From NCBI GenBank assembly GCA_903925285.1, contig CAIYET010001005.1:9703-73702 (forward strand): a DNA stretch of 64,000 bases. Reading direction: 5' to 3'. The translations under genes were made by a program, and so were the position numbers. This DNA comes from Candidatus Hydrogenedentota bacterium. GTDB taxonomy: Bacteria > Hydrogenedentota > Hydrogenedentia > Hydrogenedentales > SLHB01. The notes beneath the pieces were generated by a model that searched no databases, was not told the DNA's origin, and saw only the letters and a list, made by a program, of their open reading frames with translations. Shown piece by piece: positions 1 to 64,000 of this stretch (its first letter is position 1; each line of letters begins with the position of its first letter).

Positions 1-1679
1 GCCTGTTCAGGTCCAACATGAAGTCGATTACCGATGTTTCCACGAAATACGGTTACACTCTTCAGCAGGGCATGGCCACCGTCACCCAAGCGGCGCGGGG
101 CGGCGCGGGTGCCGGGAAGACCGGCGATGCCTATGGAGCCGATGTAAAGACCGTCGCCGAAAAGGTCATGCAAGCTTCGGTCGCGGTTGGGCTCGCAACG
201 CCGTCTTCTCAGTTTTTGGAGCTTGCCACGCTCGGGTCAAGGTTTGGACAGAACAACGCCCTCGGTGTCTCCCTCGGCAACGCGAACAACACCGTAGGAT
301 CTCCACGAGCGCAAGAAACGGCGTCAGCCCTCGCTACGATGTTCGAGGACGTAATGAATCAAGGGGTTTCCGCGAACTTCAAAGAGCTTGGGGCTACCCA
401 GACATGGATGTCGCGGGTGTTTGGGGAAAGAGCGGCCGGAAGCGGTGGGGCGCAAATGTTCGGGGGGCTGTCCAGCGCGGTCCGTGCTTCAACCAGCCTG
501 TCAAACGAAACCGATATCCTGAAGTACCGCGCCGCTATGAATCTGCCCGGCGTGTCCAATCCCATGGGCGGGCTGATGAAGCTCGAAGAGGGCTTTTCTC
601 CTGACCTGTTCAACGAATTTCAGAAAATAATATCGGGCGCTTCGGATTGGGACAAGACTTTCCTGACCTCGAAGGCCTTCGCTGTGAACCTGACAACCGC
701 CTCCCGGATGAACAAGAGTCCGGGGCTCGCAAAGGAATACTATGAAGACTCGATAGCCGGCAAGGGCGACAAGATGAAGGAAACCCACGAGAACGAATTG
801 AAGACCTATCAGGAAAAGGTTCTTCAGGCTCTTCGTGAAGCGGGGACGGGGGCCTTCGACATAAAGACGGAAATCATAAAAGGGACCTCGAACATAGTCG
901 AAGCCATTATTCACCCCGAGAAGACAATCAATGCAACGCCCGTCTTGCCGTCAACCCCCGCCGCAAGCGCGGCCGCGACTACCAGTGTGGAGTCGGGAAA
1001 GATATTCGCTTCGCTACTCAAGGGAGGAAGCGGAATAGCGGGGTATGGTGGGGACGTTCTTGATTCTCGGGATTATATCGCCAGCCGGTATGTCGCCAAA
1101 GAACTGGACAAGGGCCTTGCCACGCTCTACTACGTTACGAACGCACTCCATGACGACGCTTTCATAGCGAATCAGTCTCCCGATACCATCACGGCATGGG
1201 GGATGCTGAACAGTAAGGAGCCCGGGACTGATTGGAGTAGTATGGAGCTTGAATCCCTGAAGGCCGCCATTTCCTCTCTTTATGGCACGGGGAAACAGCC
1301 GACCCCCGCTAAACCTCTGTCCGGCACTACCACGCCGCCCCAGAGCCCCCCAGCGAGTCCTCCCGTGGACATTTCGAGCGTATTCGGAGTGTTTGAGCCA
1401 GCCAAGAGGGCGACAATCGTAGGCGCGGATTCAAGTTCGGGCGGGAATCTGGCAAAAGAACTTGATGGCCTTATAGCGAAGACCCGAGATAAGTTTTCCA
1501 AGTTGTCTCCGACGGAACGAGAAGAGGCCTTGAGTGTGGCTATGAGCGACAAAGCCCCGGGGGCCAACACCGAAGAGCAAAGGGAAATGATCCGAATACT
1601 CAAGCTTATTGCCGCTTATACCAAGGATATGGGAACATTCGATGTAGTGCTGGGTGAAGGATTCAGGCCTAAGAAATAA
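1..1679 (+). CDS. tail-associated structural protein, 5'-truncated by the window edge (possibly C-terminal part of a tape measure)
   Basis: The frame is open from nt 3 to the first ATG at 18, so the ORF probably starts upstream. Gly/Ala/Ser-rich with no enzymatic motif. Lies directly upstream of the baseplate genes. Function is positional inference only. Confidence 0.4.
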   Translation, partial: LFRSNMKSITDVSTKYGYTLQQGMATVTQAARGGAGAGKTGDAYGADVKTVAEKVMQASVAVGLATPSSQFLELATLGSRFGQNNALGVSLGNANNTVGSPRAQETASALATMFEDVMNQGVSANFKELGATQTWMSRVFGERAAGSGGAQMFGGLSSAVRASTSLSNETDILKYRAAMNLPGVSNPMGGLMKLEEGFSPDLFNEFQKIISGASDWDKTFLTSKAFAVNLTTASRMNKSPGLAKEYYEDSIAGKGDKMKETHENELKTYQEKVLQALREAGTGAFDIKTEIIKGTSNIVEAIIHPEKTINATPVLPSTPAASAAATTSVESGKIFASLLKGGSGIAGYGGDVLDSRDYIASRYVAKELDKGLATLYYVTNALHDDAFIANQSPDTITAWGMLNSKEPGTDWSSMELESLKAAISSLYGTGKQPTPAKPLSGTTTPPQSPPASPPVDISSVFGVFEPAKRATIVGADSSSGGNLAKELDGLIAKTRDKFSKLSPTEREEALSVAMSDKAPGANTEEQREMIRILKLIAAYTKDMGTFDVVLGEGFRPKK

Positions 1680-1690
1680 GGAGCGGATAG

Positions 1691-3166
1691 GTGGATTACG
1701 AGCATCGAATACCGAAATTCAAGGTGTCCATTGTAAGGCCGAAATACTCTTCGGCTGTCTACTTGGAAGATGCTATAGCCGCCTTCGAGGGGAACGATGA
1801 AAACAAGGCCTTGCTCGCGTACAACTATGAAATGAGCCTGTCGTCCTTTGAAAGCCCCTTCAGCCTTCTATTCGCCCCTGTATTGCTGAACAAGTCCGGC
1901 GATACCGTCATGGACCTTATCAGGCCAATGGATGTCGTGAAAATCGAGGAGCATGGGGAACTCAAGTACGTCGGGATCGTGGAGTCGACAAGGTATTCCG
2001 CAAGGATGACGGACGCCGGACCGGACAGGACAATCGCGGTGCAGGGGTACGGGATCGGAGGGGTCCTAGACCGCTTTGCGATGCTCTTGGATCAAGTAGT
2101 GCTGTCGGACGCCACAACCTCGATAGAAGCCATAAAAATAAAAACTCAAGCCCTGTTGCAGGACCTTTCCGCGAAGTACGGCGAGAACACCACCATGAGT
2201 ACGGTCCTGAACAACATCAAGAAATCCTTCAAGGAAACCATGGAAAAGGTAGGTGGATACACCCCGGGTACGGGTGTGTTCAACCTCATGGAACAGTATT
2301 TGAGCATTACCGAACAGACGGCGACGAAGACGAAGTACCCGATGGCCTTGTCGATATTCTCCTATGGGGGGATCACGCTTGGGCAAGCCTTCCACGAAGT
2401 AGTGGTCCCGCCGTTCTACGAGATATTCTCGCGCTGGGAGAAGGAATCAGGGAAGTGGATACTGAATATCCGCCCGACCCCCTATTCCCCGAAGTCGTGG
2501 ATGGCGCTTCGGAAAACGGTAATAAACCCCCTCCATGTTACCGCGTTTGACTGCGGGTTTTCTTCAACCGACGTGAAGACCTTCTTCTTCGCCTTCCTTT
2601 CCGGCGGGGTGAATTCCTACGAACAGTCGCGCGCCATGTATCAGGCCACGGCCATAAAGAAGGACAAGGAAAAGTGGGCGCTATACGGATATCGGCCCCT
2701 TGAGGCCTCTTTCCGTTATGTGTGGCTTGATAAGCTCGAAACCAATGGAAGGAAAATAAGCCTGATGTCCAAGCGGGACGGAGATCCCAATGCGAGCCCG
2801 GCCGAAACAATCAGCGACGAAAAGCTGATGGACGAGTATGCTTCGATGCTCCAAAAGTGGTTTGGGCGCGCCGACGAGCTTCTATCCGGAAGTCTCGACA
2901 TGATGACGATGAAGGACGGCCCGAGGATAGGCGAGATAGTAAGTTTTAACGATACCGAATTCTATGTTGAATCGCTTTCGGGGACATGGAGTTATGGCGA
3001 GAAGATGGTAACGGTGTTGAAGCTAACTCGCGGAGGGAAGTACAACCCCAGCTTTATTACCGGGACGGGCGTTAATGGAGAAGACGCCGAAACGCAAGGG
3101 AATTGGTGGTTCAAGAGGGGCGAAAAGCTGGGGAACCGGCTTGAATTGCAGAAGGTGACATTGTGA
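1691..3166 (+). CDS. tail/baseplate hub-region protein, family not recognised
   Basis: GTG start 11 nt after the upstream stop, preceded by AAGGAGCGG. 491 aa. Lies between the tail protein and the V-like spike gene. Confidence 0.4.
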   Translation: MDYEHRIPKFKVSIVRPKYSSAVYLEDAIAAFEGNDENKALLAYNYEMSLSSFESPFSLLFAPVLLNKSGDTVMDLIRPMDVVKIEEHGELKYVGIVESTRYSARMTDAGPDRTIAVQGYGIGGVLDRFAMLLDQVVLSDATTSIEAIKIKTQALLQDLSAKYGENTTMSTVLNNIKKSFKETMEKVGGYTPGTGVFNLMEQYLSITEQTATKTKYPMALSIFSYGGITLGQAFHEVVVPPFYEIFSRWEKESGKWILNIRPTPYSPKSWMALRKTVINPLHVTAFDCGFSSTDVKTFFFAFLSGGVNSYEQSRAMYQATAIKKDKEKWALYGYRPLEASFRYVWLDKLETNGRKISLMSKRDGDPNASPAETISDEKLMDEYASMLQKWFGRADELLSGSLDMMTMKDGPRIGEIVSFNDTEFYVESLSGTWSYGEKMVTVLKLTRGGKYNPSFITGTGVNGEDAETQGNWWFKRGEKLGNRLELQKVTL

Positions 3167-3792
3167 GAAGAATACGAATACTGACCCCTCCGGAAGAGGT
3201 TCGTCAGTCCTCGATGAGCCCTCGCCTGTTTTCCCCGATTATCTCGGGGGCCTTCGGGTATGTGAAAGAACATTTCATAGGGCAAGCGGCCGTGTCCGTG
3301 CAGTTAATGACCGGCATCATGCTCCACTCTGTCGCGGTGCCTTCCCGCGAATGGGTTTGCGATGTAGATAGCAGTACGAGTACGGGCGGGCTCGATATTC
3401 CTCCTATCGGCTCGCTTGTATTCGTACTGTTTCCTTATGGTATCTCGAACACGGCCGGGGCGATGATCCTTGGATCGTTCTTCGACTACCGAAATGATAA
3501 GCATAAAAAGTTCCTGAACGCCGGCGACGAGGGGAAGGTAATCAAGGTCTTCCCCGGGAATCTGAAGACGACCTACGATCGTGACGAACAAGTCTTCACG
3601 GTAGAGGACGTGGATGATGCGAAGCTATTGATCCAGTTGGACAAGAAGAACAAGAAGCTTCTCGTAACGGACTGGAACGACAACAAGATCACGCTGGACT
3701 CAAGCGGGGTGAAGTTGGAAGGGAAGAGCAACACCGTGAAGCTTGAAACGGGCAAGGTGACGATCAACGGTAATTTAGAGGTCCTACAATGA
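3163..3792 (+). CDS. baseplate spike/assembly protein V-like (Mu gp45 / P2 gpV type)
   Basis: GTGA overlap with the upstream stop. IPPIGSLVFVLFPYGISNTAGAMILGSFF resembles the PxxGxxVxVxFxxGxxxxgxvlG core of gpV/gp45 proteins. Context is baseplate genes. Confidence 0.5.
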   Translation: MRRIRILTPPEEVRQSSMSPRLFSPIISGAFGYVKEHFIGQAAVSVQLMTGIMLHSVAVPSREWVCDVDSSTSTGGLDIPPIGSLVFVLFPYGISNTAGAMILGSFFDYRNDKHKKFLNAGDEGKVIKVFPGNLKTTYDRDEQVFTVEDVDDAKLLIQLDKKNKKLLVTDWNDNKITLDSSGVKLEGKSNTVKLETGKVTINGNLEVLQ

Positions 3793-4172
3793 AGCTGATA
3801 GCTGTCAACGGCTTCACCTGTGCCATATCGAATCCGCTGGTTCAGGCAACCGTGGCGCTCACGGGGACCCCCTCGGCGAAGTGCAAGGCCGGCGGCGCGG
3901 GGATGTGCAAGCATGGCTTCTCGCTTTCCGTTTCGGCCATTACCGCTCCATCATCCGGGGCGACAATTCCGGACCCCGGCCCCTATTCGGCGAGCATCAG
4001 TTCGTCGGCGTCCAAGGTGAAGGCTGACGGGTCCTTGGTCCTGCTTGAGGGGGACAAGACGGCGACAATTACGGCAACCCCCCAAATACCCGGTAGCCCT
4101 CCGGTCCCCTTCCCTGTATCATTCGATATATCAATATCTGTGGCTGGCCAGACAAAGGCGAAGGCGAATTGA
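3789..4172 (+). CDS. small spike-associated protein (possible PAAR/DUF4280-like tip)
   Basis: ATGA overlap with the V-like gene. 127 aa, Gly/Ser/Ala/Pro-rich with a few Cys. KVKADGSLVLLEGDKT resembles the GD strand motif of spike-tip proteins. Weak call. Confidence 0.3.
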   Translation: MKLIAVNGFTCAISNPLVQATVALTGTPSAKCKAGGAGMCKHGFSLSVSAITAPSSGATIPDPGPYSASISSSASKVKADGSLVLLEGDKTATITATPQIPGSPPVPFPVSFDISISVAGQTKAKAN

Positions 4173-4173
4173 T

Positions 4174-5853
4174 ATGGCAGGAAACTATTCGTACTATCAA
4201 AAACTCTGGCAGAAGTCGTTATTGCTTGAAATCATCGACACTGAAAGCCATGAACTGAAGCAGAGCTTCGCCTTCTCCCTTCCCCCTGAAAGCATCCGTA
4301 TTCAGGTCCCCCAGCGGGTCGCGACAACGAAGACATTCGGAGGGCTTTTCGTCGACGACTACGGCGTCGATTCGGCCCATATAAGCATTGCCGGAAGCAC
4401 GGGGAACACCATGCTGAAGGAAGTGTACTTGAACGGGCAGACGGTGAACATGACGGGGAAAAACGAAGCCTATTTCATCCTCGAAGAAATCATGCACTAC
4501 AAGAAAGGGAAGCAGTACGAAAAGTTTGAACTCAGGTTGTATGACCTTTCGTCTGTCCCCAACAACGCATCGCTGTTTGGACAAGCCGACTTGGCGTCTC
4601 TCAACATCGACGGGTGGATAGTTGTCTTGAAAGACGGGCAAATAGAACGATCAAAAGACAAGCCGCTATTTTTCAATTATTCGCTTGAATTCATCGGCGT
4701 AGAACCGCTCGGGACAAAGAAGTATTCGATAGTAATGACGGCGATAGATAAGTCGATACCGTTCCAGAAAATGACGGTTTCCTTGGAAACAACCAAGACC
4801 AAGCTCGCGACGATGAAAAAGAAGCTGTCGGGCTATGAAACCGTGATTGCCGCGATTACAAACGCGGAACAGGCGACCAACGATCTTGAAGCCAAGATGC
4901 GGTCCTATTACAGGGTTGTTCAAGGATGGGTCGATACGGCCATGGGAGCGGTGAATAGCATCTACGAGATAGCCAGCTTCCCCTATGACCTCCTGAACGA
5001 CCTAGTACAGGCGGCGAACGGTCTTCGGGATTCAATTTTTGATGATGCCGTAGCGATCATGGAGGGGTTCGATGACCTTAGCACGAAGTATCTCAAAGAT
5101 ATCCCTGAACTATGGAATTCGCTTTTCGACGTTGAAGAACAGGTTGCCAACGTCAAAGCCGTTGCCGAATCAATAGGACTCCTTCCTGCCGCCATGATTG
5201 TCCCTGCTGGCTCTTCGGGCGCTATGAGGGCTTTGGGCCTGAATTCGCCGGAAACAGAATTGGATGTCGGGGTCCTCCTGACATACGGTTCCTACACCAT
5301 AACGGCAACCTCCGAAACAAGGCTCGATTCCTTGTCCATGAGCGCCTATGGGACCCCGGATTATGCGGACACGCTCGCTACCTTCAACGGCATCGTCGGG
5401 GATTCAGCGACAACCCCGGGCATGCAGATAAAGATACCCTACCTGTCCTACTCTCAAGCCCAGCAATTCACCGAAGTCTATTCCCATACCGATAGCGTTC
5501 TCGGGACAGACATAGCCCTCACCGATGGGGACGACCTTTCCTTGGGAGAGTTCAACGACTATCAAGAAGTCTCGGGACTTGATAACATTTCCCAAGCGAT
5601 CAACTTGCGGCTCGCTGAAAAGAACGGGGCTCGGCTTCGCCTTGAATTCTATGGGATCAACATGGCGGAAGGGGGATACGATTCTTTCTCCTTGGCGATA
5701 ATGCTGACAAGCATACGCGAGACGTTGCTGAAGGACCCAAGGATAACCGGCGTAAACGATTTTTCGGCAAGGGTGAACGGGGACTCCTTGATGCTTAATT
5801 TTGCCGTCGAACTAGAGGCTGGCGGCAATGCGAACTTCACAATTATTGTGTAA
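4174..5853 (+). CDS. baseplate protein with LysM-like and gp25/W-like (DUF2634-type) domains
   Basis: Internal ATG (MAGNYSYYQ) 2 nt after the upstream stop, in frame with track ORF 4045..5853. LysM-like YTITATSETRLDSLSMSAYGTPDYADTLATFNGIVGDSATTPGMQIKIPY. C-terminal NISQAINLRLAEKNGARLRLEFYG...LLKDPRITGVNDF resembles gp25/XkdS wedge proteins. Confidence 0.6.
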   Translation: MAGNYSYYQKLWQKSLLLEIIDTESHELKQSFAFSLPPESIRIQVPQRVATTKTFGGLFVDDYGVDSAHISIAGSTGNTMLKEVYLNGQTVNMTGKNEAYFILEEIMHYKKGKQYEKFELRLYDLSSVPNNASLFGQADLASLNIDGWIVVLKDGQIERSKDKPLFFNYSLEFIGVEPLGTKKYSIVMTAIDKSIPFQKMTVSLETTKTKLATMKKKLSGYETVIAAITNAEQATNDLEAKMRSYYRVVQGWVDTAMGAVNSIYEIASFPYDLLNDLVQAANGLRDSIFDDAVAIMEGFDDLSTKYLKDIPELWNSLFDVEEQVANVKAVAESIGLLPAAMIVPAGSSGAMRALGLNSPETELDVGVLLTYGSYTITATSETRLDSLSMSAYGTPDYADTLATFNGIVGDSATTPGMQIKIPYLSYSQAQQFTEVYSHTDSVLGTDIALTDGDDLSLGEFNDYQEVSGLDNISQAINLRLAEKNGARLRLEFYGINMAEGGYDSFSLAIMLTSIRETLLKDPRITGVNDFSARVNGDSLMLNFAVELEAGGNANFTIIV

Positions 5854-5865
5854 AGGAGATGTGCC

Positions 5866-6957
5866 GTGGCCAGCTTTAACCTGAAACAGTACCGCGATAT
5901 CTACAATTCCATAAAGTTGTGGATCATCGCTCACCAGTCAAGAATATCGGACTTCAACGAAGGCTCCGTGATAGCCTCCCAGATTGAAGCCTTCGCCCGC
6001 GAACTGGCGATGACGTATTCACAGGCCCGGGCCGGATTTTCCGATGTCCTGACCAAAATGCCATATACCATCTTCGGGATATCTCGACACGCCGCCCAAT
6101 ACGCTATCGGGACCGTGACCTTCGAGAGGGTCCTGACCACCGAAGTGGTAACAATCAGCATCGGGACTCAGGTGGCAACTTCCGGCGGGATCATCTACGA
6201 AACCACGGAACTGAAGTCGATGGCCGCCGGCGTCGATCATGTCGACGTTGCTGTGCGGGCCTTGGAAGCTGGAAGCAACGGGAATGTCCCTGCCGGAACA
6301 ATCACCGTGCCCGTATCAAGCGTCGACGGTGTGGACACCATCACCAACTACGGCTCTGTGGGCGGCGGCGTGAATGAAGAAACCGACGCCGAATATCTCG
6401 CGCGGTTCAGGGCCTACCTTCTGGGCCTTGCCAAGAGCAATACTTGGGGGCTGGTATCTGGCGCTCTCCTGAACCCCGCCCTTCGGTCGGCGTCCATCAT
6501 CGAACACTTCCCCCCGCGCTCTGGGCTCTACAACCTGACGCTTTACCTTGACGACGGAGCCGGGACGGTTTCGGCGACGACGATCGCGGCCGTCAAGAAT
6601 GTCGTGGACGGGGACGGCACGGCGGAAAACCCGGGGTATCGGGCCGCCGGGATCAACGTCGACTATCTTGCGCCCTCGATCGTGACGGTCGATGTTACCG
6701 CTGAAGTGTACTTTTCCTACGATGTCTCTTCCGACGAAGCAAAGTCCCTTATTGACGCGGCCGTACTCGAATTCCTGAACGCGCACATTATCGGGGAGGA
6801 CGTAATCCGCGCGCAGTTGCAGAAGGTAATCCTGAACTTCCCATGGGTGCTTGACCTCGATGTGTCGGACCCTACCGGGAATACGGCGATAGGCTCGGGA
6901 CAGATTGCCCGGGCGGGCACGATCGCCATAACCTATACTCAGGTAGCGGGGATCTAG
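5866..6957 (+). CDS. baseplate J-like protein
   Basis: GTG start after AAGGAG. N-terminal FNEGSVIASQIEAFARELAMTYSQ and overall size and layout are typical of the Baseplate_J family (P2 gpJ / Mu gp47 / XkdT). Follows the gp25-like gene. Confidence 0.75.
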   Translation: MASFNLKQYRDIYNSIKLWIIAHQSRISDFNEGSVIASQIEAFARELAMTYSQARAGFSDVLTKMPYTIFGISRHAAQYAIGTVTFERVLTTEVVTISIGTQVATSGGIIYETTELKSMAAGVDHVDVAVRALEAGSNGNVPAGTITVPVSSVDGVDTITNYGSVGGGVNEETDAEYLARFRAYLLGLAKSNTWGLVSGALLNPALRSASIIEHFPPRSGLYNLTLYLDDGAGTVSATTIAAVKNVVDGDGTAENPGYRAAGINVDYLAPSIVTVDVTAEVYFSYDVSSDEAKSLIDAAVLEFLNAHIIGEDVIRAQLQKVILNFPWVLDLDVSDPTGNTAIGSGQIARAGTIAITYTQVAGI

Positions 6958-6958
6958 C

Positions 6959-8125
6959 ATGACGACTACAGAGAGGTTTCTAAGAAACCAGCCGGCCCTC
7001 AATAGGGCTGGAACCCAAGAACTCACGAGGGCAATATGGGGCGGTGTCGCGGTTGAGTATGACGCCCTTCAGGCTGAAATCGACAAAATAACCTCTCTTG
7101 CCGTCAACGTGAACAACCTCTCTGGCGATGAACTGGACGAAGTGATCCTTCGATATGTGGGCATAGATCGAAGGCAGAACGAATCCGATGCGATTCGGCT
7201 CAGTCTTCTCCACGCGCTGTATCTCCGAGAAAATATTCCCTCGTGGGCTACGGTCCATTCGATCCGCAAGGTGTTCCGGGCATGGTTTCCCGATTCCCTT
7301 ATTTTCATCAAGGAAAACGAGATTGAATCCGCCGATGAATTGATTGTTGATGGCGGGTTTGAATCGGAAACAGTGGGGGTCAAGACCAGCCCGTTTGGTG
7401 AGTGGACTCCGGCGGGGACTGAAGTAGCCATAGAGGATACCGATACCTTTGAAGGGTCCCGGGTGCTTCATGGGAGCGGGACAGGGACCGTCTCCTGCAC
7501 GAAAGCCGTGGAAGCCGGGACCTATATGCTTTCCGCCGCCTTCAAGGGCTACTGCCAGATACAGGTACAGCGGGACTCGGACAGCAAGTATTGGAACTTT
7601 GAAACAATGGCATGGACGGCCGACGAAGTTGAATCAGGCAACCAGAGCATAGACGCCTATTCCATCCTTGAGCTTCCCTTGATTGTCGACGGTTCGTATA
7701 ACGTTACCATAACGCTCGGGCTCGGGTACGATGATTTCGTGGACGGGGGAAGCCCTGCGGCCACCAGGCCAGCCGTGCTTGACGGCGGAGATCCAACATC
7801 CACCTACACCGTATTCGCTGACGGCGGCGCGCCCTACATGGAGAATTTCTGGTTCGACCTCGTATCCTTCGGGCTAAAGCCGGGGAATCCATACATTCAT
7901 GTCATGGTTTCAACATTCTCGGCGGGCGGCTCCTTCCTGAACAACTGGCCGGCCGGGGCTGATCCATTAAGCGGGGGAGAAGACTACGCGAATTCGACCT
8001 TCCTCGGCTTGGACTTCATCGGCGGCGAGGGTACGGGCACCCCGACAGAGTATTACGCAACCATCTTGAGTTATATAAAACCCGCCGGCGTGAAGTCAGC
8101 GTTCTCTTTCGTAGGGAGGGTCTAA
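6959..8125 (+). CDS. tail protein I / XkdU-like with a carbohydrate-binding-like jelly-roll insert
   Basis: Starts 2 nt after the J-like stop. The N-terminal layout resembles DUF2313/gpI proteins. LIVDGGFESETVG...WTPAGTEVAIEDTDTFEGSRVLHGSGTG resembles a CBM4/9-type opening strand. Confidence 0.45.
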   Translation: MTTTERFLRNQPALNRAGTQELTRAIWGGVAVEYDALQAEIDKITSLAVNVNNLSGDELDEVILRYVGIDRRQNESDAIRLSLLHALYLRENIPSWATVHSIRKVFRAWFPDSLIFIKENEIESADELIVDGGFESETVGVKTSPFGEWTPAGTEVAIEDTDTFEGSRVLHGSGTGTVSCTKAVEAGTYMLSAAFKGYCQIQVQRDSDSKYWNFETMAWTADEVESGNQSIDAYSILELPLIVDGSYNVTITLGLGYDDFVDGGSPAATRPAVLDGGDPTSTYTVFADGGAPYMENFWFDLVSFGLKPGNPYIHVMVSTFSAGGSFLNNWPAGADPLSGGEDYANSTFLGLDFIGGEGTGTPTEYYATILSYIKPAGVKSAFSFVGRV

Positions 8126-9538
8126 ATGATTGATCTGGTAATTTCCAAATACCACGACACTGAAATATCGAAGGTCGACGACTTCAACCTCACCGCCGAA
8201 ACTCCCGTAAGTATTCTGGCGGCGCTCGTGGACGGGGCGTTCACTGACGTAATCCATTCATTCGTATTCTCGGGGATGTCGGTATCGCAACTGGCTTCCC
8301 CCTCCATGAACGCGCAACTGAATCCCGGGGTTGCCTTCAGCCGATCGGAAGACAAGATACTGCACGTCGGGGCGGCGCTTTCCGTCGCTGTCACGGCCGC
8401 CCATCCTTCCCAAGACCGGATCGACACCGTGGAAATGCGATATGCAACGCTGGACTTCAGTTCAGAAACAAGGGCGTTCAAGTCGCCGACCACGGGGGCG
8501 ATAAGCTATTCAGTGGTCAACACGAAGACGAAAATATTCATCGAGCTTCGCTGTCTCGCGGGGACCCCGGGGGCGGGTGTTGCTCCTGCGGTTGAAACGG
8601 GCTGGGTGAAGCTCGCCGAAGTATTGGTCCCTGCTGGGACAACACAGATAATTGATGCTTCGATTCGGAACATCACCGCACAGGAAGACGGGTCCGAAAA
8701 TACGGCATGGACCGCCGACAAGACCGCATCGTTCATGCTGGGCTCGATCGAGTCCATAAAGAACACCCTCATCGCGCATATCACGAACACCATCACGGCA
8801 TCGAACTCTGTCCATGGAATCAGGCAGGGAACCGGGAACGGGCTCGACGCCGACCTGTTGGACGGCCAGCACGGGGCCTTCTATCGGGACGCCAGCAACC
8901 TCGACGCCGGCGAAATCCCCCTTGCCCGGATTCCGACCACGCTGTCCGGAAAGATCGCCGACATGGTGGACGGCTACCATGCCGGCAACGAGAGCGGAAA
9001 GGTCCCTGTCTCGAACGGGCTCCTGAATATCGACCTGAACGCCGACAGGCTGGACGGTGAACATGGCTCCTTCTACCGTGACGCCGGGAACCTGAATACA
9101 GGCCTGATTCCCCTCGATCGAATTCCGTCGACCCTCACCGGCAAGATCGTGGACATGGTGGACGGCTACCACGCGGGCAATGAGAGCGGGAAAATACCCG
9201 TATCGAATACGGTCGTGAACGTCAACCTGAACGCGGACCTTTTGGATGGCCAGCACGGGGCATATTATCGAGACGCGGGCAACATGAACGCCGGCGAGCT
9301 TCCCCTTGCAAGAATCCCGGCAACCCTCACGGGCAAGGATGCAGACACCCTTGACGGCCAGCACGGGGCATATTACCGGGACGCCGGGAATATGAACGCA
9401 GGGACCCTCCCCTTGGACAGAATCCCCACGGAACTCACCGGGAAGAACTCCCCAACGGCGACGTTGGCGACAACCGCATTGAGGATAAGAATCGGCCGCC
9501 CGAGCCCGCTTGTGCCCGGCGATATCTGGATGGAGTGA
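8126..9538 (+). CDS. tail fibre protein 1
   Basis: Starts directly after the upstream TAA. Carries five LDGQHGxxYRDAGNxNxGxxPLxRIP repeats alternating with VDGYHAGNESGKxPVSN units. The N-terminal ~175 aa are paralogous to CDS 10243..11370. Confidence 0.75.
   Translation: MIDLVISKYHDTEISKVDDFNLTAETPVSILAALVDGAFTDVIHSFVFSGMSVSQLASPSMNAQLNPGVAFSRSEDKILHVGAALSVAVTAAHPSQDRIDTVEMRYATLDFSSETRAFKSPTTGAISYSVVNTKTKIFIELRCLAGTPGAGVAPAVETGWVKLAEVLVPAGTTQIIDASIRNITAQEDGSENTAWTADKTASFMLGSIESIKNTLIAHITNTITASNSVHGIRQGTGNGLDADLLDGQHGAFYRDASNLDAGEIPLARIPTTLSGKIADMVDGYHAGNESGKVPVSNGLLNIDLNADRLDGEHGSFYRDAGNLNTGLIPLDRIPSTLTGKIVDMVDGYHAGNESGKIPVSNTVVNVNLNADLLDGQHGAYYRDAGNMNAGELPLARIPATLTGKDADTLDGQHGAYYRDAGNMNAGTLPLDRIPTELTGKNSPTATLATTALRIRIGRPSPLVPGDIWME
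8843..9445 (+). repeat. in-frame tandem repeats inside tail fibre 1 (~190-nt units plus two shorter units)
   Basis: Direct reading shows LDADLLDGQHGAFYRDASNLDAGEIPLARIPTTLSGKIADMVDGYHAGNESGKVPVSN. A near-copy follows: LDGEHGSFYRDAGNLNTGLIPLDRIPSTLTGKIVDMVDGYHAGNESGKIPVSN. Two shorter LDGQHGAYYRDAGNMNAG units come after that. Confidence 0.7.
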
Positions 9539-9545
9539 GGTTGTT

Positions 9546-10250
9546 ATGGATGTAGCAGTATGTGATCCCGACGGCATTGCAAGGGTCATCCCCGCTTTCC
9601 CATATCCAACCGATCCCGCGATAGGGTGGACTCCCCCTCCTGAAACCTATTGGACGTATGATGCGCTAATGGGGAAAAGCGACGGTGGCGATGACGGTGA
9701 TAGTGGTGGCGATGGTAGTGGTAGTGGTCTGGCATATCACGATCTAATTTGTATGGAAGACGCTTCAAACCCTGCTAATTGGAGAACCGACGCCCATCCC
9801 TTGTTTTCATATAAAGGGGGTGTGGTGTATCGGAACTTAAATGCCGGGATTAGGTCGGGGGTTTTTCATCCATACGACGATTCGCATACTGAGTTACATT
9901 ATTATACTTCTTTCCCGCTGGATGTAATCGTGCCCTGCGACAGAGCTTCATATTGGGTATCAACTCCTCCAATCGAAAAAAGCAATATACATTTTGATGC
10001 GAATTTTACGGTTCTTATTTTTAATATAATAACTGTTGATGTTTATATAGATTGGACGACGAACGATGGAATAGCTGGACAAATACACTATCAAGATAGT
10101 GTTGGGTGGCCGGGGGCAATAAATTATGACCATGTTTTCAATCGCGTACAAGCTAGAAACAATGCGGTGCGGGTGAGGGTTATGGTTTCGGGAAGATATG
10201 GTGATTCTTATTTTAGACTTACTAATTTCACTGGGGGGCCTGATGCGTGA
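9546..10250 (+). CDS. hypothetical protein between the two fibre genes (fibre accessory or receptor-binding candidate)
   Basis: ATG at 9546 (MDVAVCDPDG) after GGAGTGAGG, in frame with track ORF 9510..10250. Acidic Gly/Ser/Asp linker GDDGDSGGDGSGSG. The 3' two-thirds are visibly AT-rich compared with the flanks. Confidence 0.5.
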   Translation: MDVAVCDPDGIARVIPAFPYPTDPAIGWTPPPETYWTYDALMGKSDGGDDGDSGGDGSGSGLAYHDLICMEDASNPANWRTDAHPLFSYKGGVVYRNLNAGIRSGVFHPYDDSHTELHYYTSFPLDVIVPCDRASYWVSTPPIEKSNIHFDANFTVLIFNIITVDVYIDWTTNDGIAGQIHYQDSVGWPGAINYDHVFNRVQARNNAVRVRVMVSGRYGDSYFRLTNFTGGPDA

Positions 10251-11370
10251 AATAATAAAAACAAAATACTCCGACGAAGAGATATCGAAGGCCGCCGATT
10301 TTGGGCATACGGCGGACTCCCCCGTGGAGATCCTTCAGGCGCTTTTCGATGCCGCATTTTACGACGTTGTGGGCTCCTTCGTTTTGTCGGGTCTTGCGGT
10401 TTCCCAGCTTTCAACCCCTTCGATGAATGTCCAGATAGGTCCCGGGCTGGCGTTCGATCGTGCTTCCGCGAAATTCCTTCATCTTGCGGCCGCATTGAGT
10501 ACGGCCGTCGCGGCCGCCGATGCTTCCTTTGCTCGATACGACACGGTGGAAATGCAGTACCTTGAAACCGATTTCGACGCAGAATCGAGGGCCTTCAAGG
10601 ACCCGTCAAGCGGCACCGTTTCATACTCAAGCGTCAACACGAAAACGAAAGTGGGAGTACAGATAAAATGCCTTACCGGGACGCCCGGGGCCGGCGTAGC
10701 GCCAGCGGTAGAGTCCGGCTGGGTGAAGCTCGGGGAGGTCCTTGTAGGGGCTGGGGCAACCGCTATTTTCGACGCCGATGTCTTGGGGATCACCGCCATA
10801 CAGGACGGCGAAGCCAATGCTTCATGGACGGCCGAAGACCAAGTAACCTTCAGCCTTGAATCGGTTTCGACGATCAAGAAAAGGTATCTCGCGCACATGG
10901 TCGAACTGATAACCGAGGCCGCTTCGGTCCACGGGATACGACAGGGCGTTGGCGGAGGATTCAACGCGGACATGCTCGACGGGCACCATGGGGACTACTA
11001 CAGGGACGCGGCCGCCTTCGATGGCCGGGCGTCGGCAGACTTCGCCACCGCCGCGCAGGGGGCAAAGGCCGACGCCGCCCTGCCGGCAAGCAGTTATACC
11101 GCGAACGACATCATGGAAAAGATAGCGCAAACGGTCGGGGGGTGGAGCAACCGTATTCTTGCCGGCGCTGAAACCTATGTCATCCCCACGGGAATTTACA
11201 TGATGATTACGAACAATGTCGCCGTGAAGCTCGAACTTCTGAATTCAAGCTCGATTTGGGATAGGTCGGCGGAGGCTGTTTCTGGTATGATTATTTCCGA
11301 CGGGGTGAATTTCAGGTTCATCAACACCGGATTGGAAAACTATGTTGTCAGCTACCGGAAGCTGGCCTAA
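10243..11370 (+). CDS. tail fibre protein 2 (paralogue of fibre 1 with a different C-terminal domain)
   Basis: Internal ATG (MREIIKTKYSDEEISKAADF) overlaps the upstream stop. The N terminus aligns with fibre 1 (SQLSTPSMNVQIGPGLAF / SQLASPSMNAQLNPGVAF; GTPGAGVAPAVESGWVKLGEVLV / GTPGAGVAPAVETGWVKLAEVLV). It has a single LDGHHGDYYRD motif. Confidence 0.7.
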   Translation: MREIIKTKYSDEEISKAADFGHTADSPVEILQALFDAAFYDVVGSFVLSGLAVSQLSTPSMNVQIGPGLAFDRASAKFLHLAAALSTAVAAADASFARYDTVEMQYLETDFDAESRAFKDPSSGTVSYSSVNTKTKVGVQIKCLTGTPGAGVAPAVESGWVKLGEVLVGAGATAIFDADVLGITAIQDGEANASWTAEDQVTFSLESVSTIKKRYLAHMVELITEAASVHGIRQGVGGGFNADMLDGHHGDYYRDAAAFDGRASADFATAAQGAKADAALPASSYTANDIMEKIAQTVGGWSNRILAGAETYVIPTGIYMMITNNVAVKLELLNSSSIWDRSAEAVSGMIISDGVNFRFINTGLENYVVSYRKLA

Positions 11371-11376
11371 AGGAGG

Positions 11377-11670
11377 ATGGCCATGACCACGATGTATTTA
11401 ATCATAGCCGCCGCGCTCTTGGCCCGGGCGGGGCTATATGCGTATTTCTGGGTGACATACCACCTCCGCAAGCAGGATTGGGTAATGAGCATCATGTTTG
11501 TATTGTTCGCACTCAGCTTCGCCCTTTACGGGCTGGAACGCGAATGGGCAAAGGCTGTTCTGGTCGAAAGGGTGCTGGATATTGCGATTTGTTTTTTCGT
11601 GGTATATACCTTTATTGATTCAGCGATGGCCGAAATCAGGCGCATAAAATCAAACAAGGTCGAAAAGTAA
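11377..11670 (+). CDS. small multi-pass membrane protein (holin-like candidate)
   Basis: 97 aa with about three hydrophobic helices (LIIAAALLARAGLYAYFWV, IMFVLFALSFALYGL, VLDIAICFFVVYTFI) and a charged C terminus. AGGAGG precedes the start. Confidence 0.45.
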   Translation: MAMTTMYLIIAAALLARAGLYAYFWVTYHLRKQDWVMSIMFVLFALSFALYGLEREWAKAVLVERVLDIAICFFVVYTFIDSAMAEIRRIKSNKVEK

Positions 11671-11683
11671 CCTGCGGGGGTTT

Positions 11684-12448
11684 ATGATGGATGCTTGGCT
11701 ATTGGTGCCGCTGGCCCAAAAGATAGGTGACGTTCTTCTTGCATGCTGTTTCATCGTCTTCGTCCTTTTCTCTTTATGGGCTTTCATCCGGCTTACCAAT
11801 CCCAAGAAGCTGTCTTTCGGGAAGGGTTCGGCCGACTTTTCAAAGTCCGATGATGAAGAGAGCGAGCCCGAGCCGGAAGGAGAACAAGAAGAACCCCCGT
11901 CCCTGAAACAGCACCGATACTTCAAGTTGCTCGAAGCCGCCAAGAGTCCCGCGTTTTTCATTCCGCTAACCGGGGAATTCTCGCCGAAGGACTCTGTGAA
12001 CATTGCTTTCCTTCAATGCAAGTTCCGGGTGTTTCAGGAAGGAATAGGGGAGTTCGTTGAATACCTAGAGCGGACCGATGGGGACGGGGTTGGAAGCTTC
12101 CCCTCGAAGATCAATTACCTTGTAGAAAAGTGCGAAGTAATGTCCCACAAGCTCGTGATAGAGCTTCCCGACGGGACAACGATAGTCGGCGTTCCTTCCT
12201 GCTACCTGAACAAGTTCAATATCTGGAACTCTCCCCATGAAAAGCTCTGTATGGACGGGGTAAGCAATGTCTTGGCCGATCGGCTCTATCCGGACTGGTG
12301 GACGAGGACGGCGGCCGCGCTGGAATACCTTTACATGGCCTTCGAGCTTACCCGGGAAGACGCCCTGCATACGCTGTCGCATCTGAACGGATGCCTAGAA
12401 GCTGAAGTTCGGGAGAAGATAGCGTTCGCGCAGGGGGCCGGGAAATGA
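11684..12448 (+). CDS. hypothetical N-terminally membrane-anchored protein
   Basis: N-terminal hydrophobic segment (LLACCFIVFVLFSLWAFI) followed by an acidic linker. No recognisable catalytic motif. Confidence 0.45.
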   Translation: MMDAWLLVPLAQKIGDVLLACCFIVFVLFSLWAFIRLTNPKKLSFGKGSADFSKSDDEESEPEPEGEQEEPPSLKQHRYFKLLEAAKSPAFFIPLTGEFSPKDSVNIAFLQCKFRVFQEGIGEFVEYLERTDGDGVGSFPSKINYLVEKCEVMSHKLVIELPDGTTIVGVPSCYLNKFNIWNSPHEKLCMDGVSNVLADRLYPDWWTRTAAALEYLYMAFELTREDALHTLSHLNGCLEAEVREKIAFAQGAGK

Positions 12449-13089
12449 TCGTCGACGTTTCGGCCGGAAAGCAGAACTATTCCCAGAGGAACAACCAGAT
12501 AAGTCCCATGGGCGCGTGTGCGACAACCTCCATAGCCATGGCCATAGACTACGCGGGGATACCCTTTCCTGCTTCTAAGTGGCCCCAGCCCGAAGACGGC
12601 ATAATAGACTTCATCCGGACCAATCCCGAGGTCCAGCTATACTATCAAAAAAACTATCCCGGGCTGTTCGGGGCGAAGACTCCCGCGAACGAGATTCATG
12701 CCGTCAACGTCTTCGGGGTGAACCTCTATTTCCAGAAAAAGATCATCGACTTCTCGATGAAGATCACTGTTCCCGAGATCCTGTTCCGGACCGTGGCGAA
12801 CCGCGCCGTACCCGTCTCGGGGATATGGGCGGGCCTCCATCACGTCGTCTGCGTCGTGGGCTTCGAGACGGGGCAAGAGAATGTCTATTTTTGCGCCGAT
12901 CCCGATGATATCATCCTTGGACAGGTGGACACGGTGCTGATAGATGATCCTTACGGCGACTATCGGACGGGTTACAAGGTCCAGACAGGGAACAACATTC
13001 GGGTCCCCTACAAAGACTTCGTGGCCAACGTCAATTCACCGGGAAGCCTTTTTGAAAAATGGGCGTACATGCTTACGCTCGGGAGGTAG
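12445..13089 (+). CDS. papain-like (C39-like) cysteine peptidase, endolysin candidate
   Basis: ATGA overlap with the upstream gene. Putative catalytic Cys in SPMGACATTSIAMAIDY and His in GLHHVVCVVGFE. The endolysin role is inferred from its position among holin and spanin genes. Confidence 0.5.
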   Translation: MIVDVSAGKQNYSQRNNQISPMGACATTSIAMAIDYAGIPFPASKWPQPEDGIIDFIRTNPEVQLYYQKNYPGLFGAKTPANEIHAVNVFGVNLYFQKKIIDFSMKITVPEILFRTVANRAVPVSGIWAGLHHVVCVVGFETGQENVYFCADPDDIILGQVDTVLIDDPYGDYRTGYKVQTGNNIRVPYKDFVANVNSPGSLFEKWAYMLTLGR

Positions 13090-13092
13090 AAG

Positions 13093-13395
13093 ATGGCGGA
13101 CACGAAAGACGCGGTTGCGGCTCCGGCCAAGACGACCGACGCCAAGAATCTGAGCAAGTGGGGACAGGTGGTCGCGGCGCTCTGGATCGCGCTTATCTGT
13201 ATCTGGAAGTTCTACAAGATGGACCCGTCGGCCATCGAGGTACAGGACGTTCTCATGTCGGGGCTGGCGATCGGTGGCTGTTTCTCGCCGACCTTCGTTT
13301 CCATCTGGCTGGACAAGATCGTGGATATCACAAAGTCACGATATGCCCCGGACGCGGGCGGTGGGCCGGCCCCTGCGGTGCGTGAAGAAAAATGA
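13093..13395 (+). CDS. holin candidate (two TM helices)
   Basis: GGAGG RBS. 100 aa with helices WGQVVAALWIALICIWKFY and LMSGLAIGGCFSPTFVSIWL. Lies immediately upstream of the spanin pair. Confidence 0.45.
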   Translation: MADTKDAVAAPAKTTDAKNLSKWGQVVAALWIALICIWKFYKMDPSAIEVQDVLMSGLAIGGCFSPTFVSIWLDKIVDITKSRYAPDAGGGPAPAVREEK

Positions 13396-13697
13396 CTACA
13401 TACATCATCCTCGCGCTGATCGCGGTGATTGCAAGCTTGGCCATGGTGGTATCCCTCCTGTCCTCAAGGAACAAAACCATGCGGGAAGAACGAAATCGGG
13501 CCATAGGCGAACGCGACGGGCTGAAGAGGTCCGTGGATGCCCTGAACCAGCGTATAAACGACCTGAAGGCCATAGGGGCCTACCAGAAACAAGAAGAAGG
13601 CAAGATAGATGAAGCGAAAACCGATGAAGACGTTCATAATGTTGTTGACGGTATTCTTGCTGGCAACAATGCTCGGGTGCCAGACAGTCCCAAGTAA
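13392..13697 (+). CDS. i-spanin (Rz-like)
   Basis: ATGA overlap. N-terminal TM helix (YIILALIAVIASLAMVVSLL) followed by a charged coiled-coil-like segment. A lipoprotein gene starts inside its 3' end. Confidence 0.6.
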   Translation: MTTYIILALIAVIASLAMVVSLLSSRNKTMREERNRAIGERDGLKRSVDALNQRINDLKAIGAYQKQEEGKIDEAKTDEDVHNVVDGILAGNNARVPDSPK

Positions 13698-13881
13698 TCC
13701 GGCGGCCTATGTCCTGCCGGCGAAGCCCGAGCGGAAGCCACAGGCGAGCCCCCAGACGGTTGCGGACTCTGCGCGCATCATTTTATACTATGAACTTCTG
13801 GTACAAGATTGGGAGTCGTGGGCAAGCACGGTGGAAAACATCATTCCCGTCGCTCCCACTATTCCCACTGTTCCGAAGTGA
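13609..13881 (+). CDS. o-spanin (Rz1-like outer-membrane lipoprotein), overlapped architecture
   Basis: Signal peptide plus lipobox (FIMLLTVFLLATMLGC). Pro-rich mature part. Starts in another frame within the last ~90 nt of the i-spanin gene and extends beyond it. Confidence 0.65.
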   Translation: MKRKPMKTFIMLLTVFLLATMLGCQTVPSNPAAYVLPAKPERKPQASPQTVADSARIILYYELLVQDWESWASTVENIIPVAPTIPTVPK

Positions 13882-13921
13882 CGGGGATCAACCCCGCCCA
13901 AAACCTTTAAGGAGGTATGGC

Positions 13922-14107
13922 ATGACGGAGAGAAAGAAGAAGGGGCTGGCTTTCATGGTGACGGGGGTAGTGACCGCCGCCGTCGGCGTAATCCTGTATT
14001 TCGTCCCGGCCACCCCGGTATGGGTCCCGACCGTGCTGTCCCTGATAACCGCCGTATGCGGCGTTCTCGGGATCGCCTTCGTCGCCCCGGACCCCACCGT
14101 TCCCTGA
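13922..14107 (+). CDS. small two-TM membrane protein
   Basis: ATG (MTERKKKGLAF) after GGAGG, in frame with track ORF 13709..14107. Two hydrophobic helices. Last gene before the terminator. Confidence 0.45.
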   Translation: MTERKKKGLAFMVTGVVTAAVGVILYFVPATPVWVPTVLSLITAVCGVLGIAFVAPDPTVP

Positions 14108-14130
14108 TCCACTGTCATCTAAAAAAGTGC

Positions 14131-14156
14131 GGGCCGGAGAAATCCGGCCCTTTTTT
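14131..14156 (+). terminator. rho-independent terminator, potentially bidirectional
   Basis: Perfect 8-bp stem GGGCCGGA / TCCGGCCC with a GAAA loop, followed by TTTTTT and preceded by AAAAAA. Confidence 0.8.
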
Positions 14157-14191
14157 GTCTCAGAATGTAGCTATAAAATAGATATTATATG

Positions 14192-14219
14192 TTGACATTA
14201 TATAGATTGGGCGCATAAT
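14192..14219 (+). promoter_or_regulatory. sigma70-type promoter P1 (TTGACA-16-CATAAT)
   Basis: Consensus -35 and a near-consensus -10 in an AT-rich gap, with an A/T-rich upstream element and small palindromes (CTATAAAATAG, ATATTATAT). Lies upstream of the AbrB-like gene. Confidence 0.6.
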
Positions 14220-14252
14220 GGAGGGGTGTTCAGCCCAAATGCAGGAGGTAAT

Positions 14253-14435
14253 ATGCCCGAGTTGATCGGAGAAAGGAAGGTGTATGGGGGGTCAAGCTCC
14301 CTGTTTATCACCATTCCGGCCTCCTACGCCAAGAGCGTAGGGGTTAAGGCGGGGACGGTGCTGGATGTCTTCCGCGAAGGGGACTCCCTTATCGTGAAGC
14401 CCAAAAAGGAGGAGGAAGTACGGCAAAGCGTGTAG
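14253..14435 (+). CDS. AbrB/SpoVT-family DNA-binding protein
   Basis: ATG (MPELIGERKVY) after GGAGG, in frame with track ORF 14226..14435. GGSSSLFITIPASYAKSVGVKAGTVLDVFREGDSLIVKP matches the swapped-hairpin AbrB/MazE domain pattern. Confidence 0.65.
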   Translation: MPELIGERKVYGGSSSLFITIPASYAKSVGVKAGTVLDVFREGDSLIVKPKKEEEVRQSV

Positions 14436-14458
14436 GACCGCAAGGGCGATCGGTGTCG

Positions 14459-14617
14459 ATGTACCTGAGCATAGATGCAATCGACGTACTTGAAAAAGTT
14501 GCAACTGCTTTCAATATAAGCCGTTCCGATGTTCTTGACGGTTTGATTATCGCGAACAAGGAACAGCTATTAGAAGCAGTAGAACAGAAGTCTAATAGTC
14601 TATTAGAAAGAATCTAA
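14459..14617 (+). CDS. possible small ribbon-helix-helix-like protein (52 aa, below the ORF-track cutoff)
   Basis: Hand-translated as MYLSIDAIDVLEKVATAFNISRSDVLDGLIIANKEQLLEAVEQKSNSLLERI. It has a strand-helix-helix-like pattern and fills the gap before the exonuclease gene. Weak. Confidence 0.3.
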   Translation: MYLSIDAIDVLEKVATAFNISRSDVLDGLIIANKEQLLEAVEQKSNSLLERI

Positions 14618-14633
14618 TAGAAAAGGAAGTCCT

Positions 14634-15632
14634 ATGGTTGAAGAAATGATCCTTGAAAACAGCCCGGCCTGTGAGATAATCAGGCGGTCGGAGCCGAAGA
14701 CCGAAGACGAGTTCCGCGAAGCGCGGACCGTCGGCCTCGGGGGCTCGGACGCGGGCGCAATCCTCGGGCTCTCGACGTACAAGTCGCCGTTCATGGTGGC
14801 TTGTGAGAAAATGAAGCTGGTCCGCCGGTCGGAAGACACCGACGCAACCCGGCGCGGCAAGAAGCGGGAGCCGTGGCTTCGCGGGCTCCTTGCCGACTGG
14901 TTTTTCGCGGAAACCGGGAAGCAGGTCAAGGTATACAGCGCCCCTGGGCAGTACCGCTCGAAGCGGAATCCAATCATCATTGCCCAGATGGACGGCTTCG
15001 TGGACATCGAGGGCCTTGGCCTCGGGGTCCTCGAAATCAAGACCGCCATCGACTTCATGATGCCGTATTGGGAGAACGACCAGATTCCCGATTCCTACTA
15101 CGCGCAGGGACAGCACTACGCCCTCGGCACCGACCTCCCCTATACCCTCTTCTTCGCCGAAGTCGGCGACACCTTCCTATACCGGATATCTCCGCGAAAC
15201 CAAGAATTCATCGACAAGATGGAAGCGCAGGAAGTCCAGTTCTGGAACACCTATATCGTCCCAAAGATTCTCCCCGACCCGGCGGGCATCGAGAAGGAAG
15301 AGCCCTACCTTCTGCAACTGTACGGCAAGTCCGACAGCGAACAGTTCATCGCACTCCCCGACTTGGCCGAAAAGGCCGCCCGGTACATCGCCCTCGGCGA
15401 AGCCATAAAGCCCCTCGAAGCCGAAAAGGACGCCATCAACGCCCTCTTCAAGGGAAGGATCGGGAACGCGAAGGGCGCGGCCGCCGGGGCCTACAGGGCG
15501 ACGTGGAGCCGGTTCAAGAAGGAAAGCCTCGACACCGCGAAGCTGAAGGTCGAAGAGCCGAAGATATGGCAGAAGTACCGCAAGGAGTCCGACACGGGGC
15601 GGCTGACGATAACCCTGCCGGTGGCCAAATGA
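14634..15632 (+). CDS. YqaJ-like / lambda-Exo-type recombination exonuclease
   Basis: N-terminal EFREARTVGLGGSDAGAILGLSTYKSPF and the PD-(D/E)XK-like MDGFVDIEGLGLGVLEIKTA are typical of YqaJ viral recombinases. A RecT gene lies downstream. Confidence 0.8.
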   Translation: MVEEMILENSPACEIIRRSEPKTEDEFREARTVGLGGSDAGAILGLSTYKSPFMVACEKMKLVRRSEDTDATRRGKKREPWLRGLLADWFFAETGKQVKVYSAPGQYRSKRNPIIIAQMDGFVDIEGLGLGVLEIKTAIDFMMPYWENDQIPDSYYAQGQHYALGTDLPYTLFFAEVGDTFLYRISPRNQEFIDKMEAQEVQFWNTYIVPKILPDPAGIEKEEPYLLQLYGKSDSEQFIALPDLAEKAARYIALGEAIKPLEAEKDAINALFKGRIGNAKGAAAGAYRATWSRFKKESLDTAKLKVEEPKIWQKYRKESDTGRLTITLPVAK

Positions 15633-15781
15633 AGTTACTCATAGAGCCCAGCGACCTTTTCGCTGTTTTCCTGATAATGGGAACAGCTACCGCAATAGGG
15701 GTTCTTTTGGGTGTTGTCGCCGGCCTATCGTTGTGGAAACTGTCCGCATGGATCAAAAAGGTTTTCAGGAGGAAACGATGA
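15629..15781 (+). CDS. small single-TM protein (50 aa)
   Basis: ATGA overlaps at both ends (exonuclease stop and ATPase start). MKLLIEPSDLFAVFLIMGTATAIGVLLGVVAGLSLWKLSAWIKKVFRRKR. In frame with the tail of track ORF 14873..15781. Confidence 0.4.
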   Translation: MKLLIEPSDLFAVFLIMGTATAIGVLLGVVAGLSLWKLSAWIKKVFRRKR

Positions 15782-17022
15782 AGCTAATCACTCTTTCAAT
15801 CAAGAACGTCCGAAGCATCCGCGCGGCGGAATTCAACTTCGAGGACAAGACCCTCGTGGAGATCCGGGGGAAGAACGGGGCGGGGAAGTCGACCGTCATC
15901 GACTCCATCCTGTTCCTGCTCAAGGGCTCCCGGGACATTCCCGCCGGCGTCGTCACGAACGGCGAAGAGCGGGGCGTCATCGTTGGCATCGTCGGGGAGT
16001 ACACCATCCGCCGGGTGATAAGCGCCGACGGGGCTTCGACGCTCGCCATAGAGGGTCCGACCGGCAAGGTGCCCAGCCCGCAAGCCTTCCTCGACCAGCT
16101 TGCCGGGAAGTTTCTGGACCCCGAATACTTCAAGTTCCTCCCGAGCGATCAGAAGCGGGCGCTCCTGCTCCGCTATGCGGGCATCGACTTCACCGCCATC
16201 GACAGCGACATCATGGTCGCGGAACAGAACCGGCTTGTGCTGGGCCGGCTCCTGAAGACGCTGGGCACCGTCGGGCCGGAACCTGAAAAGGTAGCGTCCG
16301 TATCGGTGGCCGAACTCCTGAAGCAGAGGAACGAAATCGAAACCTTCAACCGGGAACAGGCCGCCCAGAAGGAAGCGAACACCTCCCGCGTGGAGACGGT
16401 CAAGAACAGGATCATTGAACGGCTTCGGGCGGGCTCGTTCGCTACCTTCGTGGAGCTTGCTTCCGTCCTCGAATCCACCATAAACCAGTACAACGAGTCC
16501 GTGAAGGCGATCAAGGATTGGGTGGATGTCCTCCCCGCGAAGCCCCTCGACGAAATCGACGCGGCGCTTTCGGGCACCGAGGAAAACAACAGGCAGGCCG
16601 ACGCCCACAAGGAATGGGTCACCCGGCGCGACAACATCGCGGCGAAGCAAGCCGAATACGATGCGGCCGACAAGGCCGTGGCCGACCTCCGTGAGAAGAA
16701 GCACAATACGGTTGCCGGCGCGAAAATGCCGATCAAGGATCTCGAAATCACGGACACGGGCCTTGCGTTCCGGGGAGTTTCCGACCAGAATTGGTCCGAC
16801 AGCGAGGCCTTGAAGATCGCCCTAAACATCGCCATCGCGTATTCGGGCGACCTGAAGGCCATCTACATCAAGCGTGGGGAAGCCCTCGACAGCGCGAGCC
16901 TCGAAAAGATTCGCGCCTATGCCGAGAAGAAGGACTTCCAGATCATCGTCGAGATTGTGGACGATTCCTATGCCAAGCAGGGCGACGGGGTTATCTACAT
17001 CGAAGACGGCGCAGTCCGGTAA
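15778..17022 (+). CDS. SMC/RecF/SbcC-like AAA ATPase (recombination-associated)
   Basis: Internal ATG (MKLITLSIKNVRSIRAAEFNF). Walker A GKNGAGKST, central coiled-coil-like region, and a C-terminal Walker B/D-loop-like KAIYIKRGEALDSASLEKI. Confidence 0.7.
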   Translation: MKLITLSIKNVRSIRAAEFNFEDKTLVEIRGKNGAGKSTVIDSILFLLKGSRDIPAGVVTNGEERGVIVGIVGEYTIRRVISADGASTLAIEGPTGKVPSPQAFLDQLAGKFLDPEYFKFLPSDQKRALLLRYAGIDFTAIDSDIMVAEQNRLVLGRLLKTLGTVGPEPEKVASVSVAELLKQRNEIETFNREQAAQKEANTSRVETVKNRIIERLRAGSFATFVELASVLESTINQYNESVKAIKDWVDVLPAKPLDEIDAALSGTEENNRQADAHKEWVTRRDNIAAKQAEYDAADKAVADLREKKHNTVAGAKMPIKDLEITDTGLAFRGVSDQNWSDSEALKIALNIAIAYSGDLKAIYIKRGEALDSASLEKIRAYAEKKDFQIIVEIVDDSYAKQGDGVIYIEDGAVR

Positions 17023-17060
17023 AGAGTATGCCCTGGTGGACCCGGGGCAAAGGAAGAAAC

Positions 17061-18185
17061 ATGAAAGCAGATGGAAGCGATCAGGCAGGAAAGGGGACGG
17101 CGGCCGAAACCGGGAAAGAACTGGTAAAGGCCCCGCTGAACCTCTACAAGATGCTCGAAAACCCGAACGTGCAGAAGCGGTTCGAGAAGACCCTTGGGGA
17201 CAAGTACCCGGCCTTCCTGTCGTCGGTCTTGAGCGTGGTCAAGAAAAACCCGCTCCTCGAACGGTGCGATCCGGCCGGGGTGCTGGGGGCCGCCGCAACG
17301 GCCGCCGAACTCGACCTCGCGATAGAGCCCAGCCTTGGGCTTTCCGCGATCATTCCCTACCAAGACAGCCAGACAAGGGTGTACCACGCGCAGTTCCAGA
17401 TAATGACGAAGGGGATAACCCAACTCGCCCTCCGGTCCGCGCAGTACGAAACGATCTACGTCGGCCCGGTCTATTCCGATGAGTTCATGGGAATAGACAT
17501 CGTGACCGGCGAGCCCATCATCGAGCCCGTATCGGACGGCCTCCGCTCGAAGGACCTCGAAGGCCGCGCCGAAGAAGAAGACGGCGTGTGCGGCTGGATC
17601 GGATACTTCAAGCTCCTGTCCGGCTTCGTCCACAAGGAGTATTGGTCGGTCAAGAAGATTCTCGCCCACGGCCGCCGGTACTCCAAGAGCTTCAAGAAGG
17701 GCGGCGGGCTTTGGGCAACGAACCGCCCGGCCATGTTCAAGAAGACCGTCATGAAGAACATGCTGTCGCACAGCGGGGCCATGTCAACGCAACTTCTCAG
17801 CGCGATCCGCGCCGATCAGAGCGAAATCAAGGTGGCCAACTACGATAGCGAGACGGGCGATGTCGACAAGACCTTCACCTATGTGGACAACCCGGACTCG
17901 GGAACGAGAAGCGAGGGTTCGGATATGGAGGACGGCCCGGCCATGGAGGGACAGGAGGACTCCCGCCCGCTCCCCGACGAAGCCGTGACGACCGCGAAGG
18001 AAGCCGCCAAGCCGGAAGAAAAGCCCGCCAAGGCCTCCGCGAAGGGTTCGGCATCAAAGACTGCGGCCGAGCCCTCGTTGGAGCAGGGGCGGCCCGGGGC
18101 GGTGCCCGGACAGACCGTTCGAGCGGTCCCGGCATCCGCGTCCCAGCCGGCGGCGAACCCCGCCGATGACCTCGATATATTTTAA
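17061..18185 (+). CDS. recT: RecT-family single-strand annealing protein
   Basis: Internal ATG (MKADGSDQAG) in frame with track ORF 16791..18185. NPNVQKRFEKTLGDKYPAFLSSVLSVVKKNPLLERCDPAGVLGAAATAAELDL and LSAIIPY resemble RecT. Disordered acidic/Pro-rich C-terminal tail. Confidence 0.8.
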   Translation: MKADGSDQAGKGTAAETGKELVKAPLNLYKMLENPNVQKRFEKTLGDKYPAFLSSVLSVVKKNPLLERCDPAGVLGAAATAAELDLAIEPSLGLSAIIPYQDSQTRVYHAQFQIMTKGITQLALRSAQYETIYVGPVYSDEFMGIDIVTGEPIIEPVSDGLRSKDLEGRAEEEDGVCGWIGYFKLLSGFVHKEYWSVKKILAHGRRYSKSFKKGGGLWATNRPAMFKKTVMKNMLSHSGAMSTQLLSAIRADQSEIKVANYDSETGDVDKTFTYVDNPDSGTRSEGSDMEDGPAMEGQEDSRPLPDEAVTTAKEAAKPEEKPAKASAKGSASKTAAEPSLEQGRPGAVPGQTVRAVPASASQPAANPADDLDIF

Positions 18186-18188
18186 CCG

Positions 18189-18971
18189 ATGAAGGTAACA
18201 GGAACAGCCGCCGCCCGGTATCACCCTGACCGCCGGGCGGTGATTCTCTTCCTCAACGAAGAGGACAACCTTTTGGCCGAAAAGCTGTTTGTCCATAAAC
18301 AGCGTAAGGACGAAAAGGAAGGCGGGGACTCCTATATCACCTACGAGCTTGAGGTAGCGGCCCGAGAGCGCACCTACAAGCAGATAAACACCGTCTGGGC
18401 GCTTATCACGATCATCTTTATCTCAATGAACGGCCGGAAGCCGCACAAGGATGAAGCCTACGAGCTTTACCTTGACGTTCTGGCGCTCTATGCCAACAAG
18501 GTCCCCAACCGCTTCACGGGCGAGCTTCGCCCTGTCCACCTGTCAGAATCCGATATAGAGGACGCGGCAAGCCTGATAAGCCATTGCATGAACGTAATCG
18601 TCGAATACTGTGATCTTGCTCTTGACCTTCAGGCGGATGTGCGTAAGCTGTTCAATACATGGCAGGGATGGCGTGGTGAAATGGCGGTGGACCCGCTCGA
18701 TTACGATGCTGACGGAAACCCACTCACTTATGCGGAATGGCGCAAGAACCACCTTGTATCCGACGCCTCGGGCGCGGGCGGGTATCTTGAACGTTCCCAT
18801 ATCGTTTCCGGGGGGGCCGACAAGGCCGACTACGAAGAGCCGTGGAACTGGCTGATGCTCACCGCCTTGGAGCATCGAGACTGGCACAATATCGGGTGGC
18901 AAGCGTGGAGCGACAAGTATCCCCACCTGAAATCAAGAATACTTCGAGCAAGACAACTGGCAGGAGCATAA
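18189..18971 (+). CDS. hypothetical protein with a C-terminal HNH-like motif
   Basis: ERSHIVSGGADKADYEEPWNWLMLTALEHRDWH has an H...N...H spacing. The rest of the protein is not recognised. Weak call. Confidence 0.35.
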   Translation: MKVTGTAAARYHPDRRAVILFLNEEDNLLAEKLFVHKQRKDEKEGGDSYITYELEVAARERTYKQINTVWALITIIFISMNGRKPHKDEAYELYLDVLALYANKVPNRFTGELRPVHLSESDIEDAASLISHCMNVIVEYCDLALDLQADVRKLFNTWQGWRGEMAVDPLDYDADGNPLTYAEWRKNHLVSDASGAGGYLERSHIVSGGADKADYEEPWNWLMLTALEHRDWHNIGWQAWSDKYPHLKSRILRARQLAGA

Positions 18972-18980
18972 GGAGGTTCT

Positions 18981-19562
18981 ATGTTCACAAAGGAAATGAC
19001 GGGGGCGCAAGTATTGAAGATGGCAAGGGACGCCCGGGCGAAGGCCGGCCCCGGGGTGAACGAGTCCATAGCCGGGACACCGCGCGTCCCCTTCAAGATG
19101 GGGAAGACCCAAGTGCGGCGCGACGGGGAGATAGCGAAGGAACTGATCTACTTCGCCGATGTCGTCCACGATCCCGAGCGGCTTCTAGGGGTGTTCTATA
19201 CCTACAGGAACCGCCTCTCCGACCAGCGGTATTGGGAATTTCTCAAGCTGGCGTGGATCATGGCCGGAACCATGGAAACCCTGCCCATATTCCGCGAACT
19301 CTTCGCTTCCAAGCGCCCCTTCAAGAACTGGATCATGTCGCCGGAAGAAGAGGCCAAGCTGAAGGCCCTGCCGGACGAGTTCCTTGTCTGGCGCGCGCCC
19401 CGGAAGGGCGGGGACGCTGGGATATCATGGTCCGTCCGGCTGATCTTCGTCGCCGCCTATGCGGAAGCGAACGGCCGGGAAGTGATCGAGAAGTCCGTCA
19501 AGAAGTCTGAAGTGGTCGCATACTTCGACCGCGCCGGCGAGGAAGAAATAATCCTTCTATGA
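18981..19562 (+). CDS. hypothetical protein
   Basis: AAGGAGG RBS, 193 aa, no recognisable motif. Confidence 0.5.
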   Translation: MFTKEMTGAQVLKMARDARAKAGPGVNESIAGTPRVPFKMGKTQVRRDGEIAKELIYFADVVHDPERLLGVFYTYRNRLSDQRYWEFLKLAWIMAGTMETLPIFRELFASKRPFKNWIMSPEEEAKLKALPDEFLVWRAPRKGGDAGISWSVRLIFVAAYAEANGREVIEKSVKKSEVVAYFDRAGEEEIILL

Positions 19563-19780
19563 AGGTATTCCGAGTCGTAGCCAAGATCCCATTACTCGTC
19601 ACCTTCCGCGATGACACGCCGACGGACAAGTCCGCCGAATATGTCGTCAGGAACATGGCCCTGCGGTCCATCCTTAAGGAAGGGATATCAAAGATAGGGT
19701 GGTTCTCCGTGGAGGGTGATGATTCGGGGATCGTTATTGAGTCCATAGAACCAAGACTGGTCGAACCAAAGAAGTATTAG
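19559..19780 (+). CDS. hypothetical protein
   Basis: ATGA overlap with the upstream gene, 73 aa. Confidence 0.45.
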   Translation: MKVFRVVAKIPLLVTFRDDTPTDKSAEYVVRNMALRSILKEGISKIGWFSVEGDDSGIVIESIEPRLVEPKKY

Positions 19781-19794
19781 AACTCGGAGGAATT

Positions 19795-20634
19795 ATGTCT
19801 TCAGACGTGAAGTGGATCAAGCTTGCCGTGGATATGTTCGAGGATGAAAAGATAGACTTTATCAGTTCCCTGCCCGACGCCGACAGTATCCTTGTGGTAT
19901 GGGTAAGGATATTAACCATGGCCGGCAAGTGCAACGCCGGCGGATTCATCATGCTCACTGAAAACATTCCCTATACCGATGACATGCTCGCCCATAAGTT
20001 CCATAAGCCGATCAACCTAGTGCGCCTCGCCCTGCAAACGTTTGTGCGGCTGGGGATGATCGTGGAGGATGACGGAAAGATCGGGTTGGTGAATTGGGAG
20101 AAGCACCAGAACGCCGACGGACTTGAAAAGATACGCGAACAAACCAGAATCCGGGGGTCTAATTTCCGCGAAAGACAAAGAGTAAAGGCTGTATTGTCGG
20201 CCCCGCCAGCGCCTACTCCCGCTCCCGCCCTACCGGCTCCCGATCCAAGTAGTAACGTTACGCAAACGGTTGAAAATAACGTTAGTATAACGCAACCCTC
20301 TATATCTAGTTCTATATCTCCTTCTTCCTCTTCTCCTCCTCAAGAGAAAGTGAAGAAGACAAGAGAAGAAAGACATATATGCGGATCGCAAAAAAACGTT
20401 TTACTGAGCGATAGTCAACGCTCAAGGCTTGAAGAAGAGTTTGGGGTAGAGTTCATCGCTGGGCTGATAGAGTTCTATTCTTCCTACAAGGCTGAAAAGG
20501 ACTACAAGTCGAAGGATGACAACCTGTCAATTCGCCGATGGGTTGTGGATGCGTATAGGCGACGGTCGATCGAGGGGGGAGGGAAGCTGAGAATCCATTC
20601 CCAGAATACATGCCTTGATATGCAGGAGGGGTGA
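19795..20634 (+). CDS. phage replisome organizer (N-terminal rep_org domain, DnaD-like C-terminal part)
   Basis: VKWIKLAVDMFEDEKIDFISSLPDADSILVVWVRILTMAGKCNAGGFIML...LVNWEKHQN matches the phage_rep_org_N pattern. Low-complexity Pro/Ser linker. A loader gene follows. Confidence 0.75.
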   Translation: MSSDVKWIKLAVDMFEDEKIDFISSLPDADSILVVWVRILTMAGKCNAGGFIMLTENIPYTDDMLAHKFHKPINLVRLALQTFVRLGMIVEDDGKIGLVNWEKHQNADGLEKIREQTRIRGSNFRERQRVKAVLSAPPAPTPAPALPAPDPSSNVTQTVENNVSITQPSISSSISPSSSSPPQEKVKKTREERHICGSQKNVLLSDSQRSRLEEEFGVEFIAGLIEFYSSYKAEKDYKSKDDNLSIRRWVVDAYRRRSIEGGGKLRIHSQNTCLDMQEG

Positions 20635-20635
20635 T

Positions 20636-21385
20636 ATGGCGCTGGTAAGGTGCGAGAAGCATGGGATCGAATATGATAATGAGCGGAAACTTGCTGACGG
20701 TTTTGTGTTGGGGCACAATCGTTGCCCTGAATGTGATAAGGAGTGGGAAGAAACGCTAGAAAAAGACAGGTCCGAAGAGCAGGAAAGGATTGAAGCGGAT
20801 AGGCGAAAGTGGTTTCTTGAGAATTCAAACATCGAACCCGAATACCAGTCCGCGTCCTTCGAGAACTTTATCGCCGAATCGGAAGACCTCAAGAAGGCCG
20901 TGGAAACCGTCAAGAAGCTTCTCTCCGGCGAGATCCAGAAGATCGTAATGATCGGGGCGAACGGAACCGGGAAGACGCACTTGGCATGCGCGGCCCTGAA
21001 TCAGCTTCAGAAGGGCAAGATTATGTCGATGTATGAGATATCGGCAACCATTCGCGGGACCTATACGAACAACTCCACTGTCACGGAACTTCAGGTCGTG
21101 GACGGGCTCGCCCGGACGCAACTCTTGGTGATCGACGAAATGGGGCGGACGAAGGGCTCGGATTCGGAAATGAACTGGCTGTCCTATATCATCGACAAGC
21201 GGCATGTCCGGACCCTGCCGACGATCTTCATAAGCAACAAGCATACCCGGAAAATGTGCCCAAAGCATGGGTGCCCGGACTGCCTTGAGAACTTCATCGG
21301 GGAAGACATCATGAGCCGGATCAACGAGGGCGGAAGGATCGTGAAGATGGGCGGGGAAGACTTCCGGAAGAAAAAATCCCGGTAG
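20636..21385 (+). CDS. DnaC/IstB-like helicase-loader ATPase with an N-terminal zinc ribbon
   Basis: Internal ATG (MALVRCEKHG) 2 nt after the upstream stop. Zinc-ribbon-like Cys/His ligands (CEKH...CPEC). Walker A GANGTGKTHLA and Walker B LLVIDEMG. Confidence 0.75.
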   Translation: MALVRCEKHGIEYDNERKLADGFVLGHNRCPECDKEWEETLEKDRSEEQERIEADRRKWFLENSNIEPEYQSASFENFIAESEDLKKAVETVKKLLSGEIQKIVMIGANGTGKTHLACAALNQLQKGKIMSMYEISATIRGTYTNNSTVTELQVVDGLARTQLLVIDEMGRTKGSDSEMNWLSYIIDKRHVRTLPTIFISNKHTRKMCPKHGCPDCLENFIGEDIMSRINEGGRIVKMGGEDFRKKKSR

Positions 21386-21460
21386 GCATGGCTTTACCGG
21401 GTGGAAGTCTCGTGCTACACTTTGTTCCGAAGCAGTAATATAGGCCTTTCAGGGGAATAT

Positions 21461-21976
21461 ATGAAAATCAAGTTCAAGAAATTATACGAAGATTCAAAAA
21501 TGCCGATCTTTGCGAACAGCGACAAGCAGAACGCGGGCATGGACCTGTTCGCATATATATCCCTTAACCCATCGAGCAATTCCGTTCTTACGTTGGAACC
21601 CGGGCAATCTGTTAGAATCGGAACTGGCGTAGCGTGGGAGCCCGGGGTGGCGGAGTATACAAGAAAGATCGGCGATGACTGTATTGAGCGGATAACAATG
21701 GGTGGCTGGAAGCCCGCGCTCATCATAAAGGGCCGCTCTGGTCTTGCTTATGCAAACGGCATCGAGGTGTCAAACGCTGGCGTTATTGATGCCGGGTATA
21801 GGGGAGAGATAAACGTGCTGTTACGGAATAATAGCACCCGGTCTTATCTTGTTTTTCATGGAGAAAGGATCGCGCAGGGGGTTGTCGTCCTCTTGCCCGA
21901 TATCGAGATAGAAGAAGCCGCAGAGCTTTCTTCGACGGCGCGGGGCGATGGTGGCTTTGGGTCTACTGGCCGATAA
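21461..21976 (+). CDS. dut: dUTP diphosphatase
   Basis: Internal ATG (MKIKFKKLYEDSKMP). dUTPase motifs AGMDLFA, GRSGLA, GVIDAGYRGEI and GDGGFGSTG. It has an extra ~30-aa insert (EPGVAEYTRKIGDDCIERITMGGWKP). Lower GC than the flanks. Confidence 0.85.
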   Translation: MKIKFKKLYEDSKMPIFANSDKQNAGMDLFAYISLNPSSNSVLTLEPGQSVRIGTGVAWEPGVAEYTRKIGDDCIERITMGGWKPALIIKGRSGLAYANGIEVSNAGVIDAGYRGEINVLLRNNSTRSYLVFHGERIAQGVVVLLPDIEIEEAAELSSTARGDGGFGSTGR

Positions 21977-21978
21977 CC

Positions 21979-22509
21979 GTGGACCACGCCCTTGAACCGA
22001 GCGACAAGGACAATCCGGCCCCGGATTGGTTGACGGTAAGCATACGGTCGTCGTCATTGGCGGTATGGGAGGTTGGAGAGGATTATGATAAGTGCAAGCC
22101 CGACGACCTCCGCAAGGAATTCGACCTTCCGTGGTCTACGATCTGGGCTTGCATGCAACTCGCGGGGATCGTCAAGGCTCGATTCTATGATTTTTCGGAA
22201 GTCGAAGCGGCCGTGTCCAAGTACGGACCGCCCCCGGGTTCCGTCTTCTTCCATGACTTCATTGCCATCGCCGGGATCAGCGAAGAGTCCCTTAACATCG
22301 GGGTCCGCGAAGGGGCAATATCTCCATGCTATCGTATCGGGAAGGACACCTACTACTACGAAGAAGACTCCGATCGGCTGGTTGTCTGGCTCTACAGGCG
22401 CAGGGAACAAAGGATTCAGGCCCGGCGGGAGATTCGGATTGCCGCGTCGAAAAAAAGAAAGGAAAAACGCGCGGCGCGCTCTTCAACTCGGGGGAAAGTG
22501 TATGTATAA
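21979..22509 (+). CDS. putative HTH DNA-binding protein (excisionase/MerR-like HTH) with a basic tail
   Basis: GTG start. FHDFIAIAGISEESLNIGVREGAISPCYRIGKDTYYYEE resembles the HTH_17/excisionase-type motif. Arg/Lys-rich C terminus. Confidence 0.4.
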   Translation: MDHALEPSDKDNPAPDWLTVSIRSSSLAVWEVGEDYDKCKPDDLRKEFDLPWSTIWACMQLAGIVKARFYDFSEVEAAVSKYGPPPGSVFFHDFIAIAGISEESLNIGVREGAISPCYRIGKDTYYYEEDSDRLVVWLYRRREQRIQARREIRIAASKKRKEKRAARSSTRGKVYV

Positions 22510-22520
22510 TCGAGAGATAT

Positions 22521-22844
22521 ATGGCGAGTGAAGAAAACCCTGTCGTAAAGGCCGCGCTCGATCTGCTTCCGCTCTACGGGGTGGAGGTTTGGCGCAACCA
22601 GTCCCATCCGGTGCCCGGACGGCGGTTCACCGGCCGCAAGGGTGTCTCGGATGTTCTGGGGTTCACCCGGTCCGCGAAGTTCGTCGCCGTGGAACTGAAG
22701 AAGCCCGGCGGGAAGCTGTCCGAAGAGCAAGTAGAATTCCTGAAGCTGGTGAAGGCCGCCGGCGGGGTGGCCATCGCGGCGTACTCCATCGACGACTTCC
22801 AGAAGCAACTCGAATCATACCGCCTCGGGGGGATGCTGTGCTGA
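22521..22844 (+). CDS. VRR-NUC domain nuclease
   Basis: Internal ATG (MASEENPVVKAALDLL). GVSDVLGFTRSAKFVAVELKKPGGKLSEEQVEFL fits the D...ExK VRR-NUC core. Confidence 0.75.
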   Translation: MASEENPVVKAALDLLPLYGVEVWRNQSHPVPGRRFTGRKGVSDVLGFTRSAKFVAVELKKPGGKLSEEQVEFLKLVKAAGGVAIAAYSIDDFQKQLESYRLGGMLC

Positions 22845-23182
22845 ACAAGGACGGCGCGGGGATTTGTCGCTATCTCAGCATGCAAGCCGATACGGCCCTT
22901 ATCTATGTCTCCTATGGGTTCCCTGTACGCGAGGCCATCGCCCTGACGATACAGGAAGCCCTTGTAGACCAAGCCAAGCTCTGCGACCTCGCGGTAAAGG
23001 ACGCCCTGTCCGGAAACCCCGAAGCCCTGCGCGCATACCTTGAGAAAGCATCCGACCGGGTGCTGTTCTTAATGCCAGCCACGGGGGTAGACTTGGAGAT
23101 ACCGATGCCGCCTCAAGAACTTGTAAACAGGGTCCGGGCGGCCAAGCCGGGCACATGGCCCCAAGGAGTGAATCATGGTTGA
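22838..23182 (+). CDS. hypothetical protein (start uncertain)
   Basis: GTG at 22838 overlaps the VRR-NUC stop and is in frame with the 3' part of track ORF 22589..23182. An ATG (MQADTALIYV) lies further in. Confidence 0.3.
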   Translation: MLNKDGAGICRYLSMQADTALIYVSYGFPVREAIALTIQEALVDQAKLCDLAVKDALSGNPEALRAYLEKASDRVLFLMPATGVDLEIPMPPQELVNRVRAAKPGTWPQGVNHG

Positions 23183-23714
23183 AGTTCTGGACTATCTGGG
23201 CAAGCTGATGAAGGTTCGCGGCGACAAGGGCTCGGGGCTAGGGATCATATCCCATGGCCACCGCAAGGTTCACGACGGGAAGGTATGGGTCCACCCCTAC
23301 AACTTCTCAGGGCTCGGGGCGGCCGCTTCGGTCGATGTCATCGTCACCCCCGCGTCGGCGGACAAGAAGATTCACGTCGAGGTCTTGAGGTCCGCAAGCA
23401 ACGCCGGCGCGATCTATCTCTACAAGAACCCAACGGCCTCGGGCGGAACCGGCGTCGGGGGTAGCAACCTTGACCTATCCAATGCGGCCGCAAGCCCGGC
23501 CACGGTGGTCCATACCTCCACGATCGCGGCAGACGGTACGCTCATCGACGGCGTGTCCTTCTCCTCCGGGCAGGGCAACTCCGGCGGCGGGGCGGGCGAT
23601 GTTCCGATCGAATTCCTTCTCACGGGGACGAACAAGCTCTTGATCCGCTTCACCGCCGTAAACACGGGGACCTCGGGCTTCATCAAGATCGTCGTCACGG
23701 AAGAGGACTTCTGA
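23175..23714 (+). CDS. hypothetical protein, probably beta-rich
   Basis: AAGGAG RBS. 179 aa, Gly/Ser/Ala/Thr-rich with alternating hydrophobic pattern. No motif recognised. Confidence 0.5.
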   Translation: MVEVLDYLGKLMKVRGDKGSGLGIISHGHRKVHDGKVWVHPYNFSGLGAAASVDVIVTPASADKKIHVEVLRSASNAGAIYLYKNPTASGGTGVGGSNLDLSNAAASPATVVHTSTIAADGTLIDGVSFSSGQGNSGGGAGDVPIEFLLTGTNKLLIRFTAVNTGTSGFIKIVVTEEDF

Positions 23715-23717
23715 TCC

Positions 23718-23918
23718 ATGGGCATGCTCACCTACTGCCCGCATTGCAAGGGGCAGATAGAATTTGTCCCTGATATCCACGGCAGGACCGTCGTGGTGGA
23801 TGTCGATGTCAGGGACGCCGTTATTGACTACCCTTCGGGGTTCGTGAAGGTGATTAAGGCGCGGCTGATTCACAAGTGTGAACATACAGGAGAGCTAGGG
23901 CATGTCGTCACCGGATAA
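23718..23918 (+). CDS. small zinc-ribbon-like protein
   Basis: 66 aa. CPHC near the N terminus and a KCEH pair near the C terminus. Confidence 0.4.
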   Translation: MGMLTYCPHCKGQIEFVPDIHGRTVVVDVDVRDAVIDYPSGFVKVIKARLIHKCEHTGELGHVVTG

Positions 23919-24186
23919 GGAACGGGATATCACGAACGTGCAGGACTACATCGAACACCTCTCGGGCATCCGATTCAACGGAACCCTGCTTGTCGTGTTC
24001 GATCAGGGCTCCCCGAAATACGTCTCGCGCAAGGAAGAACTGTCACCCGAGCTTTTGGACCGCTTCCTTCATCGCCCCTTGATTGTCCGGACAAAGAAAC
24101 CCGGGGAGATTCCCGCAGTAGAGCCCGTTGAAAGCATCGAGAAAACAGACGAAAAAACAACCCCGGCGGACCCGGGCAAGTTTTGA
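23902..24186 (+). CDS. hypothetical protein
   Basis: Track ORF, 94 aa, overlaps the upstream gene by 17 nt. Confidence 0.4.
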   Translation: MSSPDKERDITNVQDYIEHLSGIRFNGTLLVVFDQGSPKYVSRKEELSPELLDRFLHRPLIVRTKKPGEIPAVEPVESIEKTDEKTTPADPGKF

Positions 24187-24995
24187 AGGATTCCAAAGTT
24201 ATGGCGAAAAAGGCCGTTGAAAAGCGGAAACCCCGAAAGAAGCCTGTAACTGTAGGCAAGAAGCCTGTTAGTGTTGACAATAACCCCGCTACGGCCGGAA
24301 AAATGTCTGCAAAAACAAAGAGAAGGACTGTTAAAACAAAGCCGGCAACGAAAGAAGTTGCTGTTATTCAGGACAAGAAGACCCACAAGCTCACCCCGGC
24401 GGCCATTCAAACCATTATCGACCTTACCGTAGGCGGGTACTCGATCGAAGCCATCATTGACTACATCAAGGAAAACTTCGGCATAACGGTCGCGGAAGGA
24501 GTTGTGTTCTATCATCGCCGAAAGAACTCTGGGAAGCTCCTGATTGAAGTAGAGGAAGAGATAGCGGCCGCCCGGGCTATGTGTCCCGATTCCATGTTCC
24601 TGTCTGGCAGGATGCGGACCATCGACGCCCTGACGAAGAAGGAAATGAAGCGCCGGCGGCCGTCCCTCATGGGCATGGCCTCAATACTAGGAGCCGCGAA
24701 TCAAGCCGTCCATCAGGCCGAAATGCTCAGGCTCCGGTACAAGGAATTCGACAAGCGATACCCGAAGGGGAAGGCCGACGACTTCGAGAGGATATCGAGG
24801 GAATTGGAGCGCCGCTCTCACTTCGCGAAGAACGTTACCGACAACATCGCCGAAATGGAGCGGATCGCCGGCGGCGACTTCGCGACCGAACCGGAAGCCA
24901 GCGGCGTGATACGGGCTGAAGTGGTGCAGGAGCCCGAGCCCAAGCAACTGCCGGCCCCCCAAGAGGAACCCGATGAAAACACCCTCACAAGGTAG
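24183..24995 (+). CDS. basic HTH protein, possible small terminase subunit
   Basis: TTG start overlaps the upstream stop (alternative ATG at 24201 after AAGGA). Lys-rich N terminus, then LTPAAIQTIIDLTVGGYSIEAIIDYIKENFGITVAEG (HTH-like). Lies two genes upstream of TerL. Function is positional inference. Confidence 0.35.
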   Translation: MKDSKVMAKKAVEKRKPRKKPVTVGKKPVSVDNNPATAGKMSAKTKRRTVKTKPATKEVAVIQDKKTHKLTPAAIQTIIDLTVGGYSIEAIIDYIKENFGITVAEGVVFYHRRKNSGKLLIEVEEEIAAARAMCPDSMFLSGRMRTIDALTKKEMKRRRPSLMGMASILGAANQAVHQAEMLRLRYKEFDKRYPKGKADDFERISRELERRSHFAKNVTDNIAEMERIAGGDFATEPEASGVIRAEVVQEPEPKQLPAPQEEPDENTLTR

Positions 24996-25005
24996 GATCA
25001 CAGGA

Positions 25006-25500
25006 ATGGGCTCGCATGAAAGCCATACTATGCTTACCGACGAATGGCTGACCCCTCCTGAGATAATCAAGGCCCTCGGGCCGTTCGACCTCGATCCATG
25101 CTCCCCGATCACTCGCCCGTGGGATACCGCGCTGAAGCACTATTCAATCTTGGATATGGGACTACTTCAACCTTGGGAAGGTCGCGTATGGATGAATCCG
25201 CCCTACGGGCAAGAAACCGGGCGTTGGATGGAGCGCCTAGCCGCTCACAGCAACGGCATCGCCCTTATCTTTGCACGTACCGAAACCGAAATGTTCCGCA
25301 GATTCGTATGGGAAAAAGCCGATGCAGTTTTCTTTTTCTATGGCCGCCTGTCTTTTTACCGCGTGGACGGAACTCAAGGGAAAACAAATTCCGGGGCACC
25401 TTCCTGTCTTGTCGCGTATGGCGAAGACAACATAAAGGCTATTGAAGCCTCGGGGCTCAAGGGCTACCTTGTGCGGCTCCAAAGGGCTCCCCATGAATAA
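25006..25500 (+). CDS. phage Dam-family DNA N6-adenine methyltransferase
   Basis: Internal ATG after AGGA. DEWLTPPEIIKALGPFDLDPCS, LQPWEGRVWMNPPYG (NPPY motif), ALIFARTETEMF and GRLSFY follow the layout of the phage N6A Dam family. Confidence 0.85.
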   Translation: MGSHESHTMLTDEWLTPPEIIKALGPFDLDPCSPITRPWDTALKHYSILDMGLLQPWEGRVWMNPPYGQETGRWMERLAAHSNGIALIFARTETEMFRRFVWEKADAVFFFYGRLSFYRVDGTQGKTNSGAPSCLVAYGEDNIKAIEASGLKGYLVRLQRAPHE

Positions 25501-27031
25501 CGATCAAGTATTCGAGTACACTCCGAAAGTCGGCGCGGATCGAGTCCTATGGGCGATGCAACTCCTCTCCTACCATGACGACACCCAATTCAACCCCGAC
25601 TGGTGGCAAGGGCACTACCTGAAGTCCGACAGCCGGTTCCTCATCACGAACAAGAGCCGCCGTATCGGGTGGAGCTACATCACGGCCGTGCGCGGGCTCA
25701 TAACCGCGCTGGACCCGGCGCTGTCGGGGTACACCAAGCAGTTCGTTTCCTATTCCCTCGAAGACGCCGTGGAGAAGATCCGCATCGCGACAGAGTTCTA
25801 CGACTCCATCGTGGAAGTGAAGCGGCCGAAAAAGATCGTATCGAGGACGCGGACCCATATCGAGTTCCTTGACCGGAACAGCCGGTCAATATCGCGTCTT
25901 ATTTCCCTCCCCTGCAAACAGCCCCGAGGCAAGGGCGGGGATATCAGCCTTGACGAGTTCGCTTTCCATCAAAAGGACGACGAGATATACACGGCCGCCC
26001 TGCCGATCATTTCGCGCGGGGGCAACCTTGAGATTGGATCGACGCCGTTCGGCAACAAGGGCAAGTTCTACGAGATAGTCACCGACAAGGCCCGCTATGG
26101 GAAGTACAAACGTTACGACATTCCATGGTTCATGGCCCCGGCCCTCTGCCGGGACTACAAGGCCGCCATAGCTGATAAGAACCTGACGACGGAGCAACGG
26201 GTAGAGAAGTACGGCACCGAAATCATTCAGGACATCATCCGGTCCATGCCGATCGAGGACTTCCAGCAGGAATACGAGTGTTCCTACCGGGACGAACTGG
26301 CCGCGTTCATCACGCTGGACATGATCCACGCATGTACGCCGATCGGGGATGACGAGTTCCTACCCTACAAGACGCTCGATGACTTCATTGTCGCCTACAA
26401 CCCGGCGATACACGGGTCCCTGTACGCGGGCTTCGACGTGGGCCGGACCAACGACAAGAGCGAATTGACCATCCTAGGGAACTATCCCGACGACCATACC
26501 CGGGCGGTATGGTGCTGTGTGTCCATGAAGGGCGCGAAGTTCGCGGATCAAGAAGCCCTGCTGGCGCGCGCGCTGTCTCAGCTTCCCATTCACCGCATGG
26601 CCATCGACGCAACGGGCATAGGCATGGACCTCGCCGAACGGATGACGACGAAGTTTAATAAGAAGGTGGAGGCTTGCACCTTTACCACCGAATTCAAGGA
26701 AGCCATAGCCGACGCGCTGTGGTTGATCTTCGACGCCGTGGGGATCATCCTGCCGGCGGACCGGGAGCTTCAGGAACAGATTCACTCCATCAAGAAGACC
26801 GTCACCATCGGGAAGCACTCCCGCTTCGACTGCGACAAGAATCAGAAACACCATGCGGACCGATTCTGGTCGCTGGCGCTCTCGAACTACGCCGTTGAAT
26901 CCGCGCCGGCCCAGACGCGGGGACAGTTCTACGCTCAATGGGAGAAGAGGAAGCTGGAAGGCACGGTGAAGATATCGAACCCGAACACGGTCCTGAACAG
27001 GATCGCGGCGGCCTACCGCAATAGGATATAA
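25493..27031 (+). CDS. terL: terminase large subunit
   Basis: Internal ATG (MNNDQVFEYTP) overlaps the MTase 3' end. Walker B-like GGDISLDEFAFH. Nuclease-half acidic motifs YAGFDVGRTNDKSEL and MAIDATGIG. Size is about 512 aa. Confidence 0.8.
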   Translation: MNNDQVFEYTPKVGADRVLWAMQLLSYHDDTQFNPDWWQGHYLKSDSRFLITNKSRRIGWSYITAVRGLITALDPALSGYTKQFVSYSLEDAVEKIRIATEFYDSIVEVKRPKKIVSRTRTHIEFLDRNSRSISRLISLPCKQPRGKGGDISLDEFAFHQKDDEIYTAALPIISRGGNLEIGSTPFGNKGKFYEIVTDKARYGKYKRYDIPWFMAPALCRDYKAAIADKNLTTEQRVEKYGTEIIQDIIRSMPIEDFQQEYECSYRDELAAFITLDMIHACTPIGDDEFLPYKTLDDFIVAYNPAIHGSLYAGFDVGRTNDKSELTILGNYPDDHTRAVWCCVSMKGAKFADQEALLARALSQLPIHRMAIDATGIGMDLAERMTTKFNKKVEACTFTTEFKEAIADALWLIFDAVGIILPADRELQEQIHSIKKTVTIGKHSRFDCDKNQKHHADRFWSLALSNYAVESAPAQTRGQFYAQWEKRKLEGTVKISNPNTVLNRIAAAYRNRI

Positions 27032-27049
27032 AAATGTTGATATGGCCTA

Positions 27050-27078
27050 TTGACGGATTTTCCGATCGGGCTTACTAT
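27050..27078 (+). promoter_or_regulatory. sigma70-type promoter P2 (TTGACG-17-TACTAT)
   Basis: Lies in the gap after terL, preceded by an A-rich tract and followed by the first Zn-finger gene. Confidence 0.55.
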
Positions 27079-27107
27079 TCGAGTAGGAAGGGGAGGAACC
27101 CCGACCG

Positions 27108-27599
27108 ATGGAGAACCAAATGAAGTTCAAGTACGAATCCCAACCTTGCGGCCGGTGCGGCGGGACAGGGCACTACTCTTTCAATCAAGTCTCGGGCACA
27201 ACCTGTTTCAAGTGCAACGGTTCGGGCAAGCAGTTAACGCGCGCTGGGGGCGCGGCGAGCAAGAAAGTGACCGCCATGCTGGACGAACTCTGGAACACTA
27301 CCGTTGCGACCATCCTGCCCGGCGACATGGTGTGGTTTAATGTTTCGCAACAATTCCTTGGAACCCGCATGCGCTGGGCCAAGGTTGCCCGGGTGGAACC
27401 GAGCGGGGCCGTCGTCTCCTATGTCGAGAACGGCGTAGAGGTCAAGGTCGACTATCTCAACATCATCGTCACCTACAAGGGCAAGGAATCAGGCGCGGGT
27501 TACGGTCCTAGCATGACCATCCGCCGCTGGAAGGAAGTTCCCGCAGAAACCCTGAACAAGATTCGCAAGATGAAAGGCGTCATCGTGGAGGCGGAATGA
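27108..27599 (+). CDS. DnaJ-type (CxxCxGxG) zinc-finger protein, paralogue A
   Basis: CGRCGGTGHYSFNQVSGTTCFKCNGSGK. The C-terminal part shares IRRWKEVP...GVIV with CDS 28064..28534. Confidence 0.55.
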   Translation: MENQMKFKYESQPCGRCGGTGHYSFNQVSGTTCFKCNGSGKQLTRAGGAASKKVTAMLDELWNTTVATILPGDMVWFNVSQQFLGTRMRWAKVARVEPSGAVVSYVENGVEVKVDYLNIIVTYKGKESGAGYGPSMTIRRWKEVPAETLNKIRKMKGVIVEAE

Positions 27600-27862
27600 A
27601 CCACATACGGATTGTCTGGAAGCATAAGAACTTCGTATTGCACGGCCGAAAATATACCGGACCCATTGTAAAGAATGAAACCATGTGCGGCGCTCCCGTG
27701 ACTGATCGCGACGTAAGCGTGAAGAGCGCCCGATCGAGCCGCGAGAAGGGCAACCTCCAAGAATGGATGGACTGCCCTGAGTGTGCAAAGCTTCTTGAAT
27801 CCTACAAGTATTCAAGCAATATCGTCCTGCCCTCAAGCGGGATTCCCCTACAGGAGGAATGA
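27596..27862 (+). CDS. hypothetical protein
   Basis: ATGA overlap, 88 aa, contains a CPEC pair. Confidence 0.4.
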   Translation: MNHIRIVWKHKNFVLHGRKYTGPIVKNETMCGAPVTDRDVSVKSARSSREKGNLQEWMDCPECAKLLESYKYSSNIVLPSSGIPLQEE

Positions 27863-28062
27863 ACATGCCCAAGGTAATCGTGGTCGAGGAAACATGGAAC
27901 GCCTACGGCAAGGGTTCCGCCCGGATCGCGGAAATCGAGCAGGACAAGGCTGTCGCCTACGAGCGGGCGGACAACCTCGATATCTACCGGACCATCTGCC
28001 CGAGCATGGTCAAGGCCCGCGAAGCCTTGCGCGTTGCTCAAGCGGCAATAGAGGAAGTGTGA
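27859..28062 (+). CDS. hypothetical protein
   Basis: ATGA overlap, 67 aa. Confidence 0.4.
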   Translation: MNMPKVIVVEETWNAYGKGSARIAEIEQDKAVAYERADNLDIYRTICPSMVKAREALRVAQAAIEEV

Positions 28063-28063
28063 C

Positions 28064-28534
28064 ATGATCCAGTACGAAACGATCCCATGCCGGAAGTGCA
28101 ACGGCGTCGGGTACATCGAACAGCGCAAGTTCAAGGACGGATGGGTGCAATGCGGGCGGTGCAAGGGCTCAGGGAAGCTCTCGACGGCGGCCGCTCGCCG
28201 CGCGCATGTGGAAGTTGAAAAGCTTCTCGATCTGGCATGGTCCATCACTATCCACGAAGTGAAGCCCGGCAACCGAATCTGGACCGCATGGCAGGGGGAA
28301 TCGCCGGCATGGTGGAAGGTCCTCGATTCGTATTCCATCCCGGTCGGGAAGCTCTGGAAGCTGGTGTGCAAAGAGGACACCCGGCCCGACAAGATACTAA
28401 CCCTGACATACCACGAAAACCGCGCCATACGGCGATGGTGCAAGATTCCCGAAGACATAATGGCGAAGATCGCGGCAACGCCCGGGGTATTGGTCGTCGA
28501 CGACGATCCAAAGAAGGGAAAGGGAAATGCGTGA
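28064..28534 (+). CDS. DnaJ-type (CxxCxGxG) zinc-finger protein, paralogue B
   Basis: CRKCNGVGYIEQRKFKDGWVQCGRCKGSGK. The C-terminal part has IRRWCKIP...GVLVV. Confidence 0.55.
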   Translation: MIQYETIPCRKCNGVGYIEQRKFKDGWVQCGRCKGSGKLSTAAARRAHVEVEKLLDLAWSITIHEVKPGNRIWTAWQGESPAWWKVLDSYSIPVGKLWKLVCKEDTRPDKILTLTYHENRAIRRWCKIPEDIMAKIAATPGVLVVDDDPKKGKGNA

Positions 28535-28727
28535 GTCTGACGGGTCGCTCCCGGCTTTCCCGGCCCCGCCCTGTAGCGCCGTAGCCAAAGGCCCTGTAGG
28601 TTGTGACTGCGATTGCGAGCATTGCCCCGTTAAACCAGAGTGCAGTTCGTTTGTGCTGAATGGTGTCAGATTCACGTTCACCGTGAACCCCGGCGGGCCT
28701 AGCGGATGGGGCGAAGTGCTGTTGTAG
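28527..28727 (+). CDS. small Cys-rich protein
   Basis: 66 aa, GCDCDCEHCPVKPEC cluster, overlaps the upstream gene by 8 nt. Confidence 0.35.
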   Translation: MRESDGSLPAFPAPPCSAVAKGPVGCDCDCEHCPVKPECSSFVLNGVRFTFTVNPGGPSGWGEVLL

Positions 28728-28755
28728 GGCTCTCAATAAAAAAAGCAAGATAGGT

Positions 28756-28784
28756 ATTGACGGGTCCAAGATCATACCTTACGA
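28756..28784 (+). promoter_or_regulatory. sigma70-type promoter P3 (TTGACG-17-TACGAT)
   Basis: Preceded by AATAAAAAAAGCAAGATAGGTA (A-rich). Lies upstream of CDS 28825. Confidence 0.55.
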
Positions 28785-28824
28785 TGGGGTAAGGAAGGGA
28801 AGGAATCCCAACCGGGGAGAGAAC

Positions 28825-29265
28825 ATGGAATACACGGTCAAGAACGTCAAGACTTTCAAGGGCACCGACGGCCCGGGCTTCAGCGCCACCCTCTACCGCG
28901 ACGAAATCAAGATCGCTTCGGTCCTCGATGAGGGCGACGGCGGCGATATGTCCTTCATGTGGGACAGGCCGGCGGAAGCGGGGCTCTTCAAAGAATACTG
29001 CGAAACCCAGCCCCCGATGCCCATGGAGGGGCACGACCCGCTTCCCATGACCACGGATATCATGGTCGGCCGGCTGGTGGACAACTACACGGCCTTGGCC
29101 GAACAGCGCCGATGGTGCAAGGGCAAGATCGTCTTCAGGCTCAAGGGCGACAAGGAAGGCCAGTGGAGAACGCTCAAGGGCGTCTACAGCAAGCCCGTGG
29201 ACAACATCCTGAAGGACAAGTTCGGGGACACCCTTGAGGAGATCCTAAACAAGAGGTTCGTATGA
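28825..29265 (+). CDS. hypothetical protein
   Basis: GGGGAGAG RBS, 146 aa, no motif recognised. Confidence 0.5.
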   Translation: MEYTVKNVKTFKGTDGPGFSATLYRDEIKIASVLDEGDGGDMSFMWDRPAEAGLFKEYCETQPPMPMEGHDPLPMTTDIMVGRLVDNYTALAEQRRWCKGKIVFRLKGDKEGQWRTLKGVYSKPVDNILKDKFGDTLEEILNKRFV

Positions 29266-29489
29266 AAGAGCGATTTCGAGACTTCTTCAACTCGCACGAC
29301 GAAGACAACGTGCGGGTCGGTCGGGACTGGATGCGGTATCGGGAATTCATGAATCTCGGGAAGATCGACCCGTCCTCGGCGATGCCGTGCGTTAATGGGA
29401 AGACTTGCCCGCACCGGGGCGACAAGTACCCGTGTCGGGACTGCGAGCGGGACGTATTCAAAGCGATCGAAGGGGGAAACCATGGCTAG
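29262..29489 (+). CDS. hypothetical protein
   Basis: ATGA overlap, 75 aa, several Cys (CVNGKTCPHRGDKYPCRDC). Confidence 0.4.
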   Translation: MKERFRDFFNSHDEDNVRVGRDWMRYREFMNLGKIDPSSAMPCVNGKTCPHRGDKYPCRDCERDVFKAIEGGNHG

Positions 29490-29703
29490 GAAGCTTCTCT
29501 TCACGAAGAGGATCAAGGCCATCATGGGCGAGGGCATTGACGCCCGGCTCGTGGAAGCGGTCCTTCTCAAGGAACACGAGGCCCCCGAGGGCCTTTCGCC
29601 CATAGCGTTCGTGCATGAGGTCCGCGAAGCCGCCGACATGGTGCGGGGACACCCGGTCATCGCAAAGGCCTACGCCGAGCTTTACGACTTGGAGAAGCCA
29701 TGA
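29482..29703 (+). CDS. hypothetical protein
   Basis: Internal ATG (MARKLLFTKR) after GGGGGAA, in frame with track ORF 29395..29703. Confidence 0.4.
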   Translation: MARKLLFTKRIKAIMGEGIDARLVEAVLLKEHEAPEGLSPIAFVHEVREAADMVRGHPVIAKAYAELYDLEKP

Positions 29704-29951
29704 TCGTTACCGTCGTCATCAACACTTGCCGCGACTGCCGGTATCTGGGAAGCTCGGGCGGATTCACCCCGGGCGGCCCGTTGCCGGTATGTGAACACGT
29801 CTATGCCTACAAGTACATCGGGCTCTACGGCAAAGAAGAGGGCCGCGATATCCTTTCCGGCAATCACTGGATTCACCGGGTCCCCTTCGCTGACTGGAAC
29901 AAGCCCAAACTGCCCGAGTGGTGCCCGCTCGCCCATGGCTCGAAATACTAA
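29700..29951 (+). CDS. hypothetical Cys-rich protein
   Basis: ATGA overlap, 83 aa, CRDC...C...C pattern. Confidence 0.4.
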   Translation: MIVTVVINTCRDCRYLGSSGGFTPGGPLPVCEHVYAYKYIGLYGKEEGRDILSGNHWIHRVPFADWNKPKLPEWCPLAHGSKY

Positions 29952-29961
29952 GGGGGATGGT

Positions 29962-30531
29962 GTGTCGAAAGAACTGCGGATTGAAGTCAAGATAAAGAAC
30001 TCGATCCTCTATAACCTGATTATGGGGGCCTACCCTACCGTAAATGATTTTTGTAAACAAAATAGTTTCAAGAGTAACGAGGTCTATGCTCTCATCAACC
30101 TGAGACAGGGGCCATGGAAGGCGAATGGAAAATGGAGGCCGCTGGCAACAGAGATTGCCGGGGTGTTTTCTATGTCTGAAGAAGAAGTTTTCCCTGCCAA
30201 GATATATTCGATCGAAAAAGTAAGTGGGGTCGCAGAAGTTTCTTATGATTCTTTTGCGGGAATGGCTATAAACAAAAACGATAATCCGGAAAGATTCGCT
30301 ATCGAATCGACCATGCACGATGCCATTAACGATGTTCTATCAGGTTTCGATGAAAGACAACAGATAGTAATTAAAAGGCGCTTTTGGGAAAACAAAACTC
30401 TTTTAGAGTGCGCGGAAGAATTGGGAGTCGGCAAAGAGCGTGTTCGGCAGATTGAAGCAAGGGTATTGCATGATATTCGCAGGAGCAAGAAAGGACAGGC
30501 CTTGGGTGTCTTTCTGGACATGCAAGAATGA
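29962..30531 (+). CDS. sigma-70 region-4-like HTH protein (atypical sigma factor or sigma-mimic)
   Basis: GTG after AAGGGGGA, in frame with track ORF 29791..30531. LSGFDERQQIVIKRRFWENKTLLECAEELGVGKERVRQIEARVLHDIRR is a near-textbook sigma region 4.2. No clear region 2 was seen. Lies in an AT-rich island. Confidence 0.65.
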   Translation: MSKELRIEVKIKNSILYNLIMGAYPTVNDFCKQNSFKSNEVYALINLRQGPWKANGKWRPLATEIAGVFSMSEEEVFPAKIYSIEKVSGVAEVSYDSFAGMAINKNDNPERFAIESTMHDAINDVLSGFDERQQIVIKRRFWENKTLLECAEELGVGKERVRQIEARVLHDIRRSKKGQALGVFLDMQE

Positions 30532-30725
30532 TCGACCCCTATTCCTTTGGCGAAGACGCCCGGTGCTATGGCAAGGGATGTCCCCGGGTGGCTGAGTGCG
30601 CGCGGTACGACAGGAAGAAAAGCCCGAAACATTTCCTGTGGACGGCATGGAATAAAGACCGGAAGGACTGCAAGGCTTTCAAAAACAAAATAGCCCCTTT
30701 ACATATTCCGAAAACAAGTCGATAA
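30528..30725 (+). CDS. hypothetical small basic protein
   Basis: ATGA overlap, 65 aa. Confidence 0.4.
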   Translation: MIDPYSFGEDARCYGKGCPRVAECARYDRKKSPKHFLWTAWNKDRKDCKAFKNKIAPLHIPKTSR

Positions 30726-30769
30726 TAAAGGCATGAAGAGGCGATGGACTCGCTTCTAGGAGACAACCG

Positions 30770-30910
30770 ATGCCAACTTGGGAAACGATAAAGAATTCAA
30801 TTCACGAATTCCCTGACAATCACCCGATCATTTTCACGATCCTTTGTGCCCCGCCGCTCGCCGTCTTCATGTACTTCTTCTACATCCTCATGTGGGCGGC
30901 CTTCGCATGA
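30770..30910 (+). CDS. possible 46-aa membrane microprotein (below the ORF-track cutoff)
   Basis: Hand-translated as MPTWETIKNSIHEFPDNHPIIFTILCAPPLAVFMYFFYILMWAAFA. Its stop overlaps (ATGA) the start of the next CDS. Confidence 0.3.
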   Translation: MPTWETIKNSIHEFPDNHPIIFTILCAPPLAVFMYFFYILMWAAFA

Positions 30911-31200
30911 CGGCCCCGGAATCAATCTCCGCCGCGCTGGCGACGGTAGGGATCTCGTTCGAGTCCGAAGGGGTGACATGCCGGGAAGAGGGCGAGGCCA
31001 ACCAGTATTCCATACTTTCCGAAAAGAAGTGGATCGCCTTGATCCTGCAAAACGGCGAATTCGGCGTGACGAGGCAACGGGCGAATATGGCCTTGTTCAT
31101 GGCCGCGCCGGCTCTCCGCGACGAAGTGATAGCCTTGCGCGCGGAAGTAGTTCGGTTGAAGGCTTTTTTGAAGACGGTCGGATGGGAAATGCCGGCATAG
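30907..31200 (+). CDS. hypothetical protein
   Basis: Internal ATG (MTAPESISAAL) in frame with track ORF 30844..31200. C-terminal coiled-coil-like segment. Confidence 0.45.
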   Translation: MTAPESISAALATVGISFESEGVTCREEGEANQYSILSEKKWIALILQNGEFGVTRQRANMALFMAAPALRDEVIALRAEVVRLKAFLKTVGWEMPA

Positions 31201-31214
31201 GTTGTAAATTCAGT

Positions 31215-31535
31215 CCGGTAAGGCGTGGCCCGGCCCGGAATGGTGGGGTGTGGTTTGATACGGAAAGGCAGGGCCCGGTATGGTGAGGTGTGGCTGGAAT
31301 GGCGTCGCTAGGTTGGGTTCGGATGGGCATGGCGCGGTACGACTCGGTCTGGTTGGGTTCGGCTGGTTTGGTGAGGTAGGGTACGGCATAGAAAGGCGTG
31401 GTTCGGTCCGGATCGGAATGGCTGGAATGGTATGGTTAGGTGCGGATCGGTAGGGATCGGCTCGGTTTGGTAAGGCTGGAATGGGATAGCGAGGTACGGT
31501 TAGGTACGGCCCGGTGCGGTATGGCGGGGTCAGGT
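31215..31535 (+). repeat. noncoding G+T-rich degenerate repeat array (iteron-like)
   Basis: GGAATGG occurs 5 times (31237, 31296, 31415, 31424, 31478) and GGCTGGAATGG 3 times. GGTTGGGTTCGG occurs twice, 40 nt apart (31311, 31351). Many GGTAAGG/GGTATGG/GGTTAGG variants. No plausible + strand ORF. Confidence 0.6.
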
Positions 31536-31555
31536 TTAATAAAAGGAGTAGGGCG

Positions 31556-32041
31556 ATGGAAAATGTATTTGAACTGTCGGTAGGCACAAGGACAAGGCGC
31601 GGGACATTCCAGCCCGCTTTCAGGAAGGTGGTAAGGACGAACCTTGACCGCTACAAGCTGGCCGACCTAATGATCAAGCAGTACGGCCCGATGGAAGTCG
31701 TCGTCGCGGAAGTGTCGCTTGTCGAGGAAGTCACCGCGCCGATTCCCGATCCCCTGTTGCCGACGCCGCCGAAGGAGCCCGAGCAGAAAAGGATATACTC
31801 GATGCACTTTTCCCGGAAATTGACCACAGAGGAGCAGAACGCAAGGTTCCGGCTGGTCGAAGCTTGCAATAAAGCAAACAACGAGTACAAATTCTTCGAG
31901 TACAAGATCCGCGACAGGTTCGCGGCTGAATATGCTTTTGTGAGCTATATCGAAAACTTCAAGACAGGAGAATGGTCGGCAGAGGGCGACTATAAGTTCA
32001 ACAACCCTATCGACATTTTCAAAGAAGGAGACACCAAATGA
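31556..32041 (+). CDS. hypothetical protein
   Basis: Internal ATG (MENVFELSVG) after AAAAGGAG, in frame with track ORF 31514..32041. Confidence 0.5.
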   Translation: MENVFELSVGTRTRRGTFQPAFRKVVRTNLDRYKLADLMIKQYGPMEVVVAEVSLVEEVTAPIPDPLLPTPPKEPEQKRIYSMHFSRKLTTEEQNARFRLVEACNKANNEYKFFEYKIRDRFAAEYAFVSYIENFKTGEWSAEGDYKFNNPIDIFKEGDTK

Positions 32042-32301
32042 AGGGCGATGCAATGCTGGGCGGAACACAGGCTTCGGTCGTCAAGGTCATGCAGGACTTG
32101 AACTGGTGGATCATCGCGGATGTCTACAGGAACGAGCCCACGCTGGGAAGCCTGAAGACCGCCGCGTCGGCCATGGCGCGCCTCGCGGCCCGGGGCTACC
32201 TTGAGAGCCGCGTCGACGCCGGGCACCACCCCCTCCGGTCCCAATACCGGCTGACGGAAGCGGGGATCGACGCCGGCATACGGCTGGGCGTTATCTCTTG
32301 A
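32038..32301 (+). CDS. winged-helix DNA-binding protein candidate
   Basis: ATGA overlap, 87 aa. ...LKTAASAMARLAARGYLESRVDAGHHPLRSQYRLTEAG resembles a MarR/PadR-type recognition helix plus wing. Confidence 0.45.
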   Translation: MKGDAMLGGTQASVVKVMQDLNWWIIADVYRNEPTLGSLKTAASAMARLAARGYLESRVDAGHHPLRSQYRLTEAGIDAGIRLGVIS

Positions 32302-32326
32302 CGGCTCACTGAATCGGGTTTATTCT
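32298..32326 (+). promoter_or_regulatory. possible sigma70-type promoter P6 (TTGACG-17-TATTCT)
   Basis: The -35 overlaps the stop of CDS 32038..32301. Followed by a 40-nt leader and AAGGAG before CDS 32367. Confidence 0.4.
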
Positions 32327-32366
32327 TTGCTCTGAAGAAGGCAGAACCTTTTTCAAAGGAGTTACC

Positions 32367-32690
32367 ATGAAATGCTTGGTTGTAGGCGGACTCAAGAACG
32401 GCGCGATGATTCGGGTCGATACCCAAAAGCGCGCGATCGAAATGGACGGGACCGTGTGCGCGATCGTGGATCACGCTTTCGACGAATGGTTCGTCTACTA
32501 CGAAATGGACGGGGATGCCGGCGAAGATCATGGGGTTGAATCCTTCTCCACGAAAGATGAGGCCGTGGAATTCATCAACTTTCACATGCGGGGATACCAT
32601 ACCGAAATCGACGACTACAGGCTTATCCACGGGGAAGAACTGGTACTCAAGCCCGTCTCGATCGTCACCGGCGTAATGGTGGACGAATGA
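32367..32690 (+). CDS. hypothetical protein
   Basis: AAAGGAG RBS, 107 aa. Confidence 0.5.
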   Translation: MKCLVVGGLKNGAMIRVDTQKRAIEMDGTVCAIVDHAFDEWFVYYEMDGDAGEDHGVESFSTKDEAVEFINFHMRGYHTEIDDYRLIHGEELVLKPVSIVTGVMVDE

Positions 32691-32832
32691 GGTATGGCCC
32701 CGGGGACATGGTGGAGGGTCCGCTCGAACCCCCAGAAGAGAAACCAGACAACACGGAAAGGGACGCCCGCCGCGTGGAGGCGTACCTTGACCGCTTGAAG
32801 GACGAAGGCGATAGCGCATAGGCGCAAAGGAG

Positions 32833-33411
32833 TTGACGATGGGAGACGTAGTGAAGATGAAGAAAAGCGGCGGGCCGGCGGTGCCCCTGTCCATCGTCCT
32901 GATGACGATGCTGTTCGACAACACGGAGGTCGGGAAGGCCCTGAACGTCGCCGAGTACAATCGGTGCCGCGATGCGGTCGATGCGGTGCTGGACGAGTGC
33001 GCCCGCCGGACGAAGAACGACATCGTGGCGTGGATGAAGAACTCGCCCGAACTGACGAACATCATACAGGATGACTTCCGCGAGAAGACCCAGAAGGCCG
33101 CCCTGCGGGCGATAGCGTGGATTCTCGGGCTGAAGCGCCGGGAACTGTGGGCGTGGAAGGGCAAGAAGGGCCGGGCCAAGCTGTCGCCGATGCTCATGGC
33201 GATCATCATGGAAGGAACCGAACTGCCACCAGCCGCCCCTGTGGCCAAGGCCGCCGAAGCCGTCCCGGGCGACGATGAGGTCATAACCATGGACGCCGCC
33301 CCGGTGGAAGGCGAGATCCTTCCCTCTCTGGCGGAAGAGAAGAGCCCCGAAGAGCCGACGGAAGGCTCCATGCCGGCCCTCAAGACCGTCATGGTAGAGG
33401 AGAAGCAGTAA
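32833..33411 (+). CDS. hypothetical protein
   Basis: Track ORF (non-ATG start; in-frame ATG two codons in). 192 aa with an acidic/Pro-rich C terminus. Confidence 0.5.
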   Translation: MTMGDVVKMKKSGGPAVPLSIVLMTMLFDNTEVGKALNVAEYNRCRDAVDAVLDECARRTKNDIVAWMKNSPELTNIIQDDFREKTQKAALRAIAWILGLKRRELWAWKGKKGRAKLSPMLMAIIMEGTELPPAAPVAKAAEAVPGDDEVITMDAAPVEGEILPSLAEEKSPEEPTEGSMPALKTVMVEEKQ

Positions 33412-33563
33412 TGGCAGGAGAAGTGCTGAAACTCATGTACCGGATTCCCCGGTGGTACTCCGACGTTGGAATAGCGGAATCCGAACTACAGTGTGCAAAG
33501 GACGACCTCAAGAAAGCCAGCCAGCTTTCCAAGCCCGAGTGCGCCAAAGGACCGACGGCATGA
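33411..33563 (+). CDS. possible 50-aa protein (below the ORF-track cutoff)
   Basis: Hand-translated as MAGEVLKLMYRIPRWYSDVGIAESELQCAKDDLKKASQLSKPECAKGPTA. TAATG overlap upstream and ATGA overlap downstream. Confidence 0.3.
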   Translation: MAGEVLKLMYRIPRWYSDVGIAESELQCAKDDLKKASQLSKPECAKGPTA

Positions 33564-33973
33564 ACCGGGGACAGGTCGAGCATGCGGAACGCCGCGCGCT
33601 GTCCCTGTTCGACGACTGGAACGATGTTACCGGCGTCTTCCTTCCCGGGATCAGCTACTACAACGAAGTGACCGGGTGCATTGAAGACGCCGTGCATGTC
33701 GGCATCCAAATGGCGCTGTACGGCAAGGTGAACATCAAGGACGGGAACGTGGTTCGCGGCGATTCAAGCTACGAGCCCGAGGCCCACGAGGTCCACGATG
33801 AGATTCCGCACCTGAAGGCGGTGCAAAGCTACCTGAAGAAGCTGGAAAGCGTCCTCGGGGATTCCATCGCGAAGAAAAACGATGTTGCCGCAAATGCAAC
33901 CATCGCGGCGGCCTACAACATCGTCTGCGATGCTTTGGAAGAGATAGCCGCGCTGGGGGTGAGCGATGCTTAA
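33560..33973 (+). CDS. hypothetical protein
   Basis: Internal ATG (MNRGQVEHAE) in frame with track ORF 33452..33973. Confidence 0.45.
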   Translation: MNRGQVEHAERRALSLFDDWNDVTGVFLPGISYYNEVTGCIEDAVHVGIQMALYGKVNIKDGNVVRGDSSYEPEAHEVHDEIPHLKAVQSYLKKLESVLGDSIAKKNDVAANATIAAAYNIVCDALEEIAALGVSDA

Positions 33974-34628
33974 TGTCTCGAAAGGGGATATGTACCCGTG
34001 GATCACGCACACTTGGAACACCATCAAGGGCGAGTGCCCCCACGGGTGTTCCTATTGCTACATGCACCGATTCGGCAAACAGCGGCCGGTTCGGTTCGAC
34101 CAGAAGGAAATGAAGACCATTCTCGGGCACGGCAATTTCATCTTCGTGGGGTCCTCGTGCGACATGTGGGCAAAGGACATTCCCGACGCATGGATAAGCG
34201 AAACGCTGGGCGAGTGCTGTCGCTGGTGCCTGAACGCCTACCTATTCCAGTCCAAAAACCCCGAGCGGTTCCGCGACTGGCAAGAAGCCATGCCGCCCGG
34301 GTCCACCCTCTGCACGACGATCGAGACGAACCGCTGGTATCCTGACAGGATGGTCAAAGCGCCCTTCCCGTGGGTCCGGGCTGACGCCATGGCCAGCCTT
34401 CAGGCGTTCAAACGTTACGTCACGATCGAGCCCATCATGGACTTCGACCTCTTGGAAATGGTGGAACTGATCGAGCGGTGCGAGCCCGAACAGGTCAACA
34501 TCGGGGCGGACACGGGGAACAATTCCCTGCCCGAGCCCCCGGCGGACAAGATCCTCGAACTCGTTGAAAGGCTGAAGACCTTTACCACGATCGCCCAGAA
34601 AAGAAACCTCGGGAGGCTATTGAAGTGA
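33966..34628 (+). CDS. Gp37/Gp68-family (DUF5131-like) protein with a CX3CX2C radical-SAM-type cluster motif
   Basis: THTWNTIKGECPHGCSYCYM (Cx3Cx2C), then IFVGSSCDMWAKDIP and LFQSKNPERF. This parallels the WNPxxGC...CxxCYA / FVxSMSDLF / ILTKRPERM layout of phage Gp37/Gp68 proteins. Confidence 0.55.
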   Translation: MLNVSKGDMYPWITHTWNTIKGECPHGCSYCYMHRFGKQRPVRFDQKEMKTILGHGNFIFVGSSCDMWAKDIPDAWISETLGECCRWCLNAYLFQSKNPERFRDWQEAMPPGSTLCTTIETNRWYPDRMVKAPFPWVRADAMASLQAFKRYVTIEPIMDFDLLEMVELIERCEPEQVNIGADTGNNSLPEPPADKILELVERLKTFTTIAQKRNLGRLLK

Positions 34629-34801
34629 CGGAAGACGAATTGAACGAAGCTCTTGAGCAAGCGAAGAAAATAGCCTCGGGGCAAGTGACCGATGGCATGG
34701 TGATCCGCCGGACCGTCCGGCTCCTGCTTGTGGCCATAGCCGACCTGAAGAAGCCGGCGAAGGTTCGCATCGTGGACGTAATGGACGGCGGCGGCCCCTG
34801 A
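34625..34801 (+). CDS. possible 58-aa protein (below the ORF-track cutoff)
   Basis: GTGA overlap with the upstream stop. Hand-translated as VTEDELNEALEQAKKIASGQVTDGMVIRRTVRLLLVAIADLKKPAKVRIVDVMDGGGP. Confidence 0.3.
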   Translation: MTEDELNEALEQAKKIASGQVTDGMVIRRTVRLLLVAIADLKKPAKVRIVDVMDGGGP

Positions 34802-34876
34802 CGGGGTAGGTGCAGGGCGCGACTAGGGGGATATTGTAAGCCAATTCCCCCCGTGGTATCCTTGCAAAGGACGAAC

Positions 34877-35332
34877 ATGAACGAAGAAACGGTGAAGGGG
34901 TCGAGCATGAGCATGATAGATATCATCGGTATCACCGAATTTGAAATACAGGATAAGGTCTACACTGACATGGACCTTGAGCGCATGACGATCGACGAGT
35001 TGGAAGACCTGAAGATCAAGGTTGACGCCGCCACGGTCGATCTGGGGACGAGGGTGGAAGCCCGGGAACAAGTCTCCCCGGAACAAATGGAGCGGGGCGA
35101 GATTCCCGAAGAGCCTTTCAAGGTGTGGCACTCGCGCTCCAAGGGCATCCTCGCGCAGTACCGCCGATTCGTCCCCTACCTATCCAGCCTGATACGCCGC
35201 CGCCGGCGCGCCGCCAAGTCCATCGAATCCTATTTCATGGACGTTGCCCGGGACACGATGGAGACGGAAGACTTCGGATTCATCCTGCTTGAGGCCAAGG
35301 CCCGGCAGGAAAAAGAAAAAAATATCGGTTGA
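34877..35332 (+). CDS. hypothetical protein
   Basis: ATG (MNEETVKGSS) in frame with track ORF 34853..35332. Acidic, coiled-coil-like, with an RRRRRAAK patch. Confidence 0.45.
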   Translation: MNEETVKGSSMSMIDIIGITEFEIQDKVYTDMDLERMTIDELEDLKIKVDAATVDLGTRVEAREQVSPEQMERGEIPEEPFKVWHSRSKGILAQYRRFVPYLSSLIRRRRRAAKSIESYFMDVARDTMETEDFGFILLEAKARQEKEKNIG

Positions 35333-35357
35333 CAGCGTTCCGTAGGGGGCGTACTAT
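35329..35357 (+). promoter_or_regulatory. sigma70-type promoter P4 (TTGACA-17-TACTAT)
   Basis: Preceded by GAAAAAGAAAAAAATATCGG (A-tract). Lies upstream of CDS 35398 (AAGGAG RBS). Confidence 0.55.
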
Positions 35358-35397
35358 TTCAACAGGGTTGTGAGGAACACTACCCGAAGGAGATTCA

Positions 35398-35799
35398 ATG
35401 TCGGATTACAAGGAAATCACGCTGGAAGGCCTGAACAATGGCCAACTCGGCGCGCTCTTCGACAGGGAGTTGGCAAAGGTCCTCGAAAACATCGCGGACC
35501 AGAACACTTCCGCAACCGCAACGCGAACAATCGTTCTCACGGTCAAGATGCGGCCGGAAGACGAGTCGCGCGAAGCCGTGAAGATCGAGGTAACAGGGGC
35601 TTCCAAGCTCGCCCCCGTGTCCCCCTCTCGGGCCTATGCGGTGCTTTCTTTCGACGGGGAAAGGGTCCGCGCCTACCAGAATGATCCGAAACAGGCCCTT
35701 CTCGAAGAGATTGCCGTAGCCGAGGCCAGAGCCAACGGCGGCGAGGTCAAGAACGTGGATTTTACGGGCAAGAAGCCCGTAATAGCAGGAGGGAGGTAG
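35398..35799 (+). CDS. hypothetical protein
   Basis: Strong RBS, 133 aa, no motif recognised. Confidence 0.5.
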   Translation: MSDYKEITLEGLNNGQLGALFDRELAKVLENIADQNTSATATRTIVLTVKMRPEDESREAVKIEVTGASKLAPVSPSRAYAVLSFDGERVRAYQNDPKQALLEEIAVAEARANGGEVKNVDFTGKKPVIAGGR

Positions 35800-35800
35800 C

Positions 35801-36547
35801 ATGGGACAGGGTGCAGGGTATGTCAAGGAAATGGAGCGGCTTGCCAATCAGGGCGTAGTGCTGGACGTGGACGGGAAGAAGTTTTCTTCCCTGTCCATGA
35901 AGCCCGTCTTCTACGAGCCCCGGCCCACACCGTTTCAGGTAAGGACGCTCTCGGCGCTCACCAAGTACCTGAAGAGCGCCGTAGATGATGGTGCAACACC
36001 TATCGGTGGCATGATAGTACAGGTTGTCTCCCCGGAAACGGTGACGGTATATTCTCCCCTTTACGGTGAAGACCGGGGGCGCGACAACTTCATCGTGGCC
36101 AAGACCGACGACGCCCGGTTCCCCTTTGGGAAGTGGCTTCCCATGGAGGGGTTCATCATCGCCGTCAATTCCCTCTTCGTGCAGACGACCGCGCGCGACG
36201 AACTCCTGCGCTACGTCGCCAGCATCAAGATGGAGAAGGAAAAGAAGATCGAGGACAACGGCGTAAGCCAGACGGCGAGCGTCCGCGTGGGCATGCGCGG
36301 CGGGCTCACGGAAGACAAGGTAGCCCCGGCGAAGTCCACCCTCAAGCCCTTCAGGACCTTCATCGAGGTCGACCAGCCGGCAAGCGAATTCGTCTTCAGG
36401 ATGCGCATGGAAGACGACGAGGTTGAACTTTCCCTCCACGAAGCCGACGGCGGCGTGTGGAAGCGCGATGCCATGGTGAACGTGGGCAAGTGGATCGAGG
36501 ACCAGTTTGATCCCAAAGTCGAAGGCTGTCCGCTGGTACTCTACTGA
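35801..36547 (+). CDS. hypothetical protein
   Basis: GGAGGGAGG RBS, 248 aa, no motif recognised. Confidence 0.5.
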   Translation: MGQGAGYVKEMERLANQGVVLDVDGKKFSSLSMKPVFYEPRPTPFQVRTLSALTKYLKSAVDDGATPIGGMIVQVVSPETVTVYSPLYGEDRGRDNFIVAKTDDARFPFGKWLPMEGFIIAVNSLFVQTTARDELLRYVASIKMEKEKKIEDNGVSQTASVRVGMRGGLTEDKVAPAKSTLKPFRTFIEVDQPASEFVFRMRMEDDEVELSLHEADGGVWKRDAMVNVGKWIEDQFDPKVEGCPLVLY

Positions 36548-36652
36548 TGGAAACTATGTCGCCCCGTTCTGTTCGGTCCTCTCCGGCGCGGGGCGGCATA
36601 CGGCCGTCGTTGACGGCGGTTCAATACACTTCTTCGAGGAGGTATCTGCATC

Positions 36653-37000
36653 ATGAAACTCACCTTTGTCTTTCTCCTGCTGATTCTCGGTATGGTCTTC
36701 GCCATGCCGGTAATCGCCTCCCCGCCCGGCGAACCGATCGCCGTCGCGATGGAGCAAACGCTTTACGTTTCGCCCCTGTCGGCGGTCTTCACCACTTCAC
36801 CACAAGTCGCCTTCCCGGGCTCGCCGACGGCCTTCGACTTCGTGTATACGAAGGCCTCCACCGAAGTTCTATCCTTCGCCGCGCTGGCTGTGCTGGCCGG
36901 CCTCTCAGCCATGGCGGGTCTTCCCACAAACGTCAGTACCCTACTGAAACGCAAACGAGGGCACGGCCGCGCTCGCGATCAGCCTGTGTTGCTCTGCTGA
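36653..37000 (+). CDS. secreted or membrane-anchored protein
   Basis: GAGGAGG RBS. Signal peptide MKLTFVFLLLILGMVFAMPVIASP. C-terminal hydrophobic helix (VLSFAALAVLAGLSAMAGL) followed by a basic tail KRKRGHGRAR. Confidence 0.5.
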   Translation: MKLTFVFLLLILGMVFAMPVIASPPGEPIAVAMEQTLYVSPLSAVFTTSPQVAFPGSPTAFDFVYTKASTEVLSFAALAVLAGLSAMAGLPTNVSTLLKRKRGHGRARDQPVLLC

Positions 37001-37025
37001 ACGAAGCAAGTGTTCGATCCTCTTC

Positions 37026-37058
37026 GCGGCCCCGGGGATGCTCTGGGGCCGCTTTGTT
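37026..37058 (+). terminator. rho-independent terminator candidate
   Basis: Stem GCGGCCCC / GGGGCCGC with an 11-nt loop, followed by TTTGTT. Lies 26 nt after the stop of CDS 36653..37000. Confidence 0.6.
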
Positions 37059-37301
37059 CCTTGACAAGGCGTGGCTCGGCATAGCCACACCCACCTTCAG
37101 TGGGACCATGGAAATAGGGACGCCGAATATCATGGGTTGCGGGTCCGACTCCCGCCCTTGTTGTACCGGCCCGTATGGGGCTGGGGTATTCTTCAGGAAG
37201 GGAATTCCAGTAAAGGCGAAACATCAGGCAGTCGAAAGACAAGCCACGGTCTTTTAATTCTGAATCGCACGGTTGCGGTGCATACCACCCCGCGACCGCA
37301 T

Positions 37302-37372
37302 TGACCGTTCGGCAAGCGGTAAGCCAGCGGGTTTTGGTCCCGCTATCAGGGGTTCGATTCCCTTACGGTCAA
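37302..37372 (+). tRNA. tRNA-Gln (anticodon UUG)
   Basis: Hand-folded cloverleaf. Acceptor TGACCGT/ACGGTCA, U8, D-arm GGC(A)-AGCGGTA-(A)GCC with G18G19. Anticodon stem GCGGG/CCCGC with loop TT-TTG-GT. 4-nt variable loop. T-arm AGGGG-TTCGATT-CCCTT. No encoded CCA. Confidence 0.85.
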
Positions 37373-37383
37373 TAGGGGGCTGT

Positions 37384-37506
37384 ATGAAAAATAGCTTCTG
37401 GTATTGGGCGGCCGATAACTTCCCGGCAATCGCGCTGGGGTTTGTCGCCATTGTAGGGTTCTTTCAGTATCGCCGGGACAGGAAGTCTCGCCGAAGGTTT
37501 CACTAA
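37384..37506 (+). CDS. possible 40-aa membrane microprotein
   Basis: ATG in frame with the tail of track ORF 37273..37506. MKNSFWYWAADNFPAIALGFVAIVGFFQYRRDRKSRRRFH has one TM helix and a basic tail. Confidence 0.3.
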   Translation: MKNSFWYWAADNFPAIALGFVAIVGFFQYRRDRKSRRRFH

Positions 37507-37515
37507 GGAGTCCGT

Positions 37516-37953
37516 ATGGGTTTTTTCGCAAAGGCAAAGGCCGTGAAGGAAGATCCTGAGCATGATATTATTCGCTTGTGCCGTGAAGCAGACCCCCAGC
37601 TAGAGCTTTTCCCGATGATAAAGGTATCCACCAAAGGCCGGACCCATGCCGAGGCCGCCTTGGCCTTCGACGCGGCCAACCCCCATGTATACCGCAACCT
37701 GAGAAAGCTGGCGCTCATAGTCATCCACTCCGGAAGGAAGAAGATCGGCATAAGCTACCTCTGGGAACGGCTCTGCTGGGACTATTACGTGAAGACTGAT
37801 CACCCCGAGAGCAAGTTCAAGCTGAATCATAATTACCGTGCTACCTATGCCCGGCTTCTGGCCGCCGGGGAGCCTGAATTGGAAAATGCTTTCTTTTTCA
37901 GGGAAATGAAGAGCATCGACGGTGGGCGGCGCATTATCGTCCAGATAAGGTAG
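37516..37953 (+). CDS. hypothetical protein
   Basis: AAGGAG RBS, 145 aa. Confidence 0.5.
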   Translation: MGFFAKAKAVKEDPEHDIIRLCREADPQLELFPMIKVSTKGRTHAEAALAFDAANPHVYRNLRKLALIVIHSGRKKIGISYLWERLCWDYYVKTDHPESKFKLNHNYRATYARLLAAGEPELENAFFFREMKSIDGGRRIIVQIR

Positions 37954-37961
37954 GGGGAACC

Positions 37962-38540
37962 ATGCAATCACGTCGCCTGAGAACCATACTTAACACCGCG
38001 CGGACCGTTGCCGATTTTGGAGAATACATAGCGGTCGGGTCTTACTTATGCCACGATCTTCTGAAGGTCAATAAAAAGACCCTGCGGCTGTCCTATGCTC
38101 TTGATGCCTTTCGCGAGGGAAGGAAGAGCATAACAAGCGAAGAAGTCGGGCGGATATGGGACAATCTCGCGGACTTGGCCAATTCCGGGGTATTGCAGGA
38201 AATAATCGCCGGGGTCGATGACATTCCCCCGGGCGAGCGTATTCCTGTCTTCTATCGTGACGATGAATCCTTTTCGATCAAGGAGTCCTATACCGATGCC
38301 CTTGGGTGGCCGAATACGACGTTCGACGGCCGGCTCATGTACGGAAATATGTACTTCAGGACAAGAGCCCTCGCTGTCGATGACGCCATAAAGGATATGG
38401 TGCTTCGGGTGCAGTACAGGACAGAGAGAATGGAGGAATTGGAGAAAGCAATGTCTGATATAAAGGCAGAACTCCAATCTACAAGAGATTTTCTATCTAG
38501 GCTATATCAAGAGCGCGGCGATGAAGGAGGAGCAAGGTGA
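37962..38540 (+). CDS. hypothetical protein
   Basis: AGGGGGAA RBS, 192 aa, lower GC than neighbours. Confidence 0.5.
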   Translation: MQSRRLRTILNTARTVADFGEYIAVGSYLCHDLLKVNKKTLRLSYALDAFREGRKSITSEEVGRIWDNLADLANSGVLQEIIAGVDDIPPGERIPVFYRDDESFSIKESYTDALGWPNTTFDGRLMYGNMYFRTRALAVDDAIKDMVLRVQYRTERMEELEKAMSDIKAELQSTRDFLSRLYQERGDEGGAR

Positions 38541-39019
38541 AGGACATCAACGTAGTGGTTCTGGTAGGACGGCTCACCCGGGACAGCGAATTGAAGTACA
38601 CGAACTCGGGCATGGCCATCGCCCGGTTCTCGATCGCGGTCAATCGGTCGGTCAAGCGCGGCGAAGAGTGGGAGGACGAGGCTTCGTTCTTCGACGTGGA
38701 CCTGTGGGGGAAACAGGCGGAGGGCGTAAACCGCTACCTCTTGAAGGGGCAACAGATCGCCCTCGATGGGGAACTCAGGCAGGACCGATGGGAACAGGAC
38801 GGCCAGAATCGGAGCAAGGTCGTCATCACGGCCTCCAATGTCCGGCTCATGGGCTCGAAGCCGGCGGAAGGCGGCCAAGCCCCCGCCCCGCGACAGGAAG
38901 CCCCGGCGGCCGGCCATAGCGCCCAGCCCCCGCTCGCGGCCGCCCCCAGAGCGACGGCACCGGCCCAGCCGCCCATAACCGCAGGTGACACCTTCGAGGA
39001 TGACATCCCTTTTAATTAA
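38537..39019 (+). CDS. ssb: single-stranded DNA-binding protein
   Basis: GTG after AAGGAGG. OB-fold signature NVVVLVGRLTRDSELKYTNSGMAIARFSIAVNR...FFDVDLWGKQAE. Pro/Ala-rich linker and an acidic tip FEDDIPF. Confidence 0.9.
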   Translation: MKDINVVVLVGRLTRDSELKYTNSGMAIARFSIAVNRSVKRGEEWEDEASFFDVDLWGKQAEGVNRYLLKGQQIALDGELRQDRWEQDGQNRSKVVITASNVRLMGSKPAEGGQAPAPRQEAPAAGHSAQPPLAAAPRATAPAQPPITAGDTFEDDIPFN

Positions 39020-39070
39020 GGCCCCGATGCTATAGAATAGTGTCGGGGCCAATGCCCTAAAGGGTAGAAA

Positions 39071-39490
39071 ATGGAAAAGAAGTGTTTTAAGTGTGGTTTG
39101 ATTCTTCCGATTGAAGAATTTTATGCCCATCCTGAAATGAAGGATGGGCATCTTAATAAATGTAAAGAATGTACTAGACAGGATGTACGGGTCCGCAGGA
39201 TAGGGAACCCCGGAAAGTTAAGGGATTATGAAGTTGGTAGAAGCAGTAACCCAGATAGAAAAGCATATCAGAAAGACCGCTGTAAAAGGATACGAGAGAA
39301 TAGACCGGATAGATATAGGGCTCAAACCGCCGTGAACAACGCTGTTCGCGATGGTAGAATAATAAAGCCAAATATATGTGAAATATGTAATTGTATATGC
39401 AAGCCATTGGCACATCATGACGATTATTCAAAGCCCTTGAAGGTTTTGTGGGTATGTCCGAAATGCCATAGAGATATCCATCATGGATAG
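39071..39490 (+). CDS. HNH endonuclease
   Basis: Zn-ribbon CFKCG...CKEC near the N terminus. C-terminal CEICN...LAHHDDYSKPLKVLWVCPKCHRDIH is a typical phage HNH core. The gene is markedly AT-rich. Confidence 0.8.
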   Translation: MEKKCFKCGLILPIEEFYAHPEMKDGHLNKCKECTRQDVRVRRIGNPGKLRDYEVGRSSNPDRKAYQKDRCKRIRENRPDRYRAQTAVNNAVRDGRIIKPNICEICNCICKPLAHHDDYSKPLKVLWVCPKCHRDIHHG

Positions 39491-39509
39491 GTCTTGGATT
39501 ATCCCCCCT

Positions 39510-39537
39510 TTGCAATTCAACTTCCCTGACTTATAAT
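39510..39537 (+). promoter_or_regulatory. sigma70-type promoter P5 (TTGCAA-16-TATAAT)
   Basis: Perfect -10 and a good -35 in the AT-rich gap upstream of the portal gene. Confidence 0.55.
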
Positions 39538-39585
39538 CTGGTCGGGGAAGTTTTATTTTTATCTAATTCCTTTTATGGAGGGGCT

Positions 39586-41301
39586 ATGCCCAGAACTTCT
39601 TTCGGGAAGGATGAACTTCTCGGATATCTTCAGAAAGCCAGAATAGTCAAACCCGCCCCCGCCGCCATGATCCCCAATCTCCCCGAGGGATATGATGAAG
39701 GGCGCATAGCCGAAGCCCCTGCCGGCGTCCAGCCCATGCGATCCGTGGTTCTGAACCCCGCAAGCCGCCTTTGGGGGTGGCGTGGAAAGCAAACGATACA
39801 GCCGAACCGCCATATCGAATACGCGGTCCTGCGGAAGATCGCCGAAAAGGCTTGGCTCATCAACACCATCATCACGCACCAGCAGAACAAGATTCGCCCA
39901 TTCCTGAAGCCGACTACCGATGAAAACACGCGAGGGTTCCAGCTACGCGCGAAAGACCCCGACGTGGTGCCCAACGATGCCCAAAAGAAGAGAATGAAGG
40001 ATCTCCAAAACTTCATCCTCAAGACCGGCTGGGGACCGGACCCCGAGCGGCGCGACGATTTCGTCCACTTCGGCATGAAGTTCGTTCGAGACTACCTTTC
40101 CATCGACCAGATAGCGACAGAGCTTCAGTACACCGTCGGGAAGAGGATTTTCGCCTATTGGGCCGTGGACCCGGCGACGATCATCCGGTGTACCGAAAAG
40201 GGCTACGAGGGCATGGATGCCGTCCGGTACGTCCAAGAAATCGACATGATCCCGACGGCCTACTACACTGACGACGACCTTGTATTCGACTTTGGCAACC
40301 CCCGGAGCGATATCGACCATGCCGGATACGGCTATTCCCTGACGGAACAGGCCATCGACCTGATTCTGGCGCAGATCAACTCATTCTGGTACAACGCTTC
40401 GGCGCTCACGGAAGACAACCTTCCGCGCGGCATGCTCCTGATGAACGGCGATTCCGACCTTGAAACCGTCGAGGCCATCGAGGAGTACCTCGTCGACCTC
40501 ATGTCCAGCGGCCCCGGGGCGAAGTGGAAGATACCCATAATCCCCTCGGGCATGGTCGGCGGCGGAGAGAACAGCAAGAAAGCGATGGAGTGGGTCCCCT
40601 TCAGGCAGAACAACAAAGACATGGAATTCGTCGAGTGGATCGACCATCTATGGTCCTCCGTCGGGGCTCTGTTCGGCGTGGACCTTGAAGAGCTTGGAAT
40701 CCGGTCGAAGAAGACCGGACCCGTAATGAACGATAACGTTACGCCGCGCATCGAGGAATCCAAGAGCCGGGGCCTGTCCTCGATCCTGTCCGTCCTCGAA
40801 TCCCACATGCAGAAGATCATCGACAAGACGGGCGATGATTGGATCGACTTTGAATTCTTGGGGTATGAGCGCGACGACCCCAAGGCGAAGGGCGATCAAC
40901 TCACAATGGAGCTTTCGACCTACCGCACTATCGACGAAATTAGAAGGGAAAAGGACCTGCCGGCGTTTAACGAGGATTGGTCGAAGATTCCGATGAACGC
41001 TTCTGTGGTTCAAATGAAGATGGCTGAAATGCAGAACGCGGCCATGGCCGGCGGCGGGATGCCCGGGCAAGGCCCCGAGGGCGATCAAGGCTACAAGGAT
41101 ATGGCGTTCGGCGGGGAAGAGGGCGGCCCCGAGGGCGCGCAGGGCGGTGGCGACGGCTGGGACGATCAAGGCGCGGGTGCAGAGAGCGCAAAGGGCGCGC
41201 AGGGCGGTTGGGGCGACCCGGGCGCGAAGAACGCATGGGAAGGCGAAGGCGAGAAGGTTGAAAAGTCCCTGCACGGTGACATTGTTGAAATAATCATATA
41301 A
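39586..41301 (+). CDS. portal protein
   Basis: GGAGGGG RBS, 571 aa. The central and C-terminal layout resembles HK97-type portals (DHLWSSVGALFGVDLEELG is like the RxFGVPxxLLG segment). Gly/acidic-rich tail. Followed by the MuF-like gene. Confidence 0.7.
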   Translation: MPRTSFGKDELLGYLQKARIVKPAPAAMIPNLPEGYDEGRIAEAPAGVQPMRSVVLNPASRLWGWRGKQTIQPNRHIEYAVLRKIAEKAWLINTIITHQQNKIRPFLKPTTDENTRGFQLRAKDPDVVPNDAQKKRMKDLQNFILKTGWGPDPERRDDFVHFGMKFVRDYLSIDQIATELQYTVGKRIFAYWAVDPATIIRCTEKGYEGMDAVRYVQEIDMIPTAYYTDDDLVFDFGNPRSDIDHAGYGYSLTEQAIDLILAQINSFWYNASALTEDNLPRGMLLMNGDSDLETVEAIEEYLVDLMSSGPGAKWKIPIIPSGMVGGGENSKKAMEWVPFRQNNKDMEFVEWIDHLWSSVGALFGVDLEELGIRSKKTGPVMNDNVTPRIEESKSRGLSSILSVLESHMQKIIDKTGDDWIDFEFLGYERDDPKAKGDQLTMELSTYRTIDEIRREKDLPAFNEDWSKIPMNASVVQMKMAEMQNAAMAGGGMPGQGPEGDQGYKDMAFGGEEGGPEGAQGGGDGWDDQGAGAESAKGAQGGWGDPGAKNAWEGEGEKVEKSLHGDIVEIII

Positions 41302-41432
41302 AGGGGCGGCCATGTTGCTTTATCTGGCGGTGCGCCGGCCGCCTATGCGGCATGGATGGATATTTTAGATGAAGTTATAGAGCGTTCCGGGGAGTTCCCA
41401 TGGGAAGCTCACGAAGAAGGGGAGGTCCGATA

Positions 41433-43706
41433 ATGACAAAGATCATTCCGATCGTAGCAGTATCCCGGGGGCTCATGGATCGCTTCCTGAAGGCGCGCTC
41501 CGGCCTTATCCAGCGGCAAACATGGGTCAAGCAGGGGTCCGGCCGCAAGGGCCACTACCGCATGCAATGGATCGACCCTTTTACGGGGTTGCCGGCGGAG
41601 AAAGAGCCCGAGAAGCAGTTCGACCTTTTCTCCGGTCCCGGTCCCGACGGGGCTCCCGACAGCGAGAAGGATCGCCGACAGGCTGAAGAGATGGACGCGG
41701 CCGACCAGCCGGCGGGGGGTGGCAAGGGCGGGCCGCTTATAGACACCATCCAGGTATCGAAGGTGCTGAAGAACCAGATTGAGTTCAAGTACGGGAAAGA
41801 AACCTACGCGCTGGGCTCCCGGCGCGACAACGCTATCGCGCTCAAGACGAAACAGCCCGACGGTAAGTCGTGGTACAACTTCGGCGGAAGCATGAATACC
41901 TACGAGAGCTATGGGGATGTCTGCCGGCTTGCGGAAGACCTTAGCAAGAAGTACGGGAAATACAATGGCGACACGGAGCGTTGGGAATTCAGCGACCCGG
42001 ACAAGCCCGCGAAGACCGGCCAGAAGAAGGATGACGGGAAGTACCAGATTTATCATAGTTCCCTGACCGGGGCTATCGACGAAGTGATAGCGCACCTTGA
42101 GAAGCAGGGCCTATTCATGGACGAAGAGGACATTTTCACCTACATATCGACGGGCGACCGCAAGCCCGGCGAAGGCAAGACCAACCGCTACATGCTCCCC
42201 CTCTTCGATGAGAACGGCACCCCTGCAAAGAAGGCGGTGCAGTTCCAAGTCTACGGCATGGGAAACGGCCGGTACGAGTTGAATATGTATACCACCCCCG
42301 CGAAGGAAACCATCTACAACAAGAATAAGGGCCAGATTCTCGGCACGAAAGACGCCGGCATGGCCGAAGCGATTGATTGGGCCTTCGACAACGGGTACGT
42401 CGACACCGACGGGGTAGTGCCCGGGGAAGTTCGCGGACTCGTAGAAAAGCTGAAAAGCTCCGGGGCTCTGTCCGAAGCTGACGAGAAGGACATGATCGCG
42501 AAGGAAAAGGCCATTGTGGCCAAGGATTCGGACCGGGGGGACAAGAGCCAGTCCGAATCCTCATGGCTTGTCACCGCCATGCAGGAAGGGCTGTATCACA
42601 TGGGCGGCTACGACGTTTCCACGAGAACCGCCGAAAACAGGGAGATAGCGCGCCTCGCGGCCGCCGCGCTCAACAGGTATATCGAAAAGGCCAAGAAACC
42701 GGAAGATGCTCCGGCAAAATCAGACAATAGGGTTATGGAAGAAGAATTAGCAAAATACAACATGGAAAATAGGGAAAAGGTTATTGCAGAAGTAGAGCGT
42801 GTATCTGGCAAGAAATTCGGGGATTTGTCAATGAAAGATCGGATTCGCTTTATGGACGAGGCTCAGGCTACTATTACTAAGAAAGCGAACGAGAAGAAGA
42901 CCCTTGAGGCTATGACTTCAGGGCTCAAGCGCGGCGATGGTATCAAGGTCGTCAAGGACAATGGTACAGAGGTATTCGGAAAGTACAACGGCGTTGAAAA
43001 GAACAACGATGCTTCGTGGCTTCGGATGACTCTCGACAACGGCAATGTCCAAGTGATTCGTTCCGATAGGATATCTTCCGTGGATGCCGGGAAGCCCTCG
43101 GGGGAAGAAGGCAAAAAGCCCTTCAAAACAGGGAAGGTCTCTGAATTGGCAGGTGCCATGCAGACGATCGGGGCAATAAAATCCCCCTATCTTATGCACT
43201 TCCCGAGCGATACATGGGGATTCGTTGGGTCCGTCCCCGGGGAACTTTCCTTGGAACACAAGGATGGAACACTCCTGACAGATGAAGAATATAGTAAAGT
43301 TGCACTCGGGGGGGTGGGACTATACAGGTCGACAATCCAGACAAAGGTATGGAAGACCCCTGAAGAGGCGATGAACGCGGCAAGGGCTTTAGGATATGAT
43401 GCTGACGATCTTGAGTCGGCACAACGGGAAGGGCTAAAGTCGTCCAAAATGAGCGGCGGGGTCGATTCCGTGTCCCTGCGCGATATGTGGGAAGTCCTCG
43501 ACCCGGGGCCGTACTCCGACAACATAGCCGCCTATGAAGACGCGGCGAAGAAGATCAAGGAAAGCGCCGCATCGTGGGCGAGGGAAAACAAGAAGACCGG
43601 CGATGGCATGGCGCTTATCAAGGAATACATGGCGACAAAGGGCATGAAGAAGTCCTTCATGGGCTCCTTCCGCTTGGGACTGGCCAAAGCTCTCGGGAAG
43701 AGGTAG
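41433..43706 (+). CDS. large head-module protein carrying the recurrent N-terminal module (putative virion/ejected protein)
   Basis: ATG (MTKIIPIVAV) after GGGGAGG, in frame with track ORF 41400..43706. N-terminal module SRGLMDRFLKARSGLIQRQTWVKQGSGRKGHYRMQWIDP. The remaining domains are not recognised. Confidence 0.5.
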   Translation: MTKIIPIVAVSRGLMDRFLKARSGLIQRQTWVKQGSGRKGHYRMQWIDPFTGLPAEKEPEKQFDLFSGPGPDGAPDSEKDRRQAEEMDAADQPAGGGKGGPLIDTIQVSKVLKNQIEFKYGKETYALGSRRDNAIALKTKQPDGKSWYNFGGSMNTYESYGDVCRLAEDLSKKYGKYNGDTERWEFSDPDKPAKTGQKKDDGKYQIYHSSLTGAIDEVIAHLEKQGLFMDEEDIFTYISTGDRKPGEGKTNRYMLPLFDENGTPAKKAVQFQVYGMGNGRYELNMYTTPAKETIYNKNKGQILGTKDAGMAEAIDWAFDNGYVDTDGVVPGEVRGLVEKLKSSGALSEADEKDMIAKEKAIVAKDSDRGDKSQSESSWLVTAMQEGLYHMGGYDVSTRTAENREIARLAAAALNRYIEKAKKPEDAPAKSDNRVMEEELAKYNMENREKVIAEVERVSGKKFGDLSMKDRIRFMDEAQATITKKANEKKTLEAMTSGLKRGDGIKVVKDNGTEVFGKYNGVEKNNDASWLRMTLDNGNVQVIRSDRISSVDAGKPSGEEGKKPFKTGKVSELAGAMQTIGAIKSPYLMHFPSDTWGFVGSVPGELSLEHKDGTLLTDEEYSKVALGGVGLYRSTIQTKVWKTPEEAMNAARALGYDADDLESAQREGLKSSKMSGGVDSVSLRDMWEVLDPGPYSDNIAAYEDAAKKIKESAASWARENKKTGDGMALIKEYMATKGMKKSFMGSFRLGLAKALGKR

Positions 43707-43708
43707 CC

Positions 43709-44887
43709 ATGTCGGAAGTCCGTATCAGGGTCCTCGATGTCAACGACGCTAACCGCCGCCTGAAGTTCTCTCGGGCGGTGGAAGGCCTTGCCAAGGCGAT
43801 GCAGATACCCATTACCGTGCGGCCGCGCGACAAGGAAAACGCTGAAAAGTTCGTCTACGCCGCCGAAGAAGAACTGGTAGCGGCATGGAGAAAAGACTTT
43901 GCCAGCGTCCTAGATACGATCTACTTCACCGTCTGTGACGTTCTGGACCTTCCCCGGGTGACGACCTTCTCCAAGGCCATAAGGGAACAGGACCCCGAAC
44001 AGAAGCGCCCGATATCCGAAGCCATATTTTATCACCACAGGGTAATATTCAACCCGGAAACGGGGCTCCCGATCTACCGCGAAGACTTCGAGAAGATCAT
44101 CCACGCGATAGAGCGGTTTCTGAACAAGCGGCTGGACCCGTCGGCGAAGAAGATCGTCCTGCACTCCGTTGCCCTCGGGCGCGTCATGGCGCGGCGGCTT
44201 CTTGCGTTGAACGCGGCCGAAATACGCAAGCTGAAGCTTGAGGAAGTCGTCCACGAGGGCAAGCCGATCGAATGGATGGCAGAGTCCCTTGAAAGGCAGA
44301 ACCGCGCCATGGGGCCGTTGCGCCCTGAAGAGCGGGACCGGCTGTCGGAACACTACAAGCATATTTCGCGCATGGTCGACGTGGCCGAACAGTCCATGGG
44401 GGACCATATCACGCAGATGGAAGAGGACACCGTGCATGCGGTACGGCGCTCGATCATCGACGGGGTAAAGGGCCGATCATCCAAGACAGAGATAGCGCAG
44501 GACCTTTTCAACCGATTCGGGGATCTCAATCGCGATTGGGGGCGCATCGCGGAAACGGAAACGGTGGAATCCTTCAACAATGCTTTCCTGAAGGAAACCG
44601 CCGCCATGGCCGAGCCCGGGGAGAAAGTGTACTTCCGCCGCGTTGAAATGCGCGACGACTATGTATGCTCTTTCTGCGAGAAAATCCGGGGGGAAGTTGC
44701 CCTATATGTAAACTCTCCGCTGTCCGATGACAAGATCGAGGACCCGGTGGCCAAGGTTGCTATCTGGGAGGGCAAGAACAACATCGGCCGCAAGGCCAAG
44801 AACTACTGGATGCCGGCCGGAACGGTCCACCCATGGTGTCGCGGTTCATGGGAAAGATTCTTCCCCGACATGGAGGTAATAGTGTGA
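43709..44887 (+). CDS. MuF / SPP1 gp7-like minor head (head morphogenesis) protein
   Basis: Internal ATG (MSEVRIRVLD) 3 nt after the upstream stop. C-terminal DYVCSFCEKIRGE...PAGTVHPWCRGSWE resembles the conserved HPxCRC end of the Phage_Mu_F domain. Confidence 0.65.
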   Translation: MSEVRIRVLDVNDANRRLKFSRAVEGLAKAMQIPITVRPRDKENAEKFVYAAEEELVAAWRKDFASVLDTIYFTVCDVLDLPRVTTFSKAIREQDPEQKRPISEAIFYHHRVIFNPETGLPIYREDFEKIIHAIERFLNKRLDPSAKKIVLHSVALGRVMARRLLALNAAEIRKLKLEEVVHEGKPIEWMAESLERQNRAMGPLRPEERDRLSEHYKHISRMVDVAEQSMGDHITQMEEDTVHAVRRSIIDGVKGRSSKTEIAQDLFNRFGDLNRDWGRIAETETVESFNNAFLKETAAMAEPGEKVYFRRVEMRDDYVCSFCEKIRGEVALYVNSPLSDDKIEDPVAKVAIWEGKNNIGRKAKNYWMPAGTVHPWCRGSWERFFPDMEVIV

Positions 44888-45870
44888 CTGAAGTAATCCT
44901 TGTCCTGTCGAAGGCGATCCGCCCGGGCCTTGTGGCCAAGTACGTCCCGGTCCAGCGGCGCGGGGACAAAATGTATCTCGGGAAGGTATGGACCCGCCCC
45001 GAGCCCCCCAAGACCGAAAAGCCGGGCTGGGCCGCAACGCATTACGGCGAGTGTCCGTACTGCGGGAACCGGCAAATGCTTCCCGGTGGAGTGCTGGCTG
45101 ACCATGGCTACAATCTTCATTTCGGATTCAGGAACGGGACATGCCCGGGCTCGCGCGAGAAGCCGTTCGAGATATCGAAAACCTTCACCGAAAAGAAAGT
45201 AGAGGAAGTTCGGGCCTCGATAGAGCGGCACAAGGAAAAGATTGCGGCCGGGGATTTGGTTGTTCACGAAAGCGGAATAGACTCAAAGGGGAAGGTTGTA
45301 AACCGAGAGATAAGTAGGGCGAAAATAATCGAGAACATGAGAGGGTTTATAGCCTTCCAGCGGGAACGCTTGGAGGGATGGGAGCCCCGGGAATTGACCC
45401 CCATTCGCGGCAGGACTGTTATTGACGAAAAGACGAGGCTACGAGAACTGAGCGAGGCCGAAAAAAAGGTTATGATTCAGGCCCAAGAGCAAGGTGAAGT
45501 GAAGGAGACGGGGAGATTGTGGAGGCGAAATGGGTGTGTTGCCTATGACAGGATTTCCCGGCTCGTAAACGATGGGTTTCTTGAAATAATTGAAAGACGT
45601 AATGGCAAGTACATGGAAGAACAGGTTATCCGTGCGAAGATAGCCCCCGGAGCCGCCGCCGCCTTCCCTGCGCTGGAAAAGCCCATCCGGGGCGGGAAGA
45701 TGGTTCAAGCCATGTGGGGAAAGCTGAAAGCGGAGGGCGAATTGAAAACGAAAGCCGGAAGCTCTCAAGCCTACTTCACGGCTGAAGAGCTTGCCCAAAG
45801 AAACCCGGACCGCGTGATATTGGTGGACAAGGATTACGATGCAATGTTCGTCGTCTTACGCAAGAAATAG
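44884..45870 (+). CDS. hypothetical head-module protein with the recurrent N-terminal module
   Basis: GTGA overlap with the MuF stop, GGAGG upstream, in frame with track ORF 44833..45870. VTEVILVLSKAIRPGLVAKYVPVQRRGDKMYLGKVWTRPEP. Also has a CPYC...C Zn-like cluster. Confidence 0.5.
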   Translation: MTEVILVLSKAIRPGLVAKYVPVQRRGDKMYLGKVWTRPEPPKTEKPGWAATHYGECPYCGNRQMLPGGVLADHGYNLHFGFRNGTCPGSREKPFEISKTFTEKKVEEVRASIERHKEKIAAGDLVVHESGIDSKGKVVNREISRAKIIENMRGFIAFQRERLEGWEPRELTPIRGRTVIDEKTRLRELSEAEKKVMIQAQEQGEVKETGRLWRRNGCVAYDRISRLVNDGFLEIIERRNGKYMEEQVIRAKIAPGAAAAFPALEKPIRGGKMVQAMWGKLKAEGELKTKAGSSQAYFTAEELAQRNPDRVILVDKDYDAMFVVLRKK

Positions 45871-45879
45871 GGGGATGGA

Positions 45880-48800
45880 ATGATCCGCTTGATGATACCC
45901 ATGGAGAACCTTGATACGCTTGAAAAAGCGCGCGCCGGGCTTGTCTACCGAACCGACCTCCCCTATCACCTTTCCAATGGAGCCTTGGCCTTCCGGCGGG
46001 GCTGGGTCCGTCCTGAAGACGTGAAGGCCCTGAATCAGGCGAAGAAACAGGGCGATGCGGCGAGCGTGGTTGGCAAGTATGAATACGAAGCCGATATGTT
46101 CGACGAGGCCGAAGGGGAGCCGTGGGACAGCCCGAAGGCGGAAGCAAAGCCCGAAGATCCGGAAGCCATTGCCGGAAAAGAGAAATGGAACATTTCCGGA
46201 ATGGGCTCCGCAAAGGTTTCGGAATTTGTTGTAGCGGCTCCCGAAGTGAAGACGCCGGAATGGCAAGTATCTGCGGAGCCCGAGAAGTCTAAGGGACATA
46301 TCGCGTTCTTCGGGTCCGGGGAACGGCAAAAAGAGCTTTACCAACTTGATAACGGTGATATCTTCACCGCGTATCTGGGCGAAGTCATAGACATGGACAC
46401 AAAGAACAGGATCGGGCGATGGGAAGGCCCGGGCTGGCAAAAAGACACCATTATGAAAAACCTCGGCATTGTCCAAGAGACAGCCCCCGAGGCGAAGGAA
46501 GAGCCGAAAGAAGCGCCGGCCCTCGATATCCCGGGAGACATCGTTCCGGACGAAATGATCGCCCGGATTGTTCTTTCAGAGCGCCCGGAGGAAGCCCCCG
46601 AGGGATGGATTATTTTCAACGCACCCCGGCCGCTGGTGGGCACGAAGTTCTGGCAGGGCCCTTTCGTGTCCGGGCTTTACTACGCGGCGGTGGACCCTTC
46701 CGACCCGGTAGCCAAAGACTTCATAAGGTCGAACTATCGAGACGGGGCAAGCGTCCTCATGTACCAAACGGAAGAGGCCTATGCCGCCGGCAAGCGGAAG
46801 GAACTCGCGGCCGAATACGAAGACGAATTCAAGAAACATCCGGACCTGAAAGAGTCGTTCGACAAGTACACCGTGGAACAAATCCTCAGTATGGAGCCCC
46901 CCGCTACCACCAAAAAGCTCAAGGATTATCGTAGAGCGATCGAATCGACCTCCGGGGTCAAAACGGACGGGGTAAAGGCCCCGGACGCAGGGGCCAAGCA
47001 GGACGCCCCGGCGGCGGGCAAAACAGAGCCATCGACTATCGCGGAAAGGATATCCAAGCCCGAAATGCCGGACGGTGAAGAAGCGAAGACCGGCGACGTT
47101 CGATCCGACTTGGAACAGGCCATCGCGAAGATGAAGTTCGCGGACTATGGTTCGTGGTCGGCCTCGGGCAAGCACGTCGCGCCGGCGAAGCGCATGGAGT
47201 TGAATCAGCAAATCGCGGAACTCCTCCTCCTGCCCTCGAACGACCTGACGCCGCAAGAGCTTCAGGCCATCCGACAGTATTCAGGGTTCGGCGGCGTCAA
47301 GGCCGACGATGAACGCGGGGTCCTGTACGACTACTTCACGTCGCCCCCGGTGGCGCGCATGGTGTGGAAGCTGGCGAACAAGATCGTGCCCCTGAAGTCC
47401 GGTGCCCGGGCGCTCGAACCTTCCTGCGGGGCCGGCGTGTTCTTCGAGGTAGCGCCGCAAGGTGTCGACCTGACCGGCGTAGAGTTCGACAGCCGCACGT
47501 CGGCCGTGGCGGGGCTCCTGCAACCCCAAGCCCGCATCTACCATTCGTCCTTCGAGCAATTCAACCTCCACCAGAAAGAGAAGTTCGACGCCGTGATAGG
47601 CAACGCGCCCTTCGGCGACCGCTCTGTGGCGACCTCCTTCCTTGATGATCCCGACGAGAAGAGCCTTGACCGATACTTCGTCAGTCGATCGCTCGACAAC
47701 CTGAAGGGCGGCGGGACCATGGCGCTGATTGTCGCGCCCGGGGTGATGGACAATGTGTCCAACTCCGCATGGCGCTCGAAGATGCTCCGGAAGGGGCAAT
47801 TCATCGGCGCGATGCGACTGCCCAACCAGTCCTTCAAGCACACCAATACCGGCGTCTCCCCCGATATCGTCATGTTCCGGGCGTACCCTGAAGACATCAA
47901 GGCAAGGCTCGCGGTCATGTCGGATCAGGAAATGAAGGCCGCCGGCTTCTACGATGACGCATGGGTGGACGGGACCTACTACGACGAGTGCCCGGGGCAC
48001 CGCCTCGGGAGGGTGGAGCGCGGACAATTCGATTCCGAAATCACCGTGGGCAAGCTCGAACCGGCCGACATGGATCGAGCCCTTGAAGTGTTCGAGCCCC
48101 GAGAGCTTCATAGCGCGGAAGACTTCGGGAAGATACGGAACCTGACGCAAGGGACCCTGCCCGAGGCCCCTGATGAAAGCGAGAAGCTTTCCGAGCCCGA
48201 GGCTGAAGCTGTCGCGGCGAAGACCCTGCGCGTGGGGATGACGAAGAGCGAAAACGGGAAGATATACCGCCTGAACGAAAACCACCGATGGGAGCTTGTT
48301 CAAGCAGGAAGCGCGGTGGCGGCAAAGCTCGATCGGGTGAAGGAGATATCGGAAACCGTCCGCAAGATCCGCGAATCCATGCGCGCCGACGAGCCCGTGG
48401 ACGACCTTCAGCGTCAAGCCCGTAGCCTCGTGGAAGCCTATGAAAAGGACTTCGGGGTAAAGCACTCCGAAGACAAGGATATCCAGAAGTTCATCAAGGC
48501 CAACCCGGCGATCGCGAATGTCTACGAAGCCCTGACCATCGCTATAGATTCGGAACTTCTCACGAAGCAGAACGTCTACGACAAGGAAGTGGAAATCGTC
48601 GACGGGCACCGCCCCGCGATTCGCGCGCTCATGGAGCTTCAGCGGGACATGATGGACGCGACGAATGAATCCATCAAGGCCCGGTATCCGAATGGAGCCG
48701 AGGGGCTCATCGAGGCCATGTGGAGCGATCCCGACGTTTTCACTGACGACGCCGGGGTATTCAGGCTCCGCGAAGACTTCATTTCGGGCAACGCATGGGA

Positions 48801-51800
48801 GAAGATAGACGCCCTCGAAAAGGCCGTCGCCGATCACCCCGGGGACGAATGGGTGCGGAACCGCGAAAAGTGGCAAGCCGGCGCGGACGCCATGCGCGAT
48901 GCCGTGGGCTGGATTCCCGTAGAGGACGCCGACGTATTCCCGCAGGGCTCTTGGATTCCCGAAGACCTCATAAACCTCTGGGCTGGAAACGGCATGGGCC
49001 GTCCGGCGCGCAAGGGGTATCGGTACGCCAAGAATGAAGAGGGGAAATGGGGCCTTGCCGCGCTCAAGGGAGATTCCAAGTGGGACTGGAAGACAAGAGA
49101 ATATATCGAGACTAAAGAGGGGGACTGGCAGGAAGAGAACGATGAATTCATATACTTCCTGAACAACCAGAAACAGCGGTCAAAGTATACCGACACCGAA
49201 ACCTACAACAAAAACGCCGTCGGGAACTTCAAGGCATGGCTGGCTACCAATGAAGAGGCGCGCAAGGAAGTAGAGAACCTTTTCAACCGGAACTTCAATA
49301 CCGAACTTGGAGTCCCGACGAAGACCTACGCCGTCCACCTTGACGGATGGAACGATGAAGTGGTCCTTCAGCCGTGGCAATGGCAGACGATCCACCACCT
49401 GTACCGGCAGGGTAAGGGCCTGTCCGCGCTGGGCACGGGGTTCGGAAAGACGCTCGCGGCCGTGGGACTCTACGCGCTCCTGCGGCAGGAAGGAAAGACG
49501 CGGCGCGCTTTCTTCCAAGTGCCGAACAATAAGGTCAAGGATTGGGTGAAGACCTTCGCGAAGGCCATGCCGGGCCTGAAGGTCGGATCGGTGGACCCCG
49601 AGACGAAGGGTTACAACGACCAGACGAAGCGGTTTTCGTGGTATCAGGAACTTGCATCGGGCGATTACGACGTAATTATCCTCCCTGAGTCGTCTTCGAG
49701 CGAGATTCAACTGAATTCCGAGAATGACGACATGATCGTAGCCGACATTTCCTCCCAGATGACGACCACGGAAGGGAAGACCCAGCGGAAGAAGGAACAG
49801 GCCTTGGCCACGGCTGAAGGCAAGCTGTCCGGCGGAAAAAAGAACGTTACGATAACGTTTGAAGAACTAGGGTGCGATACGATTTTCTGCGATGAAATGC
49901 ACCGTATGAAGAATCTGTTCACGTCCAGCCTGTCCCGGGAAACGGGAATGAACGACGGCCGCCGATCGGACCGCGCGCTATCTTTCTTCAAGAAGTGCGA
50001 GTACATGCGCCGGGGCCACGAGGGCAAGGGCGTCTTCGGGCTCACGGCAACCCCGCTCACGAATTCGCCGCTCGAATACTACAACATGTTTTATCACATA
50101 GCCCCGGAAATGCTTTCAAGCATGGGGATCGCGAATATCGACGCTTTCATCAACAACTTCGCCAACATCGAAATGGGTCAAAAGATTGATTCATTCACCG
50201 GGCAAGTGAAGGACGGGAAGGTCCTCAAGGGGTTCAAGAATCTCAGGGCTCTTCAGGATATGTTCTTCAAGTACACCGACCTTCAGAACGATCCCACGAA
50301 GATCGGCCTGAAGAAGCCGACGCCCACGAACCGCCCGAACATCATCCCTATTCAGGAAACGCAGACGGCGGAGATCCGGGCCATAGCGGATGAAGTGAAA
50401 AAGTACCGGGAAATGTCGAAGGAAAAGCGCGCGGACATGCACGAAAACTTCCTGACGTACTATACCCGAATGAGAACCGCGTCCCTCGACCTCGAACTGT
50501 ACGACCCGGTGCGGTTCAAGGGGTGGAAGAATCCGAAGATCGAGAAGATGGTGGACTCGGCCATGGAAACGCTCAATGCGCGCGGCGGCGGGCAAGTAGT
50601 ATTCTGCGATCGCGTTGTTTCCAGCGATGGGACAATAAACATGCACGAGAAGATCAAGGCCGCCCTCGTCGCGAAGGGGTTTGCGGAAAATGAGATTGTC
50701 GTAGTGAATGGGCTCACGAAGTCGGGCACGAAAGCATCAGAACAGTCCCTTGAAAAGGAAGTGTCGTCCGCCATCGACGGGTTTAACTCGGGAAAGTACA
50801 AGATCATCATAGGCACCACGCAGACTATCGGGGAGGGCGTCAACCTTCAAAAGAACTCTTCCGCGCTTCACCACATGGACATCCCCTTCCGTCCCTCAGA
50901 CTTTATCCAGAGGAACGGCCGCATTGACAGGCAGGGGAACAAGCAGTCCACCGTCGAGCTTCATACCTACGCGACAGCCGGGACGATCGACAACTACAGC
51001 ATGGCCCTCGTCGCCGGCAAGGAAAACTGGATTAACCAACTCCTGAAGACGAAATCGAATGTCTTCACGAATCCGAACGGCGAGGGAATGGACATGGACG
51101 AAATCCTGCTGTCCCTCACGCAGGAATGGGGCGACCTGAAGGGCGCTGAAGAGCAGAAGGCGGCTCTAGCATCGAAGAAGGCGGCCGCAATCCAAGCGGA
51201 CAACCAGAAGAAGGCGCATGAATTCTTGCGGCAACTGTCGCTCATGCGCGGGTCCCTGATCGGCTACAAGGGCGACAAGGGGTCCCGGGACTACCAGAAT
51301 CGGTTGCGCAAGATAGACAACCTCGAAGCCGGCCTTCAGACAAACCCCGAATTCCGTCACCCCGAGATATTGGGGCAGGACACGGGACCATTCATGTACG
51401 ACGAGGGCCGCAAGCTCGTGATAAAGAAGGGGGACCTCGTAATATCCAGCGGCGGCGTGTACCGAGTCGCCGACTTTGACTACAAGGAACGGAAATACTT
51501 CTTGCTGTCGGCTATCGACGGGAAGTCGGGGGCCTACGAGAACGCCTATACAAGCGCGACCCAGCGATCGTACTATTCCGGCAACAGCGAGGACAATTTC
51601 ATCTTCGTGCCGAATCCTTCACAACCACAGGTGGATCGGTACATTTCCCTGATCGACCCGGAAGGGTTCTACAAGCAACCGAAAGCCTTCAAGGCGGATA
51701 ACTACGAAGAGTTCGTGAAGATAAACGCCCGTGGGCACAGTATCAAAGAGAAGTATTTCGCCATCAACAAGAAGGGCGAAATTTCAGGGAAGTTGGGAAG

Positions 51801-52287
51801 CCTCTATGAAGGGGAAACCGTGTTCAACCCGTTCACAGACAAGGGGCGCAAGAAGATAAGAGCCCTTGTTTCCGCCGGAAAGGTATCGCCCTCTCAATAT
51901 GAGCGATGGGAGGAGTCTTTCGGGGATCTCGGCGCGCGCGATATTCTCCACGAATCGGCGATTAAGGTATTCGATGCCCAGCCCCTTGCAAAGCCGGTCA
52001 TGGCCGCTTTCGACAAGGCCCCAAAGCTTTCCGACAGTTACTATAGGCACAATGATTGGGTCAACGTTGCGGACTTGGCAACGGAAATAGGGGAAGCCGA
52101 CGTTGACAACGTGGAGGAAGTTCTTAAAAAGCACCCCGACATAGAGACATCCTATCAGCTTGTCGGAGCTGGTCGCCGCTATGATCTTTATGCCCGCCGC
52201 AAGGGGGGGGTGCAAAAAGCATTGGGACACAGTAAAATAGTCGTAAAGGGGGAGCAAGTCTATGTACTACACGAACGAAGAAGTTGA
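45880..52287 (+). CDS. DarB-like polyvalent protein: N6-adenine DNA methyltransferase + SNF2/DExH helicase (2135 aa)
   Basis: MTase motif I LEPSCGAGVF (about nt 47413) and motif IV GNAPFG (about nt 47599). Helicase motifs GTGFGKT (about 49430), DEMH (49891), TATPLTNS, and QRNGRIDRQG (about 50908). N-terminal recurrent module. Confidence 0.8.
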   Translation: MIRLMIPMENLDTLEKARAGLVYRTDLPYHLSNGALAFRRGWVRPEDVKALNQAKKQGDAASVVGKYEYEADMFDEAEGEPWDSPKAEAKPEDPEAIAGKEKWNISGMGSAKVSEFVVAAPEVKTPEWQVSAEPEKSKGHIAFFGSGERQKELYQLDNGDIFTAYLGEVIDMDTKNRIGRWEGPGWQKDTIMKNLGIVQETAPEAKEEPKEAPALDIPGDIVPDEMIARIVLSERPEEAPEGWIIFNAPRPLVGTKFWQGPFVSGLYYAAVDPSDPVAKDFIRSNYRDGASVLMYQTEEAYAAGKRKELAAEYEDEFKKHPDLKESFDKYTVEQILSMEPPATTKKLKDYRRAIESTSGVKTDGVKAPDAGAKQDAPAAGKTEPSTIAERISKPEMPDGEEAKTGDVRSDLEQAIAKMKFADYGSWSASGKHVAPAKRMELNQQIAELLLLPSNDLTPQELQAIRQYSGFGGVKADDERGVLYDYFTSPPVARMVWKLANKIVPLKSGARALEPSCGAGVFFEVAPQGVDLTGVEFDSRTSAVAGLLQPQARIYHSSFEQFNLHQKEKFDAVIGNAPFGDRSVATSFLDDPDEKSLDRYFVSRSLDNLKGGGTMALIVAPGVMDNVSNSAWRSKMLRKGQFIGAMRLPNQSFKHTNTGVSPDIVMFRAYPEDIKARLAVMSDQEMKAAGFYDDAWVDGTYYDECPGHRLGRVERGQFDSEITVGKLEPADMDRALEVFEPRELHSAEDFGKIRNLTQGTLPEAPDESEKLSEPEAEAVAAKTLRVGMTKSENGKIYRLNENHRWELVQAGSAVAAKLDRVKEISETVRKIRESMRADEPVDDLQRQARSLVEAYEKDFGVKHSEDKDIQKFIKANPAIANVYEALTIAIDSELLTKQNVYDKEVEIVDGHRPAIRALMELQRDMMDATNESIKARYPNGAEGLIEAMWSDPDVFTDDAGVFRLREDFISGNAWEKIDALEKAVADHPGDEWVRNREKWQAGADAMRDAVGWIPVEDADVFPQGSWIPEDLINLWAGNGMGRPARKGYRYAKNEEGKWGLAALKGDSKWDWKTREYIETKEGDWQEENDEFIYFLNNQKQRSKYTDTETYNKNAVGNFKAWLATNEEARKEVENLFNRNFNTELGVPTKTYAVHLDGWNDEVVLQPWQWQTIHHLYRQGKGLSALGTGFGKTLAAVGLYALLRQEGKTRRAFFQVPNNKVKDWVKTFAKAMPGLKVGSVDPETKGYNDQTKRFSWYQELASGDYDVIILPESSSSEIQLNSENDDMIVADISSQMTTTEGKTQRKKEQALATAEGKLSGGKKNVTITFEELGCDTIFCDEMHRMKNLFTSSLSRETGMNDGRRSDRALSFFKKCEYMRRGHEGKGVFGLTATPLTNSPLEYYNMFYHIAPEMLSSMGIANIDAFINNFANIEMGQKIDSFTGQVKDGKVLKGFKNLRALQDMFFKYTDLQNDPTKIGLKKPTPTNRPNIIPIQETQTAEIRAIADEVKKYREMSKEKRADMHENFLTYYTRMRTASLDLELYDPVRFKGWKNPKIEKMVDSAMETLNARGGGQVVFCDRVVSSDGTINMHEKIKAALVAKGFAENEIVVVNGLTKSGTKASEQSLEKEVSSAIDGFNSGKYKIIIGTTQTIGEGVNLQKNSSALHHMDIPFRPSDFIQRNGRIDRQGNKQSTVELHTYATAGTIDNYSMALVAGKENWINQLLKTKSNVFTNPNGEGMDMDEILLSLTQEWGDLKGAEEQKAALASKKAAAIQADNQKKAHEFLRQLSLMRGSLIGYKGDKGSRDYQNRLRKIDNLEAGLQTNPEFRHPEILGQDTGPFMYDEGRKLVIKKGDLVISSGGVYRVADFDYKERKYFLLSAIDGKSGAYENAYTSATQRSYYSGNSEDNFIFVPNPSQPQVDRYISLIDPEGFYKQPKAFKADNYEEFVKINARGHSIKEKYFAINKKGEISGKLGSLYEGETVFNPFTDKGRKKIRALVSAGKVSPSQYERWEESFGDLGARDILHESAIKVFDAQPLAKPVMAAFDKAPKLSDSYYRHNDWVNVADLATEIGEADVDNVEEVLKKHPDIETSYQLVGAGRRYDLYARRKGGVQKALGHSKIVVKGEQVYVLHERRS

Positions 52288-52642
52288 CTCCTTCGAGAAA
52301 AAAGTGCAAATCCGGACCGGGGAATCCTACGTCCGGAAGATCGCCCTCGGGGTCGCCTCGATGCTTGAGGCTCAGCCATCCCTTTACAAGACCTTCGGCG
52401 TTTACTGGTGGGCAATCAAGGCCGCGCTCAAGAAATACTACCCCGGCAAGGCGTGGTTCATGGGGGGATATTTCGATCAACTCATGTACGAGCGGGCATG
52501 GCATGGATCGCTTTTCCGCACCGTACTGGCGGCAACTATCTACCATGGCAATCATCGGCTCATAACTTCAGGGCACGAATACATCGGGAAGGATGAAGAG
52601 GAGTATACCTATACGCTCTTCGATGAAGACGCAGGGTTTTAG
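52262..52642 (+). CDS. hypothetical protein
   Basis: GGGGGAG RBS. 126 aa. Overlaps the last 26 nt of the 2135-aa gene. Trp/Tyr-rich. Lacks the recurrent module. Confidence 0.45.
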   Translation: MYYTNEEVDSFEKKVQIRTGESYVRKIALGVASMLEAQPSLYKTFGVYWWAIKAALKKYYPGKAWFMGGYFDQLMYERAWHGSLFRTVLAATIYHGNHRLITSGHEYIGKDEEEYTYTLFDEDAGF

Positions 52643-52652
52643 GCGGGGGGAT

Positions 52653-53939
52653 ATGCGAATAATCTTAGTGGTTCCAGTATCGCGGGAAAGGATGCTGAAG
52701 GCTCTCAATACATCCCGCCTCGTCAAGAAAGAAGTCACCGTTCGGCGCGGCGGGAAGACATTCCAGCAAATGCGCTGGCTTCGCCCTGACCAAGTGGCCC
52801 CCGGGAGGAAGCCGTCCGCCCCTGTGGAACAGAAGCCGGCGCGGGAAAGCAAGCCCGTCGACAACTCCCACCCCCGGATAAAAAAAGACGATCCTGTATT
52901 GTTCAACTATCAGGGGAAGCAGATTCAGGCGAAAGTCATCGACGATACCCATAAAGAGGGCGTTGTCGCTCAGAGCGAGTCCGGGGAAAAGTTCAACGTC
53001 CGCTGGCAGGACATGGCGAAGAAGGCCGCCCCCGAGGCCGCCGCACTGCCAGAGGACAACGTACAGGCTCAGGTTGCGTGGATGATCGACCCCAGCCGGA
53101 CCGACAATTCCAAGAAGATCGACAAGAAACTCCTCGTCCAGCCGTCCGGGGATCTCGATGAACTCTACAAGCTGGCAGAGGAAGCCCGCGCCGGTTTCAG
53201 GCAGTTCATGGAGAAGGCCAAGAGCGATCTAGGGGCAAAGGCGCTTCTTTCCCGGCCTGTCCTGAAGAGCAAAGAGCGTATCCTTGAGAAGATGAAAGAG
53301 GACGGGGTTACGGATGCAAGCCAGATTTACGACATTGACGGCCATACCCTTGTGTTCGACGGCCTAGACGGGGTAGCGAAGGGGCTGAAGTATTTCATGG
53401 CGCAGGGCGCGGCAATCAGGATCAAGAACAACTATGCCAACCCTTCACCCGCCGGATACCGGGACGTGAATGTCAACATCAAGCTTCCTAACGGGATGAT
53501 ATCAGAGATCCAGATAAACACTGAAGCGATGATGGAGGCAAAGGAAGGGGTGGGGCATATCTTCTACGAGGTCATGCGCGAGGCTCTTGGAGCCCTGCCG
53601 CCCCCGCCGCCCCCGGCACCGTATGCTGATATACTGGAAGCACAAAAGGCTTTCTATAATTTCGCGTGGGAAACGTCACAGAAGGGTCAGGAAGACGCCA
53701 ACCTCAAGGCCTCGCTCTTGTCGATCGCGCGGCCTTTCTGGAACAAGTCGGCGAACAACTTGGGGGAGCGGGATTCAAGCTGGTTGTCGGACAAAACGCG
53801 GAAGAGGTTCATGGACTTCGGTTCCCAAGCGAATGGAACATCGTCCTTCTCGAAGAACTCAAGTCCCTCGGTCGTCAAGTCTATCTTGGGCATCTTGTTC
53901 CCTCCACGCTCAAAGTATAGACGCGGTTTCCGGGCATGA
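52653..53939 (+). CDS. RelA/SpoT-homologue (small alarmone synthetase-like nucleotidyl pyrophosphokinase) domain protein with the recurrent N-terminal module
   Basis: Internal ATG (MRIILVVPVS) in frame with track ORF 52593..53939. Synthetase-domain pattern LKSKERILEKM...IYDIDGHTLVF...NPSPAGYRDVNVNIKLPNGMISEIQINTEAMMEAKEGVGHIFYE, to be compared with RelA_SpoT KSxxSIxxK / DxxGxR / GYRSxH / EIQIRT...H..Y. Confidence 0.7.
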   Translation: MRIILVVPVSRERMLKALNTSRLVKKEVTVRRGGKTFQQMRWLRPDQVAPGRKPSAPVEQKPARESKPVDNSHPRIKKDDPVLFNYQGKQIQAKVIDDTHKEGVVAQSESGEKFNVRWQDMAKKAAPEAAALPEDNVQAQVAWMIDPSRTDNSKKIDKKLLVQPSGDLDELYKLAEEARAGFRQFMEKAKSDLGAKALLSRPVLKSKERILEKMKEDGVTDASQIYDIDGHTLVFDGLDGVAKGLKYFMAQGAAIRIKNNYANPSPAGYRDVNVNIKLPNGMISEIQINTEAMMEAKEGVGHIFYEVMREALGALPPPPPPAPYADILEAQKAFYNFAWETSQKGQEDANLKASLLSIARPFWNKSANNLGERDSSWLSDKTRKRFMDFGSQANGTSSFSKNSSPSVVKSILGILFPPRSKYRRGFRA

Positions 53940-56900
53940 CAAGTAAGGCGGCAACTTTTATGGAAAAGGCTCTCGACCGCTCGAAACTCATAAAGACGCC
54001 GACGATCATGCACGTCGACGGCAAAGCCTTCCCGACATACCGCTGGAAGGCGCGGCCCGAAGCAGAGCCCGCAGAGCCACCCCGGGCGGAAGCCCCGCCC
54101 GCCGGCTATGTCCCTACGAAGACCGTAACGTCCTACAAGCTCTTCCGGGTAAGCAAGGATCATCCCGGGGAAATCTTCCCGCTGTTCGTTGACGCCAACA
54201 CCCCCATACCCTTCGGCGAATGGGTGGCGGCCAAGCCCGGCGACAGGGACCCCAAGGTAACGGACCATGTGAAATCCAAGCTGGGACCCCTAGCCTATCG
54301 CCCCGGCTTCCATGCCGGCAGAATCCCCGTCGCTACCCATATCGGGCTGAAGGTGAAGAAAAACGACAAGGCCCCATCCTTCCGCAACCCTGATTATGTA
54401 TGGGCTGAAGTAACCTTCGCCGATGACGTTGACTGGCAGTCCGAAGCCGCTCGCCGGGCTGTCCGGGGGAAGGATGGACAGGTCATAGCGCGGACCGCCC
54501 ATATCACCGATCAAGTTCCGTATGGGGGGTACTACTCTTACAAGACGAACTCGAATATGACGGGCGAGTGGATGATATCGGGGACCATGAAGGTAAACCG
54601 CATCCTGACCGACGCCGAAGTGGCCGAAATCAACGAAAAGACGAAGTTTTCGGACCTCCCAAGGGTTGAACCGCTTGATATCTCCGTGTATGGGTTCGGC
54701 AAAGACGGCCGGCCGGCAAAGTCTGTCCAACTACTTCCGGATAGGGACTTCTACGACTATCAAGACTCGCACATGGAGAAGACCCATAAGCGCCTTTTCT
54801 ACATTGACGACTTGGACAACCAATACGCTGAATGGATCGAGAACGCTGGCGACATAGGCCGGGAACTTGCCTCGCATCAAGAAACAGCCGACCCCTTGTA
54901 CATTGGGGAAAAGCTCCGGAAGTTGTCGAAGGTCTTTATATTCGCCGAGTCCTCCCGGGCCGATCTGGGCTTTGTTGATACCAGCTTTTCTTTCCCGAAG
55001 ACCGATAGGGCGATAATCAAGGAATATGTCCGGCAATACGATGAATATAAGGGAAATCTAGGGGTGCTGGGGCAAGCATCGAAGTCGCTTTCTTATGCGT
55101 TATTGTCGAGGAATGGCCCCATGTTCCTTGAGGCTTTTATAGATTTTGTCGCGAAATACAACGTCCTGAAACAATCGCAGGGGTTCGAGAAGACAAAGCT
55201 TCCCGATAGCCTATCCCGCCTCGTCGACGACAGGATGCAGAAATATGGGGCTCCTTCCCCGGTAGCGCCCAAAGAGGATGACAGCGAATTCAAGCGGGCC
55301 GGAAAGACCGTCGACGGCCTTGAAGTGCTGGACGATATCCCGAACACATCGTCGATAGGCTCTTCCTTGAACGAATATGAATCCCTCCCGGGGATTCGTG
55401 AAGTTCCCATGAGCGTGTTCAGTGATCCAGATCCGTATAAAAATTACTATGCGGCCGACGATATCGACCGGACATACCGGCTGGCTGAAGAAATAAAACA
55501 ATCCGGACAGATTAAGCCGCTGATTGTCGTGATGGACAAGAAGGGTCCCTATATCCTAGAGGGCGGGCACCGCTGGTCGGCGCTGGGGGTTCTCGGGAAG
55601 AAGTCTTTCCCAGCTCTTGTGGTGATGGACACGGAAGACACCGGCGTTGAAAAGGCCCTCGATTATTCAAAGCTCTCCAAGGTGCCCGTCGTCGCGCATG
55701 CCAAGGTGGGGGACTATCAAACCTCCCGATGGAAGAAGAGGGAAGAGCCGGCGGCCGCCCCTAACCCGGCTCCCGTGCAGAGTGTGGCGGACTTCATTTC
55801 GTTCATGTACCAGCTTCCCCGAAACGCCGTGAATCAAGTGAACATTGAAAAGATCGACGATATAGACCCCGCGCTTGCGGAGGAACTTCGCAACAACAAG
55901 GAAGTGTTCAAGAAAAAGCTCTGTTACAACAACTCTTGGCAAGCGGCGTCGATGGCCGATGGCATTGGGAAAAAAGTGAACTATGTGGAGGGTTTTGTCG
56001 CCCTTGGTGTCGGCGGTTGCATGATCCCAATAGACCACGCTTGGAACTCGATAGAGGTGAACGGAGAAACAAAGTATTTCGACGTTACCAACGATATCGT
56101 ATGGGGCGGCGATATGTCGGTTCAAAAAAACGGATACGTCCCCCTATATGCAACGGACGACCTTCTCACCATAGGAAAATATATAGGGCGAAGCCCGGTG
56201 ACAAAGGCTTTCGAGGCCATGCGCAAGATTCGGGCCGCCGCCCGGGATTCCGACATGCCGCCCTCTTTCGCGTCCGTTCTTTCCACCCTGAAGGATAAGG
56301 TGGGCGAGGTCAAGAAGTCCCTGACCTACGGCGGGCACCCCCTTGAGGACCGCTACAAGGTTCACGGCATGGATATCTCGATCGAGACAAAGAAGGGCTC
56401 CACGCGGCGCGGGACCGACAAGGACGGGCACGAGTGGGCGACGAAAATGAACGCCGACTACGGGTATATCCGGGGCACCGTGGGCAAGGATAAAGACCAT
56501 CTTGATTGCTATGTCGGCCCGAATCCTGAATCCACGAAGGTTTTCATAGTCCATCAAAACGATCCGACGACAGGGAAGTATGACGAAGACAAGGTTATGC
56601 TCGGGTTCGAGTCGGCCGCCGAGGCCAAGGCGCTCTACATGAAGCAGTACGACCGCCCGGGGTTCTTTGGCTCGATGGATGAAACCGATATCGAGAAGAT
56701 GAAGGAAAGGGCGTTCTCCAAAGAGGCCAAAGGCAGGATTCTTGTGGTCAAGTCCGTCGACGGGGAACTGGAAGAGCGGGCCGGCAAGGGATATTCCCGG
56801 CTGGACAAGCTCATCGAAAGGAAGTATGGGCCGGAAGTAATGATAGGAGTAGAAGTGGAGTTGGAGCATACTGGAAGCCGCGAAGAGGCCAAGAGGATCG

Positions 56901-58690
56901 CGCTCGATCACCTTCATCAAGACTATCACTATTACTCGAAGCTCATTGCGGCCGGGCTTGTCGATGAGCCAAGGGCTCTGGCGATAGCGAAAGAGGAAGG
57001 TGTCGATATGAAGAAGTCGCTACGGCTTATGGTCCCGATTCTCGACAAGGCCATGAAGTCCTCGAAGCTGATCCTTCAAACGAAGATGGTCACGCGCGAG
57101 GGCACGACCTTCCCGATGAAGGTGTGGGTCCTGCCCGGGGAAGCGAGCCATGCCGCGCAGTTCGATATGTTCGAGGCGGCCGAAGTGGACGACACGGTGA
57201 AGAAGATCGCCCCCCGGGAGCCCGAGCGAGATCCCGTGAAGATCGAGGCGGCTATCCAGTCGGCAACCCCCGAAACCCGCAACGAGGTCCAAGCGGTCCT
57301 GTTTGGAGCGAAGGAGGAGGAGCCCGAGGCCGCCGAGCCCCCGTATGAGTTCACCCCGGGACGCCGCACGGTTTCGGCCTACAATGGGCATGGCTACACG
57401 AGTCAGGAGGAGCTAGAAGACTATACTGGCGTATTCCCTAAGAGAATGAAGCTGATTCGGCAAGCCAAGGCCCTCAACGATCCGCGCCCTTCATGGATAC
57501 CGGCGGCCGACGAGGGAGCTTTCTCTGGGTGGAAATGGGAGCGCCGATTCCCGTATGCGAGGATCGCCCCTAACGAATATGTTGTTCAGGTCACGAAGGA
57601 AAAGATGGTGATTATGAGCGCGGACGTGCTGATAGCCACCACGAACTACTACAAGGCGAGGGAAAAAGAGCGCCGGAGGATTGAAGCAGACAAGTGGAAT
57701 CAGGACAAGAGGGAACGTGCAAGAATATGGCTGGAAGAACACAAGAACGACGACGACGATAAGAACCGGGAATTTAGATATAAATCCAATATCAAATACT
57801 ATCGCGAAGTAGTAGATGGAAAGAGGTTTCAGAAACCCAAGGCTGTCGTTGCCATGGGTTCAAACAAAATGTGCCATGACCAATCGTGTATCATCAAGAA
57901 ATACTCCGAAGACGATGACTATTCCATGTGGACCCATCTTCACGATGCCATGGAAGAGCTTGACCAGAAAGCGATCGACATGCAACTTCAGGCCGAAGAC
58001 GATGGTAACACCTACTCGAAGGGGGAAAAGACCTCCTACGGGAACATGGGTACGAAGGACACCCTGCTTGAGAAGTACGGCGTCAAGGTCAAGCGGCAGA
58101 ACGGGAAAGAGATTACCGATACCGAAACCGAAGAGATAAAGGCCGCCTTGGACCACATATTTTCCATTTTCGGCGACAGGTCTTCCATGGCGCGCACGTT
58201 CGGGCTGAAGATATCCCATGCGGCCGAAACCGCCATGCACGCTCGAAAGGCAATCGGAATCTTCTTCCCCTCCCATCGGGCTATCGGCGTGTCGGCCGGC
58301 GGCGGGGCGAAGCAGTTCGGGTTCACCCTTTCCCACGAGTGGGCGCACTTCATGGACAACTACCTTGGGGGGGACAAGTACCACTATTCCTCGGACGACT
58401 TCAAGTCCATTTCCCACGCGATAGCGAATACCTTCAAGTCGAATATGGCGAAGAAACAGAAGAGCGACTACCAGAACCGGACATGCGAGTGCTTCGCCCG
58501 GGCCTTCGAGCAATACTTTGCCATGAAGACCGGGGATGGCGACGAATACCAGCGGATGATGTCTGACGCCGGGAACCACCCCTCGAACGATGTTTTCCTG
58601 AAAGAAGTGTCCCCGCTGATAGATAGATTTTTTTCCGAGCGCGGCGATATGCTGAAGGCCATGAAGATTACTTTGTGGTCAATAAGATAG
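53936..58690 (+). CDS. 1584-aa polyvalent protein with ParB/Srx-like, transglutaminase-like Cys peptidase, PPase-like and HExxH zincin domains
   Basis: ATGA overlap. ParB-like KPLIVVMDKKGPYILEGGHRWSAL (about nt 55530). Cys/His/Asp triad candidates CYNNSWQAA ... IDHAWNSIEVNGETKYFDVT (about 55920-56090). YGYIRGTVGKDKDHLDCYVGP (PPase-like, about 56460). LSHEWAHFMD plus CECFARAFEQYF (about 58330-58510). Three copies of the recurrent module. Confidence 0.75.
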   Translation: MTSKAATFMEKALDRSKLIKTPTIMHVDGKAFPTYRWKARPEAEPAEPPRAEAPPAGYVPTKTVTSYKLFRVSKDHPGEIFPLFVDANTPIPFGEWVAAKPGDRDPKVTDHVKSKLGPLAYRPGFHAGRIPVATHIGLKVKKNDKAPSFRNPDYVWAEVTFADDVDWQSEAARRAVRGKDGQVIARTAHITDQVPYGGYYSYKTNSNMTGEWMISGTMKVNRILTDAEVAEINEKTKFSDLPRVEPLDISVYGFGKDGRPAKSVQLLPDRDFYDYQDSHMEKTHKRLFYIDDLDNQYAEWIENAGDIGRELASHQETADPLYIGEKLRKLSKVFIFAESSRADLGFVDTSFSFPKTDRAIIKEYVRQYDEYKGNLGVLGQASKSLSYALLSRNGPMFLEAFIDFVAKYNVLKQSQGFEKTKLPDSLSRLVDDRMQKYGAPSPVAPKEDDSEFKRAGKTVDGLEVLDDIPNTSSIGSSLNEYESLPGIREVPMSVFSDPDPYKNYYAADDIDRTYRLAEEIKQSGQIKPLIVVMDKKGPYILEGGHRWSALGVLGKKSFPALVVMDTEDTGVEKALDYSKLSKVPVVAHAKVGDYQTSRWKKREEPAAAPNPAPVQSVADFISFMYQLPRNAVNQVNIEKIDDIDPALAEELRNNKEVFKKKLCYNNSWQAASMADGIGKKVNYVEGFVALGVGGCMIPIDHAWNSIEVNGETKYFDVTNDIVWGGDMSVQKNGYVPLYATDDLLTIGKYIGRSPVTKAFEAMRKIRAAARDSDMPPSFASVLSTLKDKVGEVKKSLTYGGHPLEDRYKVHGMDISIETKKGSTRRGTDKDGHEWATKMNADYGYIRGTVGKDKDHLDCYVGPNPESTKVFIVHQNDPTTGKYDEDKVMLGFESAAEAKALYMKQYDRPGFFGSMDETDIEKMKERAFSKEAKGRILVVKSVDGELEERAGKGYSRLDKLIERKYGPEVMIGVEVELEHTGSREEAKRIALDHLHQDYHYYSKLIAAGLVDEPRALAIAKEEGVDMKKSLRLMVPILDKAMKSSKLILQTKMVTREGTTFPMKVWVLPGEASHAAQFDMFEAAEVDDTVKKIAPREPERDPVKIEAAIQSATPETRNEVQAVLFGAKEEEPEAAEPPYEFTPGRRTVSAYNGHGYTSQEELEDYTGVFPKRMKLIRQAKALNDPRPSWIPAADEGAFSGWKWERRFPYARIAPNEYVVQVTKEKMVIMSADVLIATTNYYKAREKERRRIEADKWNQDKRERARIWLEEHKNDDDDKNREFRYKSNIKYYREVVDGKRFQKPKAVVAMGSNKMCHDQSCIIKKYSEDDDYSMWTHLHDAMEELDQKAIDMQLQAEDDGNTYSKGEKTSYGNMGTKDTLLEKYGVKVKRQNGKEITDTETEEIKAALDHIFSIFGDRSSMARTFGLKISHAAETAMHARKAIGIFFPSHRAIGVSAGGGAKQFGFTLSHEWAHFMDNYLGGDKYHYSSDDFKSISHAIANTFKSNMAKKQKSDYQNRTCECFARAFEQYFAMKTGDGDEYQRMMSDAGNHPSNDVFLKEVSPLIDRFFSERGDMLKAMKITLWSIR

Positions 58691-58700
58691 GAGGAAGAGT

Positions 58701-61700
58701 ATGGCAACCAAGATACAAGTCAGGCGCGGAACGGCCGCCGAATGGACAAGCGCAAACCCTACCCTCGCGGAAGGCGAGCCCGGTCTTGAAACCGATACCG
58801 GGTTGGAGAAGCGTGGCGACGGCGCTACGGCATGGACCGCTCTGGCCTACCACCTCCCCAAGCAGATTCACGGTGTCGCCGGCAAGACCACGCCGGTTGA
58901 CGCCGACGAGTTCGGCATCATCGACACGGCGGCATCGAACGCGCTGAAGAAGCTCACCTTCGCCAACCTCTTGGCTACGATATGGACCCGGCTCGGGGCG
59001 CTCATAGCGGGGGGAACGGACAAGGCCACGCCGGCCGACGCCGACACGCTGGGGCTCGCCGACAGCGCGGCGTCCAGCGCGACGAAGAAGCTGACCTTCG
59101 CAAACCTGTGGATATGGGTGAAGGCCAAGGTAACGGCCCTTACCGCGAAGGCAACCCCCGTGGACGCCGATAGCGTCCTCATAAACGACAGCGAAGCGTC
59201 CGGGGTGCCCAAGCAGACGACCCTGACCAATTTCAAGGCCTTCCTGAAGACCTACTTTGATGGCATCTACGGCGCGCTGGCCAATACACCGGATCTCGCG
59301 GGCAAGGGCGCGGCCGATGACATCGGGGACGCCTCGGGCGCTTCGACGGCGGCGAAGATACTTGCGCTCGTGGAATCCGTCGGGGGGGCAGGCTCGGGGC
59401 TCGATGCGGACCTGCTGGACGGGCAACACGCCTCTTTCTTCACCAACCTCGACAATCTTAGCGGGGGAGCCACCTACGCGCGCACCACGATCGTTGGCGC
59501 GGCCGCCGCGAATGATATCGGCGGGTCCACCGGCGTCCTTATCAAGGACAAGCTGATAACCGCCATAGCGGCCTCGGCCGCCGGTACTTCCATGCTCCGG
59601 GCGACAGACGCCGCCGCGCAAAGGGCCTTGCTTTCCGTGGAGGAGAACGCGGATGTAACCGATGCCGCGAATGTGGGCGCGGCGATCCATGGGGCGGCCG
59701 CGAAGACGACGCCGATCGACGCCGACACGCTGGCGGGGATCAATTCCGCAAGCTCGAACGTCCTGACCAAGTTCACCTTCGCAAATCTCTGGGTATGGGT
59801 ACAAGCCAAGATCGCGGCCGCTTCGAGCAAGACCACGCCCGTCGACGCGGACTCCATCCTTGGGGTGGACAGCGAAGCCTCAAGCGTCTCGAAGCGGTTC
59901 ACCTTCGCAAACCTCGGGACATGGATATGGACGAAGCTGGGCGCACTCATCGCGGGTGGAACCTCGAAAGTGACTCCGCTTGACGCCGACACTCTCCCCC
60001 TTTCCAGCGCGGCGGATACCAATGCAACCAGAAAGCTTCTGTGGTCGAACCTGAAAGCCACCATGGCGGCCGCGCTGATCCACGGTGGAAGCAACGAAAT
60101 ATCGACCGCTACACCGGCGGAGAACGCCATACCAAAGGCAACAGCCGGGTCCAAGCTGGACGGATGGATAAGCGATGCCACGGCGCTGGTGAAGGGCTTG
60201 ATGCTTCTCGGGGCTGTCGGCGGGGCCGTAAAAGACACGAAAATGCCGGACGGGGCGACTGCGGTTTCAGGGGGATCGCAGGACGCTTGGGCAACGGTTG
60301 ACGGGTGGTCAAACAATTATGGAACACTATCGGTAGCCGCCGAATCCGGATGGCTTCGTGTTACAGCGTCGTCGACCAATGCTGATATGCTGAAAGATAT
60401 TAGTGGCATTGCTGGTAAAACACTGGCCGTAAGGATAAAAGCCAGTAAGTCAGTCAACCTTTCTGTCATTGCAGTAAGCACCCTTACTGTGTTGCAGACT
60501 ATTGCGGTTGGTGTATCTGTGTCGGTGTATCTTATTCAGTTGCCCGCAAACGCAACCAGAGTGAGATTTTTGATGGACCCCTGTTCCGCAAATGACTGGT
60601 TTGCGATGGATTGGTTTTGGGTTGGGGATTATTCCTACCTCGCCGCCTCCCTTTCTGAGGAAGCGGCACGAATAGTGAACCAGATCGGCGATTCTGCCGG
60701 GCTTCCGGTGGCCGCCTCCGCTACCATTACGAGCAATACGACCAACGTAAACGTACAGGCCACCGGCATATTTACTACCGATGCAAGCCTCCCTGTGGCC
60801 GGGGCAACGTTCAGCGTGAACGGGACCCTCTACACTTGGGTAACAGGGAAAACTCCGAACACGGAAGGCGAAGTTCTGATCGGCGCGACCGTGGCCGACT
60901 GCCTGACCAATGCGAAGAACGCCGTCAACGGGGACGCAGGGACCAAGGGAACCACGCACTTCTGCACGGCCAATGCCTATGCAACGGCGGCGGCCGACGC
61001 CACGAAGATAACGGTAACAGCCATTCTGCGGGGAACGGTCGGAAACGCCTATACGCTCGCCGTGTCTGGAACCGCTTGCCATCTGACCATAAGTGCGGGG
61101 ACGATGGGCTCGGGGGCTGGGGCGACGGCCGGCGTCGATGACACCGTTACTGTTGCCGGGAAGGCCTACAAGTTCGTCGGCCAAACTCCCGCGAACGAAG
61201 GCGAAGTAAAGGTCGGGTCTGGCGCGGCGGTTTCTCTGGCCAACCTTGCGGATGCACTCAACCGAAGAGCGGCCAGTGTTTTGGACGGGTCCTCCTATAA
61301 GGTTGCGGCCCGGCATCCGCTGGTGTACTCGACCTACCTCGGCGCTGGCTATGTAATGAGCCTATTTGCCGGCGTTGCCTTGGACACGAACCCCAGCACC
61401 TTCGTACCCAACCCCGGGGAACTCGGCAACCAGATTACCTTGGCCAAGTCGGCAACCACCCTCACCCTGTCCGGAGCAACCTTCAACGGCGGCGTGAGCG
61501 ATGCGTCCGCGAAGATCAAGGCGCTGGTCGAACAGAACAGCAACTTCGATATCCCGCTCACGACCGAAACGGCGCTCCTGACCACCCTGCTTGGGACCAC
61601 GGGGGCGAACCTCGCGGCCAAGCTCGCGGCGGCAACGGCGGCGGCAACCACTTCCGAACAGGGCGTCGTCGAATTCGCGACGGCGGCTGAGATTGTCGCG

Positions 61701-64000
61701 GCGTCCGATGATACCCGGGCCGTGAACGTGAAACAGCTTCGGGACGCGATGGACCTCGCTGGAATGTTCATCATGAAGCGGACGAAGATGCCTGACGGGG
61801 GAACTGCCCTGTATTCTCAGGACGCTTGGTCGACCACGGACACATGGGGGAGCGATGGTTCTCCTTCTCCTTCGGTGGCTGGTGGAGTAATCACATTCAA
61901 GTATAACTTGTATAAAACCATTGCCAGCATCTATGGTAAGACAATAATTCTAAGGATACGATGTACTTCGGGGAATACGACATTATATGTCAAAGCCCCT
62001 GCCGCTGAAACCTATCTTCTGGCTACGGTAGCATTAACGCAGAACCAGTGGACCAATGTTTCGGCGACAATACCTGCGGCCATGAGCGGATCACAGGTAT
62101 TGCTTAAAGGTGGAGCCTCGGACGTATTCGAGATAGATTGGGTATGGGTCGGAGATCCCGACGCCACAACGAAACAGTTCTACCTTGCCGGTTCGCTATC
62201 CGAAGAGGCCACCCGAATCATAGACAGAATTGGAGACTCGCAGGGTACTGGTGTTGCGGCAAGCGGGACTATCTCGGCAGGGACAGGAAACTTCGCTGTA
62301 GATGATACGGTCACAATCGGTGGTAAAGCGTTTACCGCAAAAGATACGACCGCCAACTTGACCGCAGAGGGCCATTTCCTTATTAGTGATACGCTGGGAC
62401 ACTCGATAGAGAATCTTAATCGCGCGATAAACAGAACAACTCCCGCAACCTACGACAAGTCCGTAAGCGGTTCTGATCCCCGATACTATTGCACGGTGGC
62501 CCATACGCTTGTTTCTTCCGCGATGCCCGGAGCAACCATAAATCTTTCAGCCCTCCTCGTAGGAGAGACCGGGAACTATATCACCCTTGCTACAAGTGTT
62601 TCTGCGAAAGCAGTTCTTTCCGGCGCAACACTAACAGGGGGAATATCCGACGCCGGCGCGAAGCTGTCATGGTTGGTTTCCCGGTCCTCTCAACTTCTTG
62701 CCGCGAAGACAACCTTGACGACGGCTGACTATATCACCCTTCTCGACGCGGCCGATGGCTTGTTAAAGAAGAAAATCACCGTTGCCAATCTCTTGACGAC
62801 CCTTGCGGCGACGACTGATGCCGCCGGATTCGCGGAACAACTTCTTGCCGCCGAAATACTCGCGGGCTCGGATACAACCAGATTCATGGGTGCAAAGGGG
62901 TTGCTTGATTCCCTCGCCCTTGACGGGATGTGGATTCCCCGAAGGGTTAAATTCCCTGACGGGGCGACGGGCGCAGAGTACAACAAGACATCATTCGGAA
63001 CTACGGATACATGGTCGGTCGGTGATGCAAACTCTTCGCTTTCGGCTGTTTCAGGAAAGCTCGCCCTAGCCATAACCGGGGGAGCATCGGCCTACCGTCT
63101 GATTAGAACCAGCACCCTTGCGGTGGGGTCTGGATTTATCGGGATTGAAATTAACACAAACTCCAATGTAACAAAAGTGGAGTATTACAACGGAACGGGA
63201 TGGGTGGAACTTACAACCAAAAACATTGGGGCAACGTTCTCCCGGTATTATGCCCATACCGCCATTGCGGTAGGATATGCCTTTTTGCAGTTCCGGTTCA
63301 CCGTGTCGGGCAACACGACGATCAATACTACCGGAATTTATTATGGTATTCCCTCCTACTTGTTTGGGTCCATATCCGAAGAAGGGGAAAGGATTGCCAC
63401 GCAAGTTGCCGATGCCACGGGGGTCGGTAAGGCCGCCGGGGCCACGATTCTGTCGAACCATACCAATGTAACGGATGGTGACACGGTAACGATCGCTGGA
63501 AAGACCTATATCTTCAAAACGACACTAAGTACAGGACCAACGGTTGAAGGAGAGGTCTTGAAGGGGGCCATCTTTGCCAACACCCTCGACAGGCTGGCGG
63601 CCGCGATCAACCATACGGGAACCCCCGGAACAGACTATACGGCGGCGGCCGCTCATCCTCTGGTTTGGGCTCAGGCAACCCTTGGGCCAAACTACGATAT
63701 GGTCTGGCTCTATGCGAGAACCGCCGGCGCGCTCGGGAATCAACTAACCCTCGCAAAGTCAGCCGTTACCATCACGCTTTCCGGGTCCACCTTCTCGGGG
63801 GGATACTCCGATGCGGCGCGGAAAATACAGACAATATCGGCCAATGCCAATGGCGATATTGCTCTTGCGGCTACTGATATCGGGTTTATTCAGATAGTAG
63901 ACGCGGCCATCGGGGCAACGACGGTCCCCGGAGCGGCAGGAACGTGGTGGCTATGGGAAATCCCCGGCTCCTACGGGGCTACGATAGGATCGGCCAAGCG
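58701..64000 (+). CDS. giant tail-fibre / receptor-binding-like protein, 3'-truncated by the window edge (>1766 codons; not in the ORF track)
   Basis: ATG at 58701 after GGAGGAAG. I hand-translated the whole frame to nt 64000 and found no stop. The N terminus MATKIQVRRGTAAEWTSANPTLAEGEPGLETDTGLEKRGDGATAW matches the conserved fibre/hyaluronidase (HylP) / Mtd_N-type opening. Contains LDADLLDGQHASFF and repeated modules. Confidence 0.8.
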   Translation, partial: MATKIQVRRGTAAEWTSANPTLAEGEPGLETDTGLEKRGDGATAWTALAYHLPKQIHGVAGKTTPVDADEFGIIDTAASNALKKLTFANLLATIWTRLGALIAGGTDKATPADADTLGLADSAASSATKKLTFANLWIWVKAKVTALTAKATPVDADSVLINDSEASGVPKQTTLTNFKAFLKTYFDGIYGALANTPDLAGKGAADDIGDASGASTAAKILALVESVGGAGSGLDADLLDGQHASFFTNLDNLSGGATYARTTIVGAAAANDIGGSTGVLIKDKLITAIAASAAGTSMLRATDAAAQRALLSVEENADVTDAANVGAAIHGAAAKTTPIDADTLAGINSASSNVLTKFTFANLWVWVQAKIAAASSKTTPVDADSILGVDSEASSVSKRFTFANLGTWIWTKLGALIAGGTSKVTPLDADTLPLSSAADTNATRKLLWSNLKATMAAALIHGGSNEISTATPAENAIPKATAGSKLDGWISDATALVKGLMLLGAVGGAVKDTKMPDGATAVSGGSQDAWATVDGWSNNYGTLSVAAESGWLRVTASSTNADMLKDISGIAGKTLAVRIKASKSVNLSVIAVSTLTVLQTIAVGVSVSVYLIQLPANATRVRFLMDPCSANDWFAMDWFWVGDYSYLAASLSEEAARIVNQIGDSAGLPVAASATITSNTTNVNVQATGIFTTDASLPVAGATFSVNGTLYTWVTGKTPNTEGEVLIGATVADCLTNAKNAVNGDAGTKGTTHFCTANAYATAAADATKITVTAILRGTVGNAYTLAVSGTACHLTISAGTMGSGAGATAGVDDTVTVAGKAYKFVGQTPANEGEVKVGSGAAVSLANLADALNRRAASVLDGSSYKVAARHPLVYSTYLGAGYVMSLFAGVALDTNPSTFVPNPGELGNQITLAKSATTLTLSGATFNGGVSDASAKIKALVEQNSNFDIPLTTETALLTTLLGTTGANLAAKLAAATAAATTSEQGVVEFATAAEIVAASDDTRAVNVKQLRDAMDLAGMFIMKRTKMPDGGTALYSQDAWSTTDTWGSDGSPSPSVAGGVITFKYNLYKTIASIYGKTIILRIRCTSGNTTLYVKAPAAETYLLATVALTQNQWTNVSATIPAAMSGSQVLLKGGASDVFEIDWVWVGDPDATTKQFYLAGSLSEEATRIIDRIGDSQGTGVAASGTISAGTGNFAVDDTVTIGGKAFTAKDTTANLTAEGHFLISDTLGHSIENLNRAINRTTPATYDKSVSGSDPRYYCTVAHTLVSSAMPGATINLSALLVGETGNYITLATSVSAKAVLSGATLTGGISDAGAKLSWLVSRSSQLLAAKTTLTTADYITLLDAADGLLKKKITVANLLTTLAATTDAAGFAEQLLAAEILAGSDTTRFMGAKGLLDSLALDGMWIPRRVKFPDGATGAEYNKTSFGTTDTWSVGDANSSLSAVSGKLALAITGGASAYRLIRTSTLAVGSGFIGIEINTNSNVTKVEYYNGTGWVELTTKNIGATFSRYYAHTAIAVGYAFLQFRFTVSGNTTINTTGIYYGIPSYLFGSISEEGERIATQVADATGVGKAAGATILSNHTNVTDGDTVTIAGKTYIFKTTLSTGPTVEGEVLKGAIFANTLDRLAAAINHTGTPGTDYTAAAAHPLVWAQATLGPNYDMVWLYARTAGALGNQLTLAKSAVTITLSGSTFSGGYSDAARKIQTISANANGDIALAATDIGFIQIVDAAIGATTVPGAAGTWWLWEIPGSYGATIGSAK

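Follow-up and report, generated by a model that had tools for sequence, protein, structure and literature searches.

Which strand is read between position 58701 and the end of the 64-kb stretch of phage DNA analysed here (hereafter, the window), and what does it encode? The ORF list for this region shows four minus-strand ORFs (58668..59804, 59474..60316, 60450..61316, and 61349..61774, with the same coordinates as in the initial annotation), which had been read as antisense shadows of a giant plus-strand frame absent from that list. Retranslation of 58701-64000 on the plus strand upheld the open frame, with 0 stops over 1,766 codons and the N terminus as previously quoted, opening with MATKIQVRRGTAAEWTSANPTLAEGEPGLETDTGLEKRGDG; the five other frames of the same stretch contain 22-78 stops each. 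As about 63 stops are expected over 1,766 codons from base composition, the chance of finding none is about 1e-28. The frame is indeed missing from the ORF list, which leaves out ORFs running off an end; the gene, thus, looked “hidden” due to a listing rule on edge-crossing ORFs and not to biology.

The start of the frame could be placed as well. A ribosome-binding site, GGAGGAAG (58690..58697, read from the sequence; all features described here lie on the plus strand), begins with the last base of the TAG stop codon of the upstream gene (58688-58690); its GGAGG stands 6 nt 5′ of the ATG at 58701, and the gap between TAG and ATG counts 10 nt, in agreement with the claim of a ribosome-binding site and a start codon shortly past the previous stop. 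As the nearest in-frame upstream stop is a TAA at 58683-58685, this ATG is the first possible start. The window edge cuts the gene, which we delimited from the open frame, the full-length protein, and dN/dS: codons 1-1766 of 1,791 are inside (58701..64000), the last whole codon ending at 63998. Protein database entry P0001, from a contig of 83,217 bp, is the window’s own protein (100% identity and coverage) and is 1,791 aa long, so the stop codon, which the initial annotation proposed to look for past the window, lies 25 codons outside.

Compared with the homologue in the related phage contig L001, the plus frame has a dN/dS of 0.10 (aa 1-520) and 0.24 (aa 520-1035), which indicates a coding gene kept under purifying selection and marks the minus-strand ORFs as shadows, as had been suggested; its GC content is 0.66 at the third codon position, versus 0.55 and 0.54 at positions 1 and 2. 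There is next to no probability that the plus frame is no gene and that the true ones are the four minus-strand ORFs, from 58668-59804 onwards, long (141-378 aa) and listed as they are, and we rejected them as real products: long open antisense frames are expected opposite a GC-rich, Ala/Gly/Thr-rich coding frame, a Pfam search of the four returned 0 matches, and it is the plus frame that is improbably free of stops, that shows purifying selection and the codon-position GC skew, and that yields over 2,500 homologues as well as matches in Pfam, PHROG, and the PDB. Any ORF caller that drops partial ORFs would miss this gene, which at 5.4 kb makes up about 6% of the phage genome, and would put four spurious antisense ORFs in its place.

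We consider it likely that this is a late structural gene of an uncultured phage of about 83 kb with a contractile-tail-type baseplate, and that its 1,791-aa product is a host-adhesion fibre of the trimeric, tail-fibre type. Such a gene is ordinary in kind; its triple-module build and its genome position are unusual. The protein is laid out as one Mtd_N domain, six 44-aa repeats, three units each made of a “JR” and an “X” moiety, and a tip. That it is a fibre or receptor-binding protein had already been proposed, and its repeat and module build, its replaced distal half, and its homologues in tail modules point the same way.

The N-terminal domain (aa 5-43; 58713..58829) is of the Mtd_N/HylP type and presumably a virion-anchoring beta-prism. 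Pfam family PF18454 (Mtd_N) matches it over profile positions 1-37 of 37 with E=1.4e-12 and 47.7 bits, against a gathering cut-off of 26.3, and the homologue P0002 likewise scores above this cut-off. In a phmmer search of the PDB, the HylP chains 6x3m, 2yvv, 2dp5, 2c3f, and 3eka align to aa 4-62 (E=9e-5 to 4e-4), and the PHROG families “tail fiber protein” and “hyaluronidase” align to aa 3-54. All three resources, thus, match the opening that had been described as common to HylP fibres and the Mtd N-domain, and on this profile evidence, we assign the fibre protein to Mtd_N.

How far this likeness extends matters for the function one may propose. Mtd of phage BPP-1 (Pfam Mtd_N, PDB 1YU0) has in common with the fibre protein the N-terminal domain of about 40 residues and, if we read the role of the latter correctly, the status of a host-recognition protein of a tailed phage; through its N-terminal beta-prism, BPP-1 Mtd is presumed to join the tail fibre (PMC10743442). 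Mtd has, however, 381 aa and combines a beta-sandwich with a variable, C-type-lectin domain that a diversity-generating retroelement (DGR) rewrites, whereas the fibre protein has 1,791 aa, and no lectin-type Pfam domain was found in it at E<=1. In the same way, HylP1/2/3 of streptococcal prophages (2c3f, 2dp5, 2yvv, and 6x3m) are fibre-like virion proteins that align over their N-terminal ~55 residues, but their triple-stranded beta-helix with the lyase site is unmatched, all HylP alignments ending at about aa 60, and the fibre protein has different repeats and globular units. The resemblance to Mtd and HylP is, thus, confined to about 60 of 1,791 residues; beyond Mtd_N, the Pfam search of the whole protein returned 0 families, and about 97% of the protein falls in no curated family and has no solved relative. 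A direct-repeat search of the 64-kb window found no pair linking the 3′ part of the gene to a second locus, that is, no template/variable pair. It is, therefore, extremely improbable that the protein is a Mtd-like DGR target or a HylP-like hyaluronidase/depolymerase, homologous as its N terminus is to both: the former we rejected for want of a lectin match and of a template/variable pair in the window, the C-terminal part being a JR/X unit and a small tip, and the latter as the HylP match stops before the lyase beta-helix.

Past the anchor comes what we read as a shaft. Three repeats of about 44 aa, “K(T/A)TPxDAD...KK(L/F)TFANL” (aa 58-189; 58872..59267, a stretch within which DNA repeat D3 falls), are followed by a spacer with a LDADLLDGQHASFF motif (aa 190-330; 59268..59690; read from the translation), then by three further TPxDAD repeats (aa 331-462; 59691..60086); a degenerate seventh, TPxDAD-like repeat lies further on, within the linker that joins unit 2 to unit 3 (aa 1334-1374; 62700..62822). 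The repeats, delimited by self-comparison and a custom repeat HMM, were seen only when the self-comparison was tiled, a self-BLAST of the whole protein returning the identity match alone. The 44-aa repeat profile found nothing significant in Pfam or among PDB sequences. A metagenome scan with aa 1-522 returned 55 loci, all of them TPxDAD-repeat relatives only, which are 30-71% identical to it along short stretches; no locus came from a phage of the same lineage.

The distal part is made of three units. Unit 1 starts with a JR domain (aa 511-645; 60231..60635), which runs from a KxTKMPDG motif to just ahead of an SLSEEAARI helix and was delimited by a custom HMM and alignments, its beta-sandwich fold being carried over from the unit 3 model; two X copies of about 125 aa, of alpha/beta type, follow (aa 670-805 and 810-931; 60708..61493; custom HMM and alignment). 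An inter-unit linker with the motif ...EFATAAEIVAASDDTRAVNVKQLRDA... (aa 932-1025; 61494..61775), defined by blastn and amino acid identity to the related phage, leads to unit 2, with JR at aa 1026-1153, an SLSEE helix, and X at aa 1185-1315 (61776..62645; self-comparison and custom HMM). Unit 3 has JR at aa 1414-1552, an SISEE helix, and X at aa 1577-1702 (62940..63806; custom HMM and AF2 model). The C-terminal tip (aa 1703-1791) starts in the window (63807..64000), its last 25 aa, outside, being taken from P0001; the same tip is present in P0023, a stand-alone protein of 522 aa.

In the AF2 model of unit 3 and tip, pLDDT is above 90 for X, 60-80 for JR, and below 50 for the tip, which is unusable; X modelled alone reaches 94.8. 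Searched against the PDB with Foldseek, the JR model (pLDDT 60-80) comes closest to CBM70, CBM29, CBM6, and a xylanase CBM (TM on the target 0.47-0.64), at weak E values (~2e-3 to 1e-2); on this medium-confidence model, JR may be a CBM-like beta-sandwich. For X, the best matches are the outer (protrusion) domains of contractile sheaths (cyanophage A-1(L), 8kee; Mu, 9khy) and the D2/D3 domains of FliD/FliC, a weak, fold-level likeness only (TM 0.55 on the query; E=2.5e-3 and 8.7e-3). All of these domains are solvent-exposed on filaments; X differs from the others in belonging to a fibre instead of being set into the core of a sheath or flagellin. X domains also occur within flagellin variable regions, and from these two observations, we regard X as a surface-display domain. 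Neither the X nor the JR profile found anything significant in Pfam or among PDB sequences, the best PDB sequence match of X being the sheath chain 8fop (“gp20”), a weak one (E=0.22) over an ...LTAR.AG..GN... motif. At E<=1e-3, the JR and X module profile matches 2,552 representative proteins, mostly via X alone among the matches listed. The protein defines two widespread and undescribed building blocks: the CBM-like beta-sandwich and the X domain.

Comparison with a near relative shows where the protein diverges. Identity between P0001 and P0002 is 87.5% over aa 1-520 (spacer included), 70% over aa 520-1035, and 28% past aa 1035, and in a blastn comparison of the window with L001, the alignable DNA stops at 61800, at the linker ahead of the JR of unit 2; the two results place a mosaic break after aa ~1033. 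A conserved N-terminal half with a distal half replaced in a related phage is a generic mark of tail fibres. Further away, positions 52000-64000 had 0 megablast matches among 50,697 phage records, peptide patterns of the fibre protein found none in the viral contigs of IMG/VR, and in a tblastn search of the phage records, aa 1-106 alone match cultured phages, in proteins annotated as structural or tail fibre.

The closest parallels to the distal units are uncharacterised metagenomic fibres with a single JR-X unit (for example P0003, P0021, and P0023), in which the KxTKMPDG...IDWIWIGDYSYL beta-sandwich, the SLSEEAARI helix, and X are all found (E down to 1e-116); P0003 also has TPxDAD repeats, and P0023 also has the tip. 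Unlike the fibre protein, they are 490-1,050 aa long, with other N-terminal anchors, and their genes, on three other phage contigs, sit at the ends of tail modules: P0003, which combines one JR-X unit with an SGNH esterase, is encoded directly 3′ of the tape-measure, Dit, and Tal genes, and the genes of P0021 and P0023 are the last large ones ahead of holin-like small genes. Small ORFs located 3′ of the fibre homologues, compared in search of a common chaperone, showed no significant similarity, their only resemblance being a loose C-terminal “EY..L...(F/Y)G”.

Taken as a tail fibre, the protein could work as follows. The Mtd_N/HylP-type domain would trimerise as a beta-prism and dock the fibre onto another virion protein; the six TPxDAD repeats and the spacer would form the shaft, prolonged by three mutually divergent units, each comprising one CBM-like beta-sandwich, then a short helix and X domains (one or two) exposed at the surface. 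Together with the small tip, these units would offer several binding nodes for cell-surface polysaccharide, and recombination at the conserved linker motifs could swap distal units while keeping anchor and shaft, thereby altering the host range. Trimer formation, the attachment site, glycan binding, and the role in host range are inferred.

A location in the tail module, another generic mark of tail fibres, is found for P0003, P0021, and P0023 and neither in this phage nor in L001. Indeed, the baseplate and fibre genes of the phage lie at 4-11 kb, with fibre proteins encoded at 8126-9538 and 10198-11370, apart from 58701, and the order in the window is portal, MuF-like protein, polyvalent proteins, and then the fibre gene, which is flanked by DarB-like, RelA/SpoT-like, and InPase/ParB_N/LPD1 proteins (Pfam domains N6_Mtase/ResIII/Helicase_C, RelA_SpoT, and InPase/ParB_N/LPD1). 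In the syntenic L001, the fibre gene falls between the portal and the protease/major capsid genes and is followed by a 1,683-aa SNF2-type helicase, the head protease/scaffold, and the major head protein; from this order, we place the gene in the head module, where it sits inside the block of polyvalent proteins and 5′ of the genes for the protease and the major capsid protein. The initial annotation had it encoded after the effector block and away from the other fibres: the distance from the 4-11 kb genes stands, but in L001, the gene is inside the block and not just after it.

Such surroundings could suggest a “polyvalent” protein packaged in the capsid and injected, as is thought of the large proteins of this kind (PMC5512222), and not an external fibre; the flanking genes, the SNF2-type helicase giant 3′ of the L001 fibre gene, and a size close to that of the neighbouring polyvalent proteins would all suit it. 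This remains very improbable, and we rejected it: Pfam finds Mtd_N alone, with no enzymatic or LPD domain throughout the protein, Ala, Thr, Gly, and Ser make up 47% of the residues, a fibre-like composition, and the modules are those of a fibre, from the Mtd_N anchor through the fibre-type repeats to the beta-sandwich units, which tail-module proteins of other phages also have.

More serious, if still unlikely, is a head or neck location of the fibre, as a capsid decoration or a whisker, with a role in reversible first contact with cells or surfaces. Assembly on the capsid or connector would explain a gene among head genes, both in the window, after the portal, MuF-like, and polyvalent proteins, and in L001; surface enzymes encoded off the tail genes can decorate capsids, such as phi24B gp84 (bioRxiv 10.64898/2026.04.10.717836), and some of the BFVD proteins that X matches in structure bear the name major capsid or major tail protein. 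On the other side, Mtd_N is known from Mtd and HylP, which are associated with tail fibres, the genes of the single-unit homologues end tail modules, and fibre genes located off the baseplate genes are common, as for the Mtd_N-bearing gp31 of Arthrobacter phage Anekin, encoded after the lysis cassette. We, thus, keep the tail fibre as the preferred reading.

A bolder version, rather unlikely in our view, makes the protein a single-chain, three-headed adhesin, whose divergent CBM-like/X units would each bind a different surface glycan, and which would possibly belong to a “host-range island” in the head module or be mounted on the head or neck. This mosaic island may pair an adsorption determinant with capsid-packaged anti-defence proteins (DarB-like, RelA/SpoT-like, and InPase), the layers of host range being exchanged jointly. 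From the location of the gene amid injected anti-defence proteins, one might suspect that determinants of adsorption and of anti-restriction travel together, which we take as a lead and not as a result.

In general design, the protein has counterparts. The long fibre proteins gp34-gp37 of T4 and pb1 of T5 exceed 1,000 residues and combine a conserved proximal region with a distal, receptor-binding one that can be exchanged, and they may be encoded away from the baseplate genes. To our knowledge, the fibre protein has no detectable sequence similarity to them, and it differs from them in stringing three complete binding-type units in one chain. Among the 188 proteins compared, JR is present more than once in just two, P0001 (3 JR, 4 X) and the closely related P0002 (2 JR, 3 X); three complete tandem units were seen in the fibre protein only.

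Translation of the plus strand from 58701 to 64000 gives 1,766 sense codons with zero stops, up to the edge of the window, and an N-terminus reading MATKIQVRRGTAAEWTSANPTLAEGEPGLETDTGLEKRGDG, both in agreement with the initial annotation. Each of the five other frames holds 22 to 78 stops over the same stretch; about 63 are expected from base composition, and the chance of finding none is about 1e-28. The upstream gene (1,584 aa) ends with the TAG at 58688-58690 (+), and GGAGGAAG lies at 58690-58697 (+), ahead of the ATG at 58701; this ATG is the earliest possible start, as the closest in-frame stop upstream is the TAA at 58683-58685. The complete product, P0001, is present in the protein database (100% identity over 100% of the query) as a protein of 1,791 aa encoded on a contig of 83,217 bp; the gene, thus, stops 25 codons past the window, which provides the downstream stop that the initial annotation had proposed to look for. 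This ORF had also been described as “hidden”: it is indeed absent from the ORF list, and four minus-strand ORFs are listed opposite, but the absence is an artefact, as the list, by its own description, leaves out frames running off the end of the source.

A related phage contig, L001 (Logan SRR30464892), with the same gene order as the window, encodes a homologue of 1,500 aa, P0002. In a codon-aligned comparison of the two genes, dN/dS is 0.10 for aa 1-520 and 0.24 for aa 520-1035, and GC content in the fibre frame is 0.66 at the third codon position, 0.55 at the first, and 0.54 at the second. Judged from these sequence comparisons, the plus frame is under purifying selection. We discarded the four antisense ORFs as genes: a Pfam search gave no match for any of them, and open frames are expected opposite a GC-rich frame that is also rich in Ala, Thr, Gly, and Ser (47% of the fibre residues together). 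Neither a misread stop nor genuine minus-strand genes, the two outcomes that could have overturned the initial reading, were found.

The protein starts with an Mtd_N domain (Pfam, aa 5-43), followed by three repeats of about 44 aa (aa 58-189; consensus K-T-T-P-x-D-A-D ... K-K-L-T-F-A-N-L), a spacer holding LDADLLDGQHASFF (aa 190-330), and three further 44-aa repeats (aa 331-462). Three units come next, each made of a β-sandwich domain that we call JR, a short helix (SLSEEAARI), and one or two α/β domains of about 125 aa that we call X: unit 1 (JR, aa 511-645; X, aa 670-805 and 810-931), unit 2 (JR, aa 1026-1153; X, aa 1185-1315), and unit 3 (JR, aa 1414-1552; X, aa 1577-1702). A degenerate seventh repeat (aa 1334-1374) lies in the linker between units 2 and 3, and a tip of about 85 aa (aa 1703-1791) ends the chain. 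Every JR domain starts with KxTKMPDG and ends with IDWxWxGDxSYL; pairwise identity between units is just 26-34%, which points to units duplicated long ago or acquired independently, and not to recent repetition.

Mtd_N is the only Pfam match in the protein (E=1.4e-12, over the cut-off). HylP hyaluronidase sequences from the PDB match aa 4-62, the PHROGs families “tail fiber protein” and “hyaluronidase” match aa 3-54 only, and matches in cultured phages, namely to structural or tail-fibre proteins of cyanophages and to a protein annotated as “esterase” in an Arthrobacter phage, are confined to aa 1-106. The Mtd/HylP-like N-terminus noticed at first sight is, thus, real, yet it makes up only about 3% of the protein. 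At the sequence level, JR, X, and the 44-aa repeat matched no Pfam family and no solved structure; the repeat appears, from its sequence, to be an undescribed fibre-shaft repeat, and it recurs widely in environmental metagenomes (55 loci, L007-L061; 30-71% identity). In an AF2 model of aa 1408-1791, pLDDT is above 90 for X and 60-80 for JR, the tip being poorly modelled. This moderate-confidence JR model resembles carbohydrate-binding modules of the PDB (target TM 0.47-0.64, E of about 2e-3 to 1e-2), among them a pneumococcal lyase module that binds hyaluronan, CBM29, CBM6, and a CBM of a xylanase. In the viral structure library BFVD, the closest matches belong to phages PhiJL001 and RcTitan and are uncharacterised. 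X modelled alone reaches a pLDDT of 94.8, and its best PDB matches, all weak, are outer domains of contractile sheaths (cyanophage A-1(L), Mu) and domains D2/D3 of FliD/FliC; its profile also weakly matches the sheath protein chain 8fop (“gp20”, E=0.22). Two flagellins, P0040 and P0046, also carry X within their variable region, two copies making up part of the hypervariable middle of a bacterial flagellin with Flagellin_N and Flagellin_C at its ends. This occurrence and the structural resemblances suggest that X is a surface-display domain common to phage fibres, sheaths, and flagella.

A JR-X profile searched against 1.84 billion representative proteins retrieved 2,552 of them at E<=1e-3, of which 80 reach E<=1e-30. 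Custom HMMs for JR and X, run over a set of 188 proteins, gave exactly one JR domain in 42 and more than one only in P0001 (3 JR, 4 X) and its near relative P0002 (2 JR, 3 X), which makes the tandem triple unit the unusual trait of P0001. X alone is frequently repeated, and individual representative proteins show up to 10 matched stretches.

DNA identity between the window and L001 is 73-84% over most of the DarB-like, RelA/SpoT-like, and 5' fibre regions, and homology within the fibre gene ends at 61800 (aa ~1033), where JR2 starts. Amino-acid identity with P0002 is 87.5% over aa 1-520, drops to 70% over aa 520-1035, and is 28% past aa 1035; P0002 ends with a different tip of about 200 aa, and the P0001 tip is shared with a stand-alone protein of 522 aa, P0023. 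Host-range determinants typically show this pattern, in which the anchor is conserved and the distal part is exchanged. The neighbouring InPase gene is mosaic too, with 1,584 aa in the window vs 612 aa in L001 and three inserted stretches.

Given the layout, Mtd_N, the mosaic pattern, and the context of its homologues, the fibre or receptor-binding interpretation first put forward is essentially right. In the best-supported version, the product would be a trimeric fibre docked by the Mtd_N β-prism, three putative glycan-binding nodes would follow one another up to the tip, and recombination at conserved linker motifs would swap the distal part, probably affecting host range. In BPP-1, this N-terminal β-prism is the presumed attachment of Mtd to the tail fibre (PMC10743442). 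The protein belongs to a known class, long modular phage fibres; what is unusual is that a single chain carries three complete binding-type units, that its JR and X domains are widespread yet undescribed, and that its gene is placed in the head module, amid presumably injected anti-defence proteins.

The fibre gene (58701-64000, +) directly follows three large polyvalent/effector-type genes (45880-58690): a DarB-like N6-methyltransferase with a ResIII/SNF2 helicase (2,135 aa, 45880-52287), a RelA/SpoT-like nucleotidyltransferase (448 aa, 52593-53939), and the InPase, ParB_N, DUF5661, and LPD1 protein (53936-58690). Packaging in the capsid and subsequent injection have been proposed for polyvalent proteins of this kind (PMC5512222). 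In L001, two small ORFs come first downstream, then genes for a SNF2-type helicase (1,683 aa), a head protease/scaffold-like product, and the major head protein, which places the fibre gene inside a polyvalent block of the head module. Gene position alone suggests the main rival, a head or neck fibre instead of a tail fibre, and phage phi24B gp84, a surface protein encoded away from the tail genes, did prove to be a capsid decoration (bioRxiv 10.64898/2026.04.10.717836); we consider this unlikely here. Arthrobacter phage Anekin gp31, which carries Mtd_N and is encoded after the lysis cassette, is a precedent for Mtd_N proteins outside the core tail block. The single-unit homologues are located differently: P0003, with a C-terminal SGNH esterase, comes directly after the genes for the tape measure, Dit, and Tal, whereas P0021 and P0023 each close a late block as its final large gene, before holin-like small proteins. 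A packaged polyvalent protein, as the neighbouring genes encode, is a minor alternative to the fibre that its domain content does not support, and neither does that content, beyond the N-terminus shared with Mtd/HylP, support the other minor readings, as a DGR target or a hyaluronidase.

Small ORFs (46-89 aa) lie directly 3' of the fibre homologues (L001, 14514-15228; L003, 13152-13292; L005, 4010-4189) and share a loose C-terminal motif, ...EY..L...(F/Y)G; BLAST among them gave no significant similarity, and they might encode a fibre-assembly factor or be alike by chance.

No cultured phage is closely related to this one, with identity of at most 29% for the portal and 35% for the terminase. 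A recombination/replication module (14634-21385; RecE-like exonuclease, SbcC-like/phrog_1499, RecT-like annealing protein, DnaD-like and DnaC-like helicase loaders) lies between the tail and packaging genes of the window. The large terminase (25442-27031) and the portal (39586-41301) are 12.5 kb apart, with genes mostly without known function in between, besides a sigma-factor-like gene (29791-30531), a possible minus-strand ORF (32196-33392), and a tRNA-Gln (37301-37373). Directly 3' of the portal, an ORF of 768 aa (41400-43706) has no Pfam or PHROG match, and a MuF/head-morphogenesis-like region protein follows (43574-44887). The tail lysin, baseplate wedge, and tail-fibre genes span 1691-11370, where a fibre gene (8126-9538) and a fibre-like gene (10198-11370) bring at least two more fibre genes to the baseplate module. 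In the former, three repeats of 192 nt (64 aa) follow one another in tandem at 8847-9422 (100, 73, and 61% identity), and the two genes share a 92-nt segment (8552-8643 vs 10669-10760, 72% identity).
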